Positions 1-64,000 of a DNA stretch of 64,000 bases are shown here, piece by piece. Both the position numbers and the translations under genes were made by a program. Source of the DNA: Escherichia phage Baret; the sequence record OR896834.1; one strand, given 5' to 3'. Every line of letters starts with the position of its first letter. Within the stretch, counting starts at the first letter, position 1. The notes below the pieces were generated by a model. It had not been told where the DNA came from. It saw nothing but the letters and a program-made list of their open reading frames with translations, and did no database searches.

Positions 1-668
1 TTTAATGTTCCAGATAGCCCAATCTTATAGCGAGCACATGATATTTCTAGGAAGTTAGTGAAAGTTGTAGCCACACAATGGTGAACTTCATCAACTATAA
101 CAGTACCGAATACTTTAGAAAGATTATTCGCATGTTTATTCACTGTTTGAATATTACTGACCACAATTGGTGGATCAATATTGTATTTCCCAGAACCTAT
201 TATACCGGGTTCAAACCCAAACCATTTACGAACTTCTGCTGCCCACATCTCACGAATAGATGTATTTGTACAGATTACCAAAGTTTTCTGGCCAAATTTA
301 TACGCAAGTGCAAGGGCTAGGATAGTTTTACCAAATCCAGGTTTACCATTAATAATACAGGTATCGTCACATTCTTCATATATTGGAAGCTGATCTTCTT
401 CACGCAGCTTGAACTTAGGTTCTGGTATAGCTACCGGAGCTAATGTGCGTTTATCTACTAATTCGTATTTTACTCCTTTAGCATCTAGTAAGTCCAGACG
501 CGTAATAGGAATCCACTTAATCTCTTTGGCAACAACACCACTATTCTTGTACATAATAGGGTATTTACTAGTCATTGTCTCTATGTGATAAGTGGTTTGC
601 TTGCTACAATAATCCCAAAGTTCATCATCGGGCTTGAAATAGGCTTTATTAGATATAACAACTTTCAT
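1..668 (-). CDS. SF2 DNA helicase, N-terminal portion (gene continues beyond window start)
   Basis: Minus-strand ORF open to position 1; ATG at 668-666; Walker A NGKPGFGKT and DEVH box (IVDEVHH) in translation; ATGA start/stop overlap with upstream ORF. Confidence 0.7.
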   Translation of the reverse strand, partial: MKVVISNKAYFKPDDELWDYCSKQTTYHIETMTSKYPIMYKNSGVVAKEIKWIPITRLDLLDAKGVKYELVDKRTLAPVAIPEPKFKLREEDQLPIYEECDDTCIINGKPGFGKTILALALAYKFGQKTLVICTNTSIREMWAAEVRKWFGFEPGIIGSGKYNIDPPIVVSNIQTVNKHANNLSKVFGTVIVDEVHHCVATTFTNFLEISCARYKIGLSGTL

Positions 669-1165
669 AATTTTATTCTAAGTCTAGGAATTTCAGGCTC
701 CTCTTGATGGACTTGATAAATAACAGGGCTATTATTTACCAGAATATAGCTTATATAAGCTGGAACATAGGATAATACAAATGGATATGGAACTTTAGCC
801 ACATAGCATTGGTATTTTCCATTATAAATTCTAGCTGAATGCAAAACTTTAGAGGTGACAACATCATAGAACGTAGTTTTCTTCCAATTAATAAGATTTC
901 CATCAGAATCTATAAATTGGTTACGCTTTGACCCCACTAATTGAGACAACATTGATATTCTACCCCTAATAGGATAGAGCTTGTATGGTAATTCTTTCCG
1001 TTTCTCAAATAGAATAAGCCTACGTTGAGAAAACGTGCCAGGCAACTTCCTGTTATCTAGCACATATTTATTATATCTTGTTGTAATTACGGAATAATCA
1101 CCTTCTTGCTCAATTGATACAAATGCCCGTAACGCATAGACGGGCAATTTGAAATTAAGCACCAA
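665..1165 (-). CDS. hypothetical protein (166 aa) between polymerase and helicase
   Basis: Track ORF; overlaps polymerase stop and helicase start (translational coupling); no recognisable motif. Confidence 0.5.
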   Translation of the reverse strand: MVLNFKLPVYALRAFVSIEQEGDYSVITTRYNKYVLDNRKLPGTFSQRRLILFEKRKELPYKLYPIRGRISMLSQLVGSKRNQFIDSDGNLINWKKTTFYDVVTSKVLHSARIYNGKYQCYVAKVPYPFVLSYVPAYISYILVNNSPVIYQVHQEEPEIPRLRIKL

Positions 1166-3722
1166 GAATCCTTTTCACGTTATCCAGATCTTTACATACA
1201 GCAATAAACTTATCATCCTTGTACTTGCTATGATCTGGATGCTCTTTATCCATTGCAGCTAGTTTCTTATACTCGAACTCTGCATCAAGTAATACACCCT
1301 TGACATAACGAGTATATTCATCATCATCAATACAAGCGATTGATGGATGCTGTTTCTTCATCTTACCACAGGAGTAGTCACGAGAACCCCCAGCCTCAGA
1401 ATCAGAATCAATACCAATCGGACAGCCAGGGATACTGATACCACGGTCTTTCTGAATATTACGAATCAGGATTTCATTGTATTGGTCGATCAAATCCTCA
1501 CGAACAATAGCAACTACGGAGTCATGAACCAGCATAACAATCTTCATCTCTTGTTCTAGGCCAAGAGAAATGATCTCATTATCTGCATCTACCGCACCTA
1601 AAAGGAGGCTATCAGAAGAAGCAGACTGAATGATTGCGTTAAATCCAGAACGGATTTCTTCACCCTGAACACCACGGTCTTCGGAGTGGATATTATGCAG
1701 ACGACGTTTACGACCAAAGTGACTATAGATAAATCCATGATTCTTGATCTGATCGTGGCACTTATCAATCCAACGCTTAAGCTGCGGGAACTGACCGAAG
1801 TAAGTTTCAATGTACTCTTTAGCATCTGCAACAGTACACTCTACAAACGGTTCGCCTGTCTTAGCAGCCTGTTCCAGAAGAGCTTCGTTAACAGAATGAG
1901 CTACTTTAGCTGGGCCAGAACCATACAGAATACCAAAGGTGATTGCTTTAGCTGCTTGACGCAGAGCTGGGAATAACTTTTTAACATCACGAGGTTCGCA
2001 TTGGAGCTTAAATACCATGTGTGCGATGTTAGAGTGGAAGTCAGGGTATTTATCAGGTTCATTTCTCATGTTGATAAATACCTGTTGCATATTTCTATCA
2101 CCAGATAGAACAGCAGCATAATAAACTTCCGCAGTTGTTAAGTCCCATGCGATTACACGGTATCCAGGTGGTGCAACCACACAACCCTTGATAATAGATT
2201 CATCACGAGGTAACTGTTGCAGGTTCAGTTTACCAGAAGAACTCAGACGACCAGAAGTAGTCATGTGTTCGTGGAAGCCAGTACGAATGCAACCATCAGC
2301 ATCAATGCTCAGAAGAATCTTCTCAACGTAAGTAGAGATCAGCTTAGTCAGCTTACGAATCTCTAGTAGAGTCTTAGCAATTGGATGCTGCGTAGCCAGT
2401 TCATTCAGAGCTTCTGCATCTGTAGAGTCTGCCCCAGTATCCGTCAATTTACCTGTTGGAGTTAAGCCAACATAATCAAACAGAAGAACACGCAGTTGCT
2501 TAACAGAGTTTGGGTTAAACGCCTCGTTCTGGTCTTTTTCTAGCTGAACGACTTCTGGATAAGTATACAGTTTCTCACGAGCCTTATTCAGATTATGGGT
2601 TAACTGGTACTGAGCTTCTTTTAAACGATCAATAGAAATAGGTACACCACGATCCTCAACACGCTGGAGAAATACACAACCAGGCATTAGGACATCATAA
2701 TACAGACTGCAAAGTTTTTCATTCTTCTCAATTTTTGGTAAGAAGAAGTTGTGCAAACGTATGGTGGCATCGGTATCTTTTGCAGCGTAAGGCCACATAA
2801 TATCAAACGGAATTAAATCATAGGTGAAATCTTCTTTCTTGATTTTATGTGCTTTGCAGTAATCCTCCTTGAACTTATCTAGTTCAAAGTCATAGTCGCC
2901 CATATCGGTATACTTCATTGCTAGAGATTTCAAGCCATGAGTACCACGACGCTCATCTAGAACATAATGCTGCAACATGGTATCATGGAGCCTGCGTTCT
3001 TTATGTGCTTTATCAAAAGTAAGTCCCAGATGGTACTTATAAAAGTGCATATCAAACTTCAAGTTGTGAAAAACAATAGTGTGGTTTTCACTATCCAGAA
3101 TTTTCTGGAGATAATATACTGCAACCTCTGTGAGACAATCAGAATCGATATATACACCCTGATACTCTTGGTGAGACATAGAAACACCAAGCAGATAACC
3201 ATCTCGACAGTATAGTGCTGAGGTTTCGGAGTCGAATGCGACAGGTCCGATAACCATATTATACACCATCTTGATATATTCTTCCGCCTCGTCAGGGTCA
3301 GTAATAGGACGGTAATCACCAGCTTTTGCAATCTTCTCACGACCATTGATAATATCGTGGATATTCTCTACTGTTGCATCGAAAACTGGTTTCATTTCAG
3401 GCTTAAAGTGTAACTGGGCTGGGCTGATACTCGCAATCCAGTTAGCATATCCATTATACTCTACACGTTTACCAGTATAGTCACCAATGCCTTTCTTACC
3501 TGCAAAGTACAGGAAAGGCTCGGCACCTACCAGTATAACAAAATCATAATCATTCGGGTCAAATGGGTTTTCCGGAGTCCCGATAGTAATATGCTTTTTG
3601 AGCAAACGACCGGATAACTTCTCGTTACACATATGGAATACATCAACTTCCTCGCCGTATAGCTGGAAATGTTTATCATAACGAGTGTTATTTAGAGCTT
3701 TATCAACTACTGCTATTTTCAA
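1155..3722 (-). CDS. DNA polymerase, family A with 3'-5' exonuclease domain (855 aa)
   Basis: Exo motifs FDSETSALY, HNLKFD, YAAKDTD; pol motifs DLTTAEV, RQAAKAITFGILYG, LVHDS; AGGAG RBS upstream of ATG at 3722; length matches T5 polymerase. Confidence 0.93.
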   Translation of the reverse strand: MKIAVVDKALNNTRYDKHFQLYGEEVDVFHMCNEKLSGRLLKKHITIGTPENPFDPNDYDFVILVGAEPFLYFAGKKGIGDYTGKRVEYNGYANWIASISPAQLHFKPEMKPVFDATVENIHDIINGREKIAKAGDYRPITDPDEAEEYIKMVYNMVIGPVAFDSETSALYCRDGYLLGVSMSHQEYQGVYIDSDCLTEVAVYYLQKILDSENHTIVFHNLKFDMHFYKYHLGLTFDKAHKERRLHDTMLQHYVLDERRGTHGLKSLAMKYTDMGDYDFELDKFKEDYCKAHKIKKEDFTYDLIPFDIMWPYAAKDTDATIRLHNFFLPKIEKNEKLCSLYYDVLMPGCVFLQRVEDRGVPISIDRLKEAQYQLTHNLNKAREKLYTYPEVVQLEKDQNEAFNPNSVKQLRVLLFDYVGLTPTGKLTDTGADSTDAEALNELATQHPIAKTLLEIRKLTKLISTYVEKILLSIDADGCIRTGFHEHMTTSGRLSSSGKLNLQQLPRDESIIKGCVVAPPGYRVIAWDLTTAEVYYAAVLSGDRNMQQVFINMRNEPDKYPDFHSNIAHMVFKLQCEPRDVKKLFPALRQAAKAITFGILYGSGPAKVAHSVNEALLEQAAKTGEPFVECTVADAKEYIETYFGQFPQLKRWIDKCHDQIKNHGFIYSHFGRKRRLHNIHSEDRGVQGEEIRSGFNAIIQSASSDSLLLGAVDADNEIISLGLEQEMKIVMLVHDSVVAIVREDLIDQYNEILIRNIQKDRGISIPGCPIGIDSDSEAGGSRDYSCGKMKKQHPSIACIDDDEYTRYVKGVLLDAEFEYKKLAAMDKEHPDHSKYKDDKFIAVCKDLDNVKRILGA

Positions 3723-3784
3723 ATTTAATCTCCTCTTGGTAAGTAAGTATAACTTCAGTGTTTCTTCTCTAACTTACCAATATA

Positions 3785-4675
3785 TTATACCAAATCTTTA
3801 AGCGATTCAGCAACTAAAATTTCAATACGTTTTGCTAACATATCAATTTCATCTTTGTTTAAATCACCCGGATCTTTGCCTTCAGGCAGGAGAAAGTTAG
3901 CAACTACAGGTGTTAGACGCGTTTTTGTACGAATTAGCTTAGCCAATGCTTGTGCAGCTTTATTACCAGAAGCATCATTATCTAGTAAGATAACAACAAC
4001 TTTTACACCAGCAATAATATAAGGACTGAACTTATCTGCAATGTTATCTGAAGTGAACTGATGTGTACCAAAGCAGCAAGAAGCATAATCTATACCATTA
4101 TCCTCTAGGTTCAGCATATCAAAGATACCTTCAACTAGAATAAGAACTGGAGTATTATATCGTACAGGGAAAATCGGTGGTGAAACTTGTTTTGGTTTTA
4201 CTAAGTATTTAGGAGGGGCAGAACTGTTTATAGAACGACCCAAAAATAGGATATTGCGTCCAACAGCATCTGTGATTGGGAATACAATTCTGCCTTCCCA
4301 GTTCTCTTGGTGTTGGAAAGCAAAATATTTCTTCAAGGTCTTAGAACTGATACCTCGGAAATCACCTTCAAAAAGAAAGGCAGATTCTGGGATTGCAAGA
4401 TTCGTAGATCCATTTCTAATCTCAGAAATTTTTTTACGTACTTGGGATAGTCTTGGAGATTGTCTATATTGAGTCTCATTAAAATAATGATAAATACTAG
4501 GTATACCTTTGCCAAAACCGCAACTCAAGCAGTGCATAATCCCGGTTTCAGGATCAATACGCAAACTTGGGTGTTTATCCTCGTGTTCAGGATTAAGACA
4601 ACAGATTAAAATATCCCCACCAGTATCTTTATACTCAATTCCTTTAAGATCAAGTAATTCTGTTATTCTACTCAT
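3785..4675 (-). CDS. DNA primase (DnaG-like: CHC2 zinc finger + TOPRIM)
   Basis: CCLNPEHEDKHPSLRIDPETGIMHCLSCG zinc finger; TOPRIM LVEGIFDM...LLDNDASG...DPGD. Confidence 0.85.
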   Translation of the reverse strand: MSRITELLDLKGIEYKDTGGDILICCLNPEHEDKHPSLRIDPETGIMHCLSCGFGKGIPSIYHYFNETQYRQSPRLSQVRKKISEIRNGSTNLAIPESAFLFEGDFRGISSKTLKKYFAFQHQENWEGRIVFPITDAVGRNILFLGRSINSSAPPKYLVKPKQVSPPIFPVRYNTPVLILVEGIFDMLNLEDNGIDYASCCFGTHQFTSDNIADKFSPYIIAGVKVVVILLDNDASGNKAAQALAKLIRTKTRLTPVVANFLLPEGKDPGDLNKDEIDMLAKRIEILVAESLKDLV

Positions 4676-5205
4676 GAATTTATCTCCTCTAATGCAGGAT
4701 AATTAGACGGGTCGAATATTTCTTGAATAGCATTTTCCCCATGAAATTGTAATCGTAGCTTATTAATCTTATCTACTGCTGATTCTAAATTCTGGTACTC
4801 AAAATATCCACCGAATACTTTCTTTTTATTGGTATCTCTTAGTTGAACTTGCCATTTTTGCCGTTGTTTATTCCAACTAACTCCTATATACCCTGATTTA
4901 CTTTTAGCTGCTTTATTCCTACTATTCTCTTGGTGAGAAGAATCTTTAAGATTAACCCAACGATTATCACTTCGTATACGGTTTATATGGTCTACTTCTT
5001 CAGGTAAATAACCTTCCATATAGAGAAAAGCTAGTTGATGCGCATAGTAAGGCTTTCCATCTACCCATATACATATATAACCGTCTTTTCTTAAAGAGCC
5101 AGCTATACTACCAGCTTTCTGATTGCCTCTAGATACTTTTCTAGTAAACTCCCCAGTTTCTGGGGAGTAATCAAATAACTCTTTTAGCCTTTTCTGTGTT
5201 ATCAT
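4672..5205 (-). CDS. HNH homing endonuclease with AP2 DNA-binding domain
   Basis: HNH core HQLAFLYMEGYLPEEVDHINRIRSDNRWVNL; AP2-like SGYIGVSWNKQRQKWQVQLRDTNKKKVFGGYFEYQNLESA; overlaps both neighbours by 4 nt. Confidence 0.8.
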   Translation of the reverse strand: MITQKRLKELFDYSPETGEFTRKVSRGNQKAGSIAGSLRKDGYICIWVDGKPYYAHQLAFLYMEGYLPEEVDHINRIRSDNRWVNLKDSSHQENSRNKAAKSKSGYIGVSWNKQRQKWQVQLRDTNKKKVFGGYFEYQNLESAVDKINKLRLQFHGENAIQEIFDPSNYPALEEINS

Positions 5206-6674
5206 ATATCGCTGGCCTGTTCACCTGTTGAATTTTCAGCTTTGTCTTTCTTAGCACGTTTAGATTGAGCCGGCTTATCCTTCTCAATAGGGATAACGAA
5301 CTCAGCTTCCATTTGAGATATATCTTCCATTGCTAGGTTGGTAGTGTTATCCATCCGCAGGGTTTCCCAGTTCATTTTAGGCATAAACTTCACGCTATCA
5401 GAAGAACGAGTCTTAACGAAGTCAAACATAATAGCACCTTGACCATTATCAGCTTTTGCAGCATTAAGATTAGCAGCCATGTCTGCGGAATCAAGAATCC
5501 CCTTTGACATACGTGTTCTACCATCTTGATCGATCTGGTAAGGAGCTACACCAGCTACGTTATGTTTCTGGCAGATAGATTTGAAAGACGAGCTAACAAC
5601 CATCTGTTCTTTCCAGTCATACATATCAATGGTTTTAGAGTCTGGGAGTCGGGTTTGGTTAATATAGTCCAGTAAAGCTACTGTAACTTTATCACCATAT
5701 CTAGCAACTAATTTATTTAATTCTACGTCAACTGTTGTAATGGACAGTTCAGGGTCATAAACGATAATCATAGGAGTATGTAGTTCATACCCTTCTATTA
5801 GTTTACTCTCCATATCGTAGAAATCACTCATCTTAGCCATTGTGTACTGTTTAACGAAGTTATCGAAAAGCTCTTCACCGCCATTAAACATCCTAGCTCT
5901 AGTTCTGGCTAATCTCAACAGAGCTGCACCTTCTAGAGTATTATTACGCATTGCTAGTGCTGATACACCAGCTAACATGGCTAGATTACGTCTAAATACT
6001 TCATGTTCTTTCATCTCAATTGAGAAGTATGGAGCAATATCTCCATTCAAATATTGCTGAACCTGTATGTTTGAACAGATAATGGATTTACCAGTACCAC
6101 GCCAACCACCAAGCAGTAACGTTTCTGTGCGAGCTAAACCAATTTGAGCGTCGAACTCATTACAAATACCAAGAGCGATTAAGTTCAGTTTGGTATCTTC
6201 TTCTCTCTGGAAAATACGCATGTTATCTGCGTTGAATACTTTTCCAGTATTCGTTACTTTCTCTTCTAATTTTAAGTGAAGGGAGGCAACTCGGTTGAGA
6301 ATTTCTCCCTGATCCAGCATTGTTAAATCTTGAAGCACGTCTGTTTCTAGAAGCTTCAGGAATAAATCCTGTGTATATTCAGCCTCTAGGACTTCAAGTG
6401 CCTGTTCCATGCTAACTTCTGGAATTTGAGTGTTAGCTAAAACGACTAGAGCTTGAGAAAGGCGGGCGTTCCTATTAGCCTCAAGCATCAGTGCGTCAAT
6501 GGACGGCATTGTGTTATATTTTTTATAATAATTCTGGACGGCTTGGTAAATTGAGGAGAAAGCGTCATTAAAATGATCTTTATGCAGTTTTGAGAATGTT
6601 TCCAATGCTATTTGCTTCTGTTCGGAAGCTAGAAGCATCTTCAACACTACAGCTTGCACGTTAAACAAGGTCAT
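5202..6674 (-). CDS. DnaB-like replicative helicase / P-loop ATPase
   Basis: Walker A GGWRGTGKS; start moved to internal ATG (MTLFNV) preceded by AAGGAG; track's longer ORF (to 6725) would overlap an upstream terminator hairpin. Confidence 0.7.
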   Translation of the reverse strand: MTLFNVQAVVLKMLLASEQKQIALETFSKLHKDHFNDAFSSIYQAVQNYYKKYNTMPSIDALMLEANRNARLSQALVVLANTQIPEVSMEQALEVLEAEYTQDLFLKLLETDVLQDLTMLDQGEILNRVASLHLKLEEKVTNTGKVFNADNMRIFQREEDTKLNLIALGICNEFDAQIGLARTETLLLGGWRGTGKSIICSNIQVQQYLNGDIAPYFSIEMKEHEVFRRNLAMLAGVSALAMRNNTLEGAALLRLARTRARMFNGGEELFDNFVKQYTMAKMSDFYDMESKLIEGYELHTPMIIVYDPELSITTVDVELNKLVARYGDKVTVALLDYINQTRLPDSKTIDMYDWKEQMVVSSSFKSICQKHNVAGVAPYQIDQDGRTRMSKGILDSADMAANLNAAKADNGQGAIMFDFVKTRSSDSVKFMPKMNWETLRMDNTTNLAMEDISQMEAEFVIPIEKDKPAQSKRAKKDKAENSTGEQASDI

Positions 6675-6707
6675 TCTCCTTTGCACGCTTTCGTGCCTTC
6701 TAAATGC

Positions 6708-6739
6708 AAAAAGGGGAAGGAGCATAGCCCCCTCCCCTT
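6708..6739 (-). terminator. Rho-independent terminator-like hairpin
   Basis: AAGGGGA/TCCCCTT stem with T-rich tract on minus strand, directly downstream of the 6757 stop. Confidence 0.45.
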
Positions 6740-6756
6740 AGGTTTAATTTACCAGA

Positions 6757-7524
6757 TTATTCAGCAGCCGCAGCTTTTGCATCCAGTTTAGCACGCTTAG
6801 CGGCACCATCATAGTCCTTAGCAACCAGACCACGACGAGACAACATAGATTTAACACCACGCTCAGACTTACCAGTTTTCTCAGCGATCTCAGCAACGGT
6901 CATGTTAACCAGATCCAGACCTTCTAGCAGATCTTCACGAGTTTTAGCACTTGAAGTTTCCTGTACCGGCATAGCAGCGATACGACCTTCACGAAGCAGG
7001 CTCAGAGCTTTACCACGGATCTGCTTGATATTACGACCGAAGTGAGCAGCGATAGCTTCAATAGTAGCTCCAGCAACAACCTGATTAACAAAATCGGTTT
7101 CTTCATCAGGAGTGAAGGAACGAACAGCAGCAGCTTTTTCAGTTGGTTTAACAGAGGCGGTCATTTCCAGACTCAGGATCTTACCCTGTACCTGCTTAGC
7201 ACCAAATTGACCACCAGCTACAGCAGCAGCGATTTCAGCATAAGTATACTGACCAGCATGAGCGTTCAGGAAATCAACCAGTTCAGCTTCCTGCTCAGGA
7301 GTCCATGGGGATTTCTGTACTTCGTTAGCTTTCTGTACTTCAAAACCTTCTTTACGCAGTTTAGAGCCAACAGAGCGAGCAGTAACATCTTTGCCAGTTT
7401 CAGCAGCCAGTTCAGCAGCAATAGCAGCTACTTGTTCTTGAGAGATTACAGAAACACCCAGAGCGGTGGCTTTTGCTTTCAGAGACTCGGTTACACCTTC
7501 TACGTTCCAGTTCAGTTTAGACAT
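6757..7524 (-). CDS. Ala-rich putative dsDNA-binding protein (possibly T5 D5-like)
   Basis: 255 aa, Ala/Gly/Lys rich, repeated helix-turn-helix-like segments; GC-rich codon usage unlike neighbours; position between ligase and helicase. Confidence 0.35.
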   Translation of the reverse strand: MSKLNWNVEGVTESLKAKATALGVSVISQEQVAAIAAELAAETGKDVTARSVGSKLRKEGFEVQKANEVQKSPWTPEQEAELVDFLNAHAGQYTYAEIAAAVAGGQFGAKQVQGKILSLEMTASVKPTEKAAAVRSFTPDEETDFVNQVVAGATIEAIAAHFGRNIKQIRGKALSLLREGRIAAMPVQETSSAKTREDLLEGLDLVNMTVAEIAEKTGKSERGVKSMLSRRGLVAKDYDGAAKRAKLDAKAAAAE

Positions 7525-8290
7525 TATTATTTTTCTCCAATAGTTCTTTAATCGACAGGATTTCTATCCCATTCGTTTCGGCTTTCTTATAAGATGAGGA
7601 AGAACGCTTCGATTCATCCTCACAGATTAGGTATTTGACGTCTTTGGTAACGGATTTCTTAACCGTGTATCCTAGACCTTCTAAATAGTTTGTTGCATCC
7701 GTTCGGTTTGCAAAGTCTTGCAAAGATCCGGTAATACATACCGCGATTCCATTTGGCTGGGCAACTAAATCATCAGTAACGACGGTTTTAGCTTTAGCAC
7801 CAGTTGAGAATTTCCACGGTAATTCGATAACATCCTTGCCTTGTGGGGAATTTAGCCAGGCTTTATAGTTTTCTCCAGCCTTGCCGTCAGCCTTCACATC
7901 GTGAAAGCCAGTGCAATTTTGGGATAATTTCTTTGCTGCAACCTCTCCAATTAGAGGGATTCCTAAAGAACCGAGAACTGAACCAAAGTCAATGTCTCCG
8001 CGAACTTTAGTATTTAATTCGCTAATTAACTTAGCGGCAACCTTGCTACCCACGGCTCTAACCAAATCTTCTTCGGTTAGGTAAAATAGTTCTGAAATCT
8101 TCGTCAGCTCCAGCTTCTCAATAGTTTTCGGGCCAAAGCCCTTTAACTTCATTTTTGTACAGAAGTTCTCAATTAACTTACTTGATTGCGCTGGACAGTT
8201 GGACTTATTCCGACAGAATAATTGTCCGTTGACAAGATCTAGCTTAGAACCACAAGAGGGACATTGTGTTGGAATTTCGATTTTCATCAA
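7517..8290 (-). CDS. NAD-dependent DNA ligase, C-terminal half (Zn finger, HhH, BRCT)
   Basis: CPSCGSKL...CRNKSNC zinc finger; BRCT-like CITGSL...YLICED; separate ORF from the adenylation half. Confidence 0.8.
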   Translation of the reverse strand: MMKIEIPTQCPSCGSKLDLVNGQLFCRNKSNCPAQSSKLIENFCTKMKLKGFGPKTIEKLELTKISELFYLTEEDLVRAVGSKVAAKLISELNTKVRGDIDFGSVLGSLGIPLIGEVAAKKLSQNCTGFHDVKADGKAGENYKAWLNSPQGKDVIELPWKFSTGAKAKTVVTDDLVAQPNGIAVCITGSLQDFANRTDATNYLEGLGYTVKKSVTKDVKYLICEDESKRSSSSYKKAETNGIEILSIKELLEKNNNV

Positions 8291-8317
8291 ATTTCTTCCT
8301 TATCAATTTATATAAAT

Positions 8318-8346
8318 ATTATAGCAAGTATTTAAGCATTTAGCAA
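8318..8346 (-). promoter_or_regulatory. sigma70 promoter (TTGCTA-17-TATAAT) for ligase C-terminal gene
   Basis: Minus strand reads ttgcta...17 nt...tataat followed by atttatataaattgataagg and ATG. Confidence 0.7.
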
Positions 8347-8489
8347 CTACAATTTTAACTAACTTTGCTTACCCTCGCCATAACTTTCTATCCCTCAACT
8401 GAATGATAATAGTATATACCTAAGCGGCGAAAATGTCAATAACCACTTTATAATTCCGATATGGTAGATGGGTAGCAAAGGGTTATGTA

Positions 8490-9461
8490 TTAATCATATA
8501 CTCGCTCTACTATGCACGGGATTACACCACCAGCACGAATCACTCGAATCTGGCAACCGATCTCTAGATCAAGAGAGTTAATATAATCAACGTTATTAAG
8601 AGTCGCTTTAACAATTGTAGCATCATCAATAATTACCGGTTCGAAATAACCAACTGGAGTTACTTTACCAGAGGCCCCTACCTGCCACTCAACTTTAGTA
8701 AGAGTAGTAATCTCACCTTCTTCATCCTCTTTAATAGCGAATGCTCCACGAGGGAATTTATTAGTCCAGCCTTCTCGGAAGAATTTGTTGTTGTCATTAA
8801 TACGAACAACTTTACCATCCGTTGGAATCCACTTAAAGAAGGAACGCACATTAACAACTGTTAAGAAATCTTCATTCTCTAGCCAAAGCATATCTTTTAA
8901 ATACGTTTCTGTAATACCTACAGATTCAGCAGAACACTGGATACCATATGCAACGAAGATTAAACCACCTTCCCCTATACGTTGTACGAAATCATCGCTA
9001 TCTTTGAGGTTAATAGCACCAGAGGCAAAGTTACGTTTATTTTCTACTTCTTTTGTAATTAGAACTTCACCAGTGATTTGAGTAGGTACTTTTTGGGAAA
9101 TCTTTTGAGGGATGTTCAGCAATCTTACGTTGCTTGTGACATCATTCCCTAGAATACCATTACCACGAGTTAGTGCTTGAACAAATTCGCCATTAATATA
9201 TAACAGAGAAATCGCACAACCATCTAACTTATCAGTTTCTACCTGACCTAATGGGTTAAACGGAGGTTTATCTCCACGATTATAATAAACTTTCTGTAAA
9301 GAATACATACGATACAGATGTGGAATATCGCCCTTAGGCCCGATCTCTTCTTCTAACGGAAATCTTTTAATCAGACGATCATATTCTTCGTCAGAGATTA
9401 AAGACATTCCCTGGTAATATGCTTCTTGGCAACGTTTAATAAAGTCTTTTACATTAGTCAT
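8490..9461 (-). CDS. NAD-dependent DNA ligase, N-terminal adenylation + OB-fold half
   Basis: KxDG adenylation motif (ETDKLDGCAIS); domain order matches LigA N-terminus. Confidence 0.8.
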   Translation of the reverse strand: MTNVKDFIKRCQEAYYQGMSLISDEEYDRLIKRFPLEEEIGPKGDIPHLYRMYSLQKVYYNRGDKPPFNPLGQVETDKLDGCAISLLYINGEFVQALTRGNGILGNDVTSNVRLLNIPQKISQKVPTQITGEVLITKEVENKRNFASGAINLKDSDDFVQRIGEGGLIFVAYGIQCSAESVGITETYLKDMLWLENEDFLTVVNVRSFFKWIPTDGKVVRINDNNKFFREGWTNKFPRGAFAIKEDEEGEITTLTKVEWQVGASGKVTPVGYFEPVIIDDATIVKATLNNVDYINSLDLEIGCQIRVIRAGGVIPCIVERVYD

Positions 9462-9492
9462 TTATTTGTATCTCTCATTAATTTATATAAAT

Positions 9493-9521
9493 ATTATATA
9501 ACAAAACTGAGTTGAAAGCAA
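9493..9521 (-). promoter_or_regulatory. sigma70 promoter (TTGCTT-17-TATAAT)
   Basis: Minus strand ttgctttcaactcagttttgttatataatatttatataaatt. Confidence 0.65.
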
Positions 9522-9548
9522 ATACATTTATAAAGAAAAAGCCAAGAA

Positions 9549-9857
9549 CTAGGCATTCTTGGCTTTGAGTTCTTCAGCTCGTTTCTGTACTTCATGTAAA
9601 ACCTCAGATTCGCTAAGAATCTGTGTAAACGCATAGAAAAGCTGCGATGTTGTTTCTAGGGTGTAAGGAAAAGAGAAGCCAGATTTCGTTGGAAACCATT
9701 CATCATTAATATCAAGAAGCCAGTAACGAATACCCATGTATAGATTCCCACGAAATTCAGATACTGTTAATCTTACTTGTTCTCCCTCCTTCTCCCAGAG
9801 TATGATGGACTGGTCATCAACGTGTCCTTCATAGTTTTGATTTACCTGTTCGCTCAT
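9549..9857 (-). CDS. PC4/Sub1-like ssDNA-binding protein
   Basis: VRLTVSEFRGNLYMGIRYWLLDINDEWFPTKSGFSF matches the PC4 fold signature (SEF-G-Y-DIR...P-KKG-S); a PC4 homologue is known in T5. Confidence 0.6.
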   Translation of the reverse strand: MSEQVNQNYEGHVDDQSIILWEKEGEQVRLTVSEFRGNLYMGIRYWLLDINDEWFPTKSGFSFPYTLETTSQLFYAFTQILSESEVLHEVQKRAEELKAKNA

Positions 9858-9873
9858 TTACATATCCCAAATA

Positions 9874-9897
9874 CACAAAAAGCCCCATATAGGGGCT
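9874..9897 (-). terminator. Rho-independent terminator
   Basis: AGCCCC-atata-GGGGCT hairpin followed by TTTTTGT on minus strand. Confidence 0.6.
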
Positions 9898-9907
9898 AAT
9901 TGGTTTC

Positions 9908-10204
9908 TTATCGGCCTACTGGAGAAGCACGATCTAACTCTGATTGGAGGCTAGTCACACGACGGACTTTCTCGACAGGAATAAAACGGAAGCTATCATT
10001 AGTACGAGAGAAGACAAGGATCTCATCATCTTTCGCTTTACGAATACGTTCACGTTTAATACGCTCAGCCAGATATTTATCTTGGGCTGGATCAAATTCC
10101 ATCGTACCCTGAAGGTACGTGGTTCCTTTCTGACGAAGTTTCTCGTAATGAAGATAAAACTCACCAAATTTTTCACATTGTGCGATAATTTCAGCTTTGG
10201 TCAT
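9908..10204 (-). CDS. hypothetical protein (98 aa)
   Basis: Track ORF, terminator immediately downstream. Confidence 0.5.
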   Translation of the reverse strand: MTKAEIIAQCEKFGEFYLHYEKLRQKGTTYLQGTMEFDPAQDKYLAERIKRERIRKAKDDEILVFSRTNDSFRFIPVEKVRRVTSLQSELDRASPVGR

Positions 10205-10240
10205 AACTGTGTTCCTTTTGTTGGTGGATTTATCTAAAAA

Positions 10241-10651
10241 TTACTTAGTGATAGCTCGGATTGCTTCTGCCAGATGAGCAGCCGCTTTACCAGTCAGTTT
10301 GTCGATAATTGCATCATCCAGAAAATCTGGTGCTAAGCCAGCATCAGAGAATGCTGAACGAAGATCGGCATGAGCTTGGGCTTTGGAAGTACGAGAACCA
10401 CCAGAAGCTTTTTCTCCAGTAGATGCGCTAGATTTAGAAGCAGAGCCAGCAGCTTTCTTGATATACACACCTGCTTTAGTTAGCTTCATACGAAAACCGT
10501 TCGGAGTTACACCATTTTCCTGGGCAATTTCGCTAACAATTTCCATGCTAACACCCGGACGTTCATCCTCTGGGAATTGCTCCATACGAGCAACGTATTC
10601 GGAAGACATTTTTTCGAACAGTTCATCAGTCCACTGAGTTGGAGTAGTCAT
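10241..10651 (-). CDS. hypothetical Ala/Gly/Ser-rich protein (136 aa)
   Basis: Track ORF; own promoter upstream. Confidence 0.5.
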   Translation of the reverse strand: MTTPTQWTDELFEKMSSEYVARMEQFPEDERPGVSMEIVSEIAQENGVTPNGFRMKLTKAGVYIKKAAGSASKSSASTGEKASGGSRTSKAQAHADLRSAFSDAGLAPDFLDDAIIDKLTGKAAAHLAEAIRAITK

Positions 10652-10708
10652 ATTTTATATTTCCTTAATTAATAATTAAACAGAATAGTTCTTTCAAACT
10701 ATGAGAAT

Positions 10709-10737
10709 ATTATACCAAGAATTATAGGATTAAGCAA
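10709..10737 (-). promoter_or_regulatory. sigma70 promoter (TTGCTT-17-TATAAT)
   Basis: Minus strand ttgcttaatcctataattcttggtataat. Confidence 0.65.
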
Positions 10738-10757
10738 CTGAAATTTTTCTGTAATTG

Positions 10758-11045
10758 CTACACATCTAGCTCAACGATCTCCCAATCATCCGCCAGAGCT
10801 TCTTCTAGGGTTAGGGAGGAGGTTTTCCATGTTGCGTCTTTTATATCGAACTTGGTATACCCATCTTCATTGGGCCACCAGGTAAACTCGACAATATCAT
10901 TATTATCAACATCTACTTTTATAATGGTAGAGTAATAAGTACGAGCGTCCCAATTACCCCAGCTATCCCGCTGGAGATATTTTACATCTCCATCTTTAAG
11001 CAAATCTGTTAGCTTACTCACGGCGTTTTCCTTTTTCTTTATCAA
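10758..11045 (-). CDS. hypothetical protein (95 aa)
   Basis: Track ORF; overlaps upstream gene end. Confidence 0.45.
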   Translation of the reverse strand: MIKKKENAVSKLTDLLKDGDVKYLQRDSWGNWDARTYYSTIIKVDVDNNDIVEFTWWPNEDGYTKFDIKDATWKTSSLTLEEALADDWEIVELDV

Positions 11046-11718
11046 GCTTCAGGGCGGCCTTAACAGCTTCGTTAATCAACGTAATAATTTCTTCACGAGT
11101 CCACTTGTACCCTAGAGATTTTACGTCAACCCCTAACTTTTCTAGATGCTTAACAGAGGCCAACTCGTAATTCATATAATGGACGTTCTGTTGTTTGCCT
11201 TCCGATAGAAGCCATACACGGTAACAACCAACAGGATTATCCATTGCTTTTTTGATTTCACCGATACACTGGTATCCAGGAACCCAAACAAGCTCACCAA
11301 CTGCAAATTCTTCTGCTACAGCATCATCAGGAATAATTGGAGGATTCAATGGATCTACAATATCGTTCAAACGAAGTAGAGCACCATATCGTTCCAGAAC
11401 AGATTTAACCATTGCTACAGAGCGGTAATTACGATCGGCAATTTCTTCAAAAGAATCACCAGATAAATACTGCTCAATAACGTTAGCTAACTCAATGCCT
11501 TCAATGAGTGTGCCACGTTTCTTTTTCTTCATTTCGGCAACTTGAATCTGGCGGTCTTGCCATTCTTCAATCATTCTTTCCATAGTTGGATTAGATGATA
11601 CGCCGAGCATTTCACACGCTGCTTTCTTAGTACCACCGTTCTCCAGATGCTCTATAACCTTTTTAAAGACTTCATCCGGGATTTCATGGATATGTTTCTT
11701 TCTACGAGAACCAGCCAT
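11014..11718 (-). CDS. HTH-containing early protein driven by PN25-like promoter
   Basis: Starts MAGSRRKK; HTH-like TKKAACEMLGVSSNPTMERMI; preceded by GAGAGGAG RBS. Confidence 0.6.
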   Translation of the reverse strand: MAGSRRKKHIHEIPDEVFKKVIEHLENGGTKKAACEMLGVSSNPTMERMIEEWQDRQIQVAEMKKKKRGTLIEGIELANVIEQYLSGDSFEEIADRNYRSVAMVKSVLERYGALLRLNDIVDPLNPPIIPDDAVAEEFAVGELVWVPGYQCIGEIKKAMDNPVGCYRVWLLSEGKQQNVHYMNYELASVKHLEKLGVDVKSLGYKWTREEIITLINEAVKAALKLDKEKGKRRE

Positions 11719-11749
11719 ATTTAAACTCCTCTCTCAAATTTATGAATCT

Positions 11750-11778
11750 ATTATACAGAAATTTTTTGCACTATGCAA
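11750..11778 (-). promoter_or_regulatory. PN25-like strong early sigma70 promoter
   Basis: Minus strand aaaaatttatttgcatagtgcaaaaaatttctgtataatagattcataaatttgagagaggagtttaaatATG; closely resembles the classical T5 PN25 promoter. Confidence 0.8.
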
Positions 11779-11786
11779 ATAAATTT

Positions 11787-12029
11787 TTACGATTCCTTGA
11801 GCAAAGAAGCAAGTTCAGCATAGACTTTATCTAATTCAAAGCCGATGCGAAGAGACACGTTTGTTTTCCGTTGTTTAAGTAACCACTCGGATATGTTAGG
11901 GATGCCAGCTAATCTAGCAGGAACCACCCTACATAGCTTTTCCGAAGTATCGTAAACAGGAACTTTACGCTCTTTTACTGGGAACTTCCTTGTTTCCCAT
12001 TTTTTATTCTTCACTGTCATTTCTAGCAC
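11787..12029 (-). CDS. hypothetical protein (80 aa)
   Basis: Track ORF. Confidence 0.45.
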   Translation of the reverse strand: MLEMTVKNKKWETRKFPVKERKVPVYDTSEKLCRVVPARLAGIPNISEWLLKQRKTNVSLRIGFELDKVYAELASLLKES

Positions 12030-14793
12030 CTAGCTCTGCCATTGCTTCATCATGCATATGTTTCTCCTCATCAGGCATAAACTTATAAGGAATTGGCATA
12101 CACTCGATTTTACAATAGGTTCTGTACCAGTCTACAATATTTTCAGTGTTCATATCCTTACCAATACCCATCATACCAAGATACATTCTAGCATATTTTG
12201 GGTTAGCACTCTGACCTGTTTTAAGGAAGAAGTCCTTCTTCTTACCTTTCAGAGCTTCTATGAATGGTTTGATAGTGACGTTTGAACACTTCTTAATATC
12301 TTCCCAAAACATCTCGTGCATTTTATGGAAGAATGCCGCTCGATCATTAGGTTTATCCTTGATATATTGTTCAACATGCTCAACTGTTACATCTTTAATA
12401 GACTCAAGATGATAATAGCGAACAAGAAGTAGTTTAGCTTCATACGCATCCGCATGACGTGGAGCACAATAATCAGGAGTTGAATGTAGAATAGCTTTGA
12501 TTCGCTCTTCCATATATTCTTTCCCTGCACCTTCAATAGTTCCCCAGCTTTCGCTGAAAATATCAATAGTTGCACCCTGATCAAGCAAGTAATAACGTAA
12601 AGTACTAGTATAATTTCTAGATTCCAGCTCTCTACGACGTGCATATAATTGCTGTGCTAACTCCAGCCAGCCCTCATCAATATTATATTGTTCAGAACCT
12701 GCAGAGAATCCACTCGTAGATTTATCAATAAAATAATAGATATTCTGAGCACCACGGTCGCGCCTGATTGCTTGAAAACGCATGTTTGGCGCTTGGTTAC
12801 TGGTTCTAGTAATAACGAATACGTTATCAAAATAGTTGAAGTCAACCCCACTCGTTACGGATGGACTACATAATAAGCAATCAATTTGTTGATCAATCAG
12901 CTCATTAGTTGTGTAATCCAGAATACGTCTAATATCCACATCAGACGTAGAATTTGAGTGGATTTCCTTAACTAACGCACCCGTATTACGACGTAATGCC
13001 ATACCCTTCTCATTCAGCTCATCAGGGGCACAATCAGATACCAGAATAGATTTCTCACCCATCTCTAGAGAAGTCTGAAGTGCAACCCAAATACTGGATT
13101 CATCAGGAAACTCATAAGCATGAGCTTTTGACAGCATTTTACGGTGATGATTATAAAATGCAACCGGTTTATCAAACTCGATCAAAGAACCATATGCTTC
13201 AATTGTTTCTGCACTAATATCACCATCTGATAATATAATGATTTTTGCAGTTGCAAGAATATCCCGAAGAACCTGAATACATTCACGACGTTGTTTAACA
13301 ACCGGGGCGAATAGTAGGTCATTCATTACTGCATCACATTCATCTATAAAGATTGCATCAATTTGACCAATAAAACTCTTGAACTTATGCAAAGAGTGAA
13401 TAGTTGTGGACATACGGTCAATAGCACCACGCTTAAAATTAAGCATATCTACAGACTTATCATATTGTCCTGCACTAAATTTCTTAGCATTGGAAGATAC
13501 CAGTGCTCGAGTATTGGTAATTGCTAAGAAATTACCTTTAATAACTCTTGAATCTAACCAACGCACAACCGCTGTAGTTTTACCTGTACCTAGACTCGCT
13601 TTTACAAAAGTCATATAACCTTCTGGTGGCACAGTATTTAATTTCAAGAAGTTATCAGTCTCTAAAGAGTTAGTTTCTAGCTTTTTGAGTGGAATACCTT
13701 TTAAAACATCCGGTATATCACGTTTAGAATTATTAACAAATGCTTTTAGAGCCTGTTTACGACCATTATTAAAGTAGTCTTGAATATTACGACTATTATC
13801 TTTAGTTGCAATATATTCTGATAAGGCTGGACGGATTTCTTTTTCTAGCCATGCAAAATCAACACCATCCTCTAAAGCCCTGTGATAGAGTTTAGGAATA
13901 ATACGTAGATACACTCCATCCTCAGCTTCTTCTAGTTCGCTGATGGTTTCTTCTACTTTATCAGAGGCAGCTTTTTTACCCTTAATTTGGTCGAGTAAAG
14001 AGTAGAACTCTTCTTTAAACTCACCTCTAGTTGTTTCATAGTCAACCAGATTATTGGGTAAATTTACTTTAGAACCCTTAACAAATACCAGACGTGAAGC
14101 ACCCTCCGCTTTAAACGGATCTACTATACCATCGGTAAATAACGGATCTGCAAAATAATGGAGCTGTACGGAAGAGTAATAAGCTAAGTCGGCAATATCA
14201 AAGCCATACTTTTGTCTACTACTTTCGTTGATAGATGTAAATAAGAATTTGATTTGACCCTGAGTTACTTTAACATTAGATTCTAGTATTAAGTGCATTC
14301 GGATACCTGGTTTTAGCCCAGCCGAAGATGATGCATGAGCGATAAACCCTGCATCAAGAGGAAACATATCCTCACTAATACTATTTAACATTCTAATAAT
14401 ATGTCGAGCCATGCCAACAAGATCAAACTTGTTACAACCACCTGTATCTACAATACCATCCACGTCCATTGCAATTATATGACTTGGGTTAGATACATTA
14501 AAGTTGCCCTTCTTACGTCGCACATTATTTTTAGGTGCAAGACATCGACCTCGTACCGCAACGATATGAGGGTCAGACGTTAAACGTCTCATAAGAGGAA
14601 GCATTTCTACTAGGGTTTGAGGATCAACTTCGTCAATTACATCAAACTTGAAGGGCATTGAAGCTGGTTTACCTTCAGGATGCTTTGAGGAAAATCTTTT
14701 AGCAAAAAGATAATCTTCTGCTTTAACTTCTCGCCAATTGCCTGTGGCTAAATCGCGATGAAATCCTGCATGACCTTGTAGGATTGAAAACAC
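12004..14793 (-). CDS. large P-loop/SF2-type ATPase, replication origin-binding-protein-like
   Basis: Walker A FVKASLGTGKTT and DEAD-like IFIDECDAV; start set at GTG preceded by AGGAG (track TTG start at 14871 lacks RBS); start uncertain. Confidence 0.55.
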   Translation of the reverse strand: MFSILQGHAGFHRDLATGNWREVKAEDYLFAKRFSSKHPEGKPASMPFKFDVIDEVDPQTLVEMLPLMRRLTSDPHIVAVRGRCLAPKNNVRRKKGNFNVSNPSHIIAMDVDGIVDTGGCNKFDLVGMARHIIRMLNSISEDMFPLDAGFIAHASSSAGLKPGIRMHLILESNVKVTQGQIKFLFTSINESSRQKYGFDIADLAYYSSVQLHYFADPLFTDGIVDPFKAEGASRLVFVKGSKVNLPNNLVDYETTRGEFKEEFYSLLDQIKGKKAASDKVEETISELEEAEDGVYLRIIPKLYHRALEDGVDFAWLEKEIRPALSEYIATKDNSRNIQDYFNNGRKQALKAFVNNSKRDIPDVLKGIPLKKLETNSLETDNFLKLNTVPPEGYMTFVKASLGTGKTTAVVRWLDSRVIKGNFLAITNTRALVSSNAKKFSAGQYDKSVDMLNFKRGAIDRMSTTIHSLHKFKSFIGQIDAIFIDECDAVMNDLLFAPVVKQRRECIQVLRDILATAKIIILSDGDISAETIEAYGSLIEFDKPVAFYNHHRKMLSKAHAYEFPDESSIWVALQTSLEMGEKSILVSDCAPDELNEKGMALRRNTGALVKEIHSNSTSDVDIRRILDYTTNELIDQQIDCLLCSPSVTSGVDFNYFDNVFVITRTSNQAPNMRFQAIRRDRGAQNIYYFIDKSTSGFSAGSEQYNIDEGWLELAQQLYARRRELESRNYTSTLRYYLLDQGATIDIFSESWGTIEGAGKEYMEERIKAILHSTPDYCAPRHADAYEAKLLLVRYYHLESIKDVTVEHVEQYIKDKPNDRAAFFHKMHEMFWEDIKKCSNVTIKPFIEALKGKKKDFFLKTGQSANPKYARMYLGMMGIGKDMNTENIVDWYRTYCKIECMPIPYKFMPDEEKHMHDEAMAELGARNDSEE

Positions 14794-14894
14794 AACAATA
14801 CTCCTGTGTTGAAAATGAAATAAGTTTTCTTTAGGACTATTCAGAAAGAATAGAACAACTGTTACTGTCAATTTCTCAACAAATTAATCGCAAA

Positions 14895-15290
14895 TACTGA
14901 AGGGGGGTGGCAACTTCCCCTTTCACGCTACACTGCCGCTTCACTATACCGCACAAATCCTTGAGGATGGCCGCTAAGCCAGATTTGCTCACCTAATGCT
15001 TCATGTACTAGCTCATACTAGATGCAGTATACCTTACGTCATCACTTCTCAGAGTTTTTCACTCTTCCCGTCTCACTTCACAACCACCTCACACTAGGTT
15101 GCTTCGAGGCCTTACCAGGGTTCCTACGGGATGTAGATCGCTAAGTATTCTATTAACTATTTGTTTAAAAACTAACACGTAACAGTTAAAACAACCCTTA
15201 ATGGGGCAGCCTAACTGTTCCGTATCGCGGATTGTAAACAAGAAAAATTAGCAAAATCAATTTTTACTAATGTCTCTCAATTCAATATAA
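14895..15290 (-). other. ORF-free promoter-to-hairpin unit (candidate ~370-nt noncoding RNA or long leader)
   Basis: Promoter at 15293-15321 fires into ~400 nt with no ORF over 10 codons; GC hairpin AAGGGG...CCCCTT at about 14893-14918. Confidence 0.3.
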
Positions 15291-15292
15291 AT

Positions 15293-15321
15293 ATTATATC
15301 AAGATTTTGGGCATCCTGCAA
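15293..15321 (-). promoter_or_regulatory. sigma70 promoter (TTGCAG-17-TATAAT)
   Basis: Minus strand acttgcaggatgcccaaaatcttgatataatatttatattgaattgagag. Confidence 0.6.
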
Positions 15322-15363
15322 GTAAAATTTTCCGGATGGTGCTATCATTGGTCTTGAGTACGG

Positions 15364-15390
15364 ATAAAACCGAGCCAAAATGACTCGGTT
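15364..15390 (-). terminator. Rho-independent terminator
   Basis: CCGAG...CTCGG hairpin followed by TTTTAT on minus strand. Confidence 0.5.
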
Positions 15391-15397
15391 ATGTGGA

Positions 15398-15595
15398 TTA
15401 GACGCTTAAAATACTTCTAATCTCTTCTATATACTTACCTACTTTTTTAGCATCTACTTTACTTAGTTTTCCTATATCAAAATCAGGATCAGTAAACATT
15501 CTAGCTATCTCTATCTCTAGAGACTTACTAATTTTCCCGGTAGTATTCCACTTAGAAATCTTACCTTTTATTTTCCAAAATTCCTTATTCATCAT
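15398..15595 (-). CDS. hypothetical protein (65 aa)
   Basis: Track ORF. Confidence 0.4.
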   Translation of the reverse strand: MMNKEFWKIKGKISKWNTTGKISKSLEIEIARMFTDPDFDIGKLSKVDAKKVGKYIEEIRSILSV

Positions 15596-15977
15596 TTAGG
15601 CCTGGAACATAAATCCCAACACGGTTTAATTGTTCTTTAGCTTCTTTGAGAATATCTGGAGTGTACTCCCAAATATCATCTTCTACCTGTAAAAGATGGG
15701 GCGAACAACCGTCATCAGGCACACGACATATGGCCAAACCACGTGGATGGAATATAGAGAAGTTTAGGGCAACAATTAAACCCATAGCAGACAATTCATT
15801 CCAATCCAATTCCCATTCCCTAGCGTAGCCTGATAGGAAAACACCAACACAGGGATCATCTATTTGCTGCTCTGGAAAAGTGAAGGAGGCTTGTCTTACC
15901 CCCAACCAACGTTGTAGCAGCTTCTCAGCACGCTTCACCAAACTAGGATCAATCTGACGCCAATATACTTGTTCCAT
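15585..15977 (-). CDS. hypothetical protein, tandem paralogue A
   Basis: Shares W-x-ELD-x-MGL-x-ALN...PGL pattern with adjacent ORF 15987-16415. Confidence 0.55.
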   Translation of the reverse strand: MEQVYWRQIDPSLVKRAEKLLQRWLGVRQASFTFPEQQIDDPCVGVFLSGYAREWELDWNELSAMGLIVALNFSIFHPRGLAICRVPDDGCSPHLLQVEDDIWEYTPDILKEAKEQLNRVGIYVPGLNDE

Positions 15978-15986
15978 TCTGCCTCC

Positions 15987-16415
15987 TTAAGCAGTTAAAC
16001 CTGGGATCATATACCCGAAATGGCGAAGTTTCTGAATCCCCTCATTCACTTCTTCCGGTGAGTAAGACCAACCATAACGTTCATTAACCTGAAAACCAGG
16101 AGATTCACTAGTTTTATAGTTAACAACTAGGCGATGCTTAGCAGGCATAAACAGCTTATAGTTTAACGCAAAAACTAAGCCCATTTCGTCTAACTCTTTC
16201 CAGCCCACAATCTCTTCAAGACCATCCTCTACCTGCACAATTAAACCAATACAGGGGGCCTCATCAATATCATCCTTAAAAGCAAAGGAGATTTCGTTAT
16301 TCTCACACCATATTTTCAAAGAGTTAATAGCCTCATTATACAGGCTAGCTGGGAGAGTACGCCAAAAGTTAACCAAAATTGGGTTAGCTTCTTTAGAGAA
16401 TACATTATTGAACAT
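15987..16415 (-). CDS. hypothetical protein, tandem paralogue B
   Basis: GWKELDEMGLVFALN...GYMIPGL aligns with the neighbour's WNELSAMGLIVALN...GIYVPGL. Confidence 0.55.
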   Translation of the reverse strand: MFNNVFSKEANPILVNFWRTLPASLYNEAINSLKIWCENNEISFAFKDDIDEAPCIGLIVQVEDGLEEIVGWKELDEMGLVFALNYKLFMPAKHRLVVNYKTSESPGFQVNERYGWSYSPEEVNEGIQKLRHFGYMIPGLTA

Positions 16416-16417
16416 AT

Positions 16418-16924
16418 TTACACCTTAAATTGTTGTAAGGATTTACACATTTCAATATCTGGGCTAAATTCTAGCATATAGCTAACAGCTTTTAAATCTT
16501 GAAGATTTATCCCAGTCCTACCGTTGACTATAACCGTTGGATACTGATACATCATAGCACCAGCATCATCAAGCACACACCAATGTTTGAGCTTATGCTT
16601 TTCAACGAAACGGAGAACAGAATTACCTCTAGATAGCCCACCCCCAGTAAAATCAGTTGTACCAAGAAAACGATCGATAAGACCTAATCCGGTCATAATC
16701 TGAACGTTCTCCATCTCATTCCTGACAGAGAACCATGAGGATACTCCAACAATCATTATCGGAGAAGGACGAATAAAATCCTGAAAAGCCTTGAGAAGCG
16801 GTTTGAAAACCCAGTCACTTCCAAAGAAAATCTTTTCATTATCAGGTGCATGATGATGGGAGATGCTCGAATTGAGCACCCCATCAATGTCTAGAAAAAT
16901 AATTGGAGTATTACTTATTTCCAT
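16418..16924 (-). CDS. HAD-superfamily phosphatase
   Basis: Motif I IIFLDIDGVLN (DxDG); later VLDDAG. Confidence 0.6.
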   Translation of the reverse strand: MEISNTPIIFLDIDGVLNSSISHHHAPDNEKIFFGSDWVFKPLLKAFQDFIRPSPIMIVGVSSWFSVRNEMENVQIMTGLGLIDRFLGTTDFTGGGLSRGNSVLRFVEKHKLKHWCVLDDAGAMMYQYPTVIVNGRTGINLQDLKAVSYMLEFSPDIEMCKSLQQFKV

Positions 16925-17093
16925 TTTTGTTCCTTTCTAAGAACGTATCATACTCAACCGTATCAACATATATAACACCATAGTCATCAGATTTATAGTC
17001 CATTTCCCACAGCTCACAACGATAGCACCAACTACCGTCCGCCCATACAAATATATCATCAGGGTGTGTATACACAGATTTAATTATGGACAT
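16911..17093 (-). CDS. hypothetical protein (60 aa)
   Basis: Track ORF, overlaps neighbours. Confidence 0.35.
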   Translation of the reverse strand: MSIIKSVYTHPDDIFVWADGSWCYRCELWEMDYKSDDYGVIYVDTVEYDTFLERNKNGNK

Positions 17094-17938
17094 ATTTGTT
17101 TCCCCGGCACATAAGGTCTACCCTCTAAATGGGCTTCTACACGAGCGATAAAATCAGGGTCATTGAAAGCATCTACCGCACCTTTACTCCAGTAAGAGAT
17201 ACCACGTTCTTCCAGCTGGTACATCTCACTACGAGTCATACCTTGATAGCCAGGTTCCGCTGCGAGGGCACTATCATAGTAGTTAACAACCATAAGTTTC
17301 GCAGCAGTCAAATTAAGAACAGGAAATAATTCCCAGTAGAAGTTAATTACTTGGTTAGAGCAACCAACCACAATGATCATATCTTGACTGGTAATACCAT
17401 CAAAAATATTGTACATTTCTGCATACGCTGGAGCATGCTCCCCAAAGAAGATTACATTAGGTTTAACCCATTTATAATCATCTGGATCAATAGAAGTGTA
17501 CCCTACATCAATAATCCGTTTATTGCTACTATTGTAGCTATCAGCTACAACAACCTCTTTTAAATATCCGTGAATGTGCAGAATGTCACTATGTGGAACG
17601 CCAGCACGCTCAATAAGGTCATCAACGTTGGTAGTCAAGTTTACTACCTGACCTGGATATTGTTTATACCATTCACCAATACGCAAATGTGCAAGATTGG
17701 GTTCAACAGTTTTTAGCTCTTCACGACGTTTGTTGTAAAACATATGGGTTTTATGGTAAAAATTACCACGAAAGGCATGAATATTACATACTTCTTCTAG
17801 ATCATAATCATCCCACAGTGCTTTACCACTAGCAGTATCAGTACGAAAAGCTCGTACACCACTTTCAACACTCAAACCCGCACCGCTAATAATAATTAAT
17901 CTACGCATTTTCCACCTGTTCTCTGAAGTTTTGCCCAA
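17084..17938 (-). CDS. Sir2-like NAD-dependent deacylase/ADP-ribosyltransferase family protein
   Basis: GAGLSVESGVRAFR, TTNVDDL and HIHG resemble sirtuin GAGIS-ESG-FR, TQNID-L and H-G motifs; no zinc-ribbon cysteines. Confidence 0.55.
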   Translation of the reverse strand: MGKTSENRWKMRRLIIISGAGLSVESGVRAFRTDTASGKALWDDYDLEEVCNIHAFRGNFYHKTHMFYNKRREELKTVEPNLAHLRIGEWYKQYPGQVVNLTTNVDDLIERAGVPHSDILHIHGYLKEVVVADSYNSSNKRIIDVGYTSIDPDDYKWVKPNVIFFGEHAPAYAEMYNIFDGITSQDMIIVVGCSNQVINFYWELFPVLNLTAAKLMVVNYYDSALAAEPGYQGMTRSEMYQLEERGISYWSKGAVDAFNDPDFIARVEAHLEGRPYVPGKQICP

Positions 17939-18122
17939 TACTGTCTAATAGCTCAGCTAATTCTTTATTGCCTTTCTCCATTAAGGTATTAGCAATAACT
18001 TCTAGCATATTAGCGCAGGATTCAACACCATCCTTATAGCCAGTTTCCCAATACTGCATTAATGCGTTTTCCAAAGCGGCATTTAAACCCTTATCTGGTA
18101 GCATCGGCTTCGAGAATGCCAT
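17901..18122 (-). CDS. hypothetical protein (73 aa)
   Basis: Track ORF. Confidence 0.4.
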   Translation of the reverse strand: MAFSKPMLPDKGLNAALENALMQYWETGYKDGVESCANMLEVIANTLMEKGNKELAELLDSIGQNFREQVENA

Positions 18123-18315
18123 AAAGTTTCTCCTCTAGTTCCATAACACGATTTTCATAAGAAGCACGCAACTTTTCAATTGCCAGCGCACGCACTGTAA
18201 CCTCATTAGAATTAATAGCTAACTGGGCTAGGTCTTCTGTTTCCATACGTCCGTTGTAAATTAAGCGATATTTAAGGTGTTTCACATTCTTAGTCATTAT
18301 TAAACTCCACTGCAA
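18091..18315 (-). CDS. hypothetical protein (74 aa)
   Basis: Track ORF. Confidence 0.4.
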   Translation of the reverse strand: MQWSLIMTKNVKHLKYRLIYNGRMETEDLAQLAINSNEVTVRALAIEKLRASYENRVMELEEKLYGILEADATR

Positions 18316-18670
18316 CTGTTTCTAGGTCTTCATCAGAAAAACTAGAGTATACATCTTTAAGATATTGTTTAATACTCCAAGTAATATCTTCGTACCCATG
18401 GGGGCTACGTTGGTACACTTTTAGCACTCTATTATACACAAATTCAAGATTACATTTTACTTCATCTCTGTCTTCATCAAACAAGCAATATGGATTATAA
18501 GGTGATACATCTAGATTTGTTCCCACCCAATCGCCAATAATTGATGAATATCCAATACCCTCTAGATGGGAATAATCTCCAGTAGATGCAAAAATAGCTT
18601 CTCTAAGATCGTCTACGCCAAGATGGAAACTACCACATGTAGACTCAACTATATAGGGCTTTAATTCCAT
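18290..18670 (-). CDS. hypothetical protein (126 aa)
   Basis: Track ORF; promoter upstream. Confidence 0.45.
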   Translation of the reverse strand: MELKPYIVESTCGSFHLGVDDLREAIFASTGDYSHLEGIGYSSIIGDWVGTNLDVSPYNPYCLFDEDRDEVKCNLEFVYNRVLKVYQRSPHGYEDITWSIKQYLKDVYSSFSDEDLETVAVEFNND

Positions 18671-18698
18671 ACCTTTCTCCTATCAAATTTATAAATCT

Positions 18699-18727
18699 AT
18701 TATATATAAATTTTTGGCTGAAAGCAA
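18699..18727 (-). promoter_or_regulatory. sigma70 promoter (TTGCTT-17-TATAAT)
   Basis: Minus strand ttgctttcagccaaaaatttatatataatagatttataaatttgatagg. Confidence 0.6.
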
Positions 18728-18769
18728 ATAAAATAAAAGCCAGGTCGACTAGCAACCCGGCTGATTAGC

Positions 18770-20644
18770 TTACTTAGCTCGAATATCCTGATGCTTCACC
18801 CTGCCCATCACCTCGTGCTGTTTGCCAGGGTTAAATGGACGAGCACCCGGATTTCCAAGATACCCACAAACCCGACGAGTTACTTCAAGAGTTTCAGGGT
18901 CATGATTACCACAGATAGGGCACTTGAATCCATCTTCGGATGCTACTGTTTCACCTAAGAATCCACATTTACCACAAGAATCCACTGGAGTATTAATACC
19001 AAAGTAATGAACCTTACTAGCAGCATAATTAATAACCCATTCCAGTGCATCTGGGAATCGTTTCATATCCGGTAGTTCTACATAGGAAATGCACCCACCA
19101 GAAGCAATCGGAGTAAAGTTAGATTCATAATCAAATTTGACGTTAGGAGCAACTTTACGTTCCACATCAAGGTGGTGAGAGTTAGTGTAGTAACCTTTGG
19201 ACAGAATATCTTCATGCTCCGGGAAATATTCACGGTCTAGACGACAAAAGCGATCACATAGGGACTCTGATGGTGTAGCATACAGACTATAGCCTAACTG
19301 AGTCTCTTCCTTCTTCTGATCGACTCTATCTCGCATGTACTGCAATACACGCTGAACAAACTTGATGCAGGTCTCGGACATTGTATCTACATCTTTGCCA
19401 AACATGAACTGTAGCATTTCATGGCAACCAATATACCCTAGAGATACAGAAGCACGGTTATAGAAATGATCGAATACATATTCATCAGGCCCCAAGCGTA
19501 ACCCAAAGGCTCCTGACATATAGAGGATGGGTGCAGCTTTAGCTTGAATGTATTTTAAGCGATCAACTCTCCACTCCAACGCTTTTAATGCTGTATCCAC
19601 ACGTAGCTCAAGCAAATCAAAGAATAGATCAATATTTCCTTCAGCTTCGATAGCAATTCTAGGCAAGTTTACAGAAACAACACCTAAGTTATTACGACCG
19701 GCAGTTTCACCATCTTCTGTAGCAGCTAGGAATGAACGGCAGCCCATAGAAACTTTGTAGTCTCCAGTAACCTCTACAACTTTGTCATAGCTGATATAAT
19801 CTGGATACATACGTTCAGCAGTACATTTCATAGATAACTTCTTGATGTCATAATTAACATCTCCTGGTTTCATATTAACGCCATCACGAAGTACAAATAC
19901 CAGTTTCGGGAAGATAGCTGTACGTTTATTGATACCTAAACCATCCATGCGTACTTTCAGTATTGCCCTCTGTACTAGACGTGCTTCCCAAGAAGTTCCT
20001 AGACCAAAACCAAAGGTAATAAATGGGCTCTGACCATTAGAGTTGAACATGGTATTGATTTCATATTCTAAACCCTGACAAGCGTCATAGACTTCTTTTT
20101 CAGTCATCTCCGTAGCCATTACGGATGCTTTGGCTTCATCCTTAGTCCAACGTTTTGCAAACGCATGATTTTTATCATAGGATTTACGAACATAAGGTGC
20201 TAATACTTCATCAAGGCGATCTACAGAAGTACCACCATACTGATGGGAGCTAACTTGAGTGATAATCTGAGCAGTGATAGCCGCCGCAGTAGTGATAGAG
20301 TTTGGAGTGCTAATTTCAGCATTACCAACCTTCATACCATTCTTCAACATATCTTCCAGAGCTACCAGGCAACAGTTAGTCATGCCTAATGCAGCATAAT
20401 CAGCATCATGGAAATGAATATCCCCAATCATATGAGCATTTCGAATCTGAATTGGCATTTCTTCTAGAATCAGATACTTACTCAATTCACCTGCAAGCAT
20501 ATCCCTTTGTGTAGGGAAACGTTCTGAGGGTTTATTGGCATTATTAAACAGCAGCTCTTCATCTGCTGACCCTTCGATAATCTCTTTGCAGTTTCTAATT
20601 AACGCCTGCATTTCTTTATACTTTAGTTCTTCATTGCGATTCAT
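18770..20644 (-). CDS. nrdD: anaerobic ribonucleoside-triphosphate reductase (class III)
   Basis: C-terminal zinc ribbon CGKCG...CPICG and glycyl-radical motif RRVCGYLG; AGGAGAG RBS. Confidence 0.85.
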   Translation of the reverse strand: MNRNEELKYKEMQALIRNCKEIIEGSADEELLFNNANKPSERFPTQRDMLAGELSKYLILEEMPIQIRNAHMIGDIHFHDADYAALGMTNCCLVALEDMLKNGMKVGNAEISTPNSITTAAAITAQIITQVSSHQYGGTSVDRLDEVLAPYVRKSYDKNHAFAKRWTKDEAKASVMATEMTEKEVYDACQGLEYEINTMFNSNGQSPFITFGFGLGTSWEARLVQRAILKVRMDGLGINKRTAIFPKLVFVLRDGVNMKPGDVNYDIKKLSMKCTAERMYPDYISYDKVVEVTGDYKVSMGCRSFLAATEDGETAGRNNLGVVSVNLPRIAIEAEGNIDLFFDLLELRVDTALKALEWRVDRLKYIQAKAAPILYMSGAFGLRLGPDEYVFDHFYNRASVSLGYIGCHEMLQFMFGKDVDTMSETCIKFVQRVLQYMRDRVDQKKEETQLGYSLYATPSESLCDRFCRLDREYFPEHEDILSKGYYTNSHHLDVERKVAPNVKFDYESNFTPIASGGCISYVELPDMKRFPDALEWVINYAASKVHYFGINTPVDSCGKCGFLGETVASEDGFKCPICGNHDPETLEVTRRVCGYLGNPGARPFNPGKQHEVMGRVKHQDIRAK

Positions 20645-20673
20645 TATACTCTCCTTCTCTAACTAAGACTACT

Positions 20674-20702
20674 ATTATAACTCATTCGAGGGCGGATGTC
20701 AA
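20674..20702 (-). promoter_or_regulatory. sigma70 promoter (TTGACA-17-TATAAT) for nrdD
   Basis: Minus strand ttgacatccgccctcgaatgagttataat. Confidence 0.65.
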
Positions 20703-20753
20703 CAATATTTTACTATAAAGTTCTGTAACATGATCTGAGTCAAAAAATTTTAT

Positions 20754-20782
20754 TTGCCAATCTCTATTAAAAATTGTATAAT
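20754..20782 (+). promoter_or_regulatory. sigma70 promoter (TTGCCA-17-TATAAT)
   Basis: ttgccaatctctattaaaaattgtataat. Confidence 0.6.
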
Positions 20783-20894
20783 CACGCACTCGTACACGCG
20801 ATATAAAATGATTATCTAGTATCACACATCTCACGTTAAAAGCAAGCAAATTTTTTATTTAAATGCAATATCATAGGCTTATTTAAAATTGTAG

Positions 20895-20923
20895 TTGCTT
20901 TTTACTGTATATATTGGTATAAT
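20895..20923 (+). promoter_or_regulatory. sigma70 promoter (TTGCTT-17-TATAAT) for phoH-like gene
   Basis: ttgctttttactgtatatattggtataat. Confidence 0.65.
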
Positions 20924-20996
20924 ATATTTGTAAGTTGATAAACAAGATCTTTTTGTTGATCCTCTGTTAGCGAAGTACACTATAGGAGTGTTATTT

Positions 20997-21749
20997 ATGG
21001 GAAAAGCACGTCAAAAAAGAGAGAACCGCAATGGTTCAAGAAAGCGTGGCAACAAATATGAGAATAACGTAATTCAGGCTGATTTTTCTAATGATTACGC
21101 TAACCCAGTTGCTAAATCCCTAGTAGGTAAAAACCGCGAGCAAAAATCATATATCAATATGATCAAGAACAACACAGTGACTGTGGGTATCGGTGAGCCA
21201 GGTACTGGTAAAACCTTTATTCCGTCCGTTCTTGCAGCTCAGGAACTCGTAGACATTCACTCAGATATTGAGCAAGTGATTCTCGTACGTCCTAATGAAC
21301 CTCTAGGTAAGTCTCTTGGTATGCTTCCTGGTGATCTGGCGGAAAAGCTAGAGCCTTGGTTAGAGCCAATAGCTGATGGTATGAAATGGGCCATCGGCGA
21401 TCATGCCTATAAGGGATATGTCGAACGTCAGAAAATTAAATTTTTGGCTGTCGAACATGCTCGTGGCAGAACTTTCAACAACTCCTATGTAATTGTCGAT
21501 GAAGCTCAGAATATTTCCGTTGAGGCAATGATTTGTCTCCTAACTCGTGTAGGGCAAGACTGCCGTTTAATTATCTGTGGAGATATAGCTCAGAAAGACA
21601 TTAAAGGTGACTCAGGTCTAGCACTCCTTATGGAAGTCTATGAGAAATATGAAAATGCCCCATTCTCAATGATCGAATTGATTGATAACGTTCGTTCTGT
21701 TGAGTCTAAAGCATTCTATGATATTTTTAAAGATATGGGAAAGGTGTAA
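20997..21749 (+). CDS. phoH: PhoH-like ATPase
   Basis: Walker A GEPGTGKTF, Walker B VIVDEAQN; TAGGAG RBS 8 nt before ATG at 20997. Confidence 0.8.
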   Translation: MGKARQKRENRNGSRKRGNKYENNVIQADFSNDYANPVAKSLVGKNREQKSYINMIKNNTVTVGIGEPGTGKTFIPSVLAAQELVDIHSDIEQVILVRPNEPLGKSLGMLPGDLAEKLEPWLEPIADGMKWAIGDHAYKGYVERQKIKFLAVEHARGRTFNNSYVIVDEAQNISVEAMICLLTRVGQDCRLIICGDIAQKDIKGDSGLALLMEVYEKYENAPFSMIELIDNVRSVESKAFYDIFKDMGKV

Positions 21750-21750
21750 T

Positions 21751-21993
21751 ATGGGAAACGTCGTTCATCTGAGCCGTAAAACTAAAATACATCGTACTTC
21801 ACTGAGTGCTGCTAATATGATTACACGTAAGGAAGGGGAAGAAAGTCCTAAGACAACCCTAGCGTGGAAAATTGTAACCTCAAATCCAAATAAACCATTC
21901 AATTATAACGAGCTGAGCACCTCTATAGATATTCTATTAAAAGAAGTAGCTAGAGCTAAAGTAATTGAACAAGCTAAAAAGCTAGACTGGTAA
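21751..21993 (+). CDS. hypothetical protein (80 aa)
   Basis: ATG overlapping phoH stop (TAATATG), AAGGTG RBS. Confidence 0.45.
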   Translation: MGNVVHLSRKTKIHRTSLSAANMITRKEGEESPKTTLAWKIVTSNPNKPFNYNELSTSIDILLKEVARAKVIEQAKKLDW

Positions 21994-21999
21994 TATACA

Positions 22000-22030
22000 G
22001 GGCCTGGGTATGAAAATACTCGGGCCTTTT
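22000..22030 (+). terminator. terminator-like hairpin
   Basis: GGGCC...GGGCC imperfect hairpin followed by TTTTC. Confidence 0.35.
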
Positions 22031-22047
22031 CTATCAGAAAATTTTAT

Positions 22048-22076
22048 TTGCCTAATGACAGATAATAAAGTAGAAT
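22048..22076 (+). promoter_or_regulatory. sigma70 promoter (TTGCCT-17-TAGAAT) for nrdA
   Basis: ttgcctaatgacagataataaagtagaat. Confidence 0.55.
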
Positions 22077-22114
22077 ATTCCTTAAATCCTGATAACTATA
22101 AAAAGGAAAGCCAA

Positions 22115-24445
22115 ATGAGCCATCGCATTGAAAAAGTAATTAAACGTGACGGTACTGTAGAAGACTTTGCTCCTGAAAAACTCAATGGTTGGGCAGAGTA
22201 TGGTTGCAAAACAGTTGATGTAAGTTGGTCAGCCATTACTATGGCTGCTCAAAAAACTCTGCCTAAGGGGGTTGTAGATTCCGACACTCTGATGGACGCA
22301 TTAATTAAAGCTGCTGAAAGTCTTATCAAAGATAACCCAGCATACGATGTGCCAGCAAAGGAATTACGTCTTGCGCAAATGCGTAAACGCCTTTACGACT
22401 CTTTCGAACCACCTTCTCTACGCTTCTTCCATGACCATATGGTTAGCGTAGGTGCATGGGAAGACATGAGTGCATGGATTACCGATGAGCAGTTCGAAGC
22501 TCTGAATCAGGTTATCGACCATGATCGTGACCGTCTTTTTACTAGTGGTGGACTGAAACAGTTCTTTGATAAGTATTCCCGTCGTAACATAGCCACTGGT
22601 GAAATTTATGAAACTCCGCAGTTTGCCTACATGGGTATGGCAATGGCGATGTTATCTCAACCTAGCTGGACAATTCTAGATGCAATCGACCTCTACAACG
22701 CAATGTCACTCCACAAAATCAACGTTCCTACGCCGCCACTGGTTGGTCTGCGCTCTAGTGACCGTGGATTTGCTAGTTGCTGCCTCGTGGATTCCACTGA
22801 CACGTTGGATTCAATCGACACCGCCGAGCACATCGTCTTCAAAATGGTCGCAGCCAGAGCGGGAATCGGGTATCATCTTGAAAGCCGATCAATTGCTGAT
22901 CCGGTGCGAAATGGGGCATTCCCGCATTCCGGAAAACTGCCATATTATCGACACATTGACCGCTCAGTAAAGGCCAATACTCAGCAAACTCGTGGTGGTT
23001 CTGCCACAGTGTCTTATCCGTACTTCGACCCTGAAATCATTCAATTGATGCAGGTTAAGCAACAACGTGCTACAGATGAGAATAAAATCGATAAGATGGA
23101 TTATTCTCTGAGCTTTAACAATCTTTTGTTAAAACGTTATCTTAAAAACGAAGATATTACGCTAATGTCATACTTCTATGCTCCAGAAGTTCATGAAGCG
23201 TTTTATAGTGATGACGAGGCTAAATTTGAAGAAATCTACGTGGCAGCGGAGAAACGTGTGGCATCTCTTACAAAGATCGACCACGAAGGAAAAACAGTTC
23301 CAGCAGCTCCTAAAGTCTCTGCAAAAGAAATCCTAGATACTTGGCTACGTATCCGAATGGAAACAGGACGTATGTATGCGCATCACATCGGGGAATCTAA
23401 TCGTCACGGTAATTTCCTTGATCCGATCCGTATGACAAACCTTTGTGTTGAGATTACTCAGCCTACACGCCCGTTCCACCATATCACGGAACTGTATAAA
23501 ACAAAAGAACAACTTGATCAAATGAAGCCGGAGGATATTGGTGAAGTATCTCTGTGTAACTTAGGTGGTGTTGTACTTGGACGCATGGAATCTCTGGCTG
23601 AGTGGGAAAAAACTTGCTACATCCTCCTGAAATTCGTTGATACAATTATTGAAATCCAGGATTATCCGTTCCCAACTATGGAATATACGGCTAAGAAACG
23701 TCGTAATGTTGGTATTGGACTGATGAACGCAGCAGGTGCAATGGCAGCAGAAGGTCTGGCTTATGAAGGTATTGAAGCCCGTAACTGGATTCACCGTGAG
23801 GCTGAAAAACTGTCTTACTTCCTGCATAAAGCCTCTGTACGCCTAGCTAAAGAACAGGGTGCATGTGAGTGGTTTGATCGTACTAAACCATCTAAAGGAA
23901 TTCTGGTAATCGACACGTACAAGAAAACTGTTGATGAGCTGGTATCCGTAGGTCTAGAAATGGATTGGGAGTCTCTACGTGCAGATATTCTGAAATATGG
24001 TATGCGTAACTCTGTTCTGACTGCTCAGATGCCGGGAGAAAGTTCTTCTGTTCTGTTAGGTGTTACTAACTCTATTGAACCACCTCGTAAGATTGTATCT
24101 ATCAAGGGTAGTGCAGTAAATAAAGTAATTGCAATTGCTCCAGGTGCAACCGATTGGGAAACGTTAATGAGCTATAAACTGGCCTATGATGTAGATCGTA
24201 TCGAGTGGATCAAGTGGGTAGCAACTATGCAGAAATTCTTCAGTCAGTCTATCAGTACTAATATGTACTATGACTACACCAAGTTTGAGAATGAAATCAT
24301 TCCTGGCCCAGTAGTAGTTCGTGATTTCATGACTGCTGTTAAGTATGGGTGGAAAACTTGGTATTATGCTAACTTCAATACCGCAAATGGTGGAGGTGCT
24401 GGAGAAGAAGCAGCCGGTTGTGCATCCGGTGGTTGTACTATTTAA
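22115..24445 (+). CDS. nrdA: ribonucleoside-diphosphate reductase large subunit (class Ia)
   Basis: 776 aa from ATG with AAGGAAAG RBS; ATP-cone N-terminus and C-terminal Cys pair CASGGC typical of NrdA. Confidence 0.88.
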   Translation: MSHRIEKVIKRDGTVEDFAPEKLNGWAEYGCKTVDVSWSAITMAAQKTLPKGVVDSDTLMDALIKAAESLIKDNPAYDVPAKELRLAQMRKRLYDSFEPPSLRFFHDHMVSVGAWEDMSAWITDEQFEALNQVIDHDRDRLFTSGGLKQFFDKYSRRNIATGEIYETPQFAYMGMAMAMLSQPSWTILDAIDLYNAMSLHKINVPTPPLVGLRSSDRGFASCCLVDSTDTLDSIDTAEHIVFKMVAARAGIGYHLESRSIADPVRNGAFPHSGKLPYYRHIDRSVKANTQQTRGGSATVSYPYFDPEIIQLMQVKQQRATDENKIDKMDYSLSFNNLLLKRYLKNEDITLMSYFYAPEVHEAFYSDDEAKFEEIYVAAEKRVASLTKIDHEGKTVPAAPKVSAKEILDTWLRIRMETGRMYAHHIGESNRHGNFLDPIRMTNLCVEITQPTRPFHHITELYKTKEQLDQMKPEDIGEVSLCNLGGVVLGRMESLAEWEKTCYILLKFVDTIIEIQDYPFPTMEYTAKKRRNVGIGLMNAAGAMAAEGLAYEGIEARNWIHREAEKLSYFLHKASVRLAKEQGACEWFDRTKPSKGILVIDTYKKTVDELVSVGLEMDWESLRADILKYGMRNSVLTAQMPGESSSVLLGVTNSIEPPRKIVSIKGSAVNKVIAIAPGATDWETLMSYKLAYDVDRIEWIKWVATMQKFFSQSISTNMYYDYTKFENEIIPGPVVVRDFMTAVKYGWKTWYYANFNTANGGGAGEEAAGCASGGCTI

Positions 24446-24454
24446 TAAAAACAA

Positions 24455-24478
24455 GGAGATCTTCGGGTCTCCTTTTTC
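24455..24478 (+). terminator. Rho-independent terminator
   Basis: GGAGATC-ttcg-GGTCTCC hairpin followed by TTTTTC. Confidence 0.65.
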
Positions 24479-24491
24479 TTTGAAATTTTAC

Positions 24492-24520
24492 TTGCTAATC
24501 GCTACCAGATTTGCTATAAT
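24492..24520 (+). promoter_or_regulatory. sigma70 promoter (TTGCTA-17-TATAAT) for nrdB
   Basis: ttgctaatcgctaccagatttgctataat. Confidence 0.65.
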
Positions 24521-24551
24521 ATTCCTGAAATAGTGAGAAAGAGGAAAATCA

Positions 24552-25697
24552 ATGACTACTTTACTAAACCTGAATTGGGATCATACTAACGCTGACCTTT
24601 TCCTGGGAGATTCTCTCGGTATCGCAGATTATGTACGTGTAGCACATCCAGAACTAGAACGTCTGGCACTTCTGCAACGCTCTCAATTTTGGACTGAAAC
24701 TGAAATTAGTCTGGAAGCAGATAAGAAACAGTGGCCTAATCTCCCGCGTGAAATTCAGGAAATTACACTCCTGAACTTAGCATGGCAGACTCAAACAGAT
24801 TCCTTTATCAGTCGTGCCCCTGAAGCAGCTATTATGCCGCTTGTAAGTCGTCCAGAGTTGGAAGGTATGCTCAAGCAGTGGAGCTACTTCGAAGATCTGC
24901 ATAGCCGTGCATATAGTAATATTATTCGTAATGTGCTGACTGATCCAGCAGAATTTATTGATTCTGTAACCAAAAACCAAGAAGCATTCGCACGCATCGC
25001 TGATTCTGTTGAACTATTCGATGAACTGTACCAGTTAGGTCAGTATTTCATCGCAGTACGCGATCATCGTGGCGACAATACATATCCAGAAACTGAGTTC
25101 CCTGAAGTTAAACGTGAAACTCAGGCTAAGCTATTAGATGCTTACTTTGCGATCTATGGTCTGGAAGCAATGCAGTTTTACGCATCCTTTGCATGTACCT
25201 TTGCATTAGCAGAGAACGATATTCTGCAAGGTATTGCTAAAAATCTGCAATTAATCGCTAAAGATGAAGCTCTGCACACTCAGATGTCCAAAGCAATCAT
25301 CCAGATTATGTTTCAACAATTTGACAAAGATCTGGTAGATGAAGCAGTGGCTAAAGCACCAGCACAGCTCCTGAAAACTCTGAAAACTGAAATTGAATGG
25401 GGTCATTTCATTTTCAAAGGTCGTAGTCTGATTGGTTTGAACGCAGAACTTCTAGAAGAGTATCTATATTTTGTGGGGCGTAATGCGTTTATGCACATTG
25501 GTGTAGAATGGCCTAGTCATTTACCAGTAATCACCAAAAACCCTATTCCGTGGATCATGAACTGGTTGGATACCACTTCTTTACAGCCTGCTCCACAAGA
25601 AATCCAGATTGGTGCAGCCTACCGTGTGGGTCAGGTAACTGAGACCTCTACTGATACTCTGAAAGATCTGGGTAATGAATTTGGAGATTTCTTATGA
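24552..25697 (+). CDS. nrdB: ribonucleoside-diphosphate reductase small subunit
   Basis: 381 aa, di-iron ligand pattern (E...EALH...E...H), follows nrdA. Confidence 0.85.
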   Translation: MTTLLNLNWDHTNADLFLGDSLGIADYVRVAHPELERLALLQRSQFWTETEISLEADKKQWPNLPREIQEITLLNLAWQTQTDSFISRAPEAAIMPLVSRPELEGMLKQWSYFEDLHSRAYSNIIRNVLTDPAEFIDSVTKNQEAFARIADSVELFDELYQLGQYFIAVRDHRGDNTYPETEFPEVKRETQAKLLDAYFAIYGLEAMQFYASFACTFALAENDILQGIAKNLQLIAKDEALHTQMSKAIIQIMFQQFDKDLVDEAVAKAPAQLLKTLKTEIEWGHFIFKGRSLIGLNAELLEEYLYFVGRNAFMHIGVEWPSHLPVITKNPIPWIMNWLDTTSLQPAPQEIQIGAAYRVGQVTETSTDTLKDLGNEFGDFL

Positions 25698-26227
25698 TAA
25701 CGGCATTATATGCAGTTGGGCCGAATGGGGAGTTCGGCCTCCGAGGTAAACTCCCTTGGGGTTCCTTCAAAGAAGAACTAGATGCTTTCTACTCTCAACT
25801 GGACGTGTTGAACCCAGATAACATCATCATTGGTGCGGGTACTTATTTAGCACTTCCAGAAGTTATTCGGCAACGTATGATTGGAGAATCTGACCTCTTT
25901 ATTCGTGCGGATCGTCCTCTGCCTGATGATATTAAACATGGTATCTATACCCCAATTTCTAAGATTGGGGATACATTACCTACGTTCTTAAAAGATCAGC
26001 AAACAGTAGTTCTAGGCGGAGCTAATCTTCTCCTAGAAATGTATCAGCATGGACATATAGAAAGTGCTTTTGTATCTACAATCTTTAGCGAGCAGAAGCT
26101 AGAGGCGGATATACACCTAGATAGTATGATACTGGATTATAACTACGAATCCACTCGATTAGTCTATGCAGTTGGCGCAAACAGTGATAACAGCCTGCGA
26201 TTTGTACAGGAATTGGTTACTTATTAA
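25694..26227 (+). CDS. dihydrofolate reductase
   Basis: N-terminal ALYAVGPNGEFGLRGKLPW matches DHFR M-PW signature; precedes thyA. Confidence 0.7.
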   Translation: MITALYAVGPNGEFGLRGKLPWGSFKEELDAFYSQLDVLNPDNIIIGAGTYLALPEVIRQRMIGESDLFIRADRPLPDDIKHGIYTPISKIGDTLPTFLKDQQTVVLGGANLLLEMYQHGHIESAFVSTIFSEQKLEADIHLDSMILDYNYESTRLVYAVGANSDNSLRFVQELVTY

Positions 26228-27066
26228 TGCAACAATACTTAAAAATTTTGACAGATGTAATTTTACTAGGTGAACCCCGTAATGACCGTACAGGAACAGG
26301 CACAGTTTCAATTTTTGATTCCTATGCTAAATTCGACCTACGTGAGGGGTTTCCGGCTGTAACTACCAAACGTCTAGCTTGGAAATCCGTAGTAGGAGAA
26401 CTCTTATGGTTCTTGTCTGGTTCCACAAATCTCCATGATCTACGTGTATTCACATTTGGTCGTGACGAAGGACAGTGGACCATCTGGACTCCAAATTATG
26501 AAGATCAAGCTATAAGTATGGGGTATGATAAGGGTAATCTAGGACCGGTATATGGTAAACAGTGGCGTAACTTTGGTGGGCGAGATCAGATTCTAGAACT
26601 TATTGAAGGACTCAAGAATAATCCTCATGGCCGCAGACATCTAGTTTCTGCGTGGAACGTAGCTGAACTTGATAAAATGGCATTACCACCTTGTCACTAC
26701 GGCTTCCAGTGCTATGTAAGTAACGATGGATACCTAGATCTTAAATGGACACAACGCTCTGTGGATTGTTTCCTCGGTTTACCTTTCAATATTGCTAGTT
26801 ATGCTTTATTAACACATATCCTGGCAAAACTGACTGGATTAAAACCTCGCTACCTTATCTTTAGTGGCGGTGATACTCATATCTATAATGACCATATGGA
26901 ACAGGTAGAAGAACAGGTAAAACGTAAACCTCGTTCTTTACCAACTCTAGTAATGCCAGAATTTGTAGATCTCTACGATTTACTGGAGAATAATACTGCA
27001 GCTTGGTCATTCCATTTAGAGGGGTACGATCCTCACCCAGCTCTTAAAGCTAAGATGTCTTCTTAA
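26227..27066 (+). CDS. thyA: thymidylate synthase
   Basis: 279 aa; RTGTGT and active-site region LPPCH, DLKWTQRSVD. Confidence 0.85.
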   Translation: MQQYLKILTDVILLGEPRNDRTGTGTVSIFDSYAKFDLREGFPAVTTKRLAWKSVVGELLWFLSGSTNLHDLRVFTFGRDEGQWTIWTPNYEDQAISMGYDKGNLGPVYGKQWRNFGGRDQILELIEGLKNNPHGRRHLVSAWNVAELDKMALPPCHYGFQCYVSNDGYLDLKWTQRSVDCFLGLPFNIASYALLTHILAKLTGLKPRYLIFSGGDTHIYNDHMEQVEEQVKRKPRSLPTLVMPEFVDLYDLLENNTAAWSFHLEGYDPHPALKAKMSS

Positions 27067-27071
27067 CTCAA

Positions 27072-27098
27072 ATAGCCCTTCGGGGCTATTATATTTAA
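27072..27098 (+). terminator. Rho-independent terminator
   Basis: ATAGCCC-ttcg-GGGCTAT hairpin followed by TATATTT. Confidence 0.7.
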
Positions 27099-27105
27099 AT
27101 TTCAT

Positions 27106-27134
27106 TTGCTTACTGAGTGAAATTTAGATATAAT
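27106..27134 (+). promoter_or_regulatory. sigma70 promoter (TTGCTT-17-TATAAT)
   Basis: ttgcttactgagtgaaatttagatataat. Confidence 0.65.
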
Positions 27135-27158
27135 ATATTTTATAAATCGGAGACAACT

Positions 27159-27413
27159 ATGGGACTATTTAAAAAGAAAGTTTATTTAACACAAAGTCAA
27201 GAACGTAGGTTCTTAGCTCTGTCTCAGTATTATCACTTACCTTTCGATCATTTTGTAGAACGGGCGTTAGAACAATTCATAGAAAAGGAATTAAAGGCAA
27301 TTAGACCTGAACCGCCAAGAGTACTAAATGATGCACAGAGAGGTCAACCATGTATTCCTCCTATGCCGCCAATTCCTCCAGCGACTAGGGTAATTATAGA
27401 AGGCGAAAACTAA
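27159..27413 (+). CDS. hypothetical protein, possible ribbon-helix-helix DNA binder
   Basis: ATG at 27159 after CGGAGA RBS (track start 27117 lies inside the promoter); C-terminal proline-rich tail. Confidence 0.45.
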   Translation: MGLFKKKVYLTQSQERRFLALSQYYHLPFDHFVERALEQFIEKELKAIRPEPPRVLNDAQRGQPCIPPMPPIPPATRVIIEGEN

Positions 27414-27682
27414 TGTCTATTCTTTTATCTGCTTTAGAAGCAAAACAAAATACTATTGCTGTTATTAAACAGGAAGTACTTAATCTAGAGTCACTTATTG
27501 CCGTAGAGATTGATAAAGCAATCAAAGAAAAAGAATTTAACTGCCATATTCAGGGATTAACTGAATATTCAGAAAACGCCAGAAACAGCGTTATGCAACG
27601 ACTCACTAAACTAGGCTACGTCGTAGAAGCTAAGTATGAGCAGCGTGAAGGTTTTTGGCTTGAAATTGACTGGAGCAAATAA
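27413..27682 (+). CDS. hypothetical protein (89 aa)
   Basis: Track ORF, start overlaps upstream stop. Confidence 0.45.
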   Translation: MSILLSALEAKQNTIAVIKQEVLNLESLIAVEIDKAIKEKEFNCHIQGLTEYSENARNSVMQRLTKLGYVVEAKYEQREGFWLEIDWSK

Positions 27683-28158
27683 TGTCGGTTTTCCACATTT
27701 ACACAGATGGTGCTTGTAAGTCTAACCCAGGTCCAGGTGCTTGGGGATTTATTGTCTATGATGATAACGATGATCGTTTAGGTTCTAAATCTGGATATAG
27801 TCCTAAAACTACAAATAATGAGATGGAACTCACGGCTATTGTAGAGGCTCTACGTTGGTCAGTTAAAAAAGATAATAGACCAATTGTTATCTATACTGAT
27901 TCTGCTTATTGCAAAAATGGTATGGAAAGTTGGATGTTTTCTTGGCAAAGGAAAGGCTGGAAGAAAGCAGATGGTGAAGTTCCTCTTAATCTAGAACTTT
28001 GGCAGGAAGCATTTAAATTAACACAGCAGTATATCAACTTTCATAATACTAACCCTACCTTTATTAAGGTTAAAGGACATTCTGGTATTAGTGGTAATGA
28101 AGCTGTAGACGCCTTATGTAACACAGTTATTACTGAAGCTGAAATGGCTGAGATGTGA
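27682..28158 (+). CDS. rnhA: ribonuclease HI
   Basis: IYTDGACKSNPGPGAWGFIV...ELTAI...IYTDS...VKGHSG; DEDD catalytic pattern of RNase H. Confidence 0.85.
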   Translation: MSVFHIYTDGACKSNPGPGAWGFIVYDDNDDRLGSKSGYSPKTTNNEMELTAIVEALRWSVKKDNRPIVIYTDSAYCKNGMESWMFSWQRKGWKKADGEVPLNLELWQEAFKLTQQYINFHNTNPTFIKVKGHSGISGNEAVDALCNTVITEAEMAEM

Positions 28159-28179
28159 TAAATAAATTAAAAAATTTTC

Positions 28180-28208
28180 TTGCTTAAAGCCCTCTAATTT
28201 AGTATAAT
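28180..28208 (+). promoter_or_regulatory. sigma70 promoter (TTGCTT-17-TATAAT)
   Basis: ttgcttaaagccctctaatttagtataat. Confidence 0.65.
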
Positions 28209-28235
28209 ATTCGTATTGAAAGTGAGGAGGGCTTT

Positions 28236-28514
28236 ATGAGAATTTATAACTCAAATTCATTAGGATTTAAACCGTTGAGAAAACGTGCACAATCACCTCG
28301 TCAAATAAGAAAGGCTAATATTGGTGAGCCAGAAACACGTCTTCCACCTCCTCCGGAACAACGTTTAGTTTATCTGGATGAAGAATTAGCTGAACGCGAA
28401 AGAAAAGCTCAAGAAGAGATTGAGCGTAAGAAAATGTGTACTGCTCCAGCATATAATAAAGGAGCGTATCAATATGTTTCCGATGCAGAACAAGCCAAGA
28501 TGGTTGGTAGATAA
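28236..28514 (+). CDS. hypothetical protein (92 aa)
   Basis: Track ORF, GAGGAGG RBS. Confidence 0.5.
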   Translation: MRIYNSNSLGFKPLRKRAQSPRQIRKANIGEPETRLPPPPEQRLVYLDEELAERERKAQEEIERKKMCTAPAYNKGAYQYVSDAEQAKMVGR

Positions 28515-28531
28515 TTTTTAAAAAATTCATT

Positions 28532-28560
28532 TGCTAAACGCTTCAAATTCTCGTATAATA
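28532..28560 (+). promoter_or_regulatory. sigma70 promoter (TTGCTA-17-TATAAT)
   Basis: aaaaaattcatttgctaaacgcttcaaattctcgtataat. Confidence 0.7.
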
Positions 28561-28597
28561 TACTTCATAAATTGATAAACAAAAAGGAAAATAAATA

Positions 28598-29113
28598 ATG
28601 GCTAAGCAGAAAAACGCAAAAACTCAAGCAGCCCCGGCAGTTAAAACTTTCCCTCAGACTGAGGCTAACCGCAAAGCTCGTCTGGAACGCCACCTGCGCA
28701 AGCACCCTACTGATGCTCAAGCTGCACAGGCACTGAATCGTCCGGCTCCGATTCGTCAAAAGCCGAAGGCTAAGAATACCACTCGTTCTGTAGCCCGCCT
28801 TGTGACCTATGTACAGGGTTATGGTCACAAATCTGTTCCAGTAGCACTGAGTTTCAATGCTGGAGCAGAATTGTTCCCTCGTAATGGCATGGCCATGAAA
28901 GATTACGAGAAAGCAGTTAACCAGAAACGCAAACCAACGGCAGATGTATTGCGTGATACTCGTGGACAGTTTGGTTCTGTTAAGCCAAATATCTTCGGTG
29001 TAGGGTATAGCAAAGATAATGTTCGTGCTCTATGTTACGGTGTAGGCATTAAGTTCACGGGTGATTCTGCTCGTAAATCTGCTAAACCAGCTCGTAAACG
29101 TAAAGCGAAGTAA
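28598..29113 (+). CDS. highly basic protein, possible nucleic-acid binder (171 aa)
   Basis: Track ORF; Lys/Arg-rich termini. Confidence 0.5.
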   Translation: MAKQKNAKTQAAPAVKTFPQTEANRKARLERHLRKHPTDAQAAQALNRPAPIRQKPKAKNTTRSVARLVTYVQGYGHKSVPVALSFNAGAELFPRNGMAMKDYEKAVNQKRKPTADVLRDTRGQFGSVKPNIFGVGYSKDNVRALCYGVGIKFTGDSARKSAKPARKRKAK

Positions 29114-29176
29114 TAGATAAATAGGGGCAGAAGCCCCTACAATCTACTAATTCTCTAACTAATCAAGGATATTTTT

Positions 29177-29392
29177 ATGTTCTCTAAGAAACCACGTTCC
29201 GTTACTGAAATCGTTGCTTCCTTTACCACTATCACTGATGAGCTTCAAGCTCGTATTGAGGCTGATCAAAAAATTGCGGCGGATATTCAGAAACAGCAGG
29301 AAGAACTCGCTTTAAAGTTGGCTGAAACCAACAAGAGTGAAAAATCTGCCCAAACTATTATGGAAAATATCCTTAAACTGCTGGGCAAGTGA
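29177..29392 (+). CDS. hypothetical protein (71 aa)
   Basis: Track ORF. Confidence 0.45.
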   Translation: MFSKKPRSVTEIVASFTTITDELQARIEADQKIAADIQKQQEELALKLAETNKSEKSAQTIMENILKLLGK

Positions 29393-29401
29393 TTTAAATC
29401 A

Positions 29402-29424
29402 GGGGGCGAAAGCCCCTCTTATTT
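29402..29424 (+). terminator. Rho-independent terminator-like hairpin
   Basis: GGGGC-gaaa-GCCCC followed by TCTTATTT. Confidence 0.5.
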
Positions 29425-29433
29425 GGAGAAACT

Positions 29434-29670
29434 ATGCGTAATTTTGTAGCAAAGAATGATTTTAACCGTGCTAGCACTCATAAGTCCGCTAGAGATTATA
29501 CACGACTTTCTAGTCATGAGGTAATGGACACCTGTTATGAAGAGCTGGAAGGTAGCTGGAATGAATGGCCCGACTTCTCTATGGAAGAGAACTGGGATGT
29601 CAGTGAGGATATGCTTCCTGGCTTTAAAGACCCCAAGAAGTGGGAGTCTATTAAAGAGACAGCTCTTTAA
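29434..29670 (+). CDS. hypothetical protein (78 aa)
   Basis: Track ORF. Confidence 0.45.
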   Translation: MRNFVAKNDFNRASTHKSARDYTRLSSHEVMDTCYEELEGSWNEWPDFSMEENWDVSEDMLPGFKDPKKWESIKETAL

Positions 29671-29698
29671 TAGTTTTCTACACAGTAAAGGATAAGTT

Positions 29699-30400
29699 AT
29701 GAAAGTAAAACCATTTGGTATGCTAGATATTGAATCTCTAGGAACTCCAGGAGATTGTGGTACTACTCATATCGTAATGCCTTCTTTCGCTTTTGTGGCT
29801 ATGCATGGGGTTGATAAAGACCCTGATCTAGTATTTGTTACTTTGGATGTGCAGGATCAGCTTAATTCTGGTGCCAAAGTTACAGCATCTACTCTAGCAT
29901 TCTGGATGGATCAAGCTAAAAATAGCCCCTCTGCTATCCACATTATGGAAGCTATGAAGGAACGTAATACAAAACTGATTGCCTTCCAAAATGGTAAACA
30001 TCATTGCACTAATAAATTAGGCTCAAACTATGCTGCCTTCTCTATGGCTCAAAATATTATGGAGTTGGCTCTAGGCGAAAATGCTTTGTATTATGGCAAT
30101 GGCCCAGAGTTTGATATGACTATCTACTCTGCAAACACGTTCCATGCTGGAACCAATGAAGAGGTAGTTCCATGGAAATTCTGGAATTTGGGTAATGTTC
30201 GATCTCTTCGTAATCTCTGGATGCAAGCTGGATACAGTTATAAGGCTCTAGAGACCGAAGGTATTAGCTGGGCAATAGCTAAAATGGAGAAGATGGACAC
30301 CATTCGTTATGGGATCTATCCGGTTAAGCACGACCCAGCATTCGATGCCCTAGTTGAGAGTTATTGTGTTGCAGCTATGATCGAAAAAATGAAAATTTGA
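29699..30400 (+). CDS. DEDDh-type 3'-5' exonuclease (DnaQ/RNase T-like)
   Basis: Exo I FGMLDIESLG; Exo III H-x4-D in YPVKHDPAFDAL. Confidence 0.55.
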   Translation: MKVKPFGMLDIESLGTPGDCGTTHIVMPSFAFVAMHGVDKDPDLVFVTLDVQDQLNSGAKVTASTLAFWMDQAKNSPSAIHIMEAMKERNTKLIAFQNGKHHCTNKLGSNYAAFSMAQNIMELALGENALYYGNGPEFDMTIYSANTFHAGTNEEVVPWKFWNLGNVRSLRNLWMQAGYSYKALETEGISWAIAKMEKMDTIRYGIYPVKHDPAFDALVESYCVAAMIEKMKI

Positions 30401-30401
30401 T

Positions 30402-30430
30402 TTGCTTCCGGCTCCAAAATTCTGTATAAT
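30402..30430 (+). promoter_or_regulatory. sigma70 promoter (TTGCTT-17-TATAAT)
   Basis: ttgcttccggctccaaaattctgtataat, within the 3' end of the upstream CDS. Confidence 0.65.
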
Positions 30431-30470
30431 ATATTCATAAATTTGAGAAAACAATAAAAGGAAAACAAAT

Positions 30471-30653
30471 ATGCCAGTATCTAAAAATGTTCGTAAAAAT
30501 GGTAAGAAAGCTACTCGTAATCTGGGTATCCGTCGTATGGCTGAACGTCAATCAGGTATCCAGAAAATCTTTGATCTGCTAAATCGTGCTAATCCTAAAA
30601 TTGATAACAGTAATGATACTGTTCTGCGCACTCTGCTGGCAATTGGTCTGTAA
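30471..30653 (+). CDS. small basic protein (60 aa)
   Basis: Track ORF. Confidence 0.45.
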   Translation: MPVSKNVRKNGKKATRNLGIRRMAERQSGIQKIFDLLNRANPKIDNSNDTVLRTLLAIGL

Positions 30654-30706
30654 TAGACCAAATTTAAACAAATTCAAATCTCAAACTTCATATAAGGAAG
30701 CAAATA

Positions 30707-31345
30707 ATGACTACTCGTATCTCTAAAACTCGCGCTCTAGCAACTATCAAATCTCTGGAAGCTAAAATCCGTAAAGCTACTGAACAACAGCTTCTGATCG
30801 CTGTTGGTGAAGGTAAGGATAAAAATAAGGTTGTAGTTGGCGCTGCAATCGAAGTAGATGATTTATCTGAGCGTATTAAGACAGATTTCCAGTCTCTGCT
30901 GGATATGATGTCTCAGCGTGATCGTATCAAAGCTGCTCTGATTAAGAGCAATGCGGAAACAGTAGTTGAGATTGGCTCTCGTAAGATGACTGTTGCGGAA
31001 GCAATTGAAGCTAAGCGTTCTATGGAGCTTAAAGCTCAACTGCTGGCTAACATGCGTAAGCAGTTCCATGCCGCTACGGTTAAATTTAATACGCAGAAAG
31101 CACAGTTTGATGCTAAATATGAGCGTTTGCAGGATAGCATGGCTACCCGCGATAAGAAAACTTCCGAAGATGAAGTTAAAATGCAGCTCAACCTGCTGGA
31201 ACTCAAGAATACTCCATTCTTGATTGATCCGCTGGAACTGGAGAAGCTGATTAAGCAGCATGACGAGGAATACCAGGACTTTGCAACAAATGTTGACTTT
31301 GTTCTGTCCGAGTCTAACGCCTCTACCTTCATTGAAGTAGAGTAA
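30707..31345 (+). CDS. hypothetical coiled-coil protein (212 aa)
   Basis: Track ORF, AAGGAAG RBS. Confidence 0.55.
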   Translation: MTTRISKTRALATIKSLEAKIRKATEQQLLIAVGEGKDKNKVVVGAAIEVDDLSERIKTDFQSLLDMMSQRDRIKAALIKSNAETVVEIGSRKMTVAEAIEAKRSMELKAQLLANMRKQFHAATVKFNTQKAQFDAKYERLQDSMATRDKKTSEDEVKMQLNLLELKNTPFLIDPLELEKLIKQHDEEYQDFATNVDFVLSESNASTFIEVE

Positions 31346-31728
31346 TAATTTAAAAGCTAGTAAATCGGTAGACGAAAGCCCAAGCATCTTACCTCGCAGC
31401 AGCGGTTGAAATACGAGGTTAAATAAGACCGCTGACCATACTATAAAGTATAATCTATTGGAGATTATGTTTATTACACCAGCCTTTTAAGCTGACACGT
31501 AAGAACAAAGCGTCGTTGATATTACCGACACAACTTCAAAGATCAACATTTAAGTATGAAAGCTGAAAAGTTTAAAGAACTCAAACTTCTAAACTTCTAA
31601 AGCTAAAAGATGCAAAGTATTCGTTGATGATTCAAACCCTAGATCAAAGGTACATGGCTCATAAGATATGGCCTGTGGCGCCTCTAGGCTGTTTATCGGT
31701 TTACTAGTTTCACAATTTAAAAATGTAT

Positions 31729-31757
31729 TTGCTAATCCACTAAATTATATGTATAAT
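31729..31757 (+). promoter_or_regulatory. sigma70 promoter (TTGCTA-17-TATAAT)
   Basis: ttgctaatccactaaattatatgtataat. Confidence 0.65.
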
Positions 31758-31787
31758 ATATTTTTAAATTGATGAAACGAGGCTATT

Positions 31788-32105
31788 ATGACTTTTCATA
31801 TTTTGATTGATGATGTGCGTAATCTTCATGGAATGGACATTATCATTCGAACCCCAGAAGCCGCTGTAGAGTTTCTGAATAAAACTGATACCACAGGCCA
31901 TTTCGTTTATATGGATAATGACTTGGCTGTAGATGGTATGGAAGGTTATCAAATTCTTCGTTTACTCTTAGAATTTGGGCAGAGACCAAAGAAAGTGGTA
32001 CTAGTAACCTCGAACCCAGTAGCTAAGCAAAATATGCGTAATGATTTGCTTGACTTAGGGTATAAAGAAAATCCCAATCGTGTTGAATATGATTGGCAGG
32101 AGTAA
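31788..32105 (+). CDS. hypothetical protein, receiver-domain-like (105 aa)
   Basis: Track ORF; HILIDD...YMDNDLAVDGMEGYQIL loosely resembles a CheY-like acidic pocket. Confidence 0.4.
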   Translation: MTFHILIDDVRNLHGMDIIIRTPEAAVEFLNKTDTTGHFVYMDNDLAVDGMEGYQILRLLLEFGQRPKKVVLVTSNPVAKQNMRNDLLDLGYKENPNRVEYDWQE

Positions 32106-32110
32106 AAAGA

Positions 32111-32560
32111 ATGAAGGCAGCTTTGCTTTTAGTAGCTGCCCTTACCTTCAGCTTTAGTAGTCAGGCATCGCACGATGCAAAAGAAATAGATTGCATTGCT
32201 AAAAATATCTATTTCGAAAGTCGTGGTGAGGGCATAAAGGGAATGACGGCGATTGCACATGTTACTAAAAACCGTGTAAACTCCGGTAAATTCCCAGATT
32301 CCTACTGTAAAGTAGTATATCAGTCTAACCAGTTCTCTTGGGTATCTAAGAGACCAAAAGTTGATAAAACTGATGAGGCTTGGCAAACCGCCAAGAATTT
32401 AGCTAGAGTGATATACTACGTTGATTTACCACAAGATCCTACACATGGAGCACTATACTTCCATAGTGGTAAAGATAAACCTTACTGGACAAAGAAGTTT
32501 AAGAAAACAACTAAGATTAAGGGACATACGTTTTATAAACCTGTTGTCACTAAAACTTAA
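32111..32560 (+). CDS. secreted cell-wall hydrolase, SleB/CwlJ (Hydrolase_2) family
   Basis: Signal peptide MKAALLLVAALTFSFSSQA; core IYFESRGEG...AIAHVTKNRV...FP...VVYQSNQFSW. Confidence 0.65.
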   Translation: MKAALLLVAALTFSFSSQASHDAKEIDCIAKNIYFESRGEGIKGMTAIAHVTKNRVNSGKFPDSYCKVVYQSNQFSWVSKRPKVDKTDEAWQTAKNLARVIYYVDLPQDPTHGALYFHSGKDKPYWTKKFKKTTKIKGHTFYKPVVTKT

Positions 32561-32568
32561 AAATTTAC

Positions 32569-32597
32569 TTGCTTAAATACTTAAATTTCCGTATAAT
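32569..32597 (+). promoter_or_regulatory. sigma70 promoter (TTGCTT-17-TATAAT)
   Basis: ttgcttaaatacttaaatttccgtataat. Confidence 0.65.
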
Positions 32598-32628
32598 ACT
32601 TCCATAAATTAATGAGAGGAAGCGAAAT

Positions 32629-32799
32629 ATGAAATCAGTTGTAATTATTGGTGTTAACACTCGCGGTATTCGTACTACGAAAACTGTTAAAACTTCTAAC
32701 GTTGCTGAGATCACTACGAACCCTAAAAAGTTTGATTTCGCCAAAGTCTCAGCAGTTATGACAGAACGATCTTTTAACCAAGCGTTAGGAATGAAATAA
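32629..32799 (+). CDS. hypothetical micro-protein (56 aa), not in ORF track
   Basis: ATG 8 nt after GAGAGGA RBS and downstream of promoter; stop overlaps next ATG (ATGAAATAATGG). Confidence 0.45.
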   Translation: MKSVVIIGVNTRGIRTTKTVKTSNVAEITTNPKKFDFAKVSAVMTERSFNQALGMK

Positions 32800-33242
32800 T
32801 GGAAGAGAATATTTTAGATGTTTTGCGTAGAGCTTTGCAGGATTCTAAGTTTAATGGTTCTGATAAAGAAGTCGCTAAAAGCTATCAGACCATAATCGGG
32901 GATCTTCAGCGTATTAATAAAGATTTCATCACTTCTGAACAATTTGTGTCTTATCTCAAAGCTCAACTAAAAAGCATTAACCAGATGAAAGCTAAACTTC
33001 ATGGTCAAGATCTTGATAGTTATAGCTTGCAGTCCGCTCAGTATGAATACATTCTAAATAAGTGGTTGCAGGAGTATCTGCCTCCTCAGTTATCTGATAC
33101 TGAGATTCGTAAATACTTTGCAGAATTAGTTAAGCTAAACCCTGGAATTACAAAAGGTATGCTAATGAAAGCGATTAAGGAAGAATTTCCTGGGCGTTAT
33201 GATGGTGGTACTGCTGCTCAGATTGCTGGCGAATTTAATTAA
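32799..33242 (+). CDS. hypothetical protein (147 aa)
   Basis: Track ORF. Confidence 0.5.
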   Translation: MEENILDVLRRALQDSKFNGSDKEVAKSYQTIIGDLQRINKDFITSEQFVSYLKAQLKSINQMKAKLHGQDLDSYSLQSAQYEYILNKWLQEYLPPQLSDTEIRKYFAELVKLNPGITKGMLMKAIKEEFPGRYDGGTAAQIAGEFN

Positions 33243-33250
33243 AAATTTAT

Positions 33251-33279
33251 TTGCTAAATGCTTATAAATTCTGTATAAT
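33251..33279 (+). promoter_or_regulatory. sigma70 promoter (TTGCTA-17-TATAAT) driving an ORF-free RNA region
   Basis: aaaaatttatttgctaaatgcttataaattctgtataat; no ORF downstream for ~800 nt. Confidence 0.65.
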
Positions 33280-33299
33280 ATATTCATAAATTAGAGAAC

Positions 33300-34090
33300 A
33301 GCGAGCCGATTACGCTGAACTTGTCTTAATGTAAGATGCGTCAAGCACTAAGATTCGTTGAATAGAGTCGGTGGGTTAGTTGTAAAACTAGTACACAGGG
33401 GGCGGCAATCCCGGTTAGTGGCTAGAACGTGTAAAATGAGGCGTCTGAAACCTCTCCCCTAAACTCTTCTCTAATTTATAAATAGTGGGGTGTGGAAATC
33501 ACTTATGTAGTAACACTGCCGTCCTAGTATAATTGGTATTATCAAGCCGTAACTGGTGGAAGATGTAGGTTCGAATCCTACGGTCGGTAAGAACTGGATA
33601 ACTGATGCTTTTAACGTAAAAGCTTCCGAGGTTAGTTGCGCACTGCCTAAACCACGCGGTAGTTGGTTCCAGACTAACCAACCAGTCTGCTGAATAGTTT
33701 TATTACGATTTAACTATGCCCAGGCTAAAGAAGAACTTTAGAAGGTATTCTAGGGTAGTGAAGTTCTTTCTCCATATCGGAGTAGTTTTTCAAGCTATCC
33801 ACAAAGTGGGAAATGCTGACATGAGAGATGTCACTAATGGTGCACAATAGCACAGGTAATTCGCGATAACTCCTGTTGAGTAGCAGCAAAAGGTGGGAAG
33901 TCATGACCCCAAGCCTAACCGAGTCCTCAATATACCGCAGGACATAACCACTAAGTCACCCTGACTTAAACTGGAAAATAATAGACGTTACCGTATTTTG
34001 TCTTGAAATACTTAATGAGTGAGACTTATGACTCTCCCGGTATCGTCTGTATTTTTAAGAGTTTTTACGAGAGTTCTTAAAAATACTTAA
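33300..34090 (+). other. ORF-free structured region (candidate noncoding RNAs) upstream of tRNA-Arg
   Basis: No ORF of 60 aa or more; stacked hairpins (GTTGGTT/AACCAAC, AAGAACTT/AAGTTCTT, TTTTTAAGA/TCTTAAAAA); DnaA-box-like CTATCCACA. Confidence 0.3.
33518..33589 (+). pseudogene. tRNA-like element (degenerate)
   Basis: Canonical T-arm GTAGG-TTCGAAT-CCTAC and 6/7 acceptor pairing, but no convincing anticodon arm. Confidence 0.25.
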
Positions 34091-34091
34091 A

Positions 34092-34166
34092 CGGGGTGTA
34101 GTCTAAGGGATAGGCAGGAGTCTTCTAAATTCCTTTATGCAGGTTCGAATCCTGTCACCTCGGCCA
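34092..34166 (+). tRNA. tRNA-Arg (anticodon UCU), CCA encoded
   Basis: Acceptor CGGGGTG/CACCTCG, D-stem GTCT/AGGC, anticodon loop CTTCTAA, T-loop TTCGAAT, 3' GCCA. Confidence 0.8.
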
Positions 34167-34200
34167 ATTTTATTAACTGTAACTAAAACAAAGGAAATAT

Positions 34201-35148
34201 ATGTTTAATACTAAAAATATGAAAGAACTAACTTCTGAGCAGAAAGTAATTCGTACTATTAAACGTTGGGGGATTGGTGCTGTAGTTGGTTTAGCAGGTT
34301 TAATCCTAGCTTTTAATTCATATACTATTGTTTCTGATGGTACGGTTAAAACCCAAACATTTCTTGGTAAAGTAGATCCTAACCCAGTATTACCTGGTTT
34401 CCATCCTGTAAACCCATTTGCATCTTTCGATACTTTTAGTACAAAAGATATTGCTGTAAAATTAGATAAACTTCAGGTTCCTAGCCAGGATAAGTTTAAA
34501 TCCACTGTTGACCTGACTGTTATGTTGCAGTTTGATGGTTCTAAGGCACCGATTAACCGTATTAATGCAGGTACTCAGGATCAAGCATTAGACAAATATG
34601 TAACTGAAAAATTACTGTCTACTATTCGTGAGTTTGGTAAGTCTGTACCTAAAGCACAAGATTTATTTGATGCTAAAATTCAGGCTCAATTGCAAACTGC
34701 AATTCAACAGGAAGTTGAAGAGTATGCACGCCCATATGGCTACACAGTTAAGCAGGTGTTTCTTCAGGATATTACTTTGCCACCAGTAATCATGGAACAG
34801 GTACAGAATACCAAAGTTCGTGAAGAGCAAGTTAATGCTGCAAAAGCTGAACTGGCTCGCGTTGAACAAGAAGCTCAGCAGAAAGTTAAACAAGCAGAAG
34901 CAGACCGTGAAGCTCGTAATAACCAAGCTATTGCTAACGAACGCGACGCAGATGCTAAACTGTATGCAGCTAAGAAAGAAGCTGAAGCTAACGCCGCGCT
35001 GCAACGTACCATTACTCCTGAGATGATTCGCTGGAAGCAACTAGAAGTTGAAATGATTCGTGCTCAGAAGTATCAAGGTGGTGTACCGCAGACTGTGGTT
35101 GGCACTGGTTACGATGGCCAGATGATTATGGATATGCGTAATAAGTAA
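34201..35148 (+). CDS. SPFH/band-7 domain membrane protein (HflC/prohibitin-like)
   Basis: N-terminal TM helix IGAVVGLAGLILAF; SPFH-like core; C-terminal Ala/Glu/Gln-rich coiled coil. Confidence 0.55.
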   Translation: MFNTKNMKELTSEQKVIRTIKRWGIGAVVGLAGLILAFNSYTIVSDGTVKTQTFLGKVDPNPVLPGFHPVNPFASFDTFSTKDIAVKLDKLQVPSQDKFKSTVDLTVMLQFDGSKAPINRINAGTQDQALDKYVTEKLLSTIREFGKSVPKAQDLFDAKIQAQLQTAIQQEVEEYARPYGYTVKQVFLQDITLPPVIMEQVQNTKVREEQVNAAKAELARVEQEAQQKVKQAEADREARNNQAIANERDADAKLYAAKKEAEANAALQRTITPEMIRWKQLEVEMIRAQKYQGGVPQTVVGTGYDGQMIMDMRNK

Positions 35149-35171
35149 TATCCACGCGTAATATTCGAAGT

Positions 35172-35206
35172 AAGCCCTGTGTTTCCTGGAGAGCGCAGGG
35201 CTTTTC
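35172..35206 (+). terminator. Rho-independent terminator
   Basis: AGCCCTG...CAGGGCT hairpin followed by TTTTCTG. Confidence 0.6.
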
Positions 35207-35245
35207 TGTATAATGTATTTATACAACTAACTAGGGGATCAAATA

Positions 35246-35764
35246 ATGACTGTTGATGAACTAACAGAACATCTCTTATCTAGAGGGTTTGATACAGATA
35301 AATATCACTGCTGGCTAAGCCCAGAAGGATGGCTAACAGTCCCATTGTATGACTTCTCTGGGATGTTGAGAGGCTATCAGACTTATAATCCTTCTGCTCC
35401 AAAAGGTCATGGTAAATGCCCCTTTGAAGCTAGATATTTTACTTATTCTACTACACAGTGTGTATGGGGACTAGAAACTCTCAATGGAGACGAAAAAGTA
35501 GTATTGATTGCTGAATCTGTATTTAAGGCAGTTGCGTTACATAACGCTGGTTATCCAGCCCTGGCAATGTTGGGTTCTTCCCCCGGAAAAGCGTTGTTAA
35601 AGCAATTGAAATTACTACCTTTTAAATTGGTAGCTGTTGGGGATAATGATCCTGCTGGTGAAAAATTTGCTAGACAATTAAATGGATTTGTTTCTCCTGT
35701 AGATGTGGATGAGATGTCTACCGAAAACTTGAAAAATTTTCTTGCTATGAAGCTAAATTTCTAA
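35246..35764 (+). CDS. TOPRIM-domain protein (172 aa)
   Basis: VVLIAESVFKAV (E) ... LVAVGDNDPAGEKFA (DxD) fits TOPRIM; promoter TTGCTA embedded in its 3' end. Confidence 0.5.
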   Translation: MTVDELTEHLLSRGFDTDKYHCWLSPEGWLTVPLYDFSGMLRGYQTYNPSAPKGHGKCPFEARYFTYSTTQCVWGLETLNGDEKVVLIAESVFKAVALHNAGYPALAMLGSSPGKALLKQLKLLPFKLVAVGDNDPAGEKFARQLNGFVSPVDVDEMSTENLKNFLAMKLNF

Positions 35765-35770
35765 TATAAT
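35742..35770 (+). promoter_or_regulatory. sigma70 promoter (TTGCTA-17-TATAAT) for tRNA transcription unit
   Basis: ttgctatgaagctaaatttctaatataat. Confidence 0.6.
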
Positions 35771-35784
35771 ATATTTATAAATTC

Positions 35785-35873
35785 GGAAGAATAGCATAAC
35801 GGTATTGCAGCAGATTGCTAATCTGTCGGTTTGAAATATAGCCTTGTGGGTTCGATTCCCACTTCTTCCGCCA
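35785..35873 (+). tRNA. tRNA-Ser (anticodon GCU), type II, CCA encoded
   Basis: Acceptor GGAAGAA/TTCTTCC, anticodon arm GCAGA-TTGCTAA-TCTGT, long variable arm, T-arm GTGGG-TTCGATT-CCCAC. Confidence 0.8.
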
Positions 35874-35879
35874 AATTCT

Positions 35880-35957
35880 GGTTCTCAAGCTCATATGGTA
35901 TGAGCACCCGGCTCATAACCGGAAGGTACGTAGGTTCGAATCCTCGGGGAGCCACCA
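35880..35957 (+). tRNA. tRNA with CAU anticodon (Met/Ile2-type), CCA encoded
   Basis: Acceptor GGTTCTC/GGGAGCC, D-arm GCTC...GAGC, anticodon loop CTCATAA; T-stem has mismatches. Confidence 0.5.
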
Positions 35958-35977
35958 ACTTAATTAGGGGATTACAA

Positions 35978-36166
35978 GTGGAATTATACATAGTTTATGT
36001 TGTGTTTATTCAAGATAGAGAATACCCTGATGAATATAAAAAAGGATATAGGTTAGCCAGAGCTACTTCTGAAGCCCAAGCTATGGATAAAGTGGCAGAT
36101 TATATGCTTACAGTAGAAAACGTACACTACATCGACTACCTTGAAGCCTCAAAAGTAATTGACTAA
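35978..36166 (+). CDS. hypothetical protein (62 aa, GTG start)
   Basis: Track ORF trimmed to exclude tRNAs; GTG after AGGGGA. Confidence 0.35.
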   Translation: MELYIVYVVFIQDREYPDEYKKGYRLARATSEAQAMDKVADYMLTVENVHYIDYLEASKVID

Positions 36167-36173
36167 ACTACAC

Positions 36174-36250
36174 GGGGGTGTAATCGAATTGGCATAGGTA
36201 CTGGACTTAAAATTCAGGTTTTGTGGGTTCGAATCCCACCACCCCTACCA
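36174..36250 (+). tRNA. tRNA with UAA anticodon (Leu by anticodon), type I length, CCA encoded
   Basis: Acceptor GGGGGTG/CACCCCT, anticodon arm CTGGA-CTTAAAA-TTCAG, T-arm GTGGG-TTCGAAT-CCCAC; D region GAATTGGCATA lacks a clear stem. Confidence 0.55.
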
Positions 36251-36265
36251 AATTAAGGAAATAAG

Positions 36266-36433
36266 ATGTATAGACACCCACCTCCGCCAACACGTCGTTC
36301 TAGAGAAGTTATCCTCATGGAATTGACTAAAAACTTCAAGGCAACTCTTGAGGATAGAGATTTAGGCACGGATGAAGACATTGATTTTATTTGTAGACTA
36401 TTAAAGATGAAACTGGAGAAACAACATGGCTAA
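36266..36433 (+). CDS. hypothetical micro-protein (55 aa), not in ORF track
   Basis: ATG after AAGGAA RBS; overlaps next ORF start. Confidence 0.35.
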   Translation: MYRHPPPPTRRSREVILMELTKNFKATLEDRDLGTDEDIDFICRLLKMKLEKQHG

Positions 36434-36632
36434 TCCTGAAATTACCATGCAACGATTCATGGCTAAAGGCATGATAGCTGAGGCAGGCATTGAACAAGAA
36501 GTAAAAAGTTATTACGAACAGATTAAGGGTATTGTAGACTCGGCTAAAAACACCGGAGAAAAAGAACATGGTGCGGCAATTATGGCTATAACTCTTATTA
36601 GTCTAGACTTGGCCGAAGAATCTGGAGTTTAG
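36426..36632 (+). CDS. hypothetical protein (68 aa)
   Basis: Track ORF, GGAG RBS. Confidence 0.45.
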   Translation: MANPEITMQRFMAKGMIAEAGIEQEVKSYYEQIKGIVDSAKNTGEKEHGAAIMAITLISLDLAEESGV

Positions 36633-36662
36633 CTCCTCCAAACAGAATTTTTAAAAATGTAC

Positions 36663-36692
36663 TTGCCTTTTGCCTTAAATTTCTGATATAAT
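36663..36692 (+). promoter_or_regulatory. sigma70 promoter (TTGCCT-18-TATAAT)
   Basis: acttgccttttgccttaaatttctgatataat. Confidence 0.6.
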
Positions 36693-36722
36693 AATTATAT
36701 AAATTGATGGAGGAGTTAACGA

Positions 36723-36998
36723 ATGCAAAATCGTGTTGTAGCAACTGGTATTGAAAGTGCAATCTGTAAATCCTGGGAAGGCTGGGAAGGTGAGATTGAA
36801 TGGCTTTATTTCTATGATGTAGAACTTCTACCGGAAGTTAAAGCTAAATGTATTGAAGCTGGCATGGCTCCAGATGCAAAAGCTGATATTGATATTTTAA
36901 TGTCTGAACTTAAAGGTCGTGTAGTTACCGTTAGTAATGAGGGCGAAGAAGTTTTCGAACTTCCATTTTCCTTAACTGTCACTCCTAAGTTCGACTAA
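36723..36998 (+). CDS. hypothetical protein (91 aa)
   Basis: Track ORF, GGAGGAG RBS. Confidence 0.5.
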   Translation: MQNRVVATGIESAICKSWEGWEGEIEWLYFYDVELLPEVKAKCIEAGMAPDAKADIDILMSELKGRVVTVSNEGEEVFELPFSLTVTPKFD

Positions 36999-37006
36999 CT
37001 AATACA

Positions 37007-37045
37007 GCACTGAGCAAGTTCTTTAAAATTTGACTTGCTCAGTGC
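37007..37045. repeat. 12-bp perfect inverted repeat enclosing the -35 of the next promoter
   Basis: GCACTGAGCAAG (37007-18) and CTTGCTCAGTGC (37034-45). Confidence 0.6.
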
Positions 37046-37063
37046 CTTAAAACTTGATATAAT
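37035..37063 (+). promoter_or_regulatory. sigma70 promoter (TTGCTC-17-TATAAT) for tRNA unit
   Basis: ttgctcagtgccttaaaacttgatataat. Confidence 0.6.
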
Positions 37064-37079
37064 AGTTATCTAATTCGGA

Positions 37080-37129
37080 AACATATTTAAAAGTGTTTAA
37101 ACTAGTATTTGAATACTTTTAAATATGTT
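37080..37129. repeat. 15-bp perfect inverted repeat (leader hairpin) abutting tRNA-Tyr 5' end
   Basis: AACATATTTAAAAGT (37080-94) and ACTTTTAAATATGTT (37115-29), 20-nt spacer containing GTTTAAAC. Confidence 0.7.
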
Positions 37130-37217
37130 GGATTAGTATCGTAGAGGTAGCGAAGCAGACTGTAAATCTGCCGACTCGGAAGGGTCTCGGGTGGTTCGAC
37201 TCCATCATCCAACACCA
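37127..37217 (+). tRNA. tRNA-Tyr (anticodon GUA), type II, CCA encoded
   Basis: Acceptor GTTGGAT/ATCCAAC, anticodon arm GCAGA-CTGTAAA-TCTGC, long variable arm, T-arm GGTGG-TTCGACT-CCATC. Confidence 0.8.
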
Positions 37218-37224
37218 AATTTAA

Positions 37225-37301
37225 GTCCTGTTAGACAAACTGGTAAAGTCACTACCCTTTCAAGGTAGGGTTTGCGGGTTCGATCCCCGCACAGGACGCC
37301 A
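37225..37301 (+). tRNA. tRNA-Glu (anticodon UUC), CCA encoded
   Basis: Acceptor GTCCTGT/ACAGGAC, anticodon arm CTACC-CTTTCAA-GGTAG, T-arm GCGGG-TTCGATC-CCCGC. Confidence 0.8.
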
Positions 37302-37310
37302 ATTAATAAT

Positions 37311-37381
37311 TGGGGTACGCATAGGTTGCAAATGGGCCTCCAAAACCCATGAAAAGGTTTCGAATACCTTTACCCCTGCCA
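37311..37381 (+). tRNA. tRNA, probable Trp (anticodon CCA), CCA encoded
   Basis: T-arm AAGGT-TTCGAAT-ACCTT, acceptor TGGGGTA/TACCCCT (1:72 mismatch), anticodon loop CTCCAAA with 4-bp stem. Confidence 0.45.
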
Positions 37382-37387
37382 AAATTT

Positions 37388-37462
37388 GCACCTTTAGCTG
37401 AGATGGATTAGCGCTTGCCTGAAGAGCTTGAGAGGTTCGTTCGATACGAACAGGGTGCACCA
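37388..37462 (+). tRNA. tRNA, possibly Phe (anticodon GAA), CCA encoded
   Basis: Acceptor GCACCTT/AGGGTGC, D-arm GCT...AGC, T-arm GTTCG-TTCGATA-CGAAC; loop CTGAAGA but anticodon stem has U-U mismatches. Confidence 0.45.
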
Positions 37463-37478
37463 AATTGAAGGAGATGCT

Positions 37479-37749
37479 GATGCATCCTGAAAACTTCTTT
37501 ATTTACTGCGCGGATAAGTTGCTGAAACGTAGAATTAACAAAGTCTATCATTATCGTGTTAGTCAACAGCCTTATGTATACGCTTTTGACGGTGATCACA
37601 TTTCATTAGAACAATTATCTTGTGATTACATGATATTGAAGAACTTTGACGAGACGAAGATCTCAAGCGTTCACAATCGACAGAATCCATTAACGTGGAA
37701 ATATAAGAAAAAGAAAGGCATCAAATTCTTAAAAAATGTAGTTGCTTAG
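37479..37749 (+). CDS. hypothetical protein (90 aa)
   Basis: ATG 6 nt after AAGGAG; track start adjusted. Confidence 0.45.
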
Positions 37750-37770
37750 TTTCCAAAAGTTCTGTATAAT
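37742..37770 (+). promoter_or_regulatory. sigma70 promoter (TTGCTT-17-TATAAT)
   Basis: ttgcttagtttccaaaagttctgtataat. Confidence 0.6.
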
Positions 37771-37799
37771 AAATACATAAATTGAACTGGAGAAGCAAC

Positions 37800-38018
37800 A
37801 TGACAGAACAAGAATTGAATGAACGTAAGCTAGTAATGCTTCGCTTACTAAATATTTTCTCTGGTATGGACGGTGGTGGTGATTTCTTAAGACTTAAGGT
37901 ATTTACAGAAACTGCCGAAGGTGATGCAATCTCTAGAGTTATTAGGAACATGGGAAGCCTGCTAGATGTGGCTGGAGTAGCTACTCAATACACCTTAGAT
38001 AATCCTACTGGAGAATAA
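37800..38018 (+). CDS. hypothetical protein (72 aa)
   Basis: ATG after GGAGAAG RBS. Confidence 0.45.
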   Translation: MTEQELNERKLVMLRLLNIFSGMDGGGDFLRLKVFTETAEGDAISRVIRNMGSLLDVAGVATQYTLDNPTGE

Positions 38019-38210
38019 ATGAGAAGATTAGTTAGATTTAAGTGTTGTAGTTCTGAACATATTTTCACACATCTTCGTGAATTTAAAATGTGTGATTGTG
38101 GTAAATCAGGCTATGACTCTGGAAATGGGTTCTACACCCGTACTCTAGGGAACTTCAATGATTTAGAATTTGAAGATCTCGAAAAACAAGATAAACCGAC
38201 CGTTGGCTGA
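38019..38210 (+). CDS. hypothetical Cys-rich micro-protein (63 aa)
   Basis: C-C...C-x-C pattern; start overlaps upstream stop. Confidence 0.4.
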   Translation: MRRLVRFKCCSSEHIFTHLREFKMCDCGKSGYDSGNGFYTRTLGNFNDLEFEDLEKQDKPTVG

Positions 38211-38272
38211 ATGGCTTAGGCGAAGGATTGCAAATCCTTTTTATGTGAGTTCAAATCTCATGCGGTCGTCCA
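38197..38272 (+). tRNA. tRNA-Cys (anticodon GCA), CCA encoded
   Basis: Acceptor CGACCGT/GCGGTCG, anticodon arm AAGGA-TTGCAAA-TCCTT, T-arm GTGAG-TTCAAAT-CTCAT. Confidence 0.75.
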
Positions 38273-38293
38273 AATTACTAAAGGAAAGAAGTA

Positions 38294-38812
38294 GTGCATA
38301 CAAAAGTTTTTGATAGTTTGGTAAAGAAAGGCGTTGTTACTAACGAGCCCTTCTATATAACCGCAGAACTAATCCAGAGATTTATGGAAGAATATATAAA
38401 TCTTTCAGGAACCAATGGTAATACCAAAAAGAATACAAATACTATGTATTCGAGAAAACTTGCTGCACTTTCCTTTATAAAGTTTAAGCAGGAAAATAAA
38501 CTTCCTATTTCTGAAGGTTTTGTATACTGTATTAGTAATCCTGCATGGAAAAATCAGTATAAAATAGGTATGAGTCAAAATCCAAAAGAGAGATTAGCTC
38601 AATATCAGACTTATTCCCCTTATAGGGATTATAAGTTAGAGCATTGGTCTTTTTGGTTTGACAAACGAAAAGGTGAAAAACTAATTCACCAGTATTTCAA
38701 AGATTTAAAAGAACATGAGTGGTTTAGTATAAATTCTAGGGATCTTAGTAAATATCTAGAACGTATTAACTCTAGTTCTGACTTATATGGTTCCTTAGCT
38801 CTAATTGGTTAG
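38294..38812 (+). CDS. T5orf172/GIY-YIG-like domain protein (172 aa, GTG start)
   Basis: GFVYCISNPAWKNQYKIGMSQNPKERLAQYQT matches the T5orf172 (MUG113) signature; 3' end overlaps tRNA-Asn by ~24 nt. Confidence 0.55.
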   Translation: MHTKVFDSLVKKGVVTNEPFYITAELIQRFMEEYINLSGTNGNTKKNTNTMYSRKLAALSFIKFKQENKLPISEGFVYCISNPAWKNQYKIGMSQNPKERLAQYQTYSPYRDYKLEHWSFWFDKRKGEKLIHQYFKDLKEHEWFSINSRDLSKYLERINSSSDLYGSLALIG

Positions 38813-38866
38813 AGCGGCATCTTGTTAAGTTGAGGGTTGCTGGTTCGAATCCAACAGGAACCGCCA
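38789..38866 (+). tRNA. tRNA-Asn (anticodon GUU), CCA encoded
   Basis: Acceptor GGTTCCT/AGGAACC, D-arm GCTC...GAGC, anticodon loop TTGTTAA (stem with mismatches), T-loop TTCGAAT. Confidence 0.6.
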
Positions 38867-38968
38867 AATTCTGTGTAGAGTTAAGTAAACCGGTAGCCAA
38901 CCAGCTATCATTGCTGACATCGAATTCAGCCATAGATACCATTTTCGTTAATAACTGAGGAAACAAGC

Positions 38969-39154
38969 ATGTCCAAGAATGTAATTGCGCAGCTAGAAGT
39001 TCATCGTGATAGCACTATCAACAATATTGAAGTTGAGAAGAAATACATAGAAGAACTTAAACATGATATACTGGTAAGTCTCAACCGTCTTAATGTACGA
39101 AAAGAGTTTCTTAAAGAACTTAATGCAGCTATTGAAAAACTCAAAGCTGAGTAA
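38969..39154 (+). CDS. hypothetical coiled-coil micro-protein (61 aa)
   Basis: Track ORF. Confidence 0.4.
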   Translation: MSKNVIAQLEVHRDSTINNIEVEKKYIEELKHDILVSLNRLNVRKEFLKELNAAIEKLKAE

Positions 39155-39163
39155 ATGAATTAT

Positions 39164-39240
39164 GCGACCGGGGCTGGCTTGGTAATGGTACTCCCCTGTC
39201 ACGGGAGAGAATGTGGGTTCAAATCCCATCGGTCGCGCCA
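39164..39240 (+). tRNA. tRNA-Asp (anticodon GUC), CCA encoded
   Basis: Acceptor GCGACCG/CGGTCGC, anticodon arm CTCCC-CTGTCAC-GGGAG, T-arm GTGGG-TTCAAAT-CCCAT. Confidence 0.8.
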
Positions 39241-39257
39241 AATAAGGTAGGTTAGCT

Positions 39258-39416
39258 ATGGAACGTAGGGAGTTTACTCCAGAAGAGATAGAGCAGATAA
39301 AAGAATCTGCTATGAAAAATGCTAGAATATCTCTGTCACTGGAAGGTATCATTATTAGTGATGTAAACTTTGAAAAAATCAAAGCCATAGCTGATGAACT
39401 GGAAAAAGTAATTTAA
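39258..39416 (+). CDS. VbhA/FicA-antitoxin-like micro-protein (52 aa), not in ORF track
   Basis: AAGGTAGG RBS; sequence NARISLSLEG contains the (S/T)xxxE(G/N) inhibitory motif of Fic antitoxins. Confidence 0.45.
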   Translation: MERREFTPEEIEQIKESAMKNARISLSLEGIIISDVNFEKIKAIADELEKVI

Positions 39417-39417
39417 T

Positions 39418-39493
39418 ACATCCATAGCTCAATGGTTAGAGCTACCGCCTCTTAAGCGGAGGGTTCTAGGTTCAAGTCCTAGTGGGTGTACCA
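39418..39493 (+). tRNA. tRNA-Lys (anticodon CUU), CCA encoded
   Basis: Acceptor ACATCCA/TGGGTGT, D-arm GCTC...GAGC, anticodon loop CTCTTAA, T-arm CTAGG-TTCAAGT-CCTAG. Confidence 0.75.
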
Positions 39494-39519
39494 AATTAAA
39501 CTAGCACGAGAAATATGCT

Positions 39520-39867
39520 ATGATTAATGCTAAAGAAGAATTGTTACTTGCCCTAAAGAATACTAATTCTGAAGTTAAGTGTATTAAGATAGAATTCGGT
39601 TATTATGGGGATAAAGAAGTTTGGGTATTACCCGTAGGTTATACAGAAAAAGATATTGAAGATTTTCTAGATAATCTAGACTTTAAATATGATTCTGGTT
39701 TCGGCGGACAATTGCTTTATGGTAACGTATGGTTTACCGATGGAACTTGGTTAGAACGTGGTGAATATGATGGTTCTGAATGGTGGGAATATAAGACTAC
39801 ACCAGCAATCCCAGAAGAATGCCGAACAATTAATGGTGAAGTAGATCGTACTTTACTATTAAATTAA
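39520..39867 (+). CDS. hypothetical protein (115 aa)
   Basis: Track ORF. Confidence 0.5.
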   Translation: MINAKEELLLALKNTNSEVKCIKIEFGYYGDKEVWVLPVGYTEKDIEDFLDNLDFKYDSGFGGQLLYGNVWFTDGTWLERGEYDGSEWWEYKTTPAIPEECRTINGEVDRTLLLN

Positions 39868-39869
39868 CA

Positions 39870-40250
39870 AAATTTCAGTGCAGAACACGGAGCTAGCAAT
39901 TCGGAAGTGCTGACTCATGATAAGCTGCCTATGTACTTGCGAAGCGGTCGTGTCCAAGACTCGGACTCTTGCACTGAAAACAATCAAACATTCTAGCGTG
40001 GTTGATGGGGAAACCAGCTTGGCGAGGGCAGAAGCTCGTTCGATTCGAGTGAAAGAATGGTTCTCGTAAGTCCGCACAAGTGATAACAGGTTCGAGTCCT
40101 GTCTAGAATGACACTATAAAGTTTACTTATTATGTAGGTTCCGATAGACCGGCGGGTCTATTCTGGCATTTAAGAGAGGTCTCGCAAACTTCTTTGTCAG
40201 CCGTGGGGTTGGTAGCCTCCAGGTGGCCTACACAATAAGTAAATTTATTA
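39870..40250 (+). other. ORF-free structured region with tRNA-like modules
   Basis: T-arm-like hairpins CTCG-TTCGATT-CGAG and ACAGG-TTCGAGT-CCTGT; 7-nt pairing ATTCTAG (39990-96) with CTAGAAT (40103-09) spanning ~120 nt. Confidence 0.3.
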
Positions 40251-40259
40251 AAAATTCAT

Positions 40260-40288
40260 TTGCTATTCTGCTTTATTATCTGTATAAT
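40260..40288 (+). promoter_or_regulatory. sigma70 promoter (TTGCTA-17-TATAAT)
   Basis: aaaaattcatttgctattctgctttattatctgtataat. Confidence 0.65.
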
Positions 40289-40320
40289 ATATTTTATAAA
40301 GTGAAGAGAAGGAAAGCAAA

Positions 40321-40479
40321 ATGAAACACAAGATAGCTCAAGTTTTTATGGCATTATGGTGTATACCAATAGCTATAACAGCATTTAATCTAGATACTTT
40401 TACTATAGAAGAAAAATGTATCGGATTAGTTAGCGGTTTTAGTATGCTGGGCTTATCTTTGCTGTGGTTAAAGAAATAA
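40321..40479 (+). CDS. small hydrophobic membrane protein (52 aa), not in ORF track
   Basis: ATG after GAGAAGGAAAG RBS; two predicted TM segments. Confidence 0.45.
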   Translation: MKHKIAQVFMALWCIPIAITAFNLDTFTIEEKCIGLVSGFSMLGLSLLWLKK

Positions 40480-40483
40480 TATT

Positions 40484-40561
40484 CTCCGTGTAGCTCAGTT
40501 TGGCCAGAGCGTTTCGTTTGGGGCGATAGGGTCGGGGGTTCAAATCCTCCCACGGAGACCA
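40484..40561 (+). tRNA. tRNA-Pro (anticodon UGG), CCA encoded
   Basis: Acceptor CTCCGTG/CACGGAG, D-arm GCTC-AGTTTGGCCA-GAGC, anticodon loop TTTGGGG, T-loop TTCAAAT. Confidence 0.7.
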
Positions 40562-40567
40562 AACAAT

Positions 40568-40645
40568 TGCGGGTTAGATCTCTGGTAGAGATCGCTAGTC
40601 TCATAAGCTAGAAAGAGGTAGGTTCGATTCCTGCACCCGCTTCCA
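40568..40645 (+). tRNA. tRNA-Met (anticodon CAU; could be initiator or Ile2), CCA encoded
   Basis: Acceptor TGCGGGT/ACCCGCT (1:72 mismatch), D-arm GATC...GATC, anticodon arm CTAGT-CTCATAA-GCTAG. Confidence 0.7.
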
Positions 40646-40665
40646 CTTTAATAGAGGATTTCGAA

Positions 40666-40833
40666 ATGAAAGTATTTCGATTAGTAGTAAGTGACAAACG
40701 TTTAGGTAAGAATACCTCAAAATCCTTACTTGCTCATTATGGAAAAGATGAGAAAGAAGTAATGGCGGAGTTTGGGATTAATCACCCTTACTTGAAAGTT
40801 CACTCTATTAAAGAAGTATATAATGGTTACTAA
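40666..40833 (+). CDS. hypothetical micro-protein (55 aa), not in ORF track
   Basis: ATG 8 nt after AGAGGA RBS. Confidence 0.4.
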   Translation: MKVFRLVVSDKRLGKNTSKSLLAHYGKDEKEVMAEFGINHPYLKVHSIKEVYNGY

Positions 40834-40834
40834 T

Positions 40835-40913
40835 AGATCGCTAGCTCAATAGGTTTAGTAGCATCCGACTTTTAATCGGAAGGTTCTGGGTTCGAGTCCC
40901 AGGCGATCTACCA
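40835..40913 (+). tRNA. tRNA-Lys (anticodon UUU), CCA encoded
   Basis: Acceptor AGATCGC/GCGATCT, anticodon arm TCCGA-CTTTTAA-TCGGA, T-arm CTGGG-TTCGAGT-CCCAG. Confidence 0.8.
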
Positions 40914-40931
40914 ATTTCAAGAAAAACGCAG

Positions 40932-40960
40932 TTGCTTGATGCTTAATTTCTTGTTATAAT
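40932..40960 (+). promoter_or_regulatory. sigma70 promoter (TTGCTT-17-TATAAT) for RNA-only unit
   Basis: ttgcttgatgcttaatttcttgttataat. Confidence 0.65.
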
Positions 40961-40972
40961 ATTTATATAAAT

Positions 40973-40994
40973 TGATGAGGATTTCTCCTCATCA
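40973..40994. repeat. perfect 9-bp hairpin at transcript 5' end
   Basis: TGATGAGGA-tttc-TCCTCATCA; the 5' arm is the conserved leader box that elsewhere provides the RBS. Confidence 0.6.
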
Positions 40995-41198
40995 TAGTTC
41001 ACTAAGGTATTAGCTCGACCTAGGACTGGCTGCCAAAAAGCACGATCCCTACGATTCGGGAGGAGTTCTAGATTAGTCCACTAGATTCAGCGGCAACTGA
41101 ATAGTGTATTGGGTTTGCGAGATGACGCGGTTCCTTCCGCTCGAAGCGAAGGTGCTGTAGTTACGCCGAGCTAATAGCCTTAGTAAACTAAAGAATTT

Positions 41199-41277
41199 GG
41201 GGGATGGGTCTGCTAGGGGTGGACACCTCGCTTGCACCGAGGACATCAGAACGATTCGAATTCGTTATCCTCCACCA
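41199..41277 (+). tRNA. tRNA-Ala (anticodon UGC), CCA encoded
   Basis: Acceptor GGGGGAT/ATCCTCC, anticodon arm CCTCG-CTTGCAC-CGAGG, T-arm AACGA-TTCGAAT-TCGTT. Confidence 0.8.
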
Positions 41278-41282
41278 AATAC

Positions 41283-41359
41283 GCGTGATTGATGGAATTG
41301 GCATACATACCGTCCTTAGAAGTCGGGTTTTGAGGGTTCGAATCCCTTGTCACGCACCA
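41283..41359 (+). tRNA. tRNA with UAG anticodon (Leu by anticodon), type I length, CCA encoded
   Basis: Acceptor GCGTGAT/GTCACGC, anticodon loop CTTAGAA, T-arm GAGGG-TTCGAAT-CCCTT; D region GAATTGGCATA shared with tRNA at 36174. Confidence 0.55.
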
Positions 41360-41484
41360 AATTTGATGGTCAGAGTAAATTAAACCTACTATCTCGGTTG
41401 AGCTGTTTTAATGGGTTCGAATCCCAGCGAGGCGTAACTGCCTGGTGTGATAGAGGCATCATTCCACTAACATTGGAAAAACTA

Positions 41485-41715
41485 ATGAAACGAAAATTAA
41501 AAAAGTCTTATATAATTAAGATAAATAAGCTACGAAGTAGGGCAAAAGGATGGCCACTTCGAATATTAATTGCGGATAACCATACTAGATACCATGCGGA
41601 ACAACGTCATTACAAACAGTGGGAGTCATACTGCCGCTCAAAAGCAGGTCGTTTAGATGGATCTTATGAGTTTCTATTTGGTAAGAAGCCTACTAGAGTA
41701 GCTTTAGGTAATTAA
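41485..41715 (+). CDS. hypothetical basic micro-protein (76 aa)
   Basis: Track ORF trimmed to ATG at 41485; upstream part of track ORF overlaps a tRNA-like T-arm. Confidence 0.35.
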   Translation: MKRKLKKSYIIKINKLRSRAKGWPLRILIADNHTRYHAEQRHYKQWESYCRSKAGRLDGSYEFLFGKKPTRVALGN

Positions 41716-41720
41716 TACTT

Positions 41721-41811
41721 GGAAGAGCAAATCGAATTGGCGACGAAAACCGCTTGGAAAGTGGCTGACTGGTAAAACGGCTTGAGAGTTCAAATCTCTC
41801 CTCTTCCGCCA
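41721..41811 (+). tRNA. tRNA-Ser (anticodon GGA), type II, CCA encoded
   Basis: Acceptor GGAAGAG/CTCTTCC, D-stem TCG/CGA, anticodon loop TTGGAAA, long variable arm, T-arm GAGAG-TTCAAAT-CTCTC. Confidence 0.65.
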
Positions 41812-41823
41812 AACAATTTATAT

Positions 41824-41918
41824 GGTAGGTCAATCCAACGGCTGGCGCTGGACTCCGACTTGAAATCGGTTGATCGTAGTGATACGGTGTAAGGGTTCGA
41901 TCCCCTTACCTACCTCCA
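41824..41918 (+). tRNA. tRNA-Ser (anticodon UGA), type II, CCA encoded
   Basis: Acceptor GGTAGGT/ACCTACC, anticodon loop CTTGAAA, long variable arm, T-arm AAGGG-TTCGATC-CCCTT. Confidence 0.7.
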
Positions 41919-41923
41919 AATCT

Positions 41924-42054
41924 TGGAATATGCCGGAATTGGTAGACGGGACTGCCGAATAGGTTTACTAGGAACATCCACTCCTAGAAATATACCTTAA
42001 AAGCGGTTGAGTTAAATGGTCTAACTCATGAAGGTTCAAGCCCTTCTATTCCTT
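41924..42054 (+). other. oversized tRNA-like element (~131 nt; alternative 85-nt fold from 41970)
   Basis: T-arm GAAGG-TTCAAGC-CCTTC; 3' TATTCCT pairs with TGGAATA (41924) or AGGAACA (41970); D-like GCCGGAATTGGTAGACGG; 7-bp internal hairpin TGAGTTA/TAACTCA; no CCA. Confidence 0.3.
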
Positions 42055-42283
42055 GATACATCAATGGCTCAAAGTGTAACGGTGCTATTTGATGCTCTTG
42101 GAAAGACTTTCCCGACATGCGTTCGGGGGTAAGCTTCTGAGGCTAGAATAGAAGAGTTTCTGAGAGCCGCCACAATTGAAAATTCGTACTCGTCTTGAGC
42201 TGCGTGCAATAGGAGATAACTTGATTAGTATTCTAGAACATGCTAATTGAGGATGGTTTCGCTAACCCTGCGAGTTTTCAATT

Positions 42284-42357
42284 GTGGCTATATCATAATT
42301 GGTTAATGATCCTGATTGTGAATCAGGCCTATGTGGATTCGAATTCCACTAGCCACC
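42284..42357 (+). tRNA. tRNA-His (anticodon GUG)
   Basis: Acceptor GTGGCTA/TAGCCAC, D-arm TCAT...ATGA, anticodon arm CCTGA-TTGTGAA-TCAGG, T-arm GTGGA-TTCGAAT-TCCAC. Confidence 0.75.
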
Positions 42358-42386
42358 CCCAAATTAACTTAAATAGGAAATAAAAT

Positions 42387-42581
42387 ATGGCTGATTTCTG
42401 CAAACAATGCTCCATTGATATGTGGGGCAGAGATACTGGTGATCTTTCTGGGCTGATTACAGAAGCCGAAGTCAAAGAAGGTTATGGTGCAGTTGTGGTT
42501 TGTGAAGGATGCGGAGTCATTCGAGTAGATCATGAGGGTAAGCGCCTTGAAGAATCTGAGCCAGTTACCCTATTTCCCTAA
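42387..42581 (+). CDS. zinc-ribbon micro-protein (64 aa)
   Basis: CKQC...CEGC pattern; AGGAAA RBS. Confidence 0.45.
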   Translation: MADFCKQCSIDMWGRDTGDLSGLITEAEVKEGYGAVVVCEGCGVIRVDHEGKRLEESEPVTLFP

Positions 42582-42594
42582 AGTAAAGAATTAT

Positions 42595-42670
42595 TGGGAT
42601 GTAGATCAATTGGCAGATCGTCGGCCTCTGACTCCGAAGGTTCCACGTTCGATCCGTGGCATCCCAGCCA
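42595..42670 (+). tRNA. tRNA-Gln (anticodon CUG), CCA encoded
   Basis: Acceptor TGGGATG/CATCCCA, D-arm GATC...GATC, anticodon loop CTCTGAC, T-arm CCACG-TTCGATC-CGTGG. Confidence 0.75.
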
Positions 42671-42676
42671 AATACT

Positions 42677-42752
42677 TGGAGAGTAGTGTAACGGTTAGCA
42701 CAACGGCCTTTGACTCCGTTAATGGTAGGTTCGATTCCTCCTTCTCCAGCCA
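42677..42752 (+). tRNA. tRNA-Gln (anticodon UUG), CCA encoded
   Basis: Acceptor TGGAGAG/TTCTCCA, anticodon loop CTTTGAC, T-loop TTCGATT. Confidence 0.7.
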
Positions 42753-42759
42753 AATTAAT

Positions 42760-42834
42760 GCGTGATTAGTTCAGTGGCTAGAATAACTGGCTTCCAACCA
42801 GTAGACACGAGTTCGACTCTCGTATCCCGCACCA
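42760..42834 (+). tRNA. tRNA-Gly (anticodon UCC), CCA encoded
   Basis: Acceptor GCGTGAT/ATCCCGC, anticodon arm ACTGG-CTTCCAA-CCAGT, T-arm ACGAG-TTCGACT-CTCGT. Confidence 0.75.
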
Positions 42835-42848
42835 AATAAGGAAACACT

Positions 42849-43100
42849 ATGCACGTTTTTGAGTTTCGTAATAAAAGTACTGATAAGCGAGTTATCATTA
42901 TTGGAGAAACATATCGAGCATATGAACAAACTGATGGCTCTGTTATCTTGAATGATGAGAAAGGAGGTTTTAGCTTTTATCCAGAAGAACCTTATGAAGA
43001 GTTTCGAAAACAATTTAACCTAGACTGGAGAAAGCATTTAAACACTGTTGCTTCATCTGTAGTATTGCCAACTACCAGTACTGTACTCTCTAATGGCTGA
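42849..43100 (+). CDS. hypothetical protein (83 aa)
   Basis: Track ORF, AAGGAAA RBS. Confidence 0.45.
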   Translation: MHVFEFRNKSTDKRVIIIGETYRAYEQTDGSVILNDEKGGFSFYPEEPYEEFRKQFNLDWRKHLNTVASSVVLPTTSTVLSNG

Positions 43101-43257
43101 CAACCTAAAAGTAAAGATTGATAAACAAAAGAAACGTGTAGAAGTAGAGATTGGTGAAGAACGTGTTGCCTTTACTTTTGAATTTCTACAGCAAATGGCA
43201 ATGGCAGTTATGACTGATAAGTCTCCTGTTATTGAAAAAGAAATCCCGTTGAAATAA
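43093..43257 (+). CDS. hypothetical micro-protein (54 aa), not in ORF track
   Basis: ATG overlapping upstream stop (ATGGCTGA). Confidence 0.35.
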   Translation: MADNLKVKIDKQKKRVEVEIGEERVAFTFEFLQQMAMAVMTDKSPVIEKEIPLK

Positions 43258-43267
43258 CGGGATCATC

Positions 43268-43342
43268 GCTCCTAAAGCATTGCTGGCGATGCAGTTGCCT
43301 TGTAAGCATCTGAACCGGGTTCGATTCCTGGTGGGAGCACCA
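43268..43342 (+). tRNA. tRNA-Thr (anticodon UGU), CCA encoded
   Basis: Acceptor GCTCCTA/TGGGAGC, D-arm GCAT...ATGC, anticodon loop CTTGTAA, T-arm CCGGG-TTCGATT-CCTGG. Confidence 0.7.
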
Positions 43343-43357
43343 AATTTAAAAATTCAT

Positions 43358-43386
43358 TTGCCTTCTCTCTTATTTATTGTTATAAT
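43358..43386 (+). promoter_or_regulatory. sigma70 promoter (TTGCCT-17-TATAAT)
   Basis: aaaaattcatttgccttctctcttatttattgttataat. Confidence 0.65.
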
Positions 43387-43416
43387 ATTCATATAAATTA
43401 ATGAGAGGGAAACCAA

Positions 43417-43707
43417 ATGAAACGTTATCTTTCTATTGTATTCCAAACTGGTGGTCAAAGATATACCTATGAATTTCCATCTTCTTGGAAAATCAAAGAA
43501 GGTGATCAAGTAGTAGTGTTAACACCGCGTGAAGGGTATAAAGTAGTAATGGTTAAACAAGTATTCCCAAAAGATCATGAACCAGCTAAAGGCATTCGCT
43601 ATAAGATGATTCATGGTGTGGTCCGTCAAGTACCACGAACTGAGGTAGAAGTAGATAAGACTGGAGAAACTAAATTCCATTATACTTCTTACTTAGATAG
43701 TGTGTGA
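43417..43707 (+). CDS. hypothetical protein (96 aa)
   Basis: Track ORF, GAGAGGG RBS. Confidence 0.5.
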   Translation: MKRYLSIVFQTGGQRYTYEFPSSWKIKEGDQVVVLTPREGYKVVMVKQVFPKDHEPAKGIRYKMIHGVVRQVPRTEVEVDKTGETKFHYTSYLDSV

Positions 43708-43722
43708 TGTAAATATTCTAAT

Positions 43723-43799
43723 ACTTCGGTAGCTTAGCGATCTAAAGCACCCGGCTGATAACCGAGAGATCGGGGGTTTAAATCCCTCCCGGAGTACCA
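43723..43799 (+). tRNA. tRNA-Ile (anticodon GAU), CCA encoded
   Basis: Acceptor ACTTCGG/CCGGAGT, D-arm GCTT...AAGC, anticodon loop CTGATAA, T-arm GGGGG-TTTAAAT-CCCTC. Confidence 0.7.
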
Positions 43800-43895
43800 A
43801 ATTTAGGAATTAAGACTATGCGTCCAGGAAAGTTTAAAAAAGCTAATTGGTCTAAAGAGTATAAAGAATACTTACTTAGTCTAGTAAAACATAAC

Positions 43896-43971
43896 AGTTA
43901 GTTGGCAGAGTGGTTATGCACCTCCTTCATACGGAGCGACTACAGTGGTTCAAATCCACTACTAACTACCA
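43896..43971 (+). tRNA. tRNA with CAU anticodon (third CAU tRNA; Met/fMet/Ile2), CCA encoded
   Basis: Acceptor AGTTAGT/ACTAACT, D-arm GCA...TGC, anticodon loop TTCATAC, T-arm AGTGG-TTCAAAT-CCACT. Confidence 0.7.
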
Positions 43972-44008
43972 TTAAAATAGCTAGAGATAGCTAAATTTAG
44001 GAGCAGCT

Positions 44009-44203
44009 ATGTTAACAATTAAAATAATGTCAGCCAAGAATGGTGAACATATCCATACAGGCAAAAGCGTAAGCTTTAATCCTAGAAATAAGAGATTGGC
44101 TATAGTTGGAGTAGATCAAGCCATCTTTTTAAAAGAAGATGAAGTAGCATACGTCATGAACCAAACTGGTAAGACAGTTTCCGTATACTATGGAAAAGTA
44201 TAA
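44009..44203 (+). CDS. hypothetical protein (64 aa)
   Basis: Track ORF, AGGAG RBS. Confidence 0.45.
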   Translation: MLTIKIMSAKNGEHIHTGKSVSFNPRNKRLAIVGVDQAIFLKEDEVAYVMNQTGKTVSVYYGKV

Positions 44204-44245
44204 AGAATAAAGAGCTGAGCCAAATTCTAGCATCGTGGAGATCTA

Positions 44246-44614
44246 ATGAAAGCATATCAAAATCTTAAGTCTGGCGTAATTAATCTTGTTCATGATAATC
44301 AGATTATTCAACTGTACTCTAAAAATGGCGAACTTAAACAAAAAGTTCTGGTTGAGGATCTAGAGGGTATTACACCCCATTTTGACCCCGAGTCCTTTCG
44401 TGAAGTCAAGGTGGAAGTCGCCCCTCAAATTGAAGGTGGTCAGCACCTAAATGTCAATGTGTTAAGTCGTGATCAGCTTTTGGATGCACAGAAACATCCT
44501 GAAAAATACCCTCAATTAACTATCCGTGTTTCAGGGTACGCTGTGCGTTTTAACGCACTGACGCGTGAACAGCAGAACGACGTTATTAGTCGTACATTTA
44601 CTCAGGCGATGTAA
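44246..44614 (+). CDS. grcA: autonomous glycyl-radical cofactor, GrcA/YfiD homologue
   Basis: C-terminus [60 protein letters not shown] is near-identical in pattern to enterobacterial GrcA, including glycyl-radical motif RVSGYAV. Confidence 0.85.
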
Positions 44615-44695
44615 TGGGGCTTGGATACGGTTTCTACGAACTACGTAAGGTAGTCGAGCAAACTCCATTTATCTCCCAAGTTTTAGGAGAAATGT

Positions 44696-45010
44696 GTGGA
44701 TCGAGCATTAAGACGTCATCACCGGCAACGTGTAAAGAACAACCGCAAGAAGTATTGGACAGTCTTCCCACATGAAGAAAGCCCTAAACGGTTAGGTATT
44801 ATCACTACTACTCCTTGTATCTGTTCTTGTTGGATGTGCGGGAATCCTCGCAAATACTTTAAGAATAGTAAAGCAGGGATGAAAACCTCGGAGATTAGGA
44901 AAATGGAAGCAATGATTACGGATATTTCAAATGATGAATTTGATGGCTTTGTAGGATTCGGAGAAGGAATTAGCTCAGGCTGTTTCGAAGATGTACGCCC
45001 CGATTTGTAA
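44696..45010 (+). CDS. hypothetical basic Cys-containing protein (104 aa, GTG start)
   Basis: GTG 6 nt after AGGAG. Confidence 0.45.
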   Translation: MDRALRRHHRQRVKNNRKKYWTVFPHEESPKRLGIITTTPCICSCWMCGNPRKYFKNSKAGMKTSEIRKMEAMITDISNDEFDGFVGFGEGISSGCFEDVRPDL

Positions 45011-45018
45011 TTAATAAC

Positions 45019-45055
45019 AAACCCCAGCTATTGAATAGGTAGTCTGGGGTTTTTC
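45019..45055 (+). terminator. Rho-independent terminator
   Basis: ACCCCAG...CTGGGGT hairpin followed by TTTTTCTG. Confidence 0.7.
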
Positions 45056-45131
45056 TGTATACAGGTAGATAATTTATGTATAATAAAATTCATCCACATT
45101 AGGTTAATTTAAAAAACTTAATGGAGGTAAT

Positions 45132-45479
45132 ATGAGCCGTACTTATCGTAAACAATCTGGTGATCAGTGGTGGAAGTCTAAAGAACAATTCTCTCAAGAA
45201 TATTCTTTCATCAAAGAAAATGGCTACTGGATTCGTGTTATTTATGCCAAATCTTGGGACGACATCAAAAAAGAAATGAAGGAAGCAACCATTCGTAATG
45301 AGAAAAAGGATGGTTATAACTGGAATTCTGTTAGTAAGAATGTTAAGTGGCATTCTAATAAAATGGTTCGTCAAGGGAATCGTCAAGAACTCCACCGCGT
45401 GATGAAAGATCCAGAAAATTACGACTATAATCGCGATCATGACATGCGTAAGCGTGGATTATGGTGGTGCTATGACTAA
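45132..45479 (+). CDS. hypothetical protein (115 aa)
   Basis: Track ORF, GGAGG RBS; extended -10 TGTATAAT at ~45076-84. Confidence 0.5.
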   Translation: MSRTYRKQSGDQWWKSKEQFSQEYSFIKENGYWIRVIYAKSWDDIKKEMKEATIRNEKKDGYNWNSVSKNVKWHSNKMVRQGNRQELHRVMKDPENYDYNRDHDMRKRGLWWCYD

Positions 45480-45496
45480 ATTCTGAAATAATTCAT

Positions 45497-45525
45497 TTGC
45501 TAAACCTCTCTTTTCTTGCTATAAT
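45497..45525 (+). promoter_or_regulatory. sigma70 promoter (TTGCTA-17-TATAAT)
   Basis: attcatttgctaaacctctcttttcttgctataat. Confidence 0.65.
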
Positions 45526-45555
45526 ATATTTATAAATTGATGAGAGAGGTTTGAA

Positions 45556-45837
45556 ATGAAAAATCGCCTAGACTGTGCCATTCATGTTCTTGAACATGAT
45601 GTTGTGGGAACCTGTATGTCTTACCACGAAGCAGGTCCTTTAATTAAAGAACGTGTGGCAGATGTGTGTGGATTGAAGATTACTGCTGAGGAAGCTGATG
45701 ATCTTTTAGGTCAAGCACTGGAAAAAACCGAAATGTTCCTATGCGATTCTTGTTCTTGGTGGTGTGAAGCTCACGAACGTTCTTTCAACGATTATGATGT
45801 ATGTCGTGATTGTAGTGGGGAGGATGAAGATGAATAA
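45556..45837 (+). CDS. hypothetical Cys-rich acidic protein (93 aa)
   Basis: Track ORF; CDSCSWWC...CRDCSG. Confidence 0.5.
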   Translation: MKNRLDCAIHVLEHDVVGTCMSYHEAGPLIKERVADVCGLKITAEEADDLLGQALEKTEMFLCDSCSWWCEAHERSFNDYDVCRDCSGEDEDE

Positions 45838-46129
45838 GTTTATTATTGCACTGATGATCTCCGCAGTTAGTTTCGGTTCTCTGGCATCTACCAAAGTTTC
45901 TATGAAAAACGGTAATGTTAAAGTCCAACAAAACGGCATCATTACTGAATATGGTAAAGTGCGTGATGTTAAGGAACGTAATGGCAAAGTAGAAATATAT
46001 ACTAATAAAAACTTCTCTACTCCGGCTGTTACTGTTAGCAAACGTGGTGAGATAACTACTCAACGTACTAATAGCTCTAGTTCTTTTACTTGTCGTTATG
46101 ATTGCGACTTTGAAGGTGAAGATGAATAA
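45830..46129 (+). CDS. secreted small protein with signal peptide (99 aa)
   Basis: ATG overlapping upstream stop; MNKFIIALMISAVSFGSLAST signal peptide. Confidence 0.5.
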   Translation: MNKFIIALMISAVSFGSLASTKVSMKNGNVKVQQNGIITEYGKVRDVKERNGKVEIYTNKNFSTPAVTVSKRGEITTQRTNSSSSFTCRYDCDFEGEDE

Positions 46130-46514
46130 TTTAGATCCTAGAATTAAATTTGCAATTACAGAAATCCAAGATCAAATTGATGAAGACTTCACTATTTGGT
46201 CAAGATCTGGTAATGGGGAATACTGCCAGCTTTACAGCATGAAAATGGGTATCTCAATTGAGCTTAATATCAACTCTGAAGGTAGGGTAGAAGCCCAACC
46301 CATGTTCAGTGTTCCAGGCTTCTCTGGGTTTGTTGCGGGTATGAAATTATGCCTACCAAATAACCATCTTCATCGAGTTATTTGTCAGCTAGAGACTATT
46401 AAGCATTTCTTGCCAGAAGATAATATTAATGACTACTACCATGAAGTTGTAGCAGCTCATATGATGAAAGAATGCAAACGTCGGAGAGAAGAACGTGAAA
46501 AGACTAAATATTAA
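46122..46514 (+). CDS. hypothetical protein (130 aa)
   Basis: ATG after AAGGTGAAG, overlapping upstream stop. Confidence 0.5.
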   Translation: MNNLDPRIKFAITEIQDQIDEDFTIWSRSGNGEYCQLYSMKMGISIELNINSEGRVEAQPMFSVPGFSGFVAGMKLCLPNNHLHRVICQLETIKHFLPEDNINDYYHEVVAAHMMKECKRRREEREKTKY

Positions 46515-46791
46515 TAGCACAGTGCAGATCCCAGCAACTAAGGATATTTTAACATTCCTACGTAGTGAGAATGCCCAGTTTTGGCATGACTATATCCAGA
46601 AAAATAAAAATAACCCAGATGTAGTTGCCTTTGCCAAAAAACGTATCGAAGAATATAAAGATCCAGAGATTAAAGATGGGATGATCACTATGCAATTGTG
46701 GGTAGCCATGAATACGTTTGGACCTACTATGAGTCTAGGATTTACTCCGCTGTTTACAAATATTCTAATTAATGAAAAGGATCTGAAATGA
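46495..46791 (+). CDS. hypothetical protein (98 aa)
   Basis: Track ORF. Confidence 0.45.
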   Translation: MKRLNINSTVQIPATKDILTFLRSENAQFWHDYIQKNKNNPDVVAFAKKRIEEYKDPEIKDGMITMQLWVAMNTFGPTMSLGFTPLFTNILINEKDLK

Positions 46792-47072
46792 TTATCTCTC
46801 CCTTTGCTCTTTGGTTCGTCATTGGATCCATAGTAGCTATTTATAGCTTGGTTGATGATCTGTATATTTCTAAGAACAAAGATGTAATATTATATGTTAT
46901 ACATAAAACCCGACCGTTAGACCTACCACCTCTTGATGATAAAACATTACTCAGATGTGCTAGATCTGTGATATTTATTATGGATATTCTTCTAGGCCCA
47001 ACATCTGTATTTTTCTATTACCGAAAAACTCGTAATATGAAAAAATTTAAAGCAGAAATGCAGAATAATTAA
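46788..47072 (+). CDS. hypothetical membrane protein (94 aa)
   Basis: Track ORF; N-terminal TM helix. Confidence 0.45.
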   Translation: MIISPFALWFVIGSIVAIYSLVDDLYISKNKDVILYVIHKTRPLDLPPLDDKTLLRCARSVIFIMDILLGPTSVFFYYRKTRNMKKFKAEMQNN

Positions 47073-47182
47073 AGAACTCGCGTAGGACCGAGTTGCGTCA
47101 CCTGCAACTGTTACGGATAAGGGAGTCGTGCCCCTTAGTGCGGTAAGTGGTGAGGTGGCTGCTAGCCCTAACTGGAGATGAT

Positions 47183-47527
47183 ATGACTATATTACTAATT
47201 CTTGTTACTACCTGGTTTTTAATCGGTGCTGGATATGCGATAGCTATTATTAGACATTTGGACGAATATTCTGCTGAATGGTTTATTAAGTATCTACGTA
47301 TTGATGATAAAGAACAGAAGTTTAAAGATGAAAAGCAGAAAAAAGCAGTAAATAATATGACAGCCAAAGAATGCTTGTTCTACATGCGTATTGTAGGGTT
47401 CTTTGGACTATTAGTTGCTGGCCCAATTGGTTCTACCATTGCTCCATATAAAGAAACAGTTGCTGACATCAAATTGTGGAGAAATGCAGGGGTACTGCGT
47501 AAAGCTAGAGAAACCAATATTACATAA
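47183..47527 (+). CDS. hypothetical membrane protein (114 aa)
   Basis: ATG after TGGAGA; two predicted TM helices. Confidence 0.45.
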   Translation: MTILLILVTTWFLIGAGYAIAIIRHLDEYSAEWFIKYLRIDDKEQKFKDEKQKKAVNNMTAKECLFYMRIVGFFGLLVAGPIGSTIAPYKETVADIKLWRNAGVLRKARETNIT

Positions 47528-47571
47528 GATTGATACTAAATCAACTTACTAGCAAAAGCAAATAATGACAA

Positions 47572-47607
47572 AGCCCAGCCTGCACTTTTGCGACTGGGCT
47601 ATTTTTA
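47572..47607 (+). terminator. Rho-independent terminator
   Basis: AGCCCAG...CTGGGCT hairpin followed by ATTTTTAT. Confidence 0.7.
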
Positions 47608-47621
47608 TAATAAAATTTTAA

Positions 47622-47650
47622 TTGCTTAGATGCCCAAACTTTTGTATAAT
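47622..47650 (+). promoter_or_regulatory. sigma70 promoter (TTGCTT-17-TATAAT)
   Basis: ttgcttagatgcccaaacttttgtataat. Confidence 0.65.
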
Positions 47651-47681
47651 ATGTTTATAGATTGAGGCAAGAGGATTAAAT

Positions 47682-48380
47682 ATGAGGATTATTTCTAAGT
47701 TCGCCGATGTGTATGATTTGCAGAACAGTTTGTTCGACCCAGATCGTGTGTGGGAACGTAAAACTGAGGAGTTACTGGTTAAAGTAACCGATGATGCAGA
47801 AAAGAACATTGTGCATACTCGCCAGGTATTTCGTGATGGTTCGCTATCTTTCCGTGGTGATTTCGAATACTTCGTAAACCCCCTATTTGTTGCAGGTGAA
47901 GTTTACTGGTTACACGAGCTGTACTGCTGGCATCCAGCATTTAGCTTCAAAACGTTTAATCTCGACACTATGTTCGATAAAATGGAAGAGATGGGATTAC
48001 ATGCTCGCTCTTACTTAAGGGATAAGAGTCGTGGAGATGTTCGTGAAACAATGCGTGATCTGCTAGCTGAAGCAAAACCTAAAGCAGAACGTATCTTATC
48101 CGAACTGCGTGTACCGATTGCATATGTGAAAGGTATTAAAAAGAACGATAACGATGATGTTCGTAACTTCGTAATTCAGACTAACATTCGTTTCCATCAG
48201 TCCGGTATTCCGTGGCAGGAAATTGAAAGTAACTTATACCGTTTACACCAAGTTCTCGAACAGTATATCTTCGGTGTACTAGGAACTGGTGAGCCTGATA
48301 TGATTAAAGTATCAGATAAAGACAGGTTAGCAGCGCATGGATTTGATACAAAAACTTCTTTCAGGAATATGGCGCGGTAA
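47682..48380 (+). CDS. hypothetical protein (232 aa)
   Basis: Track ORF, AGAGGA RBS. Confidence 0.55.
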   Translation: MRIISKFADVYDLQNSLFDPDRVWERKTEELLVKVTDDAEKNIVHTRQVFRDGSLSFRGDFEYFVNPLFVAGEVYWLHELYCWHPAFSFKTFNLDTMFDKMEEMGLHARSYLRDKSRGDVRETMRDLLAEAKPKAERILSELRVPIAYVKGIKKNDNDDVRNFVIQTNIRFHQSGIPWQEIESNLYRLHQVLEQYIFGVLGTGEPDMIKVSDKDRLAAHGFDTKTSFRNMAR

Positions 48381-48786
48381 GTGGTATATCCTGGGAGCAG
48401 GTCTAGCGATAGGCATCGGGTTCGGTGCTTATCACTTAATAAATAAAGTGGAGACTTTGTCGGGAGATCTTGCGGTAGCTACTAAAAAGATCTCTTCTCT
48501 AGAGACTTCCCTTAACAAGGTGAAAGCTGAGAGTGAACTTCGCGAGACTCGTATGAATCAGTATTTCACAATGAATAATGTTTCCCAAGCAGATCTAGAT
48601 AAGAAAATTAGTCAGCTTGATAAAGCACTTAGTCGTCAAGACATTATAGCTGCAAAGCCTGGATTGGTAACATTAATTGCTAAAAAGCAGAGTAAGGAGT
48701 TCGAGGAAAGATTAGCATGTTTAACTGGAAACTTGGAATACTGCTCGCAGCCGCAATCACAATCACAGGCTGTGCACAAGAAATAA
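48337..48786 (+). CDS. i-spanin-like protein (N-terminal TM helix + coiled coil)
   Basis: TM WYILGAGLAIGIGFGAY followed by coiled-coil region; next ORF is embedded in its 3' end in another frame. Confidence 0.45.
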   Translation: MDLIQKLLSGIWRGKWYILGAGLAIGIGFGAYHLINKVETLSGDLAVATKKISSLETSLNKVKAESELRETRMNQYFTMNNVSQADLDKKISQLDKALSRQDIIAAKPGLVTLIAKKQSKEFEERLACLTGNLEYCSQPQSQSQAVHKK

Positions 48787-49070
48787 AGACAGAATCTACA
48801 CATGAGCTACCAACAGCTCATGTAGACTGGCCCAAAGGACTTCAACCTTGTAGCTTTGACTTTAAGTTTGAAAAGAAATTAGCTACAAATGGAGAAGATG
48901 GTGTAGTAGTTGTTGTACCATATAAAGATTGGAATATGTTGGCAAAATGCCGTGAGGCAGAATATTCATATATTTCACGACTGACAAGTATGGTTTGCTT
49001 CTATCGCCAAGATTTACAAGAAAAACGTTGCTTAGTTTACTATCCACCCATTACAAATAGGAAAGATTAA
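48717..49070 (+). CDS. o-spanin-like outer-membrane lipoprotein
   Basis: Lipobox LLAAAITITGC; Cys-rich; starts 70 nt inside the upstream ORF (Rz/Rz1-like overlap). Confidence 0.45.
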   Translation: MFNWKLGILLAAAITITGCAQEIKTESTHELPTAHVDWPKGLQPCSFDFKFEKKLATNGEDGVVVVVPYKDWNMLAKCREAEYSYISRLTSMVCFYRQDLQEKRCLVYYPPITNRKD

Positions 49071-49822
49071 TGTCAGTATTAGTCGGTTTACATGGTGAAG
49101 CTGGTTCGGGAAAAGATACCGTTGCAAAATTAATTATCGATTGGTGTAATGACACGTATCCAACGTGTTTACCCCGTCGTTATAGTTTTGCTAAGCCCGT
49201 TTATGAACTTGCATCCGTAATCCTCGGTGTAACTCCAGAGTTTCTAGGAGAGCGCAGGGGAAAAGAGGTTGACCAATGGTTTACGATCACACAATCTCAA
49301 TTGGAGCGAGCCAGAGATGTGTGGGTTAAGTATGGTATCGATAAGTTTGAAGACTTCTCGTACGTTTGGCCTATTTTTGAGGAAAAATATCTTAATCCCC
49401 AACAACTTATCTCAGAGAGTAAAGAAGATGGTCTTTATAGTTTATTTATTTCTCCGAGAAAAATGTTACAGCTCGTAGGAACAGAGCTAGGAAGGCAGCT
49501 GGTGCATGAACGCATTTGGCTCATAATTCTGGAGCAATCCATCGCTAAAGACGACCCAGACGTCGCTGTAATAACAGATGTTAGATTCCCCAATGAAGGA
49601 GAGCTACTCAGAGAAACAAACCATTTAGATATGGATTCTTTGATAGTAAATGTAGTACCAGCTGAGCAGAAGTTCACTATTAAATCAGATCATCCATCTG
49701 AAAGGGGTATTCCTGCAAAATATATTACTCACGAATTAGTTAATAAATTCGATGGTATCAATAACCTTAAACTAGAAGTTTATAACTTCTGTGACTTAGA
49801 GCTAGAACCACTAGTTGGATAA
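49070..49822 (+). CDS. P-loop kinase, probable deoxynucleoside monophosphate kinase
   Basis: Walker A GLHGEAGSGKDT; 250 aa; T5 is known to encode a dNMP kinase. Confidence 0.5.
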   Translation: MSVLVGLHGEAGSGKDTVAKLIIDWCNDTYPTCLPRRYSFAKPVYELASVILGVTPEFLGERRGKEVDQWFTITQSQLERARDVWVKYGIDKFEDFSYVWPIFEEKYLNPQQLISESKEDGLYSLFISPRKMLQLVGTELGRQLVHERIWLIILEQSIAKDDPDVAVITDVRFPNEGELLRETNHLDMDSLIVNVVPAEQKFTIKSDHPSERGIPAKYITHELVNKFDGINNLKLEVYNFCDLELEPLVG

Positions 49823-49834
49823 TCAAGGATCGCT

Positions 49835-50434
49835 ATGACTAATAAAAAAGAAGAAAAGACTAACCTGTTTCACTCCATTCGCCAATCTAATGAGTATACC
49901 TTTTTCTTTGATGAAGAACTCGGTCCGCCGGATGAATACCGTGATTTATCAATGGTACTTATGCAAGCAAATGAGGACGACGAAATTAATCTGATGATTA
50001 ATGGTCCAGGTGGTTATGTTGATACTGCTGCACAGTTATCTAACTTAATTGCTAATTGCCGTGGAACAGTTATAGGACATCTGGTTGGTCCTAGTGCTTC
50101 TGCTTACTGCACAATTTTCCTATCCTGTCATGGATGGGTAGTACATCCACATGCTACGCTAATGGGACACACGTTCTCTGGCGGATTCTGTGAGAAAGGT
50201 CAAGAAATCAAGAAAGCCTATGAATCTTACAACAAGTTCGTAGAAGATATGATGCTAGATGTCTACTATCCGTTCTTCTCAATAGATGAAATAGACGAGA
50301 TGGTAAAAGACAACAAAAATATCTATCTAGATAGCAAGGAAATCCATAAGCGTATTGAAATCTTGGCGAAATATAGATCTGAGCAATATAATAAAATGCA
50401 GTTAACTCAATCTGAGGAGCACAACGAAGAGTAA
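49835..50434 (+). CDS. ClpP-like serine protease family protein
   Basis: INGPGGYV...GPSASAY...VVHPH parallels ClpP INSPGG...AAS...MIHQP. Confidence 0.55.
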   Translation: MTNKKEEKTNLFHSIRQSNEYTFFFDEELGPPDEYRDLSMVLMQANEDDEINLMINGPGGYVDTAAQLSNLIANCRGTVIGHLVGPSASAYCTIFLSCHGWVVHPHATLMGHTFSGGFCEKGQEIKKAYESYNKFVEDMMLDVYYPFFSIDEIDEMVKDNKNIYLDSKEIHKRIEILAKYRSEQYNKMQLTQSEEHNEE

Positions 50435-50444
50435 GTAATTTTAA

Positions 50445-50470
50445 GCCAGGGTTAAGTACCCTGGCTTTTC
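50445..50470 (+). terminator. Rho-independent terminator
   Basis: GCCAGGG-ttaagta-CCCTGGC followed by TTTTCTTTT. Confidence 0.75.
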
Positions 50471-50536
50471 TTTTATCTAAAATTCTTCTTGACAACGACA
50501 TAATTTTATGCTCCAAGTGTAACATTTAAAAACCCA

Positions 50537-50565
50537 TTGAAATTTTCCTCCAAAATTAGTATAAT
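50537..50565 (+). promoter_or_regulatory. sigma70 promoter (TTGAAA-17-TATAAT) for lysis cassette
   Basis: ttgaaattttcctccaaaattagtataat. Confidence 0.6.
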
Positions 50566-50590
50566 GGTACTGGTTAGAGGAGGTTACAAA

Positions 50591-51247
50591 TTGGAAAAGT
50601 TCTTACAATTATTAACAGTACTGCTCCAAGAAGCGAAAGACCCAGCATCGCTTCTTAAACGTCTGCTAACTATCTTAGTTGCTGTCATTATTTTCTTATT
50701 TGTTAGTAATACTAGTGAAGTAATGTCATTCTTAAAGACTTTTTCCACGTCTGCAGTTTTACAGGATTTACAAACCCAGAGGATAGATAACTTCCCTAAT
50801 GTGGCGAGGGAAAAGAGCATGGTTCTCTTCTCTCAGACGGGTGCAGATGCTGTTTTTGTAGTCAAGTATAAACCAGATGCTATCAATGATTATTCCAATA
50901 TTATTGCATGGGAAAGTAATGCGCAATTAGATAGGGCTGACTTGGCCGATAAAGCGGTAAATAAAACGTCTGAATTATACAGACGTCATTTAGAGGGCTT
51001 TAACTACGCATCGGATTTAAGTGTAAGAGTAAATAAATATATGGGGTTAAATATACCTGCGTTTAAAAACGTTACTTTTAATTACATATACACTTGTCCA
51101 TACTTCAATCTAAAAAATATCTATGCTGGGTACATTGGTATTGCTTGGAAAGATAATCCGGTAGATACAGCTGATTCTGAACAGTTCAAGGAATATTTAG
51201 CAAAGCTCTGTTCCCCACAACAGAGATCTTTAGGTAGGTCAATATGA
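50591..51247 (+). CDS. holin-like membrane protein (218 aa, TTG start)
   Basis: TTG 8 nt after AGAGGAGG and downstream of promoter (track ATG at 50537 lies in the -35); single TM LLTILVAVIIFLFV; immediately upstream of endolysin. Confidence 0.5.
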   Translation: MEKFLQLLTVLLQEAKDPASLLKRLLTILVAVIIFLFVSNTSEVMSFLKTFSTSAVLQDLQTQRIDNFPNVAREKSMVLFSQTGADAVFVVKYKPDAINDYSNIIAWESNAQLDRADLADKAVNKTSELYRRHLEGFNYASDLSVRVNKYMGLNIPAFKNVTFNYIYTCPYFNLKNIYAGYIGIAWKDNPVDTADSEQFKEYLAKLCSPQQRSLGRSI

Positions 51248-51657
51248 GTTTTAAATTTGGTAAAAATAGCGAAAAACAATTAGCTACCGTTAAGCCCGAG
51301 CTACAAAAAGTAGCTCGTAGGGCTTTAGAATTATCTCCGTATGATTTCACAATCGTGCAAGGTATTCGTACAGTAGCACAAAGTGCCCAGAACATTGCTA
51401 ATGGTACTTCATTTCTAAAAGATCCTAGTAAAAGCAAACATATTACTGGGGATGCTATTGATTTTGCTCCATATATTAATGGCAAAATTGATTGGAATGA
51501 CTTAGAAGCATTTTGGGCGGTTAAAAAGGCTTTTGAACAAGCTGGTAAAGAACTAGGCATTAAACTTCGTTTTGGTGCTGATTGGAATGCTTCAGGAGAC
51601 TATCACGATGAAATAAAACGTGGTACCTATGATGGCGGTCATGTCGAACTAGTTTAA
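51244..51657 (+). CDS. endolysin, L-alanyl-D-glutamate peptidase (M15-type zinc peptidase)
   Basis: 137 aa; zinc ligand pattern HITGDAIDF...GGHVE; length matches T5 endolysin. Confidence 0.8.
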   Translation: MSFKFGKNSEKQLATVKPELQKVARRALELSPYDFTIVQGIRTVAQSAQNIANGTSFLKDPSKSKHITGDAIDFAPYINGKIDWNDLEAFWAVKKAFEQAGKELGIKLRFGADWNASGDYHDEIKRGTYDGGHVELV

Positions 51658-51667
51658 TTAATAACTG

Positions 51668-51692
51668 AGGCGGGAATATTCCCGCCTTTTTA
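51668..51692 (+). terminator. Rho-independent terminator
   Basis: AGGCGGG-aatatt-CCCGCCT followed by TTTTT. Confidence 0.8.
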
Positions 51693-51735
51693 GGCAAAGG
51701 GGGCTTTAATAATTTTTTGAAGATAGGAGAAAGCC

Positions 51736-52152
51736 ATGTTTGCAGAGCTATTCACTATGATGCTGCTAGGTATCTGGAAAATAAGTCTAGTAGTATTCGT
51801 TTTAATGATAGTCTTTACTATCATTGCATTAACTACCCGAAATAGCTTATTAATAAAGGTTATTCACGGACTAGAGTATATAATTATGGGTTCATTCGGC
51901 GTTTGTAAATGCAATTGCCATAGAGATACGAAATATTGTTGGTTATGGATGGAACTAGAGAATCCCATATCCATAGCTTTGGCTGTTTCATTCGGTATGA
52001 TTCTTATGGCCCTTACTCTAGCATTAATACCTTTAATGTTAGCTGGGGGAGTTACAGCGTATTTCACCCTTTTCTCCCCGATACTTATGTACTCAATTTA
52101 CCCAATAACTATGTATCTAGTTAGGAAAAGATTTATACATGCAGTAGATTAA
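51736..52152 (+). CDS. polytopic membrane protein (138 aa)
   Basis: Track ORF; 3-4 hydrophobic helices; AGGAGAAAG RBS. Confidence 0.5.
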   Translation: MFAELFTMMLLGIWKISLVVFVLMIVFTIIALTTRNSLLIKVIHGLEYIIMGSFGVCKCNCHRDTKYCWLWMELENPISIALAVSFGMILMALTLALIPLMLAGGVTAYFTLFSPILMYSIYPITMYLVRKRFIHAVD

Positions 52153-52165
52153 TATAAAAAAGTAG

Positions 52166-52194
52166 TTGACTTTTAGCCCTAGTTATTATATAAT
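52166..52194 (+). promoter_or_regulatory. sigma70 promoter (TTGACT-17-TATAAT)
   Basis: ttgacttttagccctagttattatataat. Confidence 0.65.
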
Positions 52195-52227
52195 ATATAC
52201 ATAAATTAGTTAAGAGAGGTATATATT

Positions 52228-52659
52228 ATGTCTGATCGTTTCTACACTCAAATGGCGGAACATTTTCGTATACCACATTACGAGCTAAACATTGCACTCC
52301 GTGATCATGACTCTCCTGAGTACAAAAAGCTCGAAAAGAAAGCGGAAAAATCTATTGATACAAAGGTAGGTGCATCTATGTCTAAGGGCAAAAAGTTAAC
52401 TCGTCTTGATCTTAATAAAATTTTAACTGAACTTTTGGGTACTGATATTGAAGGTGCTAAATTACCACTTCTTGTACTAGAGACTATGATTAAAAAGGTC
52501 AAAAATAAAGAATATAAGAAGGTAGAAGTCCCAGAGGGCAGATTAAAGGCTCCTTATCAGGAAGCATTAACCGAGTGTTTGGGTGTAAATCTTGATCTGA
52601 GCACCGCAACCGTAAAAACTATGAAAAACTTCTTAGAGGCCATTAATAACTATGAGTAA
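52228..52659 (+). CDS. hypothetical protein (143 aa)
   Basis: Track ORF, AGAGAGG RBS. Confidence 0.5.
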   Translation: MSDRFYTQMAEHFRIPHYELNIALRDHDSPEYKKLEKKAEKSIDTKVGASMSKGKKLTRLDLNKILTELLGTDIEGAKLPLLVLETMIKKVKNKEYKKVEVPEGRLKAPYQEALTECLGVNLDLSTATVKTMKNFLEAINNYE

Positions 52660-52942
52660 ATTAGTATATCTATTAAAAGGTTCTACTTGCAATCCTTGCA
52701 AAATGTTTGAGCCAGTATTTGATAAAGTAGTCAATGAATATAATTTGGAAGTCCATAAAGAGACTGATAATGCAGAATTAATGCAGAAATTTGGTGTGCG
52801 CCAAGTACCTGTAGTAGTTCTGGCGGATCGCTTACCTAATGGTCGAGTAGAAGCTAATCATATTTTGATTGGACGTCAGCTTCGTAAAGAAACTATGCAC
52901 GAAGCTATTAAAAATTTCCTGGATGATAATCCAGAGGATTAA
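52652..52942 (+). CDS. thioredoxin/glutaredoxin-fold protein (possible RNR reductant)
   Basis: CxxC active site STCNPC near N-terminus, cis-Pro-like VPVVVL; 96 aa. Confidence 0.5.
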   Translation: MSKLVYLLKGSTCNPCKMFEPVFDKVVNEYNLEVHKETDNAELMQKFGVRQVPVVVLADRLPNGRVEANHILIGRQLRKETMHEAIKNFLDDNPED

Positions 52943-52948
52943 TAAACC

Positions 52949-52980
52949 AAGCCTGATCTTAGCGGATCAGGCTTTTATTT
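52949..52980 (+). terminator. Rho-independent terminator
   Basis: AGCCTGATC-ttagcg-GATCAGGCT followed by TTTTATTTT. Confidence 0.8.
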
Positions 52981-52983
52981 TAC

Positions 52984-53012
52984 TTGCTTTTTGCTAAAAA
53001 TTTTGGTATAAT
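52984..53012 (+). promoter_or_regulatory. sigma70 promoter (TTGCTT-17-TATAAT)
   Basis: ttgctttttgctaaaaattttggtataat. Confidence 0.65.
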
Positions 53013-53069
53013 ACTTATATAAATTGATGAGAAGGCTATCTACGCACTACAAGAAATAGGGGTATTCCA

Positions 53070-53447
53070 ATGAACTATGCATATCTAATTATTAATAATA
53101 ACGTAGTTTGTGGTACTCGCGCTGTTGAGATGGGTATTACAGAAGAAAAGTATAAGTCACTTCCAGAAAAGGAACAACAATATTATGTTGAAGAAGCTGC
53201 TTGGGAGTATGCTGAGGTTTATCCCGAAGAACGTGAAGATCGTCTTACTCTTGTTGTGTCTCTGGGTTTGGTTGGCTGTGATACCGAAGTTGATACAGAC
53301 TTAGAGACTTTGGAAGAGTGGGAAGAGTTAGATATCTCAGCTAAAAACTCCTTAATCCGTGAAGCCTTTTGGGAAGCTGTAGATTGCCACGTAGTATTTG
53401 AGCCTAATGATGAAGAGGCTGAAAAACATACCAACCATTGGAGATAA
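53070..53447 (+). CDS. hypothetical acidic protein (125 aa)
   Basis: Track ORF. Confidence 0.5.
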   Translation: MNYAYLIINNNVVCGTRAVEMGITEEKYKSLPEKEQQYYVEEAAWEYAEVYPEEREDRLTLVVSLGLVGCDTEVDTDLETLEEWEELDISAKNSLIREAFWEAVDCHVVFEPNDEEAEKHTNHWR

Positions 53448-53451
53448 TTAA

Positions 53452-53697
53452 ATGTTAGCGGAACAAGCAAAACGTTTAGCTAGGATAAATAGAGCCGCGT
53501 CCCTTAAGAGCCGAAAGAAAACGTATAGATGGGTTAAGCGGAGGATAGTATCTTCTGTAGAGATTGGAGGTTCTTTTGTACAGCTTAATCGTGACGAAAT
53601 TAGTTATGAAGCTATAAAAGCCCTCAATAAAGAGGGTTATACTCTAAAACTATCAAATAATTATGGTACAACTATTTTAAATGTTATTTGGGAATAA
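53452..53697 (+). CDS. hypothetical protein (81 aa)
   Basis: Track ORF. Confidence 0.45.
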   Translation: MLAEQAKRLARINRAASLKSRKKTYRWVKRRIVSSVEIGGSFVQLNRDEISYEAIKALNKEGYTLKLSNNYGTTILNVIWE

Positions 53698-53699
53698 TT

Positions 53700-54563
53700 A
53701 TGAAAAAAGAATTTAATGTGCATAAAACACTAGTAGTACCTGATGATGTTAACTTATTCTTTGTTGGTGATATTCATGGATGCAACGATTTGCTAGAAGA
53801 TGCACTACAATTAGCTGGCTATAACGGCAAGAAAGATTGCGTTGTATGCGTGGGAGATTTAATTGATCGAGGCACACAGAATCTGCAAGTTTTAGCCAAA
53901 TTCCTGTATAATCCACGCTTTATCAGTGTCCGTGGTAATCATGACCAATTTATGATTGTGGGAGATTGGGCTAACTGGATGTATAACGGTGGTATGTGGG
54001 CTATGAATGAACTAGATGCAGATACCATTAAAAATATTGCCGAAGACATGGCTGAAAAAATGCCAGTATTCCTAACTGTTAAACATCGTGGCAAGAAGTA
54101 TGGTGTTGTTCATGGTGGTGTACCTTTTACGTACAAAGAATGTGGTAACGAAGTAGAAACCCCAGTGTGGGATAACCTTATTGCACAAGTAGAAGCAGCT
54201 AAGGAAGACCCACATGACCACCCCGGATACCATGTTGAACCATACTTATGGGATCGAGATGTAATCCAAGAAATAGGTTTTCACTTAGCTAAAAATGGTG
54301 AAGAACACTCACATTTCCAGCGTTATGCAGGGTTTAAAGAGAAATACATGGTAGAAGTACCTCCGGTTAATGGAGTAGACTTTGTATTTCATGGGCATAC
54401 CGGAGTACCTTACCCGATTTTATACCAGAACCGTGTTTACCTAGATACTGGCGGTGTTTTCAACGGGCAGTTGACGGTTGCGCAGGTTAACGATGAAACT
54501 GGCAAAATCACCACATTTACCACAGACAAAAATGATAGCTGCGGTGTACAGAGGATCCTTTAA
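53700..54563 (+). CDS. Ser/Thr protein phosphatase (PPP-family metallophosphatase)
   Basis: GDIHG, GDLIDRG, GNHD motifs in order; ATG at 53700. Confidence 0.75.
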   Translation: MKKEFNVHKTLVVPDDVNLFFVGDIHGCNDLLEDALQLAGYNGKKDCVVCVGDLIDRGTQNLQVLAKFLYNPRFISVRGNHDQFMIVGDWANWMYNGGMWAMNELDADTIKNIAEDMAEKMPVFLTVKHRGKKYGVVHGGVPFTYKECGNEVETPVWDNLIAQVEAAKEDPHDHPGYHVEPYLWDRDVIQEIGFHLAKNGEEHSHFQRYAGFKEKYMVEVPPVNGVDFVFHGHTGVPYPILYQNRVYLDTGGVFNGQLTVAQVNDETGKITTFTTDKNDSCGVQRIL

Positions 54564-54850
54564 TGAATGATAGAATGAAAGAAGTACAAGAAGAATTACG
54601 AGCAATGCGTATTGATGCCCTTCGTTGGAGGGCATTAGCTAATGCTTTCGTCAAAGGAGATACCGGAGTAATATATTCTGGAATAGCAGTCAATTTTTGT
54701 TTTAATTCTCCTGCTGAAATAGAGATAGAAACAAGGCTTACTACCTACCTTAATGAGGTAGACCTTAAGGAAGGAGAGACTCCAAAGGAGTTTAAAACTA
54801 GAGTATTAACTACCTGGGTTGATAATTTAATACAAAAAAGGAGTAAGTGA
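54563..54850 (+). CDS. hypothetical protein (95 aa)
   Basis: Track ORF. Confidence 0.45.
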   Translation: MNDRMKEVQEELRAMRIDALRWRALANAFVKGDTGVIYSGIAVNFCFNSPAEIEIETRLTTYLNEVDLKEGETPKEFKTRVLTTWVDNLIQKRSK

Positions 54851-55440
54851 TGAAGGTTAAATTCTGGTCAGACTTGCACTTAGACCACCCTGGAGCACTA
54901 CGTTTCCGTCCGTGGTTTAAGAACATGAAAGAGCACGATGAGTATATTCTAGATACTTTGTCCAAGCATATTGGTAAACGAACAAAACTTATTTTGCTAG
55001 GAGATATTGCAGTAGGTCGTGAAGGTCTGGCCAAGTTAAAGTCGGTTATCCACAATGTCCCTAATCAACTCATTATGGGTAATCATGATGCGGAGCGTCA
55101 AGGACTGAGTATTAGGGACTTAGCGGAAGTTTATGACGATATTCAAGCTCTAGGCAAACAGACTGGAGGTGGCAAAAAGTTTTGGCTATCTCACTGCCCT
55201 TTGCATCCCAATGAACTTCGTGGCAAACTAAATATTCACGGACATGTACATACTACTTCTTTACGTGACCCACGTTATATTAATGTCTCATTTGAAATGA
55301 GTAGAACTCCAATTCCACTAGAGGATATTGTGTCTGGTAAGTTTACTAGTTACGATAGAGTGGTTAATTGTACTACCGGCGAGGTATTACAAATAGGAGA
55401 AGACGTAGCTGCTGTATTGCGTGGCGATATAAATGTCTAA
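54850..55440 (+). CDS. calcineurin-like metallophosphoesterase
   Basis: DLHLD, GDIAVG, GNHD, GHVH motifs; AAGGAG RBS. Confidence 0.65.
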   Translation: MKVKFWSDLHLDHPGALRFRPWFKNMKEHDEYILDTLSKHIGKRTKLILLGDIAVGREGLAKLKSVIHNVPNQLIMGNHDAERQGLSIRDLAEVYDDIQALGKQTGGGKKFWLSHCPLHPNELRGKLNIHGHVHTTSLRDPRYINVSFEMSRTPIPLEDIVSGKFTSYDRVVNCTTGEVLQIGEDVAAVLRGDINV

Positions 55441-55555
55441 GTATATAGCTGAGGTTATTATTAAACGAATCATACAGGCGATAGCAATACTTATAATCAT
55501 TTGTATTGCTGTTGGCACAGGATTAGGCATTTTAATTAAAAGTTTTATTTGCTAA
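55433..55555 (+). CDS. possible 40-aa hydrophobic micro-protein
   Basis: ATG overlapping upstream stop; strongly hydrophobic; 3' end overlaps next promoter -35. Confidence 0.25.
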   Translation: MSKYIAEVIIKRIIQAIAILIIICIAVGTGLGILIKSFIC

Positions 55556-55577
55556 AATGCTTAAGTTTCTGTATAAT
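55549..55577 (+). promoter_or_regulatory. sigma70 promoter (TTGCTA-17-TATAAT)
   Basis: ttatttgctaaaatgcttaagtttctgtataat. Confidence 0.65.
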
Positions 55578-55607
55578 TACTGTATAAATTGATGAGAAGG
55601 AATCAAA

Positions 55608-56039
55608 ATGAACAAAGTTGATAAAGCTCTAGTTTTTGCAGCAGCAGATAAGTTTGAACAAGTTAAAGCTACTTTCAGAACCCTGTTTCAGTCCTACGTT
55701 CAGGATAAGTCTAATCCTATTTCTGAACGCTTGATGGTTTGGGAGTGTCATGCTTGTAATGCCCTGCTAATTGCTGATTACCGTAGTGATATAGATAAAG
55801 ATCTTTGTGAAATCCTTATCCCCGAGGAAGCAGAACGTTATCAGTTAATCTCTTTTCAAGATTTAGCAGAACACATCATCCCAGATGATCTTTGGGACAA
55901 GTATTATGGTGATCCTGAAGACGAAGGAATGGCTCCAGAAGCATGTATTGAGTTAATCTGTAAAGATCATCCTGAAATTGCAGAAAAATTTGAAAAAGTT
56001 TTTGCTTCTGAGTTCTCAGGTTTCGTTAACGATTGGTAA
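55608..56039 (+). CDS. hypothetical protein (143 aa)
   Basis: Track ORF, GAGAAGG RBS. Confidence 0.5.
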   Translation: MNKVDKALVFAAADKFEQVKATFRTLFQSYVQDKSNPISERLMVWECHACNALLIADYRSDIDKDLCEILIPEEAERYQLISFQDLAEHIIPDDLWDKYYGDPEDEGMAPEACIELICKDHPEIAEKFEKVFASEFSGFVNDW

Positions 56040-56056
56040 GTAATTAAAAAATTCAG

Positions 56057-56085
56057 TTGCTTTAAGCCTTAAAATTCTGTATAAT
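56057..56085 (+). promoter_or_regulatory. sigma70 promoter (TTGCTT-17-TATAAT)
   Basis: ttgctttaagccttaaaattctgtataat. Confidence 0.65.
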
Positions 56086-56117
56086 AAGTTCATAAATTAA
56101 TGAGAGAGGAAATTCTA

Positions 56118-56369
56118 ATGGAAAACATGACTAAAAATGAAATGGCTAACGTTCTGGCAATTCTCCTCGACATGCAAGGATTTGAGGGGCAACTGATGAA
56201 AATGTCTATTCCGGCGATGAAGAAGATGTATGATTCCCTGAATAAGAATGCTATGGCATTCAACCTTGCAAAACAAGAAGCACGTTTTGCTAAAGAGCAT
56301 CAGGCAACTGCCGAACGTCGTGCAGCATCTTTTGAGCGTGAAGTTAAGCAACTGAAAGGTAAGAAATAA
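56118..56369 (+). CDS. hypothetical protein (83 aa)
   Basis: ATG 8 nt after AGAGAGG. Confidence 0.5.
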   Translation: MENMTKNEMANVLAILLDMQGFEGQLMKMSIPAMKKMYDSLNKNAMAFNLAKQEARFAKEHQATAERRAASFEREVKQLKGKK

Positions 56370-56533
56370 TGGAAAGAATATCCATTTTTATGCTATCACT
56401 CCTTTTAGGAGTGTTAATATATAGTATAGTTTCTCTTCACATACGTTTAGCAGAACTAGACAATTCTATCCACGAGTTAAATGTGGAGATGTGTAAACTA
56501 GTTCCAAACAATGAAAAATGTAAGGATATTTAA
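56369..56533 (+). CDS. hypothetical membrane micro-protein (54 aa), not in ORF track
   Basis: ATG overlapping upstream stop; N-terminal TM helix. Confidence 0.35.
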   Translation: MERISIFMLSLLLGVLIYSIVSLHIRLAELDNSIHELNVEMCKLVPNNEKCKDI

Positions 56534-56814
56534 TGTTGGTTGAAATTCTTATTGGGTTACTAATTCTTACTACGCTAGTAGCGATTGGTGGAGTTATTGG
56601 AGTTGTAAACGCACGAAAAAACATGGAAAGTATGCTCATTACTAATGATGGGCTACACCACCGTTTGCTAGAGCAAGAGCAAGATATTGAAATAGCCCAA
56701 AGACGCTCGGATATTCTTAAGGAAAAATTAAATAATATAGAAGCAATAGTTGGGAATAATAAATTACCTGCTAAAGTAATGCGTACACAGATAATCACGG
56801 AGATTAAAAAATGA
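56533..56814 (+). CDS. hypothetical membrane-anchored protein (93 aa)
   Basis: Track ORF. Confidence 0.45.
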   Translation: MLVEILIGLLILTTLVAIGGVIGVVNARKNMESMLITNDGLHHRLLEQEQDIEIAQRRSDILKEKLNNIEAIVGNNKLPAKVMRTQIITEIKK

Positions 56815-57056
56815 TGATGTTTATTCTAGCATTTTATCTAATCGTGGTGGGAGTTCTAGTTACTAAGTACCATACATGGGCACCAAAGAATGTAGTTAAG
56901 GTAGCACTATTTGTTATCCCAGTTCCACTTATTATACTTTCTATGTTACTGGTGATGTTAATCGGTAAAGTAACAAAAACAGATGTTAAGCGCATTGCTG
57001 ACGAATTGCAACAGTCCTGTGATATGATTGAGGATATTCTTAAAGATGAAACTTAA
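56811..57056 (+). CDS. hypothetical membrane protein (81 aa)
   Basis: Track ORF. Confidence 0.45.
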   Translation: MMMFILAFYLIVVGVLVTKYHTWAPKNVVKVALFVIPVPLIILSMLLVMLIGKVTKTDVKRIADELQQSCDMIEDILKDET

Positions 57057-57372
57057 TTTTAACGAATTAAATACTTTGCATGAGCTGTTACAGTTTGTAA
57101 ATAATAATATTAGTATTCCAGATGACACACTAGAAGTTCTCATGGTAATCGAGAAAAAGGTAGGAAATGAAATTGAGGACTCTTGGAAACCGCTCTCTGA
57201 ACTGACACCTCTCAAAATGAAGGTGGTTGTTAAAAATATTGAAACTGGAGAAGAACGTGAGATGGTTCGTACAGAACTGGCGAATAGTTACTCTCCAACG
57301 TCTGTAGTGATGCAACATGATGATGTTTCCGAAGTTCTACAGACAGCTAATTACGTATGGCGTCTCCCATGA
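57046..57372 (+). CDS. hypothetical protein (108 aa)
   Basis: ATG at 57046. Confidence 0.45.
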   Translation: MKLNFNELNTLHELLQFVNNNISIPDDTLEVLMVIEKKVGNEIEDSWKPLSELTPLKMKVVVKNIETGEEREMVRTELANSYSPTSVVMQHDDVSEVLQTANYVWRLP

Positions 57373-57471
57373 TTGATTTAGTACCAATTACTGCGTGGCT
57401 AATAGCACTATTAGTGCTCGCAGTTTTCATTATTGTGGAGCAGGCCAAAGTAATAAGGAGACTTAAAAACA

Positions 57472-57672
57472 ATGATAAAACGTCTTGTTTATCAGGCACC
57501 AAAGATTGTAACTGAGTATTTTGTATTACTGCCTAAGATTGTATTTCTAACAGCATTATTTAATATACTTTTTCGACATCTAGGAATAACGGAAAATATC
57601 TTCTACACTTCTGGACTACTTCCTTTTATGTACGAAGGCATCATCGTGGCAATTAACGGAGTTCGTAAATGA
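57472..57672 (+). CDS. hypothetical membrane protein (66 aa)
   Basis: Track ORF; an alternative overlapping small ORF from 57369 exists. Confidence 0.35.
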   Translation: MIKRLVYQAPKIVTEYFVLLPKIVFLTALFNILFRHLGITENIFYTSGLLPFMYEGIIVAINGVRK

Positions 57673-58130
57673 CAGCACTACAACAACTACAGAATTACTG
57701 GTTTGATAACCAATTTAATGATCTCTTCATCCAGTTGTTTGTCGAAACGAACGGACGCTTCAACTACCGATTCTTTAATAAGTTTCACGAAACAAAATTC
57801 TCGCATACAGAAATTAATGCAGCGATCCAAGACCTAACTGGTTCTAAAGTAGTTCAATATCGTGAAGTAGACTTTACACCAGATTGTTTTGGATTTGAAT
57901 TGTTTAAGAAAGCGTATAAATTTGGTAAGTTTGAAGACGCTCGTCAATGGGTTCACGATTTTTGGTATAACACCGATATTGTCCCTAGTCGCGTGCTGAT
58001 TCTTAACTGGATTGCTAAGCAACATCCACCTAAAACGCAATCATCCTTCTTACCGACTGACACAGGAAACCTCTACCATGACAGAAAAGAAAAATCCATT
58101 ATTGGAGCAGATGAAGGAGTGGGAGAGTAA
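57669..58130 (+). CDS. hypothetical protein (153 aa)
   Basis: Track ORF. Confidence 0.5.
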   Translation: MTALQQLQNYWFDNQFNDLFIQLFVETNGRFNYRFFNKFHETKFSHTEINAAIQDLTGSKVVQYREVDFTPDCFGFELFKKAYKFGKFEDARQWVHDFWYNTDIVPSRVLILNWIAKQHPPKTQSSFLPTDTGNLYHDRKEKSIIGADEGVGE

Positions 58131-58449
58131 TATTGAAACTGGTCTAATAGACGGTGAAGATATTGTCAACTCCATGCTAGAAGTAACAGTAGATAATATT
58201 AATCCTATTTTGGCTGGAGAAACCTCAGATCTTATAGGACTCTCTAGCACATTTGATTCTTTGGCTAAATTAGCTTTAGACGATGAAGAGATAACCAAAG
58301 AAGATCTCGCTACAGCTATGAATATGGCTATTAATGCTTACATCGGTAAACGTACTGATGAACTTGGTAAACAGATCAATAAGCGTGATGCTACGCTAGG
58401 TCTTATGGAAACGGCCACTATGTTAAGAAGTGGTAAACAACTTCATTAA
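58078..58449 (+). CDS. hypothetical protein (123 aa)
   Basis: ATG (MTEKKNPLL) after AGGAAA; overlaps upstream gene. Confidence 0.45.
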   Translation: MTEKKNPLLEQMKEWESNIETGLIDGEDIVNSMLEVTVDNINPILAGETSDLIGLSSTFDSLAKLALDDEEITKEDLATAMNMAINAYIGKRTDELGKQINKRDATLGLMETATMLRSGKQLH

Positions 58450-58457
58450 TTTTAGGA

Positions 58458-58486
58458 GGCCAGGACTTAATTGTTCTGGCCTTTTA
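58458..58486 (+). terminator. Rho-independent terminator
   Basis: GGCCAG...CTGGCC hairpin followed by TTTTATGTTTT. Confidence 0.65.
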
Positions 58487-58505
58487 TGTTTTCAAGGAAT
58501 ATAAT

Positions 58506-58703
58506 ATGAAAGCACTAGATAATTACTTAAAGGCTAAATATAGTCCTACAGAAGATCAATCTGCTGTAACTTGTGAAATAAGTCGAAATAATACAGTACG
58601 ATTGGCTCAAAAAGGCGGGGGAACATCTGCCAGTATTATTTGGCTATCCGAAGAACAAGCAAAAGACTTGTACCATAAACTAGACAAGTTATTTAACAGG
58701 TAG
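58506..58703 (+). CDS. hypothetical protein (65 aa)
   Basis: Track ORF. Confidence 0.45.
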   Translation: MKALDNYLKAKYSPTEDQSAVTCEISRNNTVRLAQKGGGTSASIIWLSEEQAKDLYHKLDKLFNR

Positions 58704-58704
58704 T

Positions 58705-59151
58705 ATGAGAGAAAAAGTAAATGAATTATTAATCGAGGAAGCTAACAACTTTCCAATAAATAGGTTCATCAAATCGGATGGATCTATTAATAGAACTAAA
58801 ATTAAACAGCTACATCCCGACTTCCAACAAGAAGCACTAAACCTTATATTTATCAAGAAAGCTGTTGCAGCTCATGGAGCTTTCTTCGGGTATGAGCGTG
58901 TAAATTATAAGACAATGCAACAGCAAGTTGAGATCTATTGTCCAGATCACGATGGTTATTACTGGCAGACTGCTAGATCTCATTTAGAAGGGCATGGTTG
59001 CCGACTGTGTGCACACAAGGTTGTGCAGCGTGTCACGGATTATGGAACTTATACCGTACCAGCATGTTACCATAAATTTGTAATTGACGATAATCATATA
59101 GTTTGGTATAATAAGTTTTCAAAGCTAAGAATGGAGATAAGTAGTGAGTAG
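58705..59151 (+). CDS. hypothetical protein with Cys/His-rich domain; paralogue of N-terminus of 61160-61888
   Basis: LHPDFQQEALNLIFI...YERVNYKT...QTARSHLEGHGC-x2-CA shared with downstream gene. Confidence 0.5.
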   Translation: MREKVNELLIEEANNFPINRFIKSDGSINRTKIKQLHPDFQQEALNLIFIKKAVAAHGAFFGYERVNYKTMQQQVEIYCPDHDGYYWQTARSHLEGHGCRLCAHKVVQRVTDYGTYTVPACYHKFVIDDNHIVWYNKFSKLRMEISSE

Positions 59152-59434
59152 CTATATTGTATGGTCAAACCCACTAGCAGCACTTAGTAACAAACTATTT
59201 AAAACAACGTGGGGATATAATGAAATAGACTTAGGTAGTCGCCCAATACCAAACAAACACCCCTTAGTTCCAGAGCTGTATAGGGTAGGGATAAATGGCA
59301 CGGAGTATTTGGTTGATAAATTTGACAGAAAACGTCTACTAGAGGGTATCTACGATAATTCTACATCGATAAATGAATTAGTAGAACATGCCCAAATATA
59401 TGATAAAAGCTGGATGTTAATATGGAGATCATAG
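59144..59434 (+). CDS. hypothetical protein (96 aa)
   Basis: Track ORF. Confidence 0.45.
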   Translation: MSSYIVWSNPLAALSNKLFKTTWGYNEIDLGSRPIPNKHPLVPELYRVGINGTEYLVDKFDRKRLLEGIYDNSTSINELVEHAQIYDKSWMLIWRS

Positions 59435-59646
59435 TAATTATTTTAGCAGTTATGTTATTTATTGTAACATTTGCTATTATGCGCAGAGCTAGAGAACTAG
59501 CGGAAGATATAACAAAATTACGTGGTGAGTTGGCTGCTCTTAAATTACAGCGAGAGGCTTTAAAGTTGTTTGTGGTTCAGGGTAGCGTAGAGCATACAGC
59601 AGAAGACTTCATCATATATCTCAAACGTTACATGGGAGTTAAATAA
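59422..59646 (+). CDS. hypothetical membrane protein (74 aa)
   Basis: Track ORF. Confidence 0.4.
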   Translation: MEIIVIILAVMLFIVTFAIMRRARELAEDITKLRGELAALKLQREALKLFVVQGSVEHTAEDFIIYLKRYMGVK

Positions 59647-59831
59647 TGGAAACTCTTTTTCTTTTAATGCTCGTAGGTTCCTTGCTAGTTATATTAGCAC
59701 TTCTACTGATCTGCAATATTCTTAATAATAAGAATCTAGAGCTAAAGTGTGAAAACCAAATCCTTAATCGTGAACTTAAACAATATAACATAGCAGCGCA
59801 CAAGCTACTAGACAAATTGGAGAATAAGTAA
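59646..59831 (+). CDS. hypothetical membrane protein (61 aa)
   Basis: Track ORF. Confidence 0.4.
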   Translation: METLFLLMLVGSLLVILALLLICNILNNKNLELKCENQILNRELKQYNIAAHKLLDKLENK

Positions 59832-60442
59832 TGACTTTATATGCACAACAACCTGTTCAAGTAGTACCAGACCATGAATTAAATACATGGGATTATGATT
59901 TTAAAGACTTAACTGCCACTGTACAGTTCAAATCTATGAAGCTAACCTTTGCGCACACTAATATTAAAGCATGTAAAGATTTTGAAGGTAGGCTCAACAA
60001 CGCTCGTAAGATTTTTGGCAAGGCTCGCATCCCAGCTGATAATCTAATTAATACACTAATCGATGCTGGTTATAAACTTGTAAAGACTGAGGTTAACCGT
60101 CCTAGTACTCCTGTGACTATTCGAGATCCGTGGCAGTCAGGGCCAATTACAATGTGGAACAGCCCTAAAATAACGTCGGATTTGCACAATGTTCCATGCG
60201 GTGGCGTTATAGAAAATAATTCCTCATATCGAGTTGGTGAAGATTATGGACCTTCTGCACAATTGAAACATACTCAAGAAGCTTTTGAATCTGATATGAA
60301 AAGCGTAGCGCCTGTGGATACTGAAGGTTTTAGAAGTCCCATCTATGTTACTCACTTTAATAATCTTAGGCCTGGGGGTATAAATGATACTATCCTTGAA
60401 GCGTTGGGAGCTGCTATTAATGAAGATAAGAGGGGTAATTAA
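59831..60442 (+). CDS. hypothetical protein (203 aa)
   Basis: Track ORF. Confidence 0.5.
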   Translation: MTLYAQQPVQVVPDHELNTWDYDFKDLTATVQFKSMKLTFAHTNIKACKDFEGRLNNARKIFGKARIPADNLINTLIDAGYKLVKTEVNRPSTPVTIRDPWQSGPITMWNSPKITSDLHNVPCGGVIENNSSYRVGEDYGPSAQLKHTQEAFESDMKSVAPVDTEGFRSPIYVTHFNNLRPGGINDTILEALGAAINEDKRGN

Positions 60443-61167
60443 TGAGTATAAAAAAGAATTTAGCAGAGATTATTAAGTTAGCTAGAGCTTGTAATGGAAA
60501 ATGTGTTTCTCAGCTTAATGAACTAGAGGCACATGCAGTAGCGTTTTGTGCAGAGTTTTACCCTGCATATATTAACGCTAGTGGACAGCCGAAATATAAT
60601 AAGGATGCCGAAGAAGTTACGTTAGCTCCTTCATATATTAGCTTGCGTCGTTTAATTCAAACCGTTGATCCTACTATTAAAGGATTCTCAGCAGATTCAT
60701 TCCACGTCTTTGCAGATAAAGAACTCCCGTATTTTAAAGAAGGAAATGCAAAGTCATGTTTAGAATGTTATCCTAATATACTGATGATTCCTCAAAAGCA
60801 ATGTAAATACGATCATCTTCCTAGACTTACAAAGAAAGTAGCACCACCTTATTCTTCTCTATCTGAATTAAAGCTAGGAATTGTATCTACACTTGCGCAG
60901 ATTCATCTAAGTATAGTTGACGACTCAACAACATCTAACCCTATTCTAGACGCTGCTCACTTTGAAATTTTACGTGATCCTGAACAAGCTAGAAAAGTTG
61001 CTAAGTCTGTTAAGTTTGATATATCAACAATTCTTGACACTAAACAAGAAACTAGACCTAGAGGAAGTGTAGATTATTCTGCGCTAAATTCCGAGTCATC
61101 TTACTTAGCAACATTCCTTTTCATGGCGTCAAAAGGGGTTATTCTAAAGGTTAATAAAGATGGATGA
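60442..61167 (+). CDS. hypothetical protein (241 aa)
   Basis: Track ORF. Confidence 0.5.
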   Translation: MSIKKNLAEIIKLARACNGKCVSQLNELEAHAVAFCAEFYPAYINASGQPKYNKDAEEVTLAPSYISLRRLIQTVDPTIKGFSADSFHVFADKELPYFKEGNAKSCLECYPNILMIPQKQCKYDHLPRLTKKVAPPYSSLSELKLGIVSTLAQIHLSIVDDSTTSNPILDAAHFEILRDPEQARKVAKSVKFDISTILDTKQETRPRGSVDYSALNSESSYLATFLFMASKGVILKVNKDG

Positions 61168-61888
61168 TTTACGTGCTGAAATTAATAAAAAGTTACGAGA
61201 GGAAGCCCGGAGGTTTCCTCTTAAAAACTTTTTGAAGTCAAATGGCTCTACTAATATAACGAAGATTAGGCAACTTCACCCTGACTTCCAACAAGAGGCC
61301 TTAAACCTTATCTTTATTAGGAAAGCTTTAAAAGTCCAGAAAGAAGAGTATGGGTATGAAAGAGTTAATTATAAGACAGCCAATCAGTTAGTAGAGATAT
61401 GGTGCTATAAACATAAAGGATACTTTATGCAAACTGCTAGATCTCACCTAGATGGGCACGGTTGTTTACAATGTGCTAGGGAAAGCAACCTAAATACACC
61501 TATCGAGAAACCGGAGGTAGAAGAAGATGTTCAGTCCCCCACATATCTCTATATCTTCTCTAATAAAGATCAGTCTAGGAAGAAATTAAAGACAAAGATT
61601 GGGGTTTCTAGAGAGCCACATCAAAGGTTTAAGAATCTAGAGTATGATAAATTGCGTGTGCCGGGTTTTGAAGATATGGAAGTATTTGGTATCTACCAGT
61701 ATAAGAAAGGATCGAAAGAACTCGCTTACAAAATAGAACACCAAGCACATAAATTTTTCGAGAATAAATTTGCTAACCATTATAAATTCGATGGAGCAAA
61801 AGAGATATTCAACATTAAAGCTGTAGAGGCAGAAGAATATCTATTAAGTCAAGGTTGCATAAAAATTTACCCAACTCCAAACTCATGA
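61160..61888 (+). CDS. two-domain protein: Cys/His-rich N-domain (paralogue of 58705) + T5orf172/GIY-YIG-like C-domain; possible homing-endonuclease-like
   Basis: N-domain shared with 58705-59151; C-domain TYLYIFSNKDQSRKKLKTKIGVSREPHQRFKNL resembles the T5orf172 signature also seen at 38294. Confidence 0.5.
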   Translation: MDDLRAEINKKLREEARRFPLKNFLKSNGSTNITKIRQLHPDFQQEALNLIFIRKALKVQKEEYGYERVNYKTANQLVEIWCYKHKGYFMQTARSHLDGHGCLQCARESNLNTPIEKPEVEEDVQSPTYLYIFSNKDQSRKKLKTKIGVSREPHQRFKNLEYDKLRVPGFEDMEVFGIYQYKKGSKELAYKIEHQAHKFFENKFANHYKFDGAKEIFNIKAVEAEEYLLSQGCIKIYPTPNS

Positions 61889-61915
61889 CAAAAATTTAAA
61901 AGTAACGAAATCTGC

Positions 61916-61945
61916 TTGACATTCGTGAGAATAATGTGTTATAAT
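61916..61945 (+). promoter_or_regulatory. consensus sigma70 promoter (TTGACA-18-TATAAT) firing into the repeat region
   Basis: ttgacattcgtgagaataatgtgttataat; no ORF with RBS downstream. Confidence 0.6.
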
Positions 61946-62353
61946 AATCTCATAGATTAAAAACATCAACTTGTTTTTACCTCTAGGCCGTAGATTTACA
62001 TCATTCCTCGTAGGAAAACACTTGATGACGGTTCTGTTCGCAGGTTCTCGTCAATTGTTCTTCCACACCGAGACTTAGGAGGATGTATCAAATCGCACGC
62101 GCCTAGAGGGACTAACTCTCATGAAATGGGGGTATATTTACTTTTAAATAACTAAAAAATATTTAAAGGCAATATCTGTGTTCAAGATGATACACCTGTT
62201 GCCGCTCATCTGCTAGGATGGCACAACACTTTCTTCTAGACTCCTAAGTTTCTAGGAATAGTTGAGCACTAACTCTAGAGTTTACATTAAACTTTAAATC
62301 TGCTTCTCTAGTTAACTCAGGCGGTTTTCATATTCCTAGAAACTCCAGCAATA

Positions 62354-62390
62354 GGCGGTTAATACAGGGCGGTTATAGGGAGGGCGGTTA
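62354..62390. repeat. three direct copies of GGCGGTTA
   Basis: taGGCGGTTAatacagGGCGGTTAtagggagGGCGGTTAttt. Confidence 0.6.
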
Positions 62391-62433
62391 TTTCTAAGAG
62401 ACATTTTTTGAAAACACATTTCCAGAAATTACT

Positions 62434-63034
62434 GTCGGATTTGCACATTGTGTTTCTAGAAATTTATGGTCGGATTTGCACAAACGCCTAAGTTTTTAGG
62501 AACTCTTACTCTCCTGAAAATACCAGCATTATTTCGGGCCGAAGGCCCGTGATTGCCTGAGTTTTTAGAGCCACAGAAATTTTCACTTGTCAAGCTATTT
62601 TGCCACCTTTAGCAAATAAAATCTTACTTTATCTCCACTAATCTCAAATTAACCCAAATCTTCTCAACTCTTCCCCAAAAACGCAGCAAATCAGGTGCTC
62701 CGCACCAAACATGCTGCTCCTCCAGTTTCTCCTCTTATTTTCTCTCGCTCTCTCATCTTCTCCTCAAACCTATACAATCACACACTCTCCAATCGAAGTC
62801 ACAAAAATCTTGTCGGTTTCGCACACCTCAACACATGTCGGATCTGCACATATTCTAGCTAATTCCACAGGATTCGAACGCAGTTCGTGATTGCTGGAGT
62901 TTCTAGAAAAATTCATTGTCGGATTTGCACACTATAAAAATTTTTCGGGTCGGATTTGCACACTACCAAAAATTGTCGGATTCGCACATACACGCCCACA
63001 CGTAACACCCGTGGAGCAATGTCGGATTTGCACA
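62434..63034. repeat. eight dispersed direct repeats, consensus GTCGGATTTGCACA
   Basis: Copies at ~62434, 62469, 62812, 62837, 62918, 62949, 62975, 63021 (variants GTCGGTTTCGCACA, GTCGGATCTGCACA, GTCGGATTCGCACA); irregular spacing. Confidence 0.8.
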
Positions 63035-63039
63035 AAAGC

Positions 63040-63057
63040 GCAGGGCAATTGCCCTGC
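63040..63057. repeat. 18-bp perfect palindrome
   Basis: GCAGGGCAATTGCCCTGC. Confidence 0.7.
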
Positions 63058-63063
63058 TCGCCT

Positions 63064-63267
63064 GAATGCGAATGATAATGAGAATCAATCTTATTTAAAA
63101 AGCGGAATGAGAATGATAATGATTCGCATTTAAGAAAGGGAATGAGAGCTATTCAAGAAGTGAAATGATTCTCATTTAAGAAAGGAAATGATTATCGGTT
63201 AGACAGTGGAATGCGAATGATAATGATTCGCATTTAAAAACGGAAGTGAGAAACACTGTTATTTAAG
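63064..63267. repeat. tandem array of ~30-35-bp imperfect repeats with internal palindrome
   Basis: About 7 units, consensus gGAATGaGAATGATAATGATTCGCATTTAAgaaag; inner inverted repeat AATGCGAAT...ATTCGCATT. Confidence 0.75.
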
Positions 63268-63360
63268 TTATCCACAGACTTATCAACAGCACGATTTGAC
63301 TTGACAGAATCCTAGCCATTTTGAGGCGTTATTAACAGACTTATCCACAGCTTATCCTAC
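63268..63360. promoter_or_regulatory. cluster of DnaA-box-like 9-mers
   Basis: TTATCCACA at 63268-76 and 63341-49 (exact consensus); TTATCAACA at 63280-88; TTATCCTAC at 63352-60. Confidence 0.6.
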
Positions 63361-63633
63361 TGTATAAATATACAGTATTCCTATGTAGTGAATAATTCTA
63401 ATATAGGCCTAAAACGTCCTGAATCGCATTCTAACGCGTTTAATTTTGATGGGGATACTAAAACAAGGGCAAAATTGGAGGAGGCTTAAAAATTAGTTAG
63501 CTTGCTAACGATCACACAAGGCGACATGTAACACCTTAATCATTAGCAGGCTAACCATCGCGGGCGCGGTTAAATGAGAATCACTCTCATTTGAGAATTG
63601 GGGGCACTCCCTGGTAGTTACGCCCCGTTATTA

Positions 63634-63828
63634 TTAGTCTGGTAGTCGATGCGTGATCTTTTCCTCCTCCCCGTAGGAATCCACCAAATGCTGATAATAA
63701 CCATCGGCATCATAAATAACGCTATCATATTCGCCACGCTCGACCGCTTGCCGATTCTCCGGCGTATCGGGCACGTAAAAAACATCAACCATTGTACTGA
63801 TTTTGGTTACAACAATTTTATTGTTCAT
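63634..63828 (-). CDS. hypothetical protein beyond the repeat region (64 aa from internal ATG)
   Basis: Minus-strand track ORF; start set at MNNKIVV preceded by AGGGG. Confidence 0.4.
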   Translation of the reverse strand: MNNKIVVTKISTMVDVFYVPDTPENRQAVERGEYDSVIYDADGYYQHLVDSYGEEEKITHRLPD

Positions 63829-64000
63829 AATAACCCCTAGTAAATATATTTTTGCCAATAGTGGCGAACGTTATCGCCACCAGCGGAATCATTTGCAGCC
63901 TCAACATTACCAGCGAAAATATATAATCTCATTGCGCCACCTTTCGAAACGCTGTTTCAATACTATCCGCAGTGGATTGAATATACGCGCCTTTCATTAT

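What the first reader, a model, noticed from the sequence alone, without database searches (positions are those of the whole stretch)
39258..39416. Orphan VbhA/FicA-antitoxin-like micro-protein embedded between tRNA genes
A 52-aa ORF with a good RBS, missed by the 60-aa ORF cutoff, contains NARISLSLEG, which fits the (S/T)xxxE(G/N) inhibitory motif by which VbhA/FicA antitoxins block Fic-domain AMP-transferases. No Fic toxin is encoded nearby, so a phage-borne copy could neutralise a host Fic/Doc-type toxin or defence system.
Basis: inference. Interest (0 to 1): 0.65.

Follow-up and report, generated by a model that had tools for sequence, protein, structure and literature searches.

The report
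Phage-borne orphan Fic-toxin inhibitor candidate
A real, conserved 52-residue gene wedged between two tRNA genes of a T5-like phage looks like a stripped-down copy of a bacterial mini-protein that sits beside Fic-type toxin genes in anti-phage defence islands, so it is probably a phage counter-measure that switches such toxins off, though nobody has tested this.

Summary
The ORF exists as described: 39258-39416, + strand, 52 aa, strong RBS, between tRNA-Asp and tRNA-Lys(CUU). It is under purifying selection. The window is a T5-like phage.

No Pfam or NCBIfam model hits it, so formal VbhA/YhfG membership fails. The bare S-x3-E-G motif is no rarer than chance.

1. The extended motif N-[AF]-x2-S-x2-L-E-G, shared with VbhA and YhfG, occurs once in the window against 0.005 expected.
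2. Profile-profile scores to VbhA and YhfG equal or exceed the score those two families give each other (0 of 150 shuffles reach them).
3. AlphaFold2 (pLDDT 91) predicts a helical hairpin with S25 and E29-G30 at the C-cap of helix 1.
4. Its only non-phage relatives are 65-71-aa proteins. In 8 of 12 arrangements their genes overlap the 3' end of a Fic gene that has a canonical active site and no internal inhibitory motif. That Fic's closest solved relatives are the class-I toxins FicT and VbhT. These pairs sit in the P2 defence hotspot, on IncI plasmids, and next to EcSofic in E. coli islands.

No T5-like phage encodes a relative of that Fic. T5 itself lacks the ORF.

Best reading: an orphan FicA-like trans-inhibitor used as anti-defence (confidence 0.6). 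It is a new variant of a known kind.

The parts
39258..39416 (+). 52-aa ORF (phrog_19286): candidate orphan FicA-like Fic inhibitor
   Evidence: ORF listing and sequence; phrog_19286 E 2e-37; purifying selection; homologues in Demerecviridae and one T4-like contig
39243..39252 (+). Shine-Dalgarno-like sequence TAAGGTAGGT, 5 nt upstream of the ATG and starting 3 nt after tRNA-Asp
   Evidence: read directly from the sequence; no sigma-70-like promoter immediately upstream, so the ORF is presumably translated from the tRNA-cluster transcript
39279..39341 (+). predicted helix 1 (residues 8-28), the putative inhibitory helix
   Evidence: AlphaFold2, mean pLDDT 91.2, helix 8-28
39318..39347 (+). codons for N21-A-R-I-S25-L-S-L-E29-G30: a polar stripe N/S/E on one helix face plus a Gly cap; putative inhibitory Ser and Glu
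   Evidence: N21, A22, S25, L28, E29, G30 invariant in A1. S and G invariant, and E in 11 of 12, across the extended family. Same register as VbhA N16/S20/E24/G25 and YhfG. Unique extended-motif hit in the window
39360..39410 (+). predicted helix 2 (residues 35-51), packing against helix 1; conserved SD-x2-[FW]-x-KI...LE-x-VI
   Evidence: AlphaFold2; conservation
39164..39240 (+). tRNA-Asp(GUC), upstream neighbour (context)
   Evidence: ARAGORN and Rfam
39418..39493 (+). tRNA-Lys(CUU), downstream neighbour; together with the ORF it forms an insertion relative to phage T5
   Evidence: T5 has tRNA-Asp followed directly by T5.067. The same ORF-tRNA-Lys order is found in My1 and STWB21

Best explanation
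The ORF encodes a minimal helix-loop-helix protein that acts as a trans-inhibitor of Fic-domain AMP-transferases, in the manner of class-I Fic antitoxins (VbhA, FicA/YhfG). Helix 1 would lie across the Fic active site. S25 and E29 at its C-terminal end would displace or compete with the gamma-phosphate of ATP, so the enzyme cannot AMPylate its targets.

The phage has no Fic gene of its own. The protein is a shortened homologue of a 65-71-aa enterobacterial protein that is the apparent cognate partner of a ~340-aa class-I-like Fic (PADLOC candidate PDC-S04 type). That pair is carried in defence islands, on IncI plasmids and in the P2 prophage defence hotspot.

Expressed from the tRNA-cluster transcript during infection, the phage copy would keep such a Fic toxin silenced when the host's own inhibitor is lost, and so block abortive infection.

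Shown here: the gene is real and under selection; the motif is conserved; the fold is predicted with confidence; it is homologous to the bacterial small protein; that protein is tightly linked to class-I-like Fic genes; the phage copy is an orphan. Inferred: binding to Fic, inhibition through E29, the identity of the target, the timing of expression, and the anti-defence role.
For: 1. Motif and conservation. E16, S17, A18, N21, A22, R23, S25, L28, E29, G30, S34, D35, F38 and E39 are invariant in 11 T5-like copies. S-x3-E-G is kept in very divergent copies from Klebsiella, Proteus and T4-like phages and in all bacterial relatives.

2. Rarity. The extended motif shared with VbhA and YhfG is unique in the window (1 vs 0.005 expected).

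3. Calibrated remote homology. Phage family vs VbhA profile: hhalign P 7.6e-4 over 29 columns. Phage family vs YhfG profile: P 1.6e-4 over 36 columns. Positive control VbhA vs YhfG: P 9.7e-4 over 14 columns, in the same register. Column-shuffle nulls: observed scores 22.8 and 24.2 against 9.8+-2.2 (max 18.0) and 8.8+-2.1 (max 16.5); 0 of 150 shuffles reach them. VbhA and YhfG are the antitoxin chains of PDB 3SHG/3ZC7 and 5JFF/5JFZ.

4. Structure. AF2 pLDDT 91.2, helix 8-28, loop, helix 35-51, with the motif at the C-cap of helix 1. The bacterial relative has the same topology.

5. Homologues. An exhaustive HMMER search of 1.84 billion representatives found the bacterial relatives at E 9e-6 to 7e-4. 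The reverse tblastn of the 71-aa protein against phages hits only T5-like ORFs, at up to 59% identity and E 4e-6.

6. Context. In 6 of 10 independent genome or metagenome loci, plus E. coli IncI plasmids and P2-like phages, the small gene converges on and overlaps (typically by 4 bp) a Fic gene. The pair persists while the Fic diverges to ~35% identity and the small protein to 33%.

7. Nature of the partner Fic. All copies carry HPF[EQ]DGNGRxxR and no internal [ST]xxxE[GN]. Their best solved relatives are the class-I toxins E. coli Fic/FicT and VbhT (E 1e-12). PADLOC PDC-S04 matches at E 1e-31.

8. Defence setting. The pair lies next to EcSofic (identical to PDB 9VJC), on a tRNA-Leu island with a phosphorothioate-dependent restriction enzyme, and between gpA and gpQ of P2-like phages, which is the P2 defence hotspot.

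9. Plausible selective pressure. SoFic is reported to protect robustly against T5 (PMC12249575). T5 lacks the ORF.

10. Accessory, mobile distribution. 109 phage records carry it, against 474 that share the flanking DNA. One copy lies in a T4-like contig a few kb from Acb1.

11. Precedent. Orphan phage antitoxins are known to defeat DarTG (PMC11825919, PMC11481870).
Against: - No curated HMM (Pfam VbhA or YhfG, NCBIfam, PADLOC) recognises the ORF.
- The hhalign probabilities are modest (25-62%). They fall to about 5% or less when the bacterial subfamily is added or used alone.
- In the bacterial pairs the small gene is convergent with Fic, not upstream and co-directional as vbhA and yhfG are.
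- Four of 10 bacterial loci have the small gene without a Fic. One of these has Asp in place of the key Glu.
- PDC-S04 is only a candidate defence family, and one native-host test found no defence activity.
- No binding, inhibition or expression data exist, and a co-fold with a Fic protein could not be run here.
Confidence: 0.6

Rival explanations
1. The ORF is homologous to the bacterial small protein, but that protein is not a Fic active-site inhibitor. It could be a transcriptional or antisense regulator, an independent small toxin or antitoxin, or a sensor or adaptor that merely travels with Fic genes in defence islands. The phage copy would then act as a decoy, a regulator mimic, or something unrelated to AMPylation.
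For: The gene arrangement is convergent with overlapping 3' ends, which is atypical for type II antitoxins. Four of 10 loci have the small gene without Fic, beside other cargo: MkoB, ThsB-TIR, TacA, or an unknown 238-aa protein. The bacterial form has an extra Arg-rich N-terminal beta-hairpin that VbhA and FicA lack. The bacterial subfamily alone shows no significant similarity to VbhA or YhfG.
Against: The S-x3-E-G motif at the helix C-cap is the most conserved feature across the whole family. The partner Fic lacks exactly that motif internally, and it belongs to the branch of Fic proteins known to need a trans inhibitor. The phage branch resembles both known antitoxin families in the same register.
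Confidence: 0.2
2. The ORF has a function tied to its tRNA neighbourhood, for example protecting or processing the adjacent tRNA-Lys(CUU) or countering a tRNA-targeting host nuclease. On this reading the Fic-like motif is incidental.
For: The ORF always lies inside the tRNA cluster. In three lineages it is followed directly by tRNA-Lys, and the ORF plus tRNA-Lys(CUU) is one indel relative to T5.
Against: Copies in Klebsiella and Proteus phages, and the copy on a T4-like contig, are not next to tRNA-Lys. Bacterial homologues have no tRNA link but a strong Fic link. Many unrelated small ORFs also fill gaps between tRNAs in T5-like phages.
Confidence: 0.1
3. It is a chance ORF or a functionless remnant between tRNA genes, carrying a fortuitous motif.
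For: The ORF is very short. The bare motif is as frequent as chance predicts. No curated family hits it.
Against: There is an excess of synonymous changes. The ORF is conserved across four Demerecviridae lineages at protein level with divergent DNA. It has a strong RBS, a confident AF2 fold, and significant homologues in bacteria.
Confidence: 0.03

Closest known systems
VbhA (antitoxin of VbhT, Bartonella schoenbuchensis; Pfam PF18495; PDB 3SHG, 3ZC7)
   Same: A small helical protein with N-x3-S-x3-E-G at the C-terminal end of its first helix. hhalign puts the phage family in the same register (42% identity over 26 columns to VbhA itself; P 7.6e-4 to the family profile). The E24G variant is deposited as PDB 3ZCB; from my own knowledge that variant abolishes inhibition. 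E24 corresponds to phage E29.
   Different: No PF18495 HMM hit. The regions after the motif are unrelated: the phage protein has two predicted helices, whereas VbhA, from my own knowledge of the crystal structure, has three. The phage gene has no adjacent toxin. The bacterial relatives are convergent with their Fic rather than upstream of it.
FicA / YhfG (antitoxin of E. coli Fic/FicT; Pfam PF10832; PDB 5JFF, 5JFZ)
   Same: A 55-aa protein from the same host range, with core NFQASRRLEG against phage NARISLSLEG. This is the best profile-profile match (P 1.6e-4, 36 columns, 50% probability). Two phage-family members reach the YhfG HMM weakly (E 0.026 and 0.15). The review PMC7758455 describes the mechanism as an invariant Glu competing with ATP gamma-phosphate binding.
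   Different: All hits are below the Pfam gathering score (22.6 bits), and the window ORF itself gives none. yhfG overlaps the start of fic co-directionally. The K-12 Fic has a degenerate motif, HPFRVGSGLAQR, whereas the partner Fic of the new family is canonical.
65-71-aa enterobacterial and P2-like-phage small proteins paired with PDC-S04-type Fic (e.g. E. coli WP_024166655.1 with WP_023155462.1); undescribed as far as the searched literature shows
   Same: True homologues of the phage ORF. They align without gaps over about 40 residues at 45-59% identity, with the same helix-loop-helix and motif position.
   Different: They carry an additional N-terminal ~30 residues (a predicted beta-hairpin, Arg-rich) that the phage ORF lacks, and they are physically coupled to a Fic gene. 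The phage copy is an orphan.
AS1 (anti-Sofic1), a 47-aa antitoxin of EcSofic (PMC12249575)
   Same: A small protein encoded near a Fic-domain defence gene in E. coli that neutralises its toxicity. EcSofic lies directly beside the Fic/71-aa pair in the E. coli islands found here.
   Different: The AS1 sequence is not published in the paper, and the authors state that its mechanism is unknown. No 47-aa ORF lies between SoFic and the neighbouring Fic in L012. SoFic is class II, with its own internal SSRIEN motif. Identity or homology with the present family is unresolved.
Orphan phage antitoxins used as counter-defence, such as DarG-like proteins against DarTG (PMC11825919, PMC11481870); T4 Dmd against RnlA/LsoA (own knowledge)
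   Same: The same strategy: a lytic phage carries only the antitoxin-like half of a toxin-antitoxin defence module.
   Different: A different toxin class (Fic AMPylase rather than ADP-ribosyltransferase or RNase) and a different inhibitory principle (steric active-site obstruction rather than enzymatic reversal). No experimental evidence exists yet.

Membership tests
VbhA family (Pfam PF18495) | Sequence scores above the Pfam gathering threshold for PF18495 | tested here: not met
   No PF18495 hit at E<=10 for the ORF or for any of 12 family members. All true VbhA homologues retrieved carry PF18495.
VbhA family (Pfam PF18495) | Inhibitory motif (S/T)xxxE(G/N) on an alpha-helix | tested here: met
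   S25-L-S-L-E29-G30. S and G are invariant, and E is present in 11 of 12 members. AF2 places the motif at the C-cap of helix 8-28, pLDDT 91.
Class I Fic antitoxins (VbhA / FicA) as a functional class | Encoded adjacent to a Fic toxin that lacks its own inhibitory helix | tested here: inconclusive
   The phage ORF itself is an orphan. Its bacterial, plasmid and P2-like homologues are adjacent to, and overlap, a Fic gene without an internal [ST]xxxE[GN] in 8 of 12 arrangements, but in convergent rather than co-directional orientation.
Class I Fic antitoxins (VbhA / FicA) as a functional class | Detectable sequence relationship to known members | tested here: inconclusive
   hhalign P 7.6e-4 (VbhA) and 1.6e-4 (YhfG), against 9.7e-4 for VbhA vs YhfG. 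0 of 150 column shuffles reach the observed scores. Probabilities are only 25-62%, and lower still with the bacterial subfamily.
Class I Fic antitoxins (VbhA / FicA) as a functional class | Binds Fic and blocks AMPylation through the conserved Glu competing with the ATP gamma-phosphate | not testable with these tools
   This needs co-folding or biochemistry.
YhfG / FicA family (Pfam PF10832) | Sequence scores above the Pfam gathering threshold (22.6 bits) | tested here: not met
   The window ORF gives no hit. Relatives P0066 (14.8 bits, E 0.026; trimmed 0.0041) and P0008 (12.3 bits, E 0.15) are sub-threshold.
phrog_19286 (phage protein family of unknown function) | Full-length HMM match | tested here: met
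   E 2.3e-37, residues 1-52 against profile positions 1-52 of 52.
Orphan phage antitoxin counter-defence (DarG-like precedent) | Homologue of a bacterial toxin-partner protein, carried by a lytic phage without the toxin | tested here: met
   Homology to the 71-aa Fic-partner protein. No relative of that Fic was found in the window or in any T5-like phage record.
Orphan phage antitoxin counter-defence (DarG-like precedent) | Neutralises the corresponding defence system during infection | not testable with these tools
   This requires plaque assays and toxicity-rescue experiments.
AS1 (anti-Sofic1) | Sequence identity or homology to the 47-aa EcAS1 | not testable with these tools
   The AS1 sequence is not given in PMC12249575. 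No 47-aa ORF lies downstream of SoFic in L012.

The most novel reading that the evidence does not exclude
The ORF is the first anti-Fic counter-defence protein. It would be a minimal, portable inhibitory helix that lytic phages (T5-like and at least one T4-like) captured from a previously undescribed two-gene defence module: a class-I-like Fic plus a convergent FicA-like mini-protein, found in the P2 hotspot, on IncI plasmids and beside EcSofic. It may inhibit several Fic defence enzymes, possibly including SoFic. That would explain why T5, which lacks the gene, is restricted by SoFic, and it predicts that ORF-bearing relatives escape.
Probability: 0.35. Interest if true: 0.85.

Novelty: new variant of a known kind. 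Interest (0 to 1): 0.68.

Why it matters
Fic-domain proteins (SoFic and the PDC-S04 candidates) are listed among anti-phage defence systems. How they are held in check, how infection activates them, and whether phages counter them are all open questions; PMC12249575 says so explicitly for SoFic and T5.

This finding supplies three things:
1. A concrete candidate phage inhibitor.
2. A natural contrast for experiments: T5 lacks the gene, while close relatives that infect E. coli K-12 carry an identical copy.
3. A previously unremarked two-gene module (Fic plus a convergent S-x3-E-G mini-protein) sitting in the validated P2 defence hotspot.

If confirmed, it would extend the 'orphan antitoxin as counter-defence' principle from DarTG to AMPylating toxins. 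It would define a third sequence family of trans-acting Fic inhibitors, and it would give a 52-residue tool for switching Fic enzymes off.

Tried and rejected
- **Curated libraries.** Pfam, NCBIfam and PADLOC scans of the ORF gave no meaningful hit. InlK_D2 and DUF7443 at E~0.1 were rejected as noise.
- **phmmer against the PDB.** It returned only light-harvesting proteins and anamorsin (E 0.04-1.4), rejected as low-complexity helical matches. The A3 profile against the PDB also gave nothing.
- **hhalign with added or isolated bacterial sequences.** Scores against VbhA and YhfG dropped to 0.1-6% probability. The remote-homology signal therefore rests on the phage branch.
- **The search for related loci with A3.** It failed because no stretch was conserved enough. 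I replaced it with the bacterial subtype alignment A4.
- **AF2 on the bacterial alignment built from loci.** I repeated the job with eligible sequences. For the same reason I did not attempt a linker-fused co-fold with a Fic protein.
- **Are the 47-aa relatives P0067 and P0068 the published 47-aa AS1?** No. P0067 is on a T4-like phage contig and P0068 on an uninformative 2-kb contig.
- **Search for AS1 downstream of SoFic in L012.** No 47-aa ORF is there.
- **E. coli K-12 FicT as the intended target.** I consider this less likely. T5 has no copy of the ORF, and from my own knowledge T5 grows on K-12. K-12 Fic also has a degenerate catalytic motif.

Full report
**What is there.** The window is a T5-like phage (Demerecviridae). 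The 1.3 kb around the finding is 99.9% identical to Salmonella phage SPLA5b and matches 474 phage records. It runs from ATG 39258 to TAA 39416 on the + strand and encodes MERREFTPEEIEQIKESAMKNARISLSLEGIIISDVNFEKIKAIADELEKVI, 52 aa. TAAGGTAGGT lies 5 nt upstream of the ATG. The ORF sits between tRNA-Asp (39164-39240) and tRNA-Lys(CUU) (39418-39493), inside a cluster of 22 tRNA genes. There is no sigma-70-like promoter directly upstream, so it is presumably translated from the tRNA-cluster transcript.

**Is it a gene?** Yes.
- It matches phrog_19286 (function unknown) over its full length, E 2e-37.
- tblastn finds it in 109 phage records, all Demerecviridae on Salmonella, Klebsiella, Escherichia, Proteus, Pectobacterium, Erwinia and Pantoea.
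- Between diverged copies, changes concentrate at third codon positions. Window vs My1 gives 6/2/16 differences at positions 1/2/3, with 13 synonymous and 7 non-synonymous codon changes.
- It is an accessory gene. Phage T5 goes straight from tRNA-Asp to T5.067, lacking both the ORF and tRNA-Lys(CUU). Only 109 records carry the ORF, against 474 that share the flanking DNA.

**Is the motif meaningful?** The bare [ST]xxxE[GN] motif is not. It occurs 46 times in the six-frame translation, against about 50 after codon shuffling. The family conserves much more than that. E16, S17, A18, N21, A22, R23, S25, L28, E29, G30, S34, D35, F38 and E39 are invariant in 11 T5-like copies.

I verified the VbhA sequence against PDB 3SHG/3ZC7 and took YhfG from the E. 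coli K-12 yhfG-fic locus. YhfG is the FicA chain of PDB 5JFF/5JFZ. All three share N-[AF]-x2-S-x2-L-E-G: NALASQRLEG, NFQASRRLEG and NARISLSLEG. N, S and E are spaced i, i+4, i+8, so they lie on one helix face. That extended pattern occurs once in the window's six frames, against 0.005 expected.

**Formal family tests.** Pfam (including PF18495 VbhA and PF10832 YhfG), NCBIfam and PADLOC do not recognise the ORF. Two relatives reach the YhfG model only below threshold (E 0.026 and 0.15; gathering score 22.6 bits). Membership of either Pfam family is therefore not met.

Profile-profile comparison gives a calibrated picture.

| Comparison | hhalign probability | P | Columns |
|---|---|---|---|
| Phage family vs VbhA profile | 25% | 7.6e-4 | 29 |
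| Phage family vs YhfG profile | 50% | 1.6e-4 | 36 |
| VbhA vs YhfG (positive control) | 22% | 9.7e-4 | 14 |

With the narrower alignment A1, the VbhA comparison gave 62% probability and P 7.7e-5. All alignments place the motif in the same register. Column-shuffled versions of the phage alignment never reach the observed scores:
- VbhA: 22.8 observed, null 9.8+-2.2, maximum 18.0.
- YhfG: 24.2 observed, null 8.8+-2.1, maximum 16.5.
- 0 of 150 shuffles reach either score.

So the phage family is as close to each known trans-acting Fic inhibitor family as those two are to each other. Adding the bacterial subfamily dilutes the signal to 6% or less. I report that as a weakness.

**Relatives outside T5-like phages.** This is the decisive evidence. 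An exhaustive HMMER profile search of 1.84 billion representative proteins found only 12 hits. Besides T5-like copies, they include a 47-aa copy on a 172-kb T4-like phage contig, a few kb from Acb1. From my own knowledge, Acb1 is the anti-CBASS protein. The hits also include a distinct subtype (E 9e-6 to 7e-4).

Genome and metagenome scans show that this subtype is a conserved 71-aa protein of Enterobacterales, found in Serratia, Yersinia, Phytobacter and E. coli. It aligns with the phage ORF without gaps over about 40 residues. The reverse tblastn of the 71-aa protein against all phage records hits only the T5-like ORFs, at up to 59% identity and E 4e-6. AF2 gives it the same helix-loop-helix, with S44...E48-G49 at the helix-1 C-cap, preceded by a lower-confidence N-terminal beta-hairpin that the phage version lacks.

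**Link to Fic.**
- In 6 of 10 independent loci (L002, L008, L010-L013), the small gene converges on a ~338-aa Fic gene and overlaps its 3' end, typically by 4 bp.
- The same pair occurs in 36 of 5,426 complete E. coli genomes and on three conjugative IncI plasmids.
- A more divergent version sits in P2-like phages of Yersinia and Salmonella. There the Fic is ~35% identical and the small protein is 65 aa, 33% identical (E 1e-12), still carrying S-F-S-L-E-G and the 4-bp convergent overlap.
- A gene pair that keeps its arrangement across that much divergence is a functional module, not a chance neighbourhood.

**What kind of Fic.**
- All partners have a canonical HPF[EQ]DGNGRxxR motif and no internal [ST]xxxE[GN], so they are class-I-like.
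- Their best matches among solved structures are E. coli Fic/FicT (5JFZ, 5JFF) and VbhT (3ZCB, 3SHG), at E about 1e-12. These are the toxins that YhfG/FicA and VbhA neutralise.
- In PADLOC they match the candidate defence family PDC-S04 (E about 1e-31, near full length). They match SoFic only over the Fic core.

**Defence setting.**
- In E. coli S10 the pair lies on a tRNA-Leu-integrated element with an integrase, MobH, ArdC and a phosphorothioate-dependent restriction enzyme. It is directly next to a (there frameshifted) SoFic.
- In L012 the neighbouring SoFic is intact and essentially identical to EcSofic, PDB 9VJC (E 8e-220). Its catalytic His is at position 194 and it has an internal class-II motif, SSRIEN.
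- In the P2-like phages the pair lies between replication gene A and the portal gene. Rousset et al. identify that locus as the P2 anti-phage hotspot (PMC9122126).
- Fic-less copies sit beside MkoB, ThsB-TIR and TacA, or next to comM.

**Mechanism proposed.** In class I Fic systems the antitoxin supplies an inhibitory helix, and its conserved Glu competes with the ATP gamma-phosphate (PMC7758455). I propose two things.
1. The 65-71-aa proteins are the cognate trans-inhibitors of their class-I-like Fic partners.
2. The phage ORF is a shortened, orphan copy of the inhibitory hairpin. Expressed during infection, it would keep such Fic enzymes off and prevent abortive infection.

This is consistent with the report that SoFic protects robustly against T5 (PMC12249575), since T5 lacks the ORF. 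It also fits established precedents of orphan phage antitoxins against DarTG (PMC11825919, PMC11481870). Binding, inhibition, target identity and expression timing are all inferred.

**Caveats.**
- Curated HMMs do not hit the ORF.
- The gene orientation is convergent, unlike vbhA and yhfG.
- Four of 10 bacterial loci lack a Fic, and one of those copies has Asp for the key Glu.
- PDC-S04 is only a candidate family. One native-host test of a PDC-S04 gene found no defence activity (bioRxiv 10.1101/2024.12.20.629700).
- The relation to the published 47-aa AS1 antitoxin of EcSofic cannot be settled. Its sequence is not in the paper, and no 47-aa ORF lies between SoFic and the neighbouring Fic in L012.

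**Novelty.** Full-text searches found no phage-encoded FicA/VbhA-like protein, no anti-SoFic or anti-Fic phage gene, and no description of the Fic plus convergent mini-protein module. The mechanism class (trans inhibitory helix) and the strategy (orphan antitoxin as counter-defence) are both known. I therefore rate this a new variant of a known kind.

**Verdict.** Confidence in the Fic-inhibitor mechanism is 0.6 and interest is 0.68.

Noticed in passing
window 39258-39493; T5 locus L014 8553-8655: The 52-aa ORF and tRNA-Lys(CUU) together form one insertion relative to phage T5, which goes directly from tRNA-Asp to T5.067. The same ORF-then-tRNA-Lys order recurs in Pectobacterium phage My1 and Salmonella phage STWB21, which suggests a mobile two-part cassette.
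   Followed up: partly
L012 3117-5418; L020 7001-9513: In E. coli islands the Fic/71-aa pair lies directly beside EcSofic (identical to PDB 9VJC). That makes two different Fic-domain genes (class-I-like and class II) in tandem. In strain S10 the SoFic copy is frameshifted.
   Followed up: partly
L030 2405-3684; L031 1884-3184: P2-like phages of Yersinia and Salmonella (vB_YpM_22, STYP1, R18C, FSLSP004) carry a Fic gene annotated 'vbhT' plus a convergent 65-aa S-x3-E-G protein. The pair sits in the gpA-gpQ defence hotspot. This is a candidate two-gene defence module that I did not find described.
   Followed up: partly
L016 524-841 (Salmonella phage vB STyj5-1; same as P0066): In some Epseptimavirus genomes the FicA-like core is annotated as the C-terminal half of a 105-aa protein. 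The N-terminal ~55 residues are Cys-rich (CSCG...CC...CKKCC), so this may be a zinc-ribbon fusion or an over-extended gene call.
   Followed up: no
L022 1-427 and 5001-5144: A 47-aa family member lies on a 172-kb T4-like phage contig, in a run of small accessory genes that includes Acb1 (from my own knowledge, the anti-CBASS protein). The family is therefore not confined to Demerecviridae.
   Followed up: no
window 38294-38812 and 38789-38866: A 172-aa ORF (T5.069 homologue, annotated as a GIY-YIG nuclease in one relative) overlaps the first 24 nt of tRNA-Asn. The same overlap exists in T5.
   Followed up: no
window 39520-39867: The 115-aa ORF downstream (T5.067 homologue, phrog_3972) has a C-terminal stretch that hits an excisionase PHROG (E 1.5e-6). 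It is annotated 'excisionase' in some relatives, which is odd for a strictly lytic phage.
   Followed up: no
window 39868-40480: About 600 nt with no convincing ORF and no Rfam match. In T5 the equivalent position holds the stable RNAs rna2 and rnaIV, of unknown function, and promoter P13a.
   Followed up: no
window 33518-33589, 35880-35954, 41199-41277: Rfam finds two tRNA-like matches that ARAGORN did not call (33518-33589, 35880-35954). ARAGORN's tRNA-Ala at 41199-41277 does not reach Rfam's gathering score. These may be divergent or tRNA-like RNAs, as annotated in T5.
   Followed up: no
L003 2510-2719: One Fic-less bacterial copy, next to MkoB and a ThsB-like TIR gene, has Asp in place of the conserved Glu (EIDG). 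It could be a decaying orphan or a variant with altered activity.
   Followed up: no
window 38969-39154: The 61-aa ORF between tRNA-Asn and tRNA-Asp is a full-length DUF7337 / phrog_5473 protein (T5.068 homologue). It is another conserved micro-protein of unknown function in the tRNA cluster.
   Followed up: no

What the first reader, a model, noticed from the sequence alone, without database searches (positions are those of the whole stretch)
39870..42280. Oversized tRNA-like elements and unassigned structured spacers inside the tRNA island
Three intervals (39870-40250, 40980-41198, 41920-42280) contain canonical T-arm hairpins and acceptor-like 7-nt complementarity that enclose 115-131 nt, too long for normal tRNAs. 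One (41924-42054) also has a D-like GAATTGGTAGA segment and an internal 7-bp hairpin. They could be intron-containing or permuted tRNAs, tRNA-derived regulatory RNAs, or pseudogenes; none is explained by the ORF track.
Basis: seen in the sequence. Interest (0 to 1): 0.6.

Follow-up and report, generated by a model that had tools for sequence, protein, structure and literature searches.

The report
Phage T5 tRNA-like stable RNA genes
The three "oversized tRNA-like" stretches are the long-known but functionally unexplained small stable RNA genes of phage T5 (RNA2, RNAIV, RNA2H, RNA1, RNAI, RNAIII), conserved folded RNAs that sit among the phage's tRNA genes, so the finding is real but a rediscovery.

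Summary
The window is a T5-like phage (99.9% to Salmonella phage PMBT29). The three intervals map at 95-100% identity onto six misc_RNA features of the T5 GenBank records. Two are annotated there as "tRNA-like stable RNA with unknown functions": RNA2 (39989-40113) and RNA1 (41922-42065). Four are "stable RNA with unknown functions": RNAIV (40132-40234), RNA2H (41008-41179), RNAI (42066-42172) and RNAIII (42177-42282).

RNA1 and RNA2 are cloverleaves with acceptor, D and T arms, and a 40-48 nt structured module is inserted between anticodon-loop positions 32 and 33. ARAGORN in intron mode calls them tRNA-Leu(UAA) and tRNA-Arg(CCG). Interval 2 is a 172-nt multi-branched RNA, not a tRNA shape.

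Covariation across Demerecviridae strongly supports the folds (11-16 compensatory pairs each; 92-97% of cells paired, against 34-53% when partners are slid). For RNA1 the would-be anticodon is not conserved, while the loop of the inserted hairpin is nearly invariant. This argues against a spliced tRNA and against pseudogenes.

No Rfam family matches. The elements occur only in T5-like phages. Their function remains unknown. My best guess, by inference only, is non-decoding tRNA mimics excised by tRNA-processing enzymes that act as decoys within T5's anti-defence island.

The parts
39873..39979 (+). Unannotated stretch closed by a 10-bp helix (TTTCAGTGCA / TGCACTGAAA), directly after the stop codon of ORF 39520-39867 and directly before rna2. 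It is a possible seventh stable RNA or a processing element.
   Evidence: Coordinates. MFE -32.6 kcal/mol, z -1.4. Found 98-100% identical in T5, BF23, HildyBeyeler, Lindwurm and two IMG/VR contigs only, so there is no variation to test pairing. Not annotated in either T5 record.
39989..40113 (+). rna2 (T5 'RNA2', a tRNA-like stable RNA). Parts: acceptor 39990-39996 / 40103-40109; D arm 39999-40016; anticodon stem 40017-40021 / 40077-40081; 48-nt insert 40023-40070 containing a second T-arm-like hairpin (40034-40050, loop TTCGATT); invariant TCCGCAC 40071-40077; T arm 40086-40102; 3' tail G-ACA.
   Evidence: 96.8% identical to T5 rna2. AY543070 note: 'tRNA-like stable RNA with unknown functions'. 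ARAGORN -i -ps calls tRNA-Arg(ccg) i(34,48). Called as a tRNA at default threshold once the insert is removed. Covariation.
40132..40234 (+). RNAIV: a cloverleaf-shaped four-way junction made of a closing stem and three hairpins. The middle arm ends in an invariant 7-nt loop CTCGCAA (40181-40187). There are no canonical D or T loops. The 3' end is ...CCTAC-ACA.
   Evidence: 97.1% identical to T5 RNAIV. Annotated 'stable RNA with unknown functions'. 96.8% of cells paired against 41-53% when slid; 11 of 36 pairs changed on both sides; 0 of 500 shuffles.
40260..40288 (+). Promoter equivalent to T5 P13a (TTGCTA, 17-nt spacer, TATAAT). It marks the start of the next operon, so rna2 and RNAIV lie at the 3' end of the preceding transcription unit.
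   Evidence: Promoter scan, 10 of 12 matches. T5 P13a maps to 40241-40315 at 89% identity.
40932..40994 (+). Promoter equivalent to T5 P13b (TTGCTT 40932-40937; TATAAT 40955-40960), followed by a 9-bp hairpin (40973-40994). RNA2H is the first gene of this transcript.
   Evidence: T5 P13b maps to 40913-40996 at 89% identity. Hexamer and hairpin coordinates. Hairpin also seen.
41008..41179 (+). RNA2H: a 172-nt multi-branched RNA closed by a 10-bp helix (41008-41017 / 41167-41176), with 3' tail GCC, lying 19 nt upstream of tRNA-Ala.
   Evidence: 98.3% identical to T5 RNA2H. Annotated 'stable RNA with unknown functions'. 99.2% of cells paired against 33-42% when slid; 9 of 49 pairs compensatory. 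Epseptimaviruses carry a 23-25 nt hairpin extension, which is not a multiple of three. Klebsiella homologues sit in the same place before tRNA-Ala, and I read their closing helix as covarying from the sequences.
41922..42065 (+). RNA1 (tRNA-like stable RNA). Parts: acceptor 41925-41930 / 42047-42052; U8 at 41931; Leu-type D arm 41933-41949; anticodon stem 41951-41955 / 42003-42007; 40-nt insert (41957-41996 in ARAGORN's parse) whose hairpin 41968-41987 has the loop ACATCCAC; long variable arm 42008-42028; T arm 42030-42046; no encoded CCA (3' TTGATAC...).
   Evidence: 95.1% identical to T5 RNA1. Note 'tRNA-like stable RNA with unknown functions'. ARAGORN -i calls tRNA-Leu(taa) i(33,40). Covariation on 19 distinct sequences. 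Present in Markadamsvirinae, Sugarlandvirus and Mccorquodalevirinae.
42066..42172 (+). RNAI: a 107-nt irregular extended hairpin with a 5-bp terminal helix (GGCTC / GAGCC) and a single-stranded 3' G-CCA.
   Evidence: 98.1% identical to T5 RNAI. The 5' 20 nt and 3' 22 nt are conserved, while the interior diverges to about 65% but keeps the apical hairpin. The terminal helix covaries (GGCUC/GAGCC, GGCCC/GGGCC, GGGCC/GGCUC), and NCCA is present in all 11 homologues listed from Tequinta-, Epseptima-, Sugarland- and Hongcheonvirus.
42173..42282 (+). RNAIII: a stem-loop RNA closed by a 12-bp helix (42175-42186 / 42271-42282). Its 3' end abuts G-1 of tRNA-His, so it is in effect the structured 5' leader released when RNase P matures tRNA-His.
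   Evidence: 100% identical to T5 RNAIII (42177-42282). MFE z -3.4. Only five distinct sequences and no compensatory change, so the fold is untested. Absent from several epseptimaviruses.
42283..42359 (+). tRNA-His(GUG) including G-1. It is the downstream neighbour that defines the 3' end of RNAIII.
   Evidence: ARAGORN 42284-42359. Rfam tRNA 59.9 bits. T5 tRNAH maps from 42283.

Best explanation
Identity (shown, about 0.95). The three intervals are the genes of the phage T5 small stable RNAs: RNA2 and RNAIV; RNA2H; and RNA1, RNAI and RNAIII.

Structure (shown). These are independently folding RNAs whose shapes are conserved across T5-like phages. RNA1 and RNA2 are true tRNA scaffolds with acceptor, D and T arms and the elbow nucleotides G18G19 / U54U55C56 (RNA1 also has an invariant U8). 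A structured 40-48 nt module is inserted between anticodon-loop positions 32 and 33. RNAIV is cloverleaf-shaped. RNAI is a long hairpin ending in NCCA. RNA2H is multi-branched.

Biogenesis (inferred, about 0.7). They lie on the tRNA strand with no terminator between genes, so they are probably co-transcribed with the tRNAs from early promoters (P13a and P13b equivalents). They would then be cut out by the host tRNA-processing enzymes: RNase P at the 5' ends of RNA1, RNA2, RNAI and of the downstream tRNAs, with exonucleolytic trimming back to the terminal helix or CCA.

Function (inferred, about 0.3). They do not decode. They would act in trans as abundant tRNA mimics that occupy tRNA-binding proteins, most plausibly the tRNA-targeting nucleases of bacterial defence systems, or alternatively host tRNA-processing or modification enzymes. 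The inserted module would remove the cleavable 7-nt anticodon loop while keeping the elbow and acceptor that such proteins dock on.
For: Identity: 95-100% matches of all six T5 misc_RNAs to the three intervals, with the same gene order. AY543070 notes read 'tRNA-like stable RNA with unknown functions' and 'stable RNA with unknown functions'.

Structure: covariation for RNA1, rna2, RNAIV, and RNA2H and RNAI. Insert-free RNA1 and rna2 are called as tRNAs by default ARAGORN.

Non-decoding: the RNA1 'anticodon' segment has five different versions, while the insert loop is the same in 18 of 19 sequences. rna2 has G32 and C37. No Rfam tRNA hit at E<=1 falls in any of the three intervals.

Co-transcription: T5 promoters P13a and P13b map between the blocks, and the only + strand terminator-like matches in 38800-43500 are internal hairpins of RNA1 and RNAIII. 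RNAIII ends exactly at G-1 of tRNA-His, RNA1 abuts RNAI, and RNAI ends in NCCA in all 11 homologues listed.

Trans-acting cassettes rather than position-bound signals: in Klebsiella phages RNA1, RNAI, rna2 and RNA2H lie at separate places in the tRNA array, and BF23 has a tRNA-Gly between rna2 and RNAIV.

Anti-defence context: the T5 tRNA-rich region is a deletable 'anti-defence island'. Its tRNA-Lys and tRNA-Tyr neutralise PARIS and retron/PtuAB, and deletions in it let T5 escape DRT9 (PMC11464382; bioRxiv 10.1101/2023.03.15.532788; PMC12483538).
Against: No experiment or paper available to me assigns any function, and the T5 depositors wrote 'unknown functions'. Nothing in the sequence ties any of these RNAs to a particular defence nuclease.

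RNAIV, RNA2H, RNAI and RNAIII lack the tRNA elbow, so 'tRNA mimic' fits only RNA1 and rna2 well.

The positions of RNA2H (first in its operon) and of rna2 and RNAIV (last in theirs) in this phage also fit a transcript-end stabiliser role.

Expression in this particular phage is inferred from T5, not shown. The region is dispensable in the laboratory (from my knowledge of Glukhov et al. 2018, cited in PMC12483538). That fits an accessory role but proves nothing.
Confidence: 0.45

Rival explanations
1. They are processing and stability 'punctuation'. On this view the structured RNAs exist mainly in cis. They would give the polycistronic tRNA-and-small-ORF transcripts protected 5' and 3' ends and defined RNase P or RNase E cleavage points, and the released pieces would be stable by-products with no function of their own.
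For: RNA2H is the first element after promoter P13b. rna2 and RNAIV are the last before P13a. RNAIII is literally the 5' leader of tRNA-His, and RNA1's 3' trailer is the 5' leader of RNAI. Small ORFs are interleaved with tRNAs throughout the island. RNAIII is dispensable in several epseptimaviruses.
Against: Loops and single-stranded stretches are invariant or nearly so across subfamilies: ACAUCCAC and AAAUGGUCU in RNA1, UUCGAUU and UCCGCAC in rna2, CUCGCAA in RNAIV, and the 5' and 3' ends of RNAI. Simple protective hairpins would not need this. The elements change position in the array between genera while keeping their sequence. RNA1 and rna2 keep full tRNA tertiary-contact nucleotides.
Confidence: 0.25
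2. They are riboregulators. Here the invariant loops base-pair with host or phage RNAs (mRNA, rRNA or tRNA) to regulate translation or stability, and the tRNA-like body serves only as a stable, RNase P-processed scaffold.
For: Invariant or near-invariant 7-9 nt loops are presented on covarying stems. The RNAIV loop CUCGCAA is exactly complementary to UUGCGAG in RNA2H at 41115.
Against: Complement searches in the tRNA island found only 6-8 nt matches, which I consider no more than chance would give (my judgement; one search made no chance estimate). The RNAIV-RNA2H match degrades to 6 of 7 with a G-U pair in epseptimaviruses, where the RNAIV loop is unchanged. No host target could be tested with these tools.
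Confidence: 0.12
3. They are intron-containing tRNA genes. On this view the 40-48 nt inserts are removed, and RNA1 and rna2 mature into decoding tRNA-Leu(UAA) and tRNA-Arg(CCG).
For: ARAGORN in intron mode calls both, and calls the insert-free sequences as tRNAs at default threshold. Both inserts sit at the same site (32/33). rna2 keeps an invariant U-CCG-CA next to a covarying anticodon stem, two Klebsiella homologues encode a 3' CCA, and the window has no other tRNA-Arg(CCG).
Against: The RNA1 'anticodon' is not conserved (UAA, CAU-like, GAA-like and others) on an unchanged Leu-type body. If spliced, it would insert Leu at unrelated codons. The inserts hold invariant or near-invariant loops and covarying stems, so they are selected, unlike spacer introns. 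At 40-48 nt they are far below group I intron size (my knowledge), and no Rfam intron or ribozyme hit was found. No bulge-helix-bulge motif is present by my inspection, and enterobacteria lack the splicing endonuclease (my knowledge). rna2 would have G32 and C37. The window already has a tRNA-Leu(UAA) at 36174-36250. T5 workers listed these as 125- and 144-nt stable RNAs, which is the unspliced size.
Confidence: 0.05
4. They are decaying tRNA pseudogenes or scars of mobile-element insertion, carried along without function.
For: The island is a hotspot of homing endonucleases, deletions and tRNA turnover (PMC12483538). A truncated tRNA remnant lies at about 41385-41440. RNA1 lacks an encoded CCA, unlike the tRNAs I read in 38500-43500.
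Against: Compensatory substitutions maintain every helix. The RNAs are retained in about 500 phage genomes across three Demerecviridae lineages. Loops are invariant or nearly so.
Confidence: 0.03

Closest known systems
Phage T5 stable RNAs RNA1, RNA2, RNAI, RNAIII, RNAIV and RNA2H (misc_RNA features of GenBank AY543070 and AY692264)
   Same: The same genes: 95-100% nucleotide identity, the same order relative to tRNA-Asp/ORF, promoters P13a and P13b, tRNA-Ala, tRNA-Ser and tRNA-His, and the same lengths.
   Different: Only strain-level substitutions, several of them compensatory (for example the RNA1 variable arm GAGTTA/TAACTC against GAGATA/TATCTC). Neighbouring genes differ: there is no tRNA-Val after tRNA-Lys(UUU) and no hegC HNH endonuclease gene in the window.
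Phage T4 species 1 and species 2 RNAs (rnaC, rnaD)
   Same: They are small stable RNAs (139 and 119 nt) at the end of a phage tRNA cluster, annotated only as 'small, stable RNA'. rnaC has a canonical T arm and a terminal helix, so it is likewise an oversized tRNA-like RNA.
   Different: No detectable sequence homology: nhmmer --max at E<=10 found no hit for any of the seven profiles. The folds and the phage family (Straboviridae) are different.
Canonical and phage-encoded tRNAs (Rfam RF00005)
   Same: RNA1 and rna2 share the acceptor, D and T arms, G18G19 and the T-loop U54U55C56...A58 (RNA1 also U8). They share the genomic context and probably RNase P processing. Without the insert they score as tRNAs.
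   Different: The 7-nt anticodon loop is interrupted by a 40-48 nt structured module. RNA1 has no conserved anticodon. The window's RNA1 and rna2 encode no CCA. No Rfam tRNA hit at E<=1 falls in these intervals.
Non-decoding tRNA mimics elsewhere (bacterial Y-RNA-like YrlA, plant-virus 3' tRNA-like structures, mammalian mascRNA); comparison from my own knowledge
   Same: A tRNA elbow and acceptor geometry reused to recruit tRNA-processing or tRNA-binding proteins without decoding. Processing by RNase P.
   Different: No sequence or covariance-model match, including to Rfam's Y-RNA families. YrlA has its ends in a Ro-binding helix rather than an open acceptor. The viral structures are 3' ends of genomes, not excised small RNAs.

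Membership tests
T5 stable RNA genes (RNA1, RNA2, RNAI, RNAIII, RNAIV, RNA2H) | Sequence homology to the annotated T5 misc_RNA features over their full length | tested here: met
   All six align end to end at 95.1-100% identity.
T5 stable RNA genes (RNA1, RNA2, RNAI, RNAIII, RNAIV, RNA2H) | Same position in the tRNA island relative to flanking tRNAs and promoters P13a and P13b | tested here: met
   Gene order of the window matches AY692264 and AY543070.
T5 stable RNA genes (RNA1, RNA2, RNAI, RNAIII, RNAIV, RNA2H) | Accumulation as discrete stable RNA species in infected cells | not testable with these tools
   This rests on the depositors' annotation 'stable RNA'. No expression data were available for this phage.
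Canonical tRNA (Rfam RF00005) | Covariance-model score at or above the gathering threshold | tested here: not met
   No tRNA hit at E<=1 inside 39870-40250, 40980-41198 or 41920-42280, while about 25 flanking tRNAs score 32-65 bits.
Canonical tRNA (Rfam RF00005) | Cloverleaf with conserved tertiary-contact nucleotides (U8, G18G19, T-loop UUC..A) | tested here: met
   Met fully for RNA1. rna2 has C at position 8 but meets the rest (alignments; pair counts). Not met for RNAIV, RNA2H, RNAI and RNAIII.
Canonical tRNA (Rfam RF00005) | 7-nt anticodon loop with a conserved anticodon | tested here: not met
   The loop is interrupted by 40-48 nt. The RNA1 anticodon segment varies between lineages. rna2 has an invariant UCCGCA but with G32 and C37.
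Intron-containing tRNA (group I intron or archaeal-type bulge-helix-bulge intron) | Insert with group I intron architecture, or a bulge-helix-bulge motif at the exon-intron junctions | tested here: not met
   The inserts are 40 and 48 nt. No Rfam intron or ribozyme hit at E<=1. By my inspection, the junctions form symmetric internal loops rather than two 3-nt bulges separated by 4 bp (structure).
Intron-containing tRNA (group I intron or archaeal-type bulge-helix-bulge intron) | Exons more conserved than the intron, with the anticodon preserved after removal | tested here: not met
   RNA1: 23 of 48 insert columns are invariant, the hairpin loop is the same in 18 of 19 sequences, and the anticodon segment has five versions. 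For rna2 the result is inconclusive, because the half-loop is invariant.
Permuted tRNA | 3' half encoded upstream of the 5' half | tested here: not met
   The arms are collinear in the normal order in both RNA1 and rna2.
tmRNA | tRNA-like domain plus a tag reading frame, detected by ARAGORN or Rfam | tested here: not met
   No tmRNA in default ARAGORN. The only hits are a 15-nt Rfam fragment at 41412-41426 (E 0.58) and spurious low-threshold permuted calls.
T4 rnaC / rnaD | Sequence homology | tested here: not met
   nhmmer --max with profiles of all seven elements gave no hit at E<=10.

The most novel reading that the evidence does not exclude
RNA1 and RNA2, and perhaps RNAI with its universal NCCA end, may be dedicated RNA anti-defence factors. 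They would be abundant, uncleavable tRNA decoys that titrate or jam tRNA-targeting immune nucleases or CCA-end-modifying toxins. This would extend the known 'phage tRNAs replace cleaved host tRNAs' strategy to a 'phage tRNA mimics inhibit the nuclease' strategy.
Probability: 0.2. Interest if true: 0.75.

Novelty: already known. Interest (0 to 1): 0.35.

Why it matters
The existence of these RNAs is not new. T5 workers annotated them two decades ago as stable or tRNA-like RNAs of unknown function.

What remains open is what they do. That question has become more testable now that the T5 tRNA island is recognised as an anti-defence island and tRNA cleavage as a widespread immune mechanism.

The comparison here adds four points that I did not find stated in the records or in the papers I could search:
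- The folds are backed by covariation.
- RNA1, RNAI, rna2 and RNA2H are conserved beyond Tequintavirus, into Sugarlandvirus, and RNA1 and RNAI also into Mccorquodalevirinae.
- The RNA1 insert, not its 'anticodon', is the conserved part.
- RNAI carries NCCA in every homologue I listed.

In practice these genes are unannotated, or overlaid by spurious 'hypothetical protein' ORFs, in nearly all modern T5-like genome records I looked at, and they have no Rfam family. Covariance models built from these alignments would fix a recurrent annotation gap.

Tried and rejected
- **Rfam.** A permissive scan (E<=1) of 33000-45000 found no family in any of the three intervals. No ribozyme, intron, Y RNA, 6S or SRP family matched.
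- **Unspecific pattern scan.** An IMG/VR scan with a loosely specified RNA1 pattern returned mostly chance hits, and I discarded all but the T5-like contigs. A stricter pattern gave 25 contigs, all 95-121 kb except one 14.5-kb fragment. The eight I examined carry T5-like RNA1.
- **Bacterial genomes.** A scan of 185,579 species representatives with an RNA1 motif gave 0 hits, so there are no prophage or host copies.
- **Literature.** Nothing in the held library discusses the T5 stable RNAs. The Wang et al. 2005 T5 genome paper is not held.
- **T4 homology.** No homology to T4 rnaC or rnaD.
- **Loop complementarity.** Only 6-8 nt matches inside the tRNA island, which I rejected as evidence.
- **Protein-coding reading.** Rejected. 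The overlapping ORFs are 30-72 aa on either strand. Indels are not multiples of three (7 nt in RNAI, 23-25 nt in RNA2H). Substitutions follow base-pairing rather than codon position.
- **MFE z-scores.** Weak on their own (-1.4 to -3.4), so I did not rely on them.
- **16S rRNA recollection.** I recalled that ACAUCCAC also occurs in E. coli 16S rRNA. I could not verify this with the tools and do not use it.

Full report
**What the window is.** BLAST of 39500-42600 against GenBank phages gives 99.9% identity over 100% of the query to Salmonella phage PMBT29, Salmonella phage EH4 and Escherichia phage vB_Eco_mar004NP2, with hundreds of other T5-like phages behind them. The finding lies in the + strand tRNA island. 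ARAGORN finds 22 tRNAs between 34.1 and 44.0 kb, and Rfam adds a few more.

**What is at the three intervals.** The two annotated T5 genome records carry misc_RNA features in exactly the syntenic gaps. Mapped by BLAST onto the window they are:
- rna2, 39989-40113 (96.8%)
- RNAIV, 40132-40234 (97.1%)
- RNA2H, 41008-41179 (98.3%)
- RNA1, 41922-42065 (95.1%)
- RNAI, 42066-42172 (98.1%)
- RNAIII, 42177-42282 (100%)

AY543070 labels RNA1 and RNA2 'tRNA-like stable RNA with unknown functions' and the other four 'stable RNA with unknown functions'.

One further stretch, 39873-39979, is closed by a 10-bp helix. It is conserved in tequintaviruses but is not annotated in T5.

**Checking the observation.**
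- Interval 3 is as described. It has a 6-bp acceptor helix, U8, a Leu-type D arm, a 7-bp hairpin in the variable-arm position and a canonical T arm, spanning 41925-42052.
- Interval 1 holds an equivalent element at 39990-40109.
At a lowered threshold it calls 39990-40110 tRNA-Arg(ccg) with a 48-nt insert at the same site.
- With the inserts deleted in silico, both are called as tRNAs at default settings.
- Interval 2 does not fit the description. RNA2H is a 172-nt multi-branched RNA closed by a 10-bp helix and has no canonical T loop.
- Rfam finds no family in any of the three intervals, even at E<=1.

**Are the folds real?** MFE z-scores are only -1.4 to -3.4, so I relied on comparison. I collected homologues from T5, BF23, other tequintaviruses, epseptimaviruses, Klebsiella sugarlandviruses, Pectobacterium phage DU_PP_V (Mccorquodalevirinae) and IMG/VR contigs.

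| RNA | Sequences | Cells paired | Paired when partners slid | Pairs changed on both sides | Shuffles reaching the score |
|---|---|---|---|---|---|
| RNA1 | 19 distinct | 91.6% | 37-50% | 16 of 38 | 0 of 500 |
| rna2 (four tRNA helices) | 11 | 97.4% | 33-46% | 12 of 21 | 0 of 500 |
| RNAIV | 13 | 96.8% | 41-53% | 11 of 36 | 0 of 500 |
| RNA2H | 17 | 99.2% | 33-42% | 9 of 49 | not run |

- **RNA1.** The tested fold is a cloverleaf with an extended anticodon arm.
- **rna2.** After realignment the inner T-arm-like hairpin also covaries (GCUCG/CGAGU against UACGG/CCGUA).
- **RNA2H.** Reading the Klebsiella sequences, the closing helix also covaries (UAUUAGCUCG/CGAGCUAAUA against AAUUAAUCUG/CGGAUUAAUU).
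- **RNAI.** It keeps its 5' 20 nt and 3' 22 nt while the interior diverges to about 65% and still preserves an apical hairpin. Its terminal helix covaries, and all 11 homologues listed from four genera end in NCCA.
- **RNAIII and the 39873-39979 element.** They are too conserved to test, with no compensatory change.

**Spliced tRNAs, pseudogenes or something else?**
- For RNA1 the six bases that would carry the anticodon come in five versions (TAAAA-, CATAAA, GAAAAC, TAAAAA, GACGG-), all on an unchanged Leu-type body.
- By contrast, the loop of the inserted hairpin, ACATCCAC, is the same in 18 of 19 sequences (ATATCCAC in one Klebsiella phage). The variable-arm loop is invariant. This is the reverse of what an intron would show.
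- The inserts are 40-48 nt, far below group I intron size, and they match no Rfam ribozyme or intron. By my inspection they lack bulge-helix-bulge geometry.
- For rna2 the half-loop UCCGCAC is invariant and two Klebsiella copies encode CCA. I therefore cannot exclude a decoding or chargeable role from sequence alone. However, G32 and C37 are atypical, and the T5 annotators list it as a 125-nt species.
- Pseudogenes are excluded by the compensatory changes.
- Coding is excluded by indel lengths and by the substitution pattern.

**Distribution.**
- RNA1 matches about 500 GenBank phage records. The organism names are T5-like phages of enterobacteria, and every record I fetched is Demerecviridae.
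- The RNA1 motif gives 0 hits in 185,579 bacterial species genomes. It is found in 25 IMG/VR contigs, all 95-121 kb except one 14.5-kb fragment, and the eight I examined carry T5-like RNA1.
- Profile searches find RNAI and RNA2H in Klebsiella phages in the same local contexts: RNA2H before tRNA-Ala, and RNAI upstream of tRNA-His. RNAI lies next to RNA1 in the Pectobacterium phage.
- In Klebsiella phages RNA1, RNAI and rna2 are scattered through the array, and BF23 has a tRNA-Gly between rna2 and RNAIV. The elements therefore behave like independent tRNA-type cassettes.

**Biogenesis (inferred).**
- T5 promoters P13a and P13b map to 40241-40315 and 40913-40996 (hexamers).
- The only + strand terminator-like matches in 38800-43500 are internal hairpins of RNA1 and RNAIII.
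- rna2 and RNAIV therefore end one operon, and RNA2H begins the next.
- RNA1, RNAI and RNAIII lie head to tail immediately upstream of tRNA-His. RNAIII ends at G-1 of tRNA-His, and RNAI ends in GCCA.
- This layout fits excision by RNase P and tRNA 3'-end trimming. That fit rests on established knowledge of tRNA and 4.5S RNA processing in E. coli and was not tested here.

**Function (inferred, weak).**
- The T5 tRNA-rich region is deletable and acts as an anti-defence island (bioRxiv 10.1101/2023.03.15.532788).
- Its tRNA-Lys neutralises PARIS (PMC11464382). Its tRNA-Tyr counters retron/PtuAB (same bioRxiv preprint). Deletions in it let T5 escape DRT9 (PMC12483538).
- RNA1 and rna2 keep the elbow and acceptor that tRNA-binding proteins recognise, but they replace the cleavable anticodon loop.
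- I therefore favour non-decoding tRNA mimics acting as decoys or sponges, at about 0.3.
- The main rival is a cis role as processing or stability punctuation, at about 0.25. Base-pairing riboregulation, splicing into real tRNAs and neutral decay follow behind.

**Comparison with known systems.** They are members of the T5 stable-RNA set by homology and synteny. The closest analogue is T4 rnaC and rnaD, small stable RNAs at the end of the T4 tRNA cluster. rnaC likewise has a T arm, but there is no homology. They are not canonical tRNAs, intron-containing tRNAs, permuted tRNAs or tmRNA by the tests listed in the membership table.

**Verdict.** The feature is real, and two of the three intervals were correctly recognised as tRNA-like. 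It is already known. Interest is moderate to low as a discovery, but it points at a functional question that has stayed open for decades and is now testable.

Noticed in passing
window 41721-41811 and 41824-41918: Default ARAGORN missed two class II tRNA-Ser genes (GGA and UGA). Rfam scores the second as tRNA-Sec-like (38.3 bits, below gathering), and ARAGORN finds both only at -ps80. They align partially (79-84%) to T5 tRNA-Ser2 and tRNA-Ser1.
   Followed up: partly
window 41385-41440: This looks like a truncated tRNA remnant (T arm TGGGTTCGAATCCCA; Rfam tmRNA 3'-end fragment at 41412-41426, E 0.58). It sits between tRNA-Leu(UAG) and the next ORF, at the place where T5 carries the HNH endonuclease gene hegC (F-TflI).
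   Followed up: partly
window 38869-38941: This is the homologue (98.6%) of T5 'RNA3', annotated in AY543070 as 'putative tRNA-like RNA'. It lies just after tRNA-Asn, ends in ACCA and is outside the finding's coordinates.
   Followed up: partly
window 41283-41359 and 36174-36250: Both tRNA-Leu genes (UAG and UAA) are only 77 nt, with a 5-nt variable region instead of the long variable arm usual for bacterial tRNA-Leu. T5's tRNA-Leu1 is 85 nt with a long arm. The only Leu-type long-arm body in this part of the window is the non-decoding RNA1.
   Followed up: no
window 33518-33589 and 35880-35954: Rfam tRNA hits (35.5 and 40.3 bits, above gathering) that default ARAGORN did not report.
   Followed up: no
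window 40973-40994: A 9-bp hairpin (TGATGAGGA TTTC TCCTCATCA) lies 13 nt downstream of the -10 box of the P13b-like promoter, presumably near the 5' end of the RNA2H-tRNA-Ala transcript. The scan scores its reverse complement as a minus-strand terminator.
   Followed up: no
L002 (phage BF23) 1188-1261; window 40114-40131: BF23 carries a tRNA-Gly(GCC) plus about 150 further bases between rna2 and RNAIV, where the window has an 18-nt spacer. The stable-RNA genes and tRNA genes appear to be shuffled as similar cassettes.
   Followed up: partly
L012 (Klebsiella phage KpGranit) 4785-4993 and 5131-5419: Unannotated gaps of about 210 and 290 nt flank the RNA1 homologue in sugarlandviruses. They may hold further structured RNAs that have no counterpart in T5.
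   Followed up: no
GenBank records under: In nearly all modern T5-like genome records I looked at, these intervals are unannotated or carry short 'hypothetical protein' ORFs laid over the RNA genes (for example Stitch CPT_Stitch60 and GreteKellenberger bas26_0126).
   Followed up: partly
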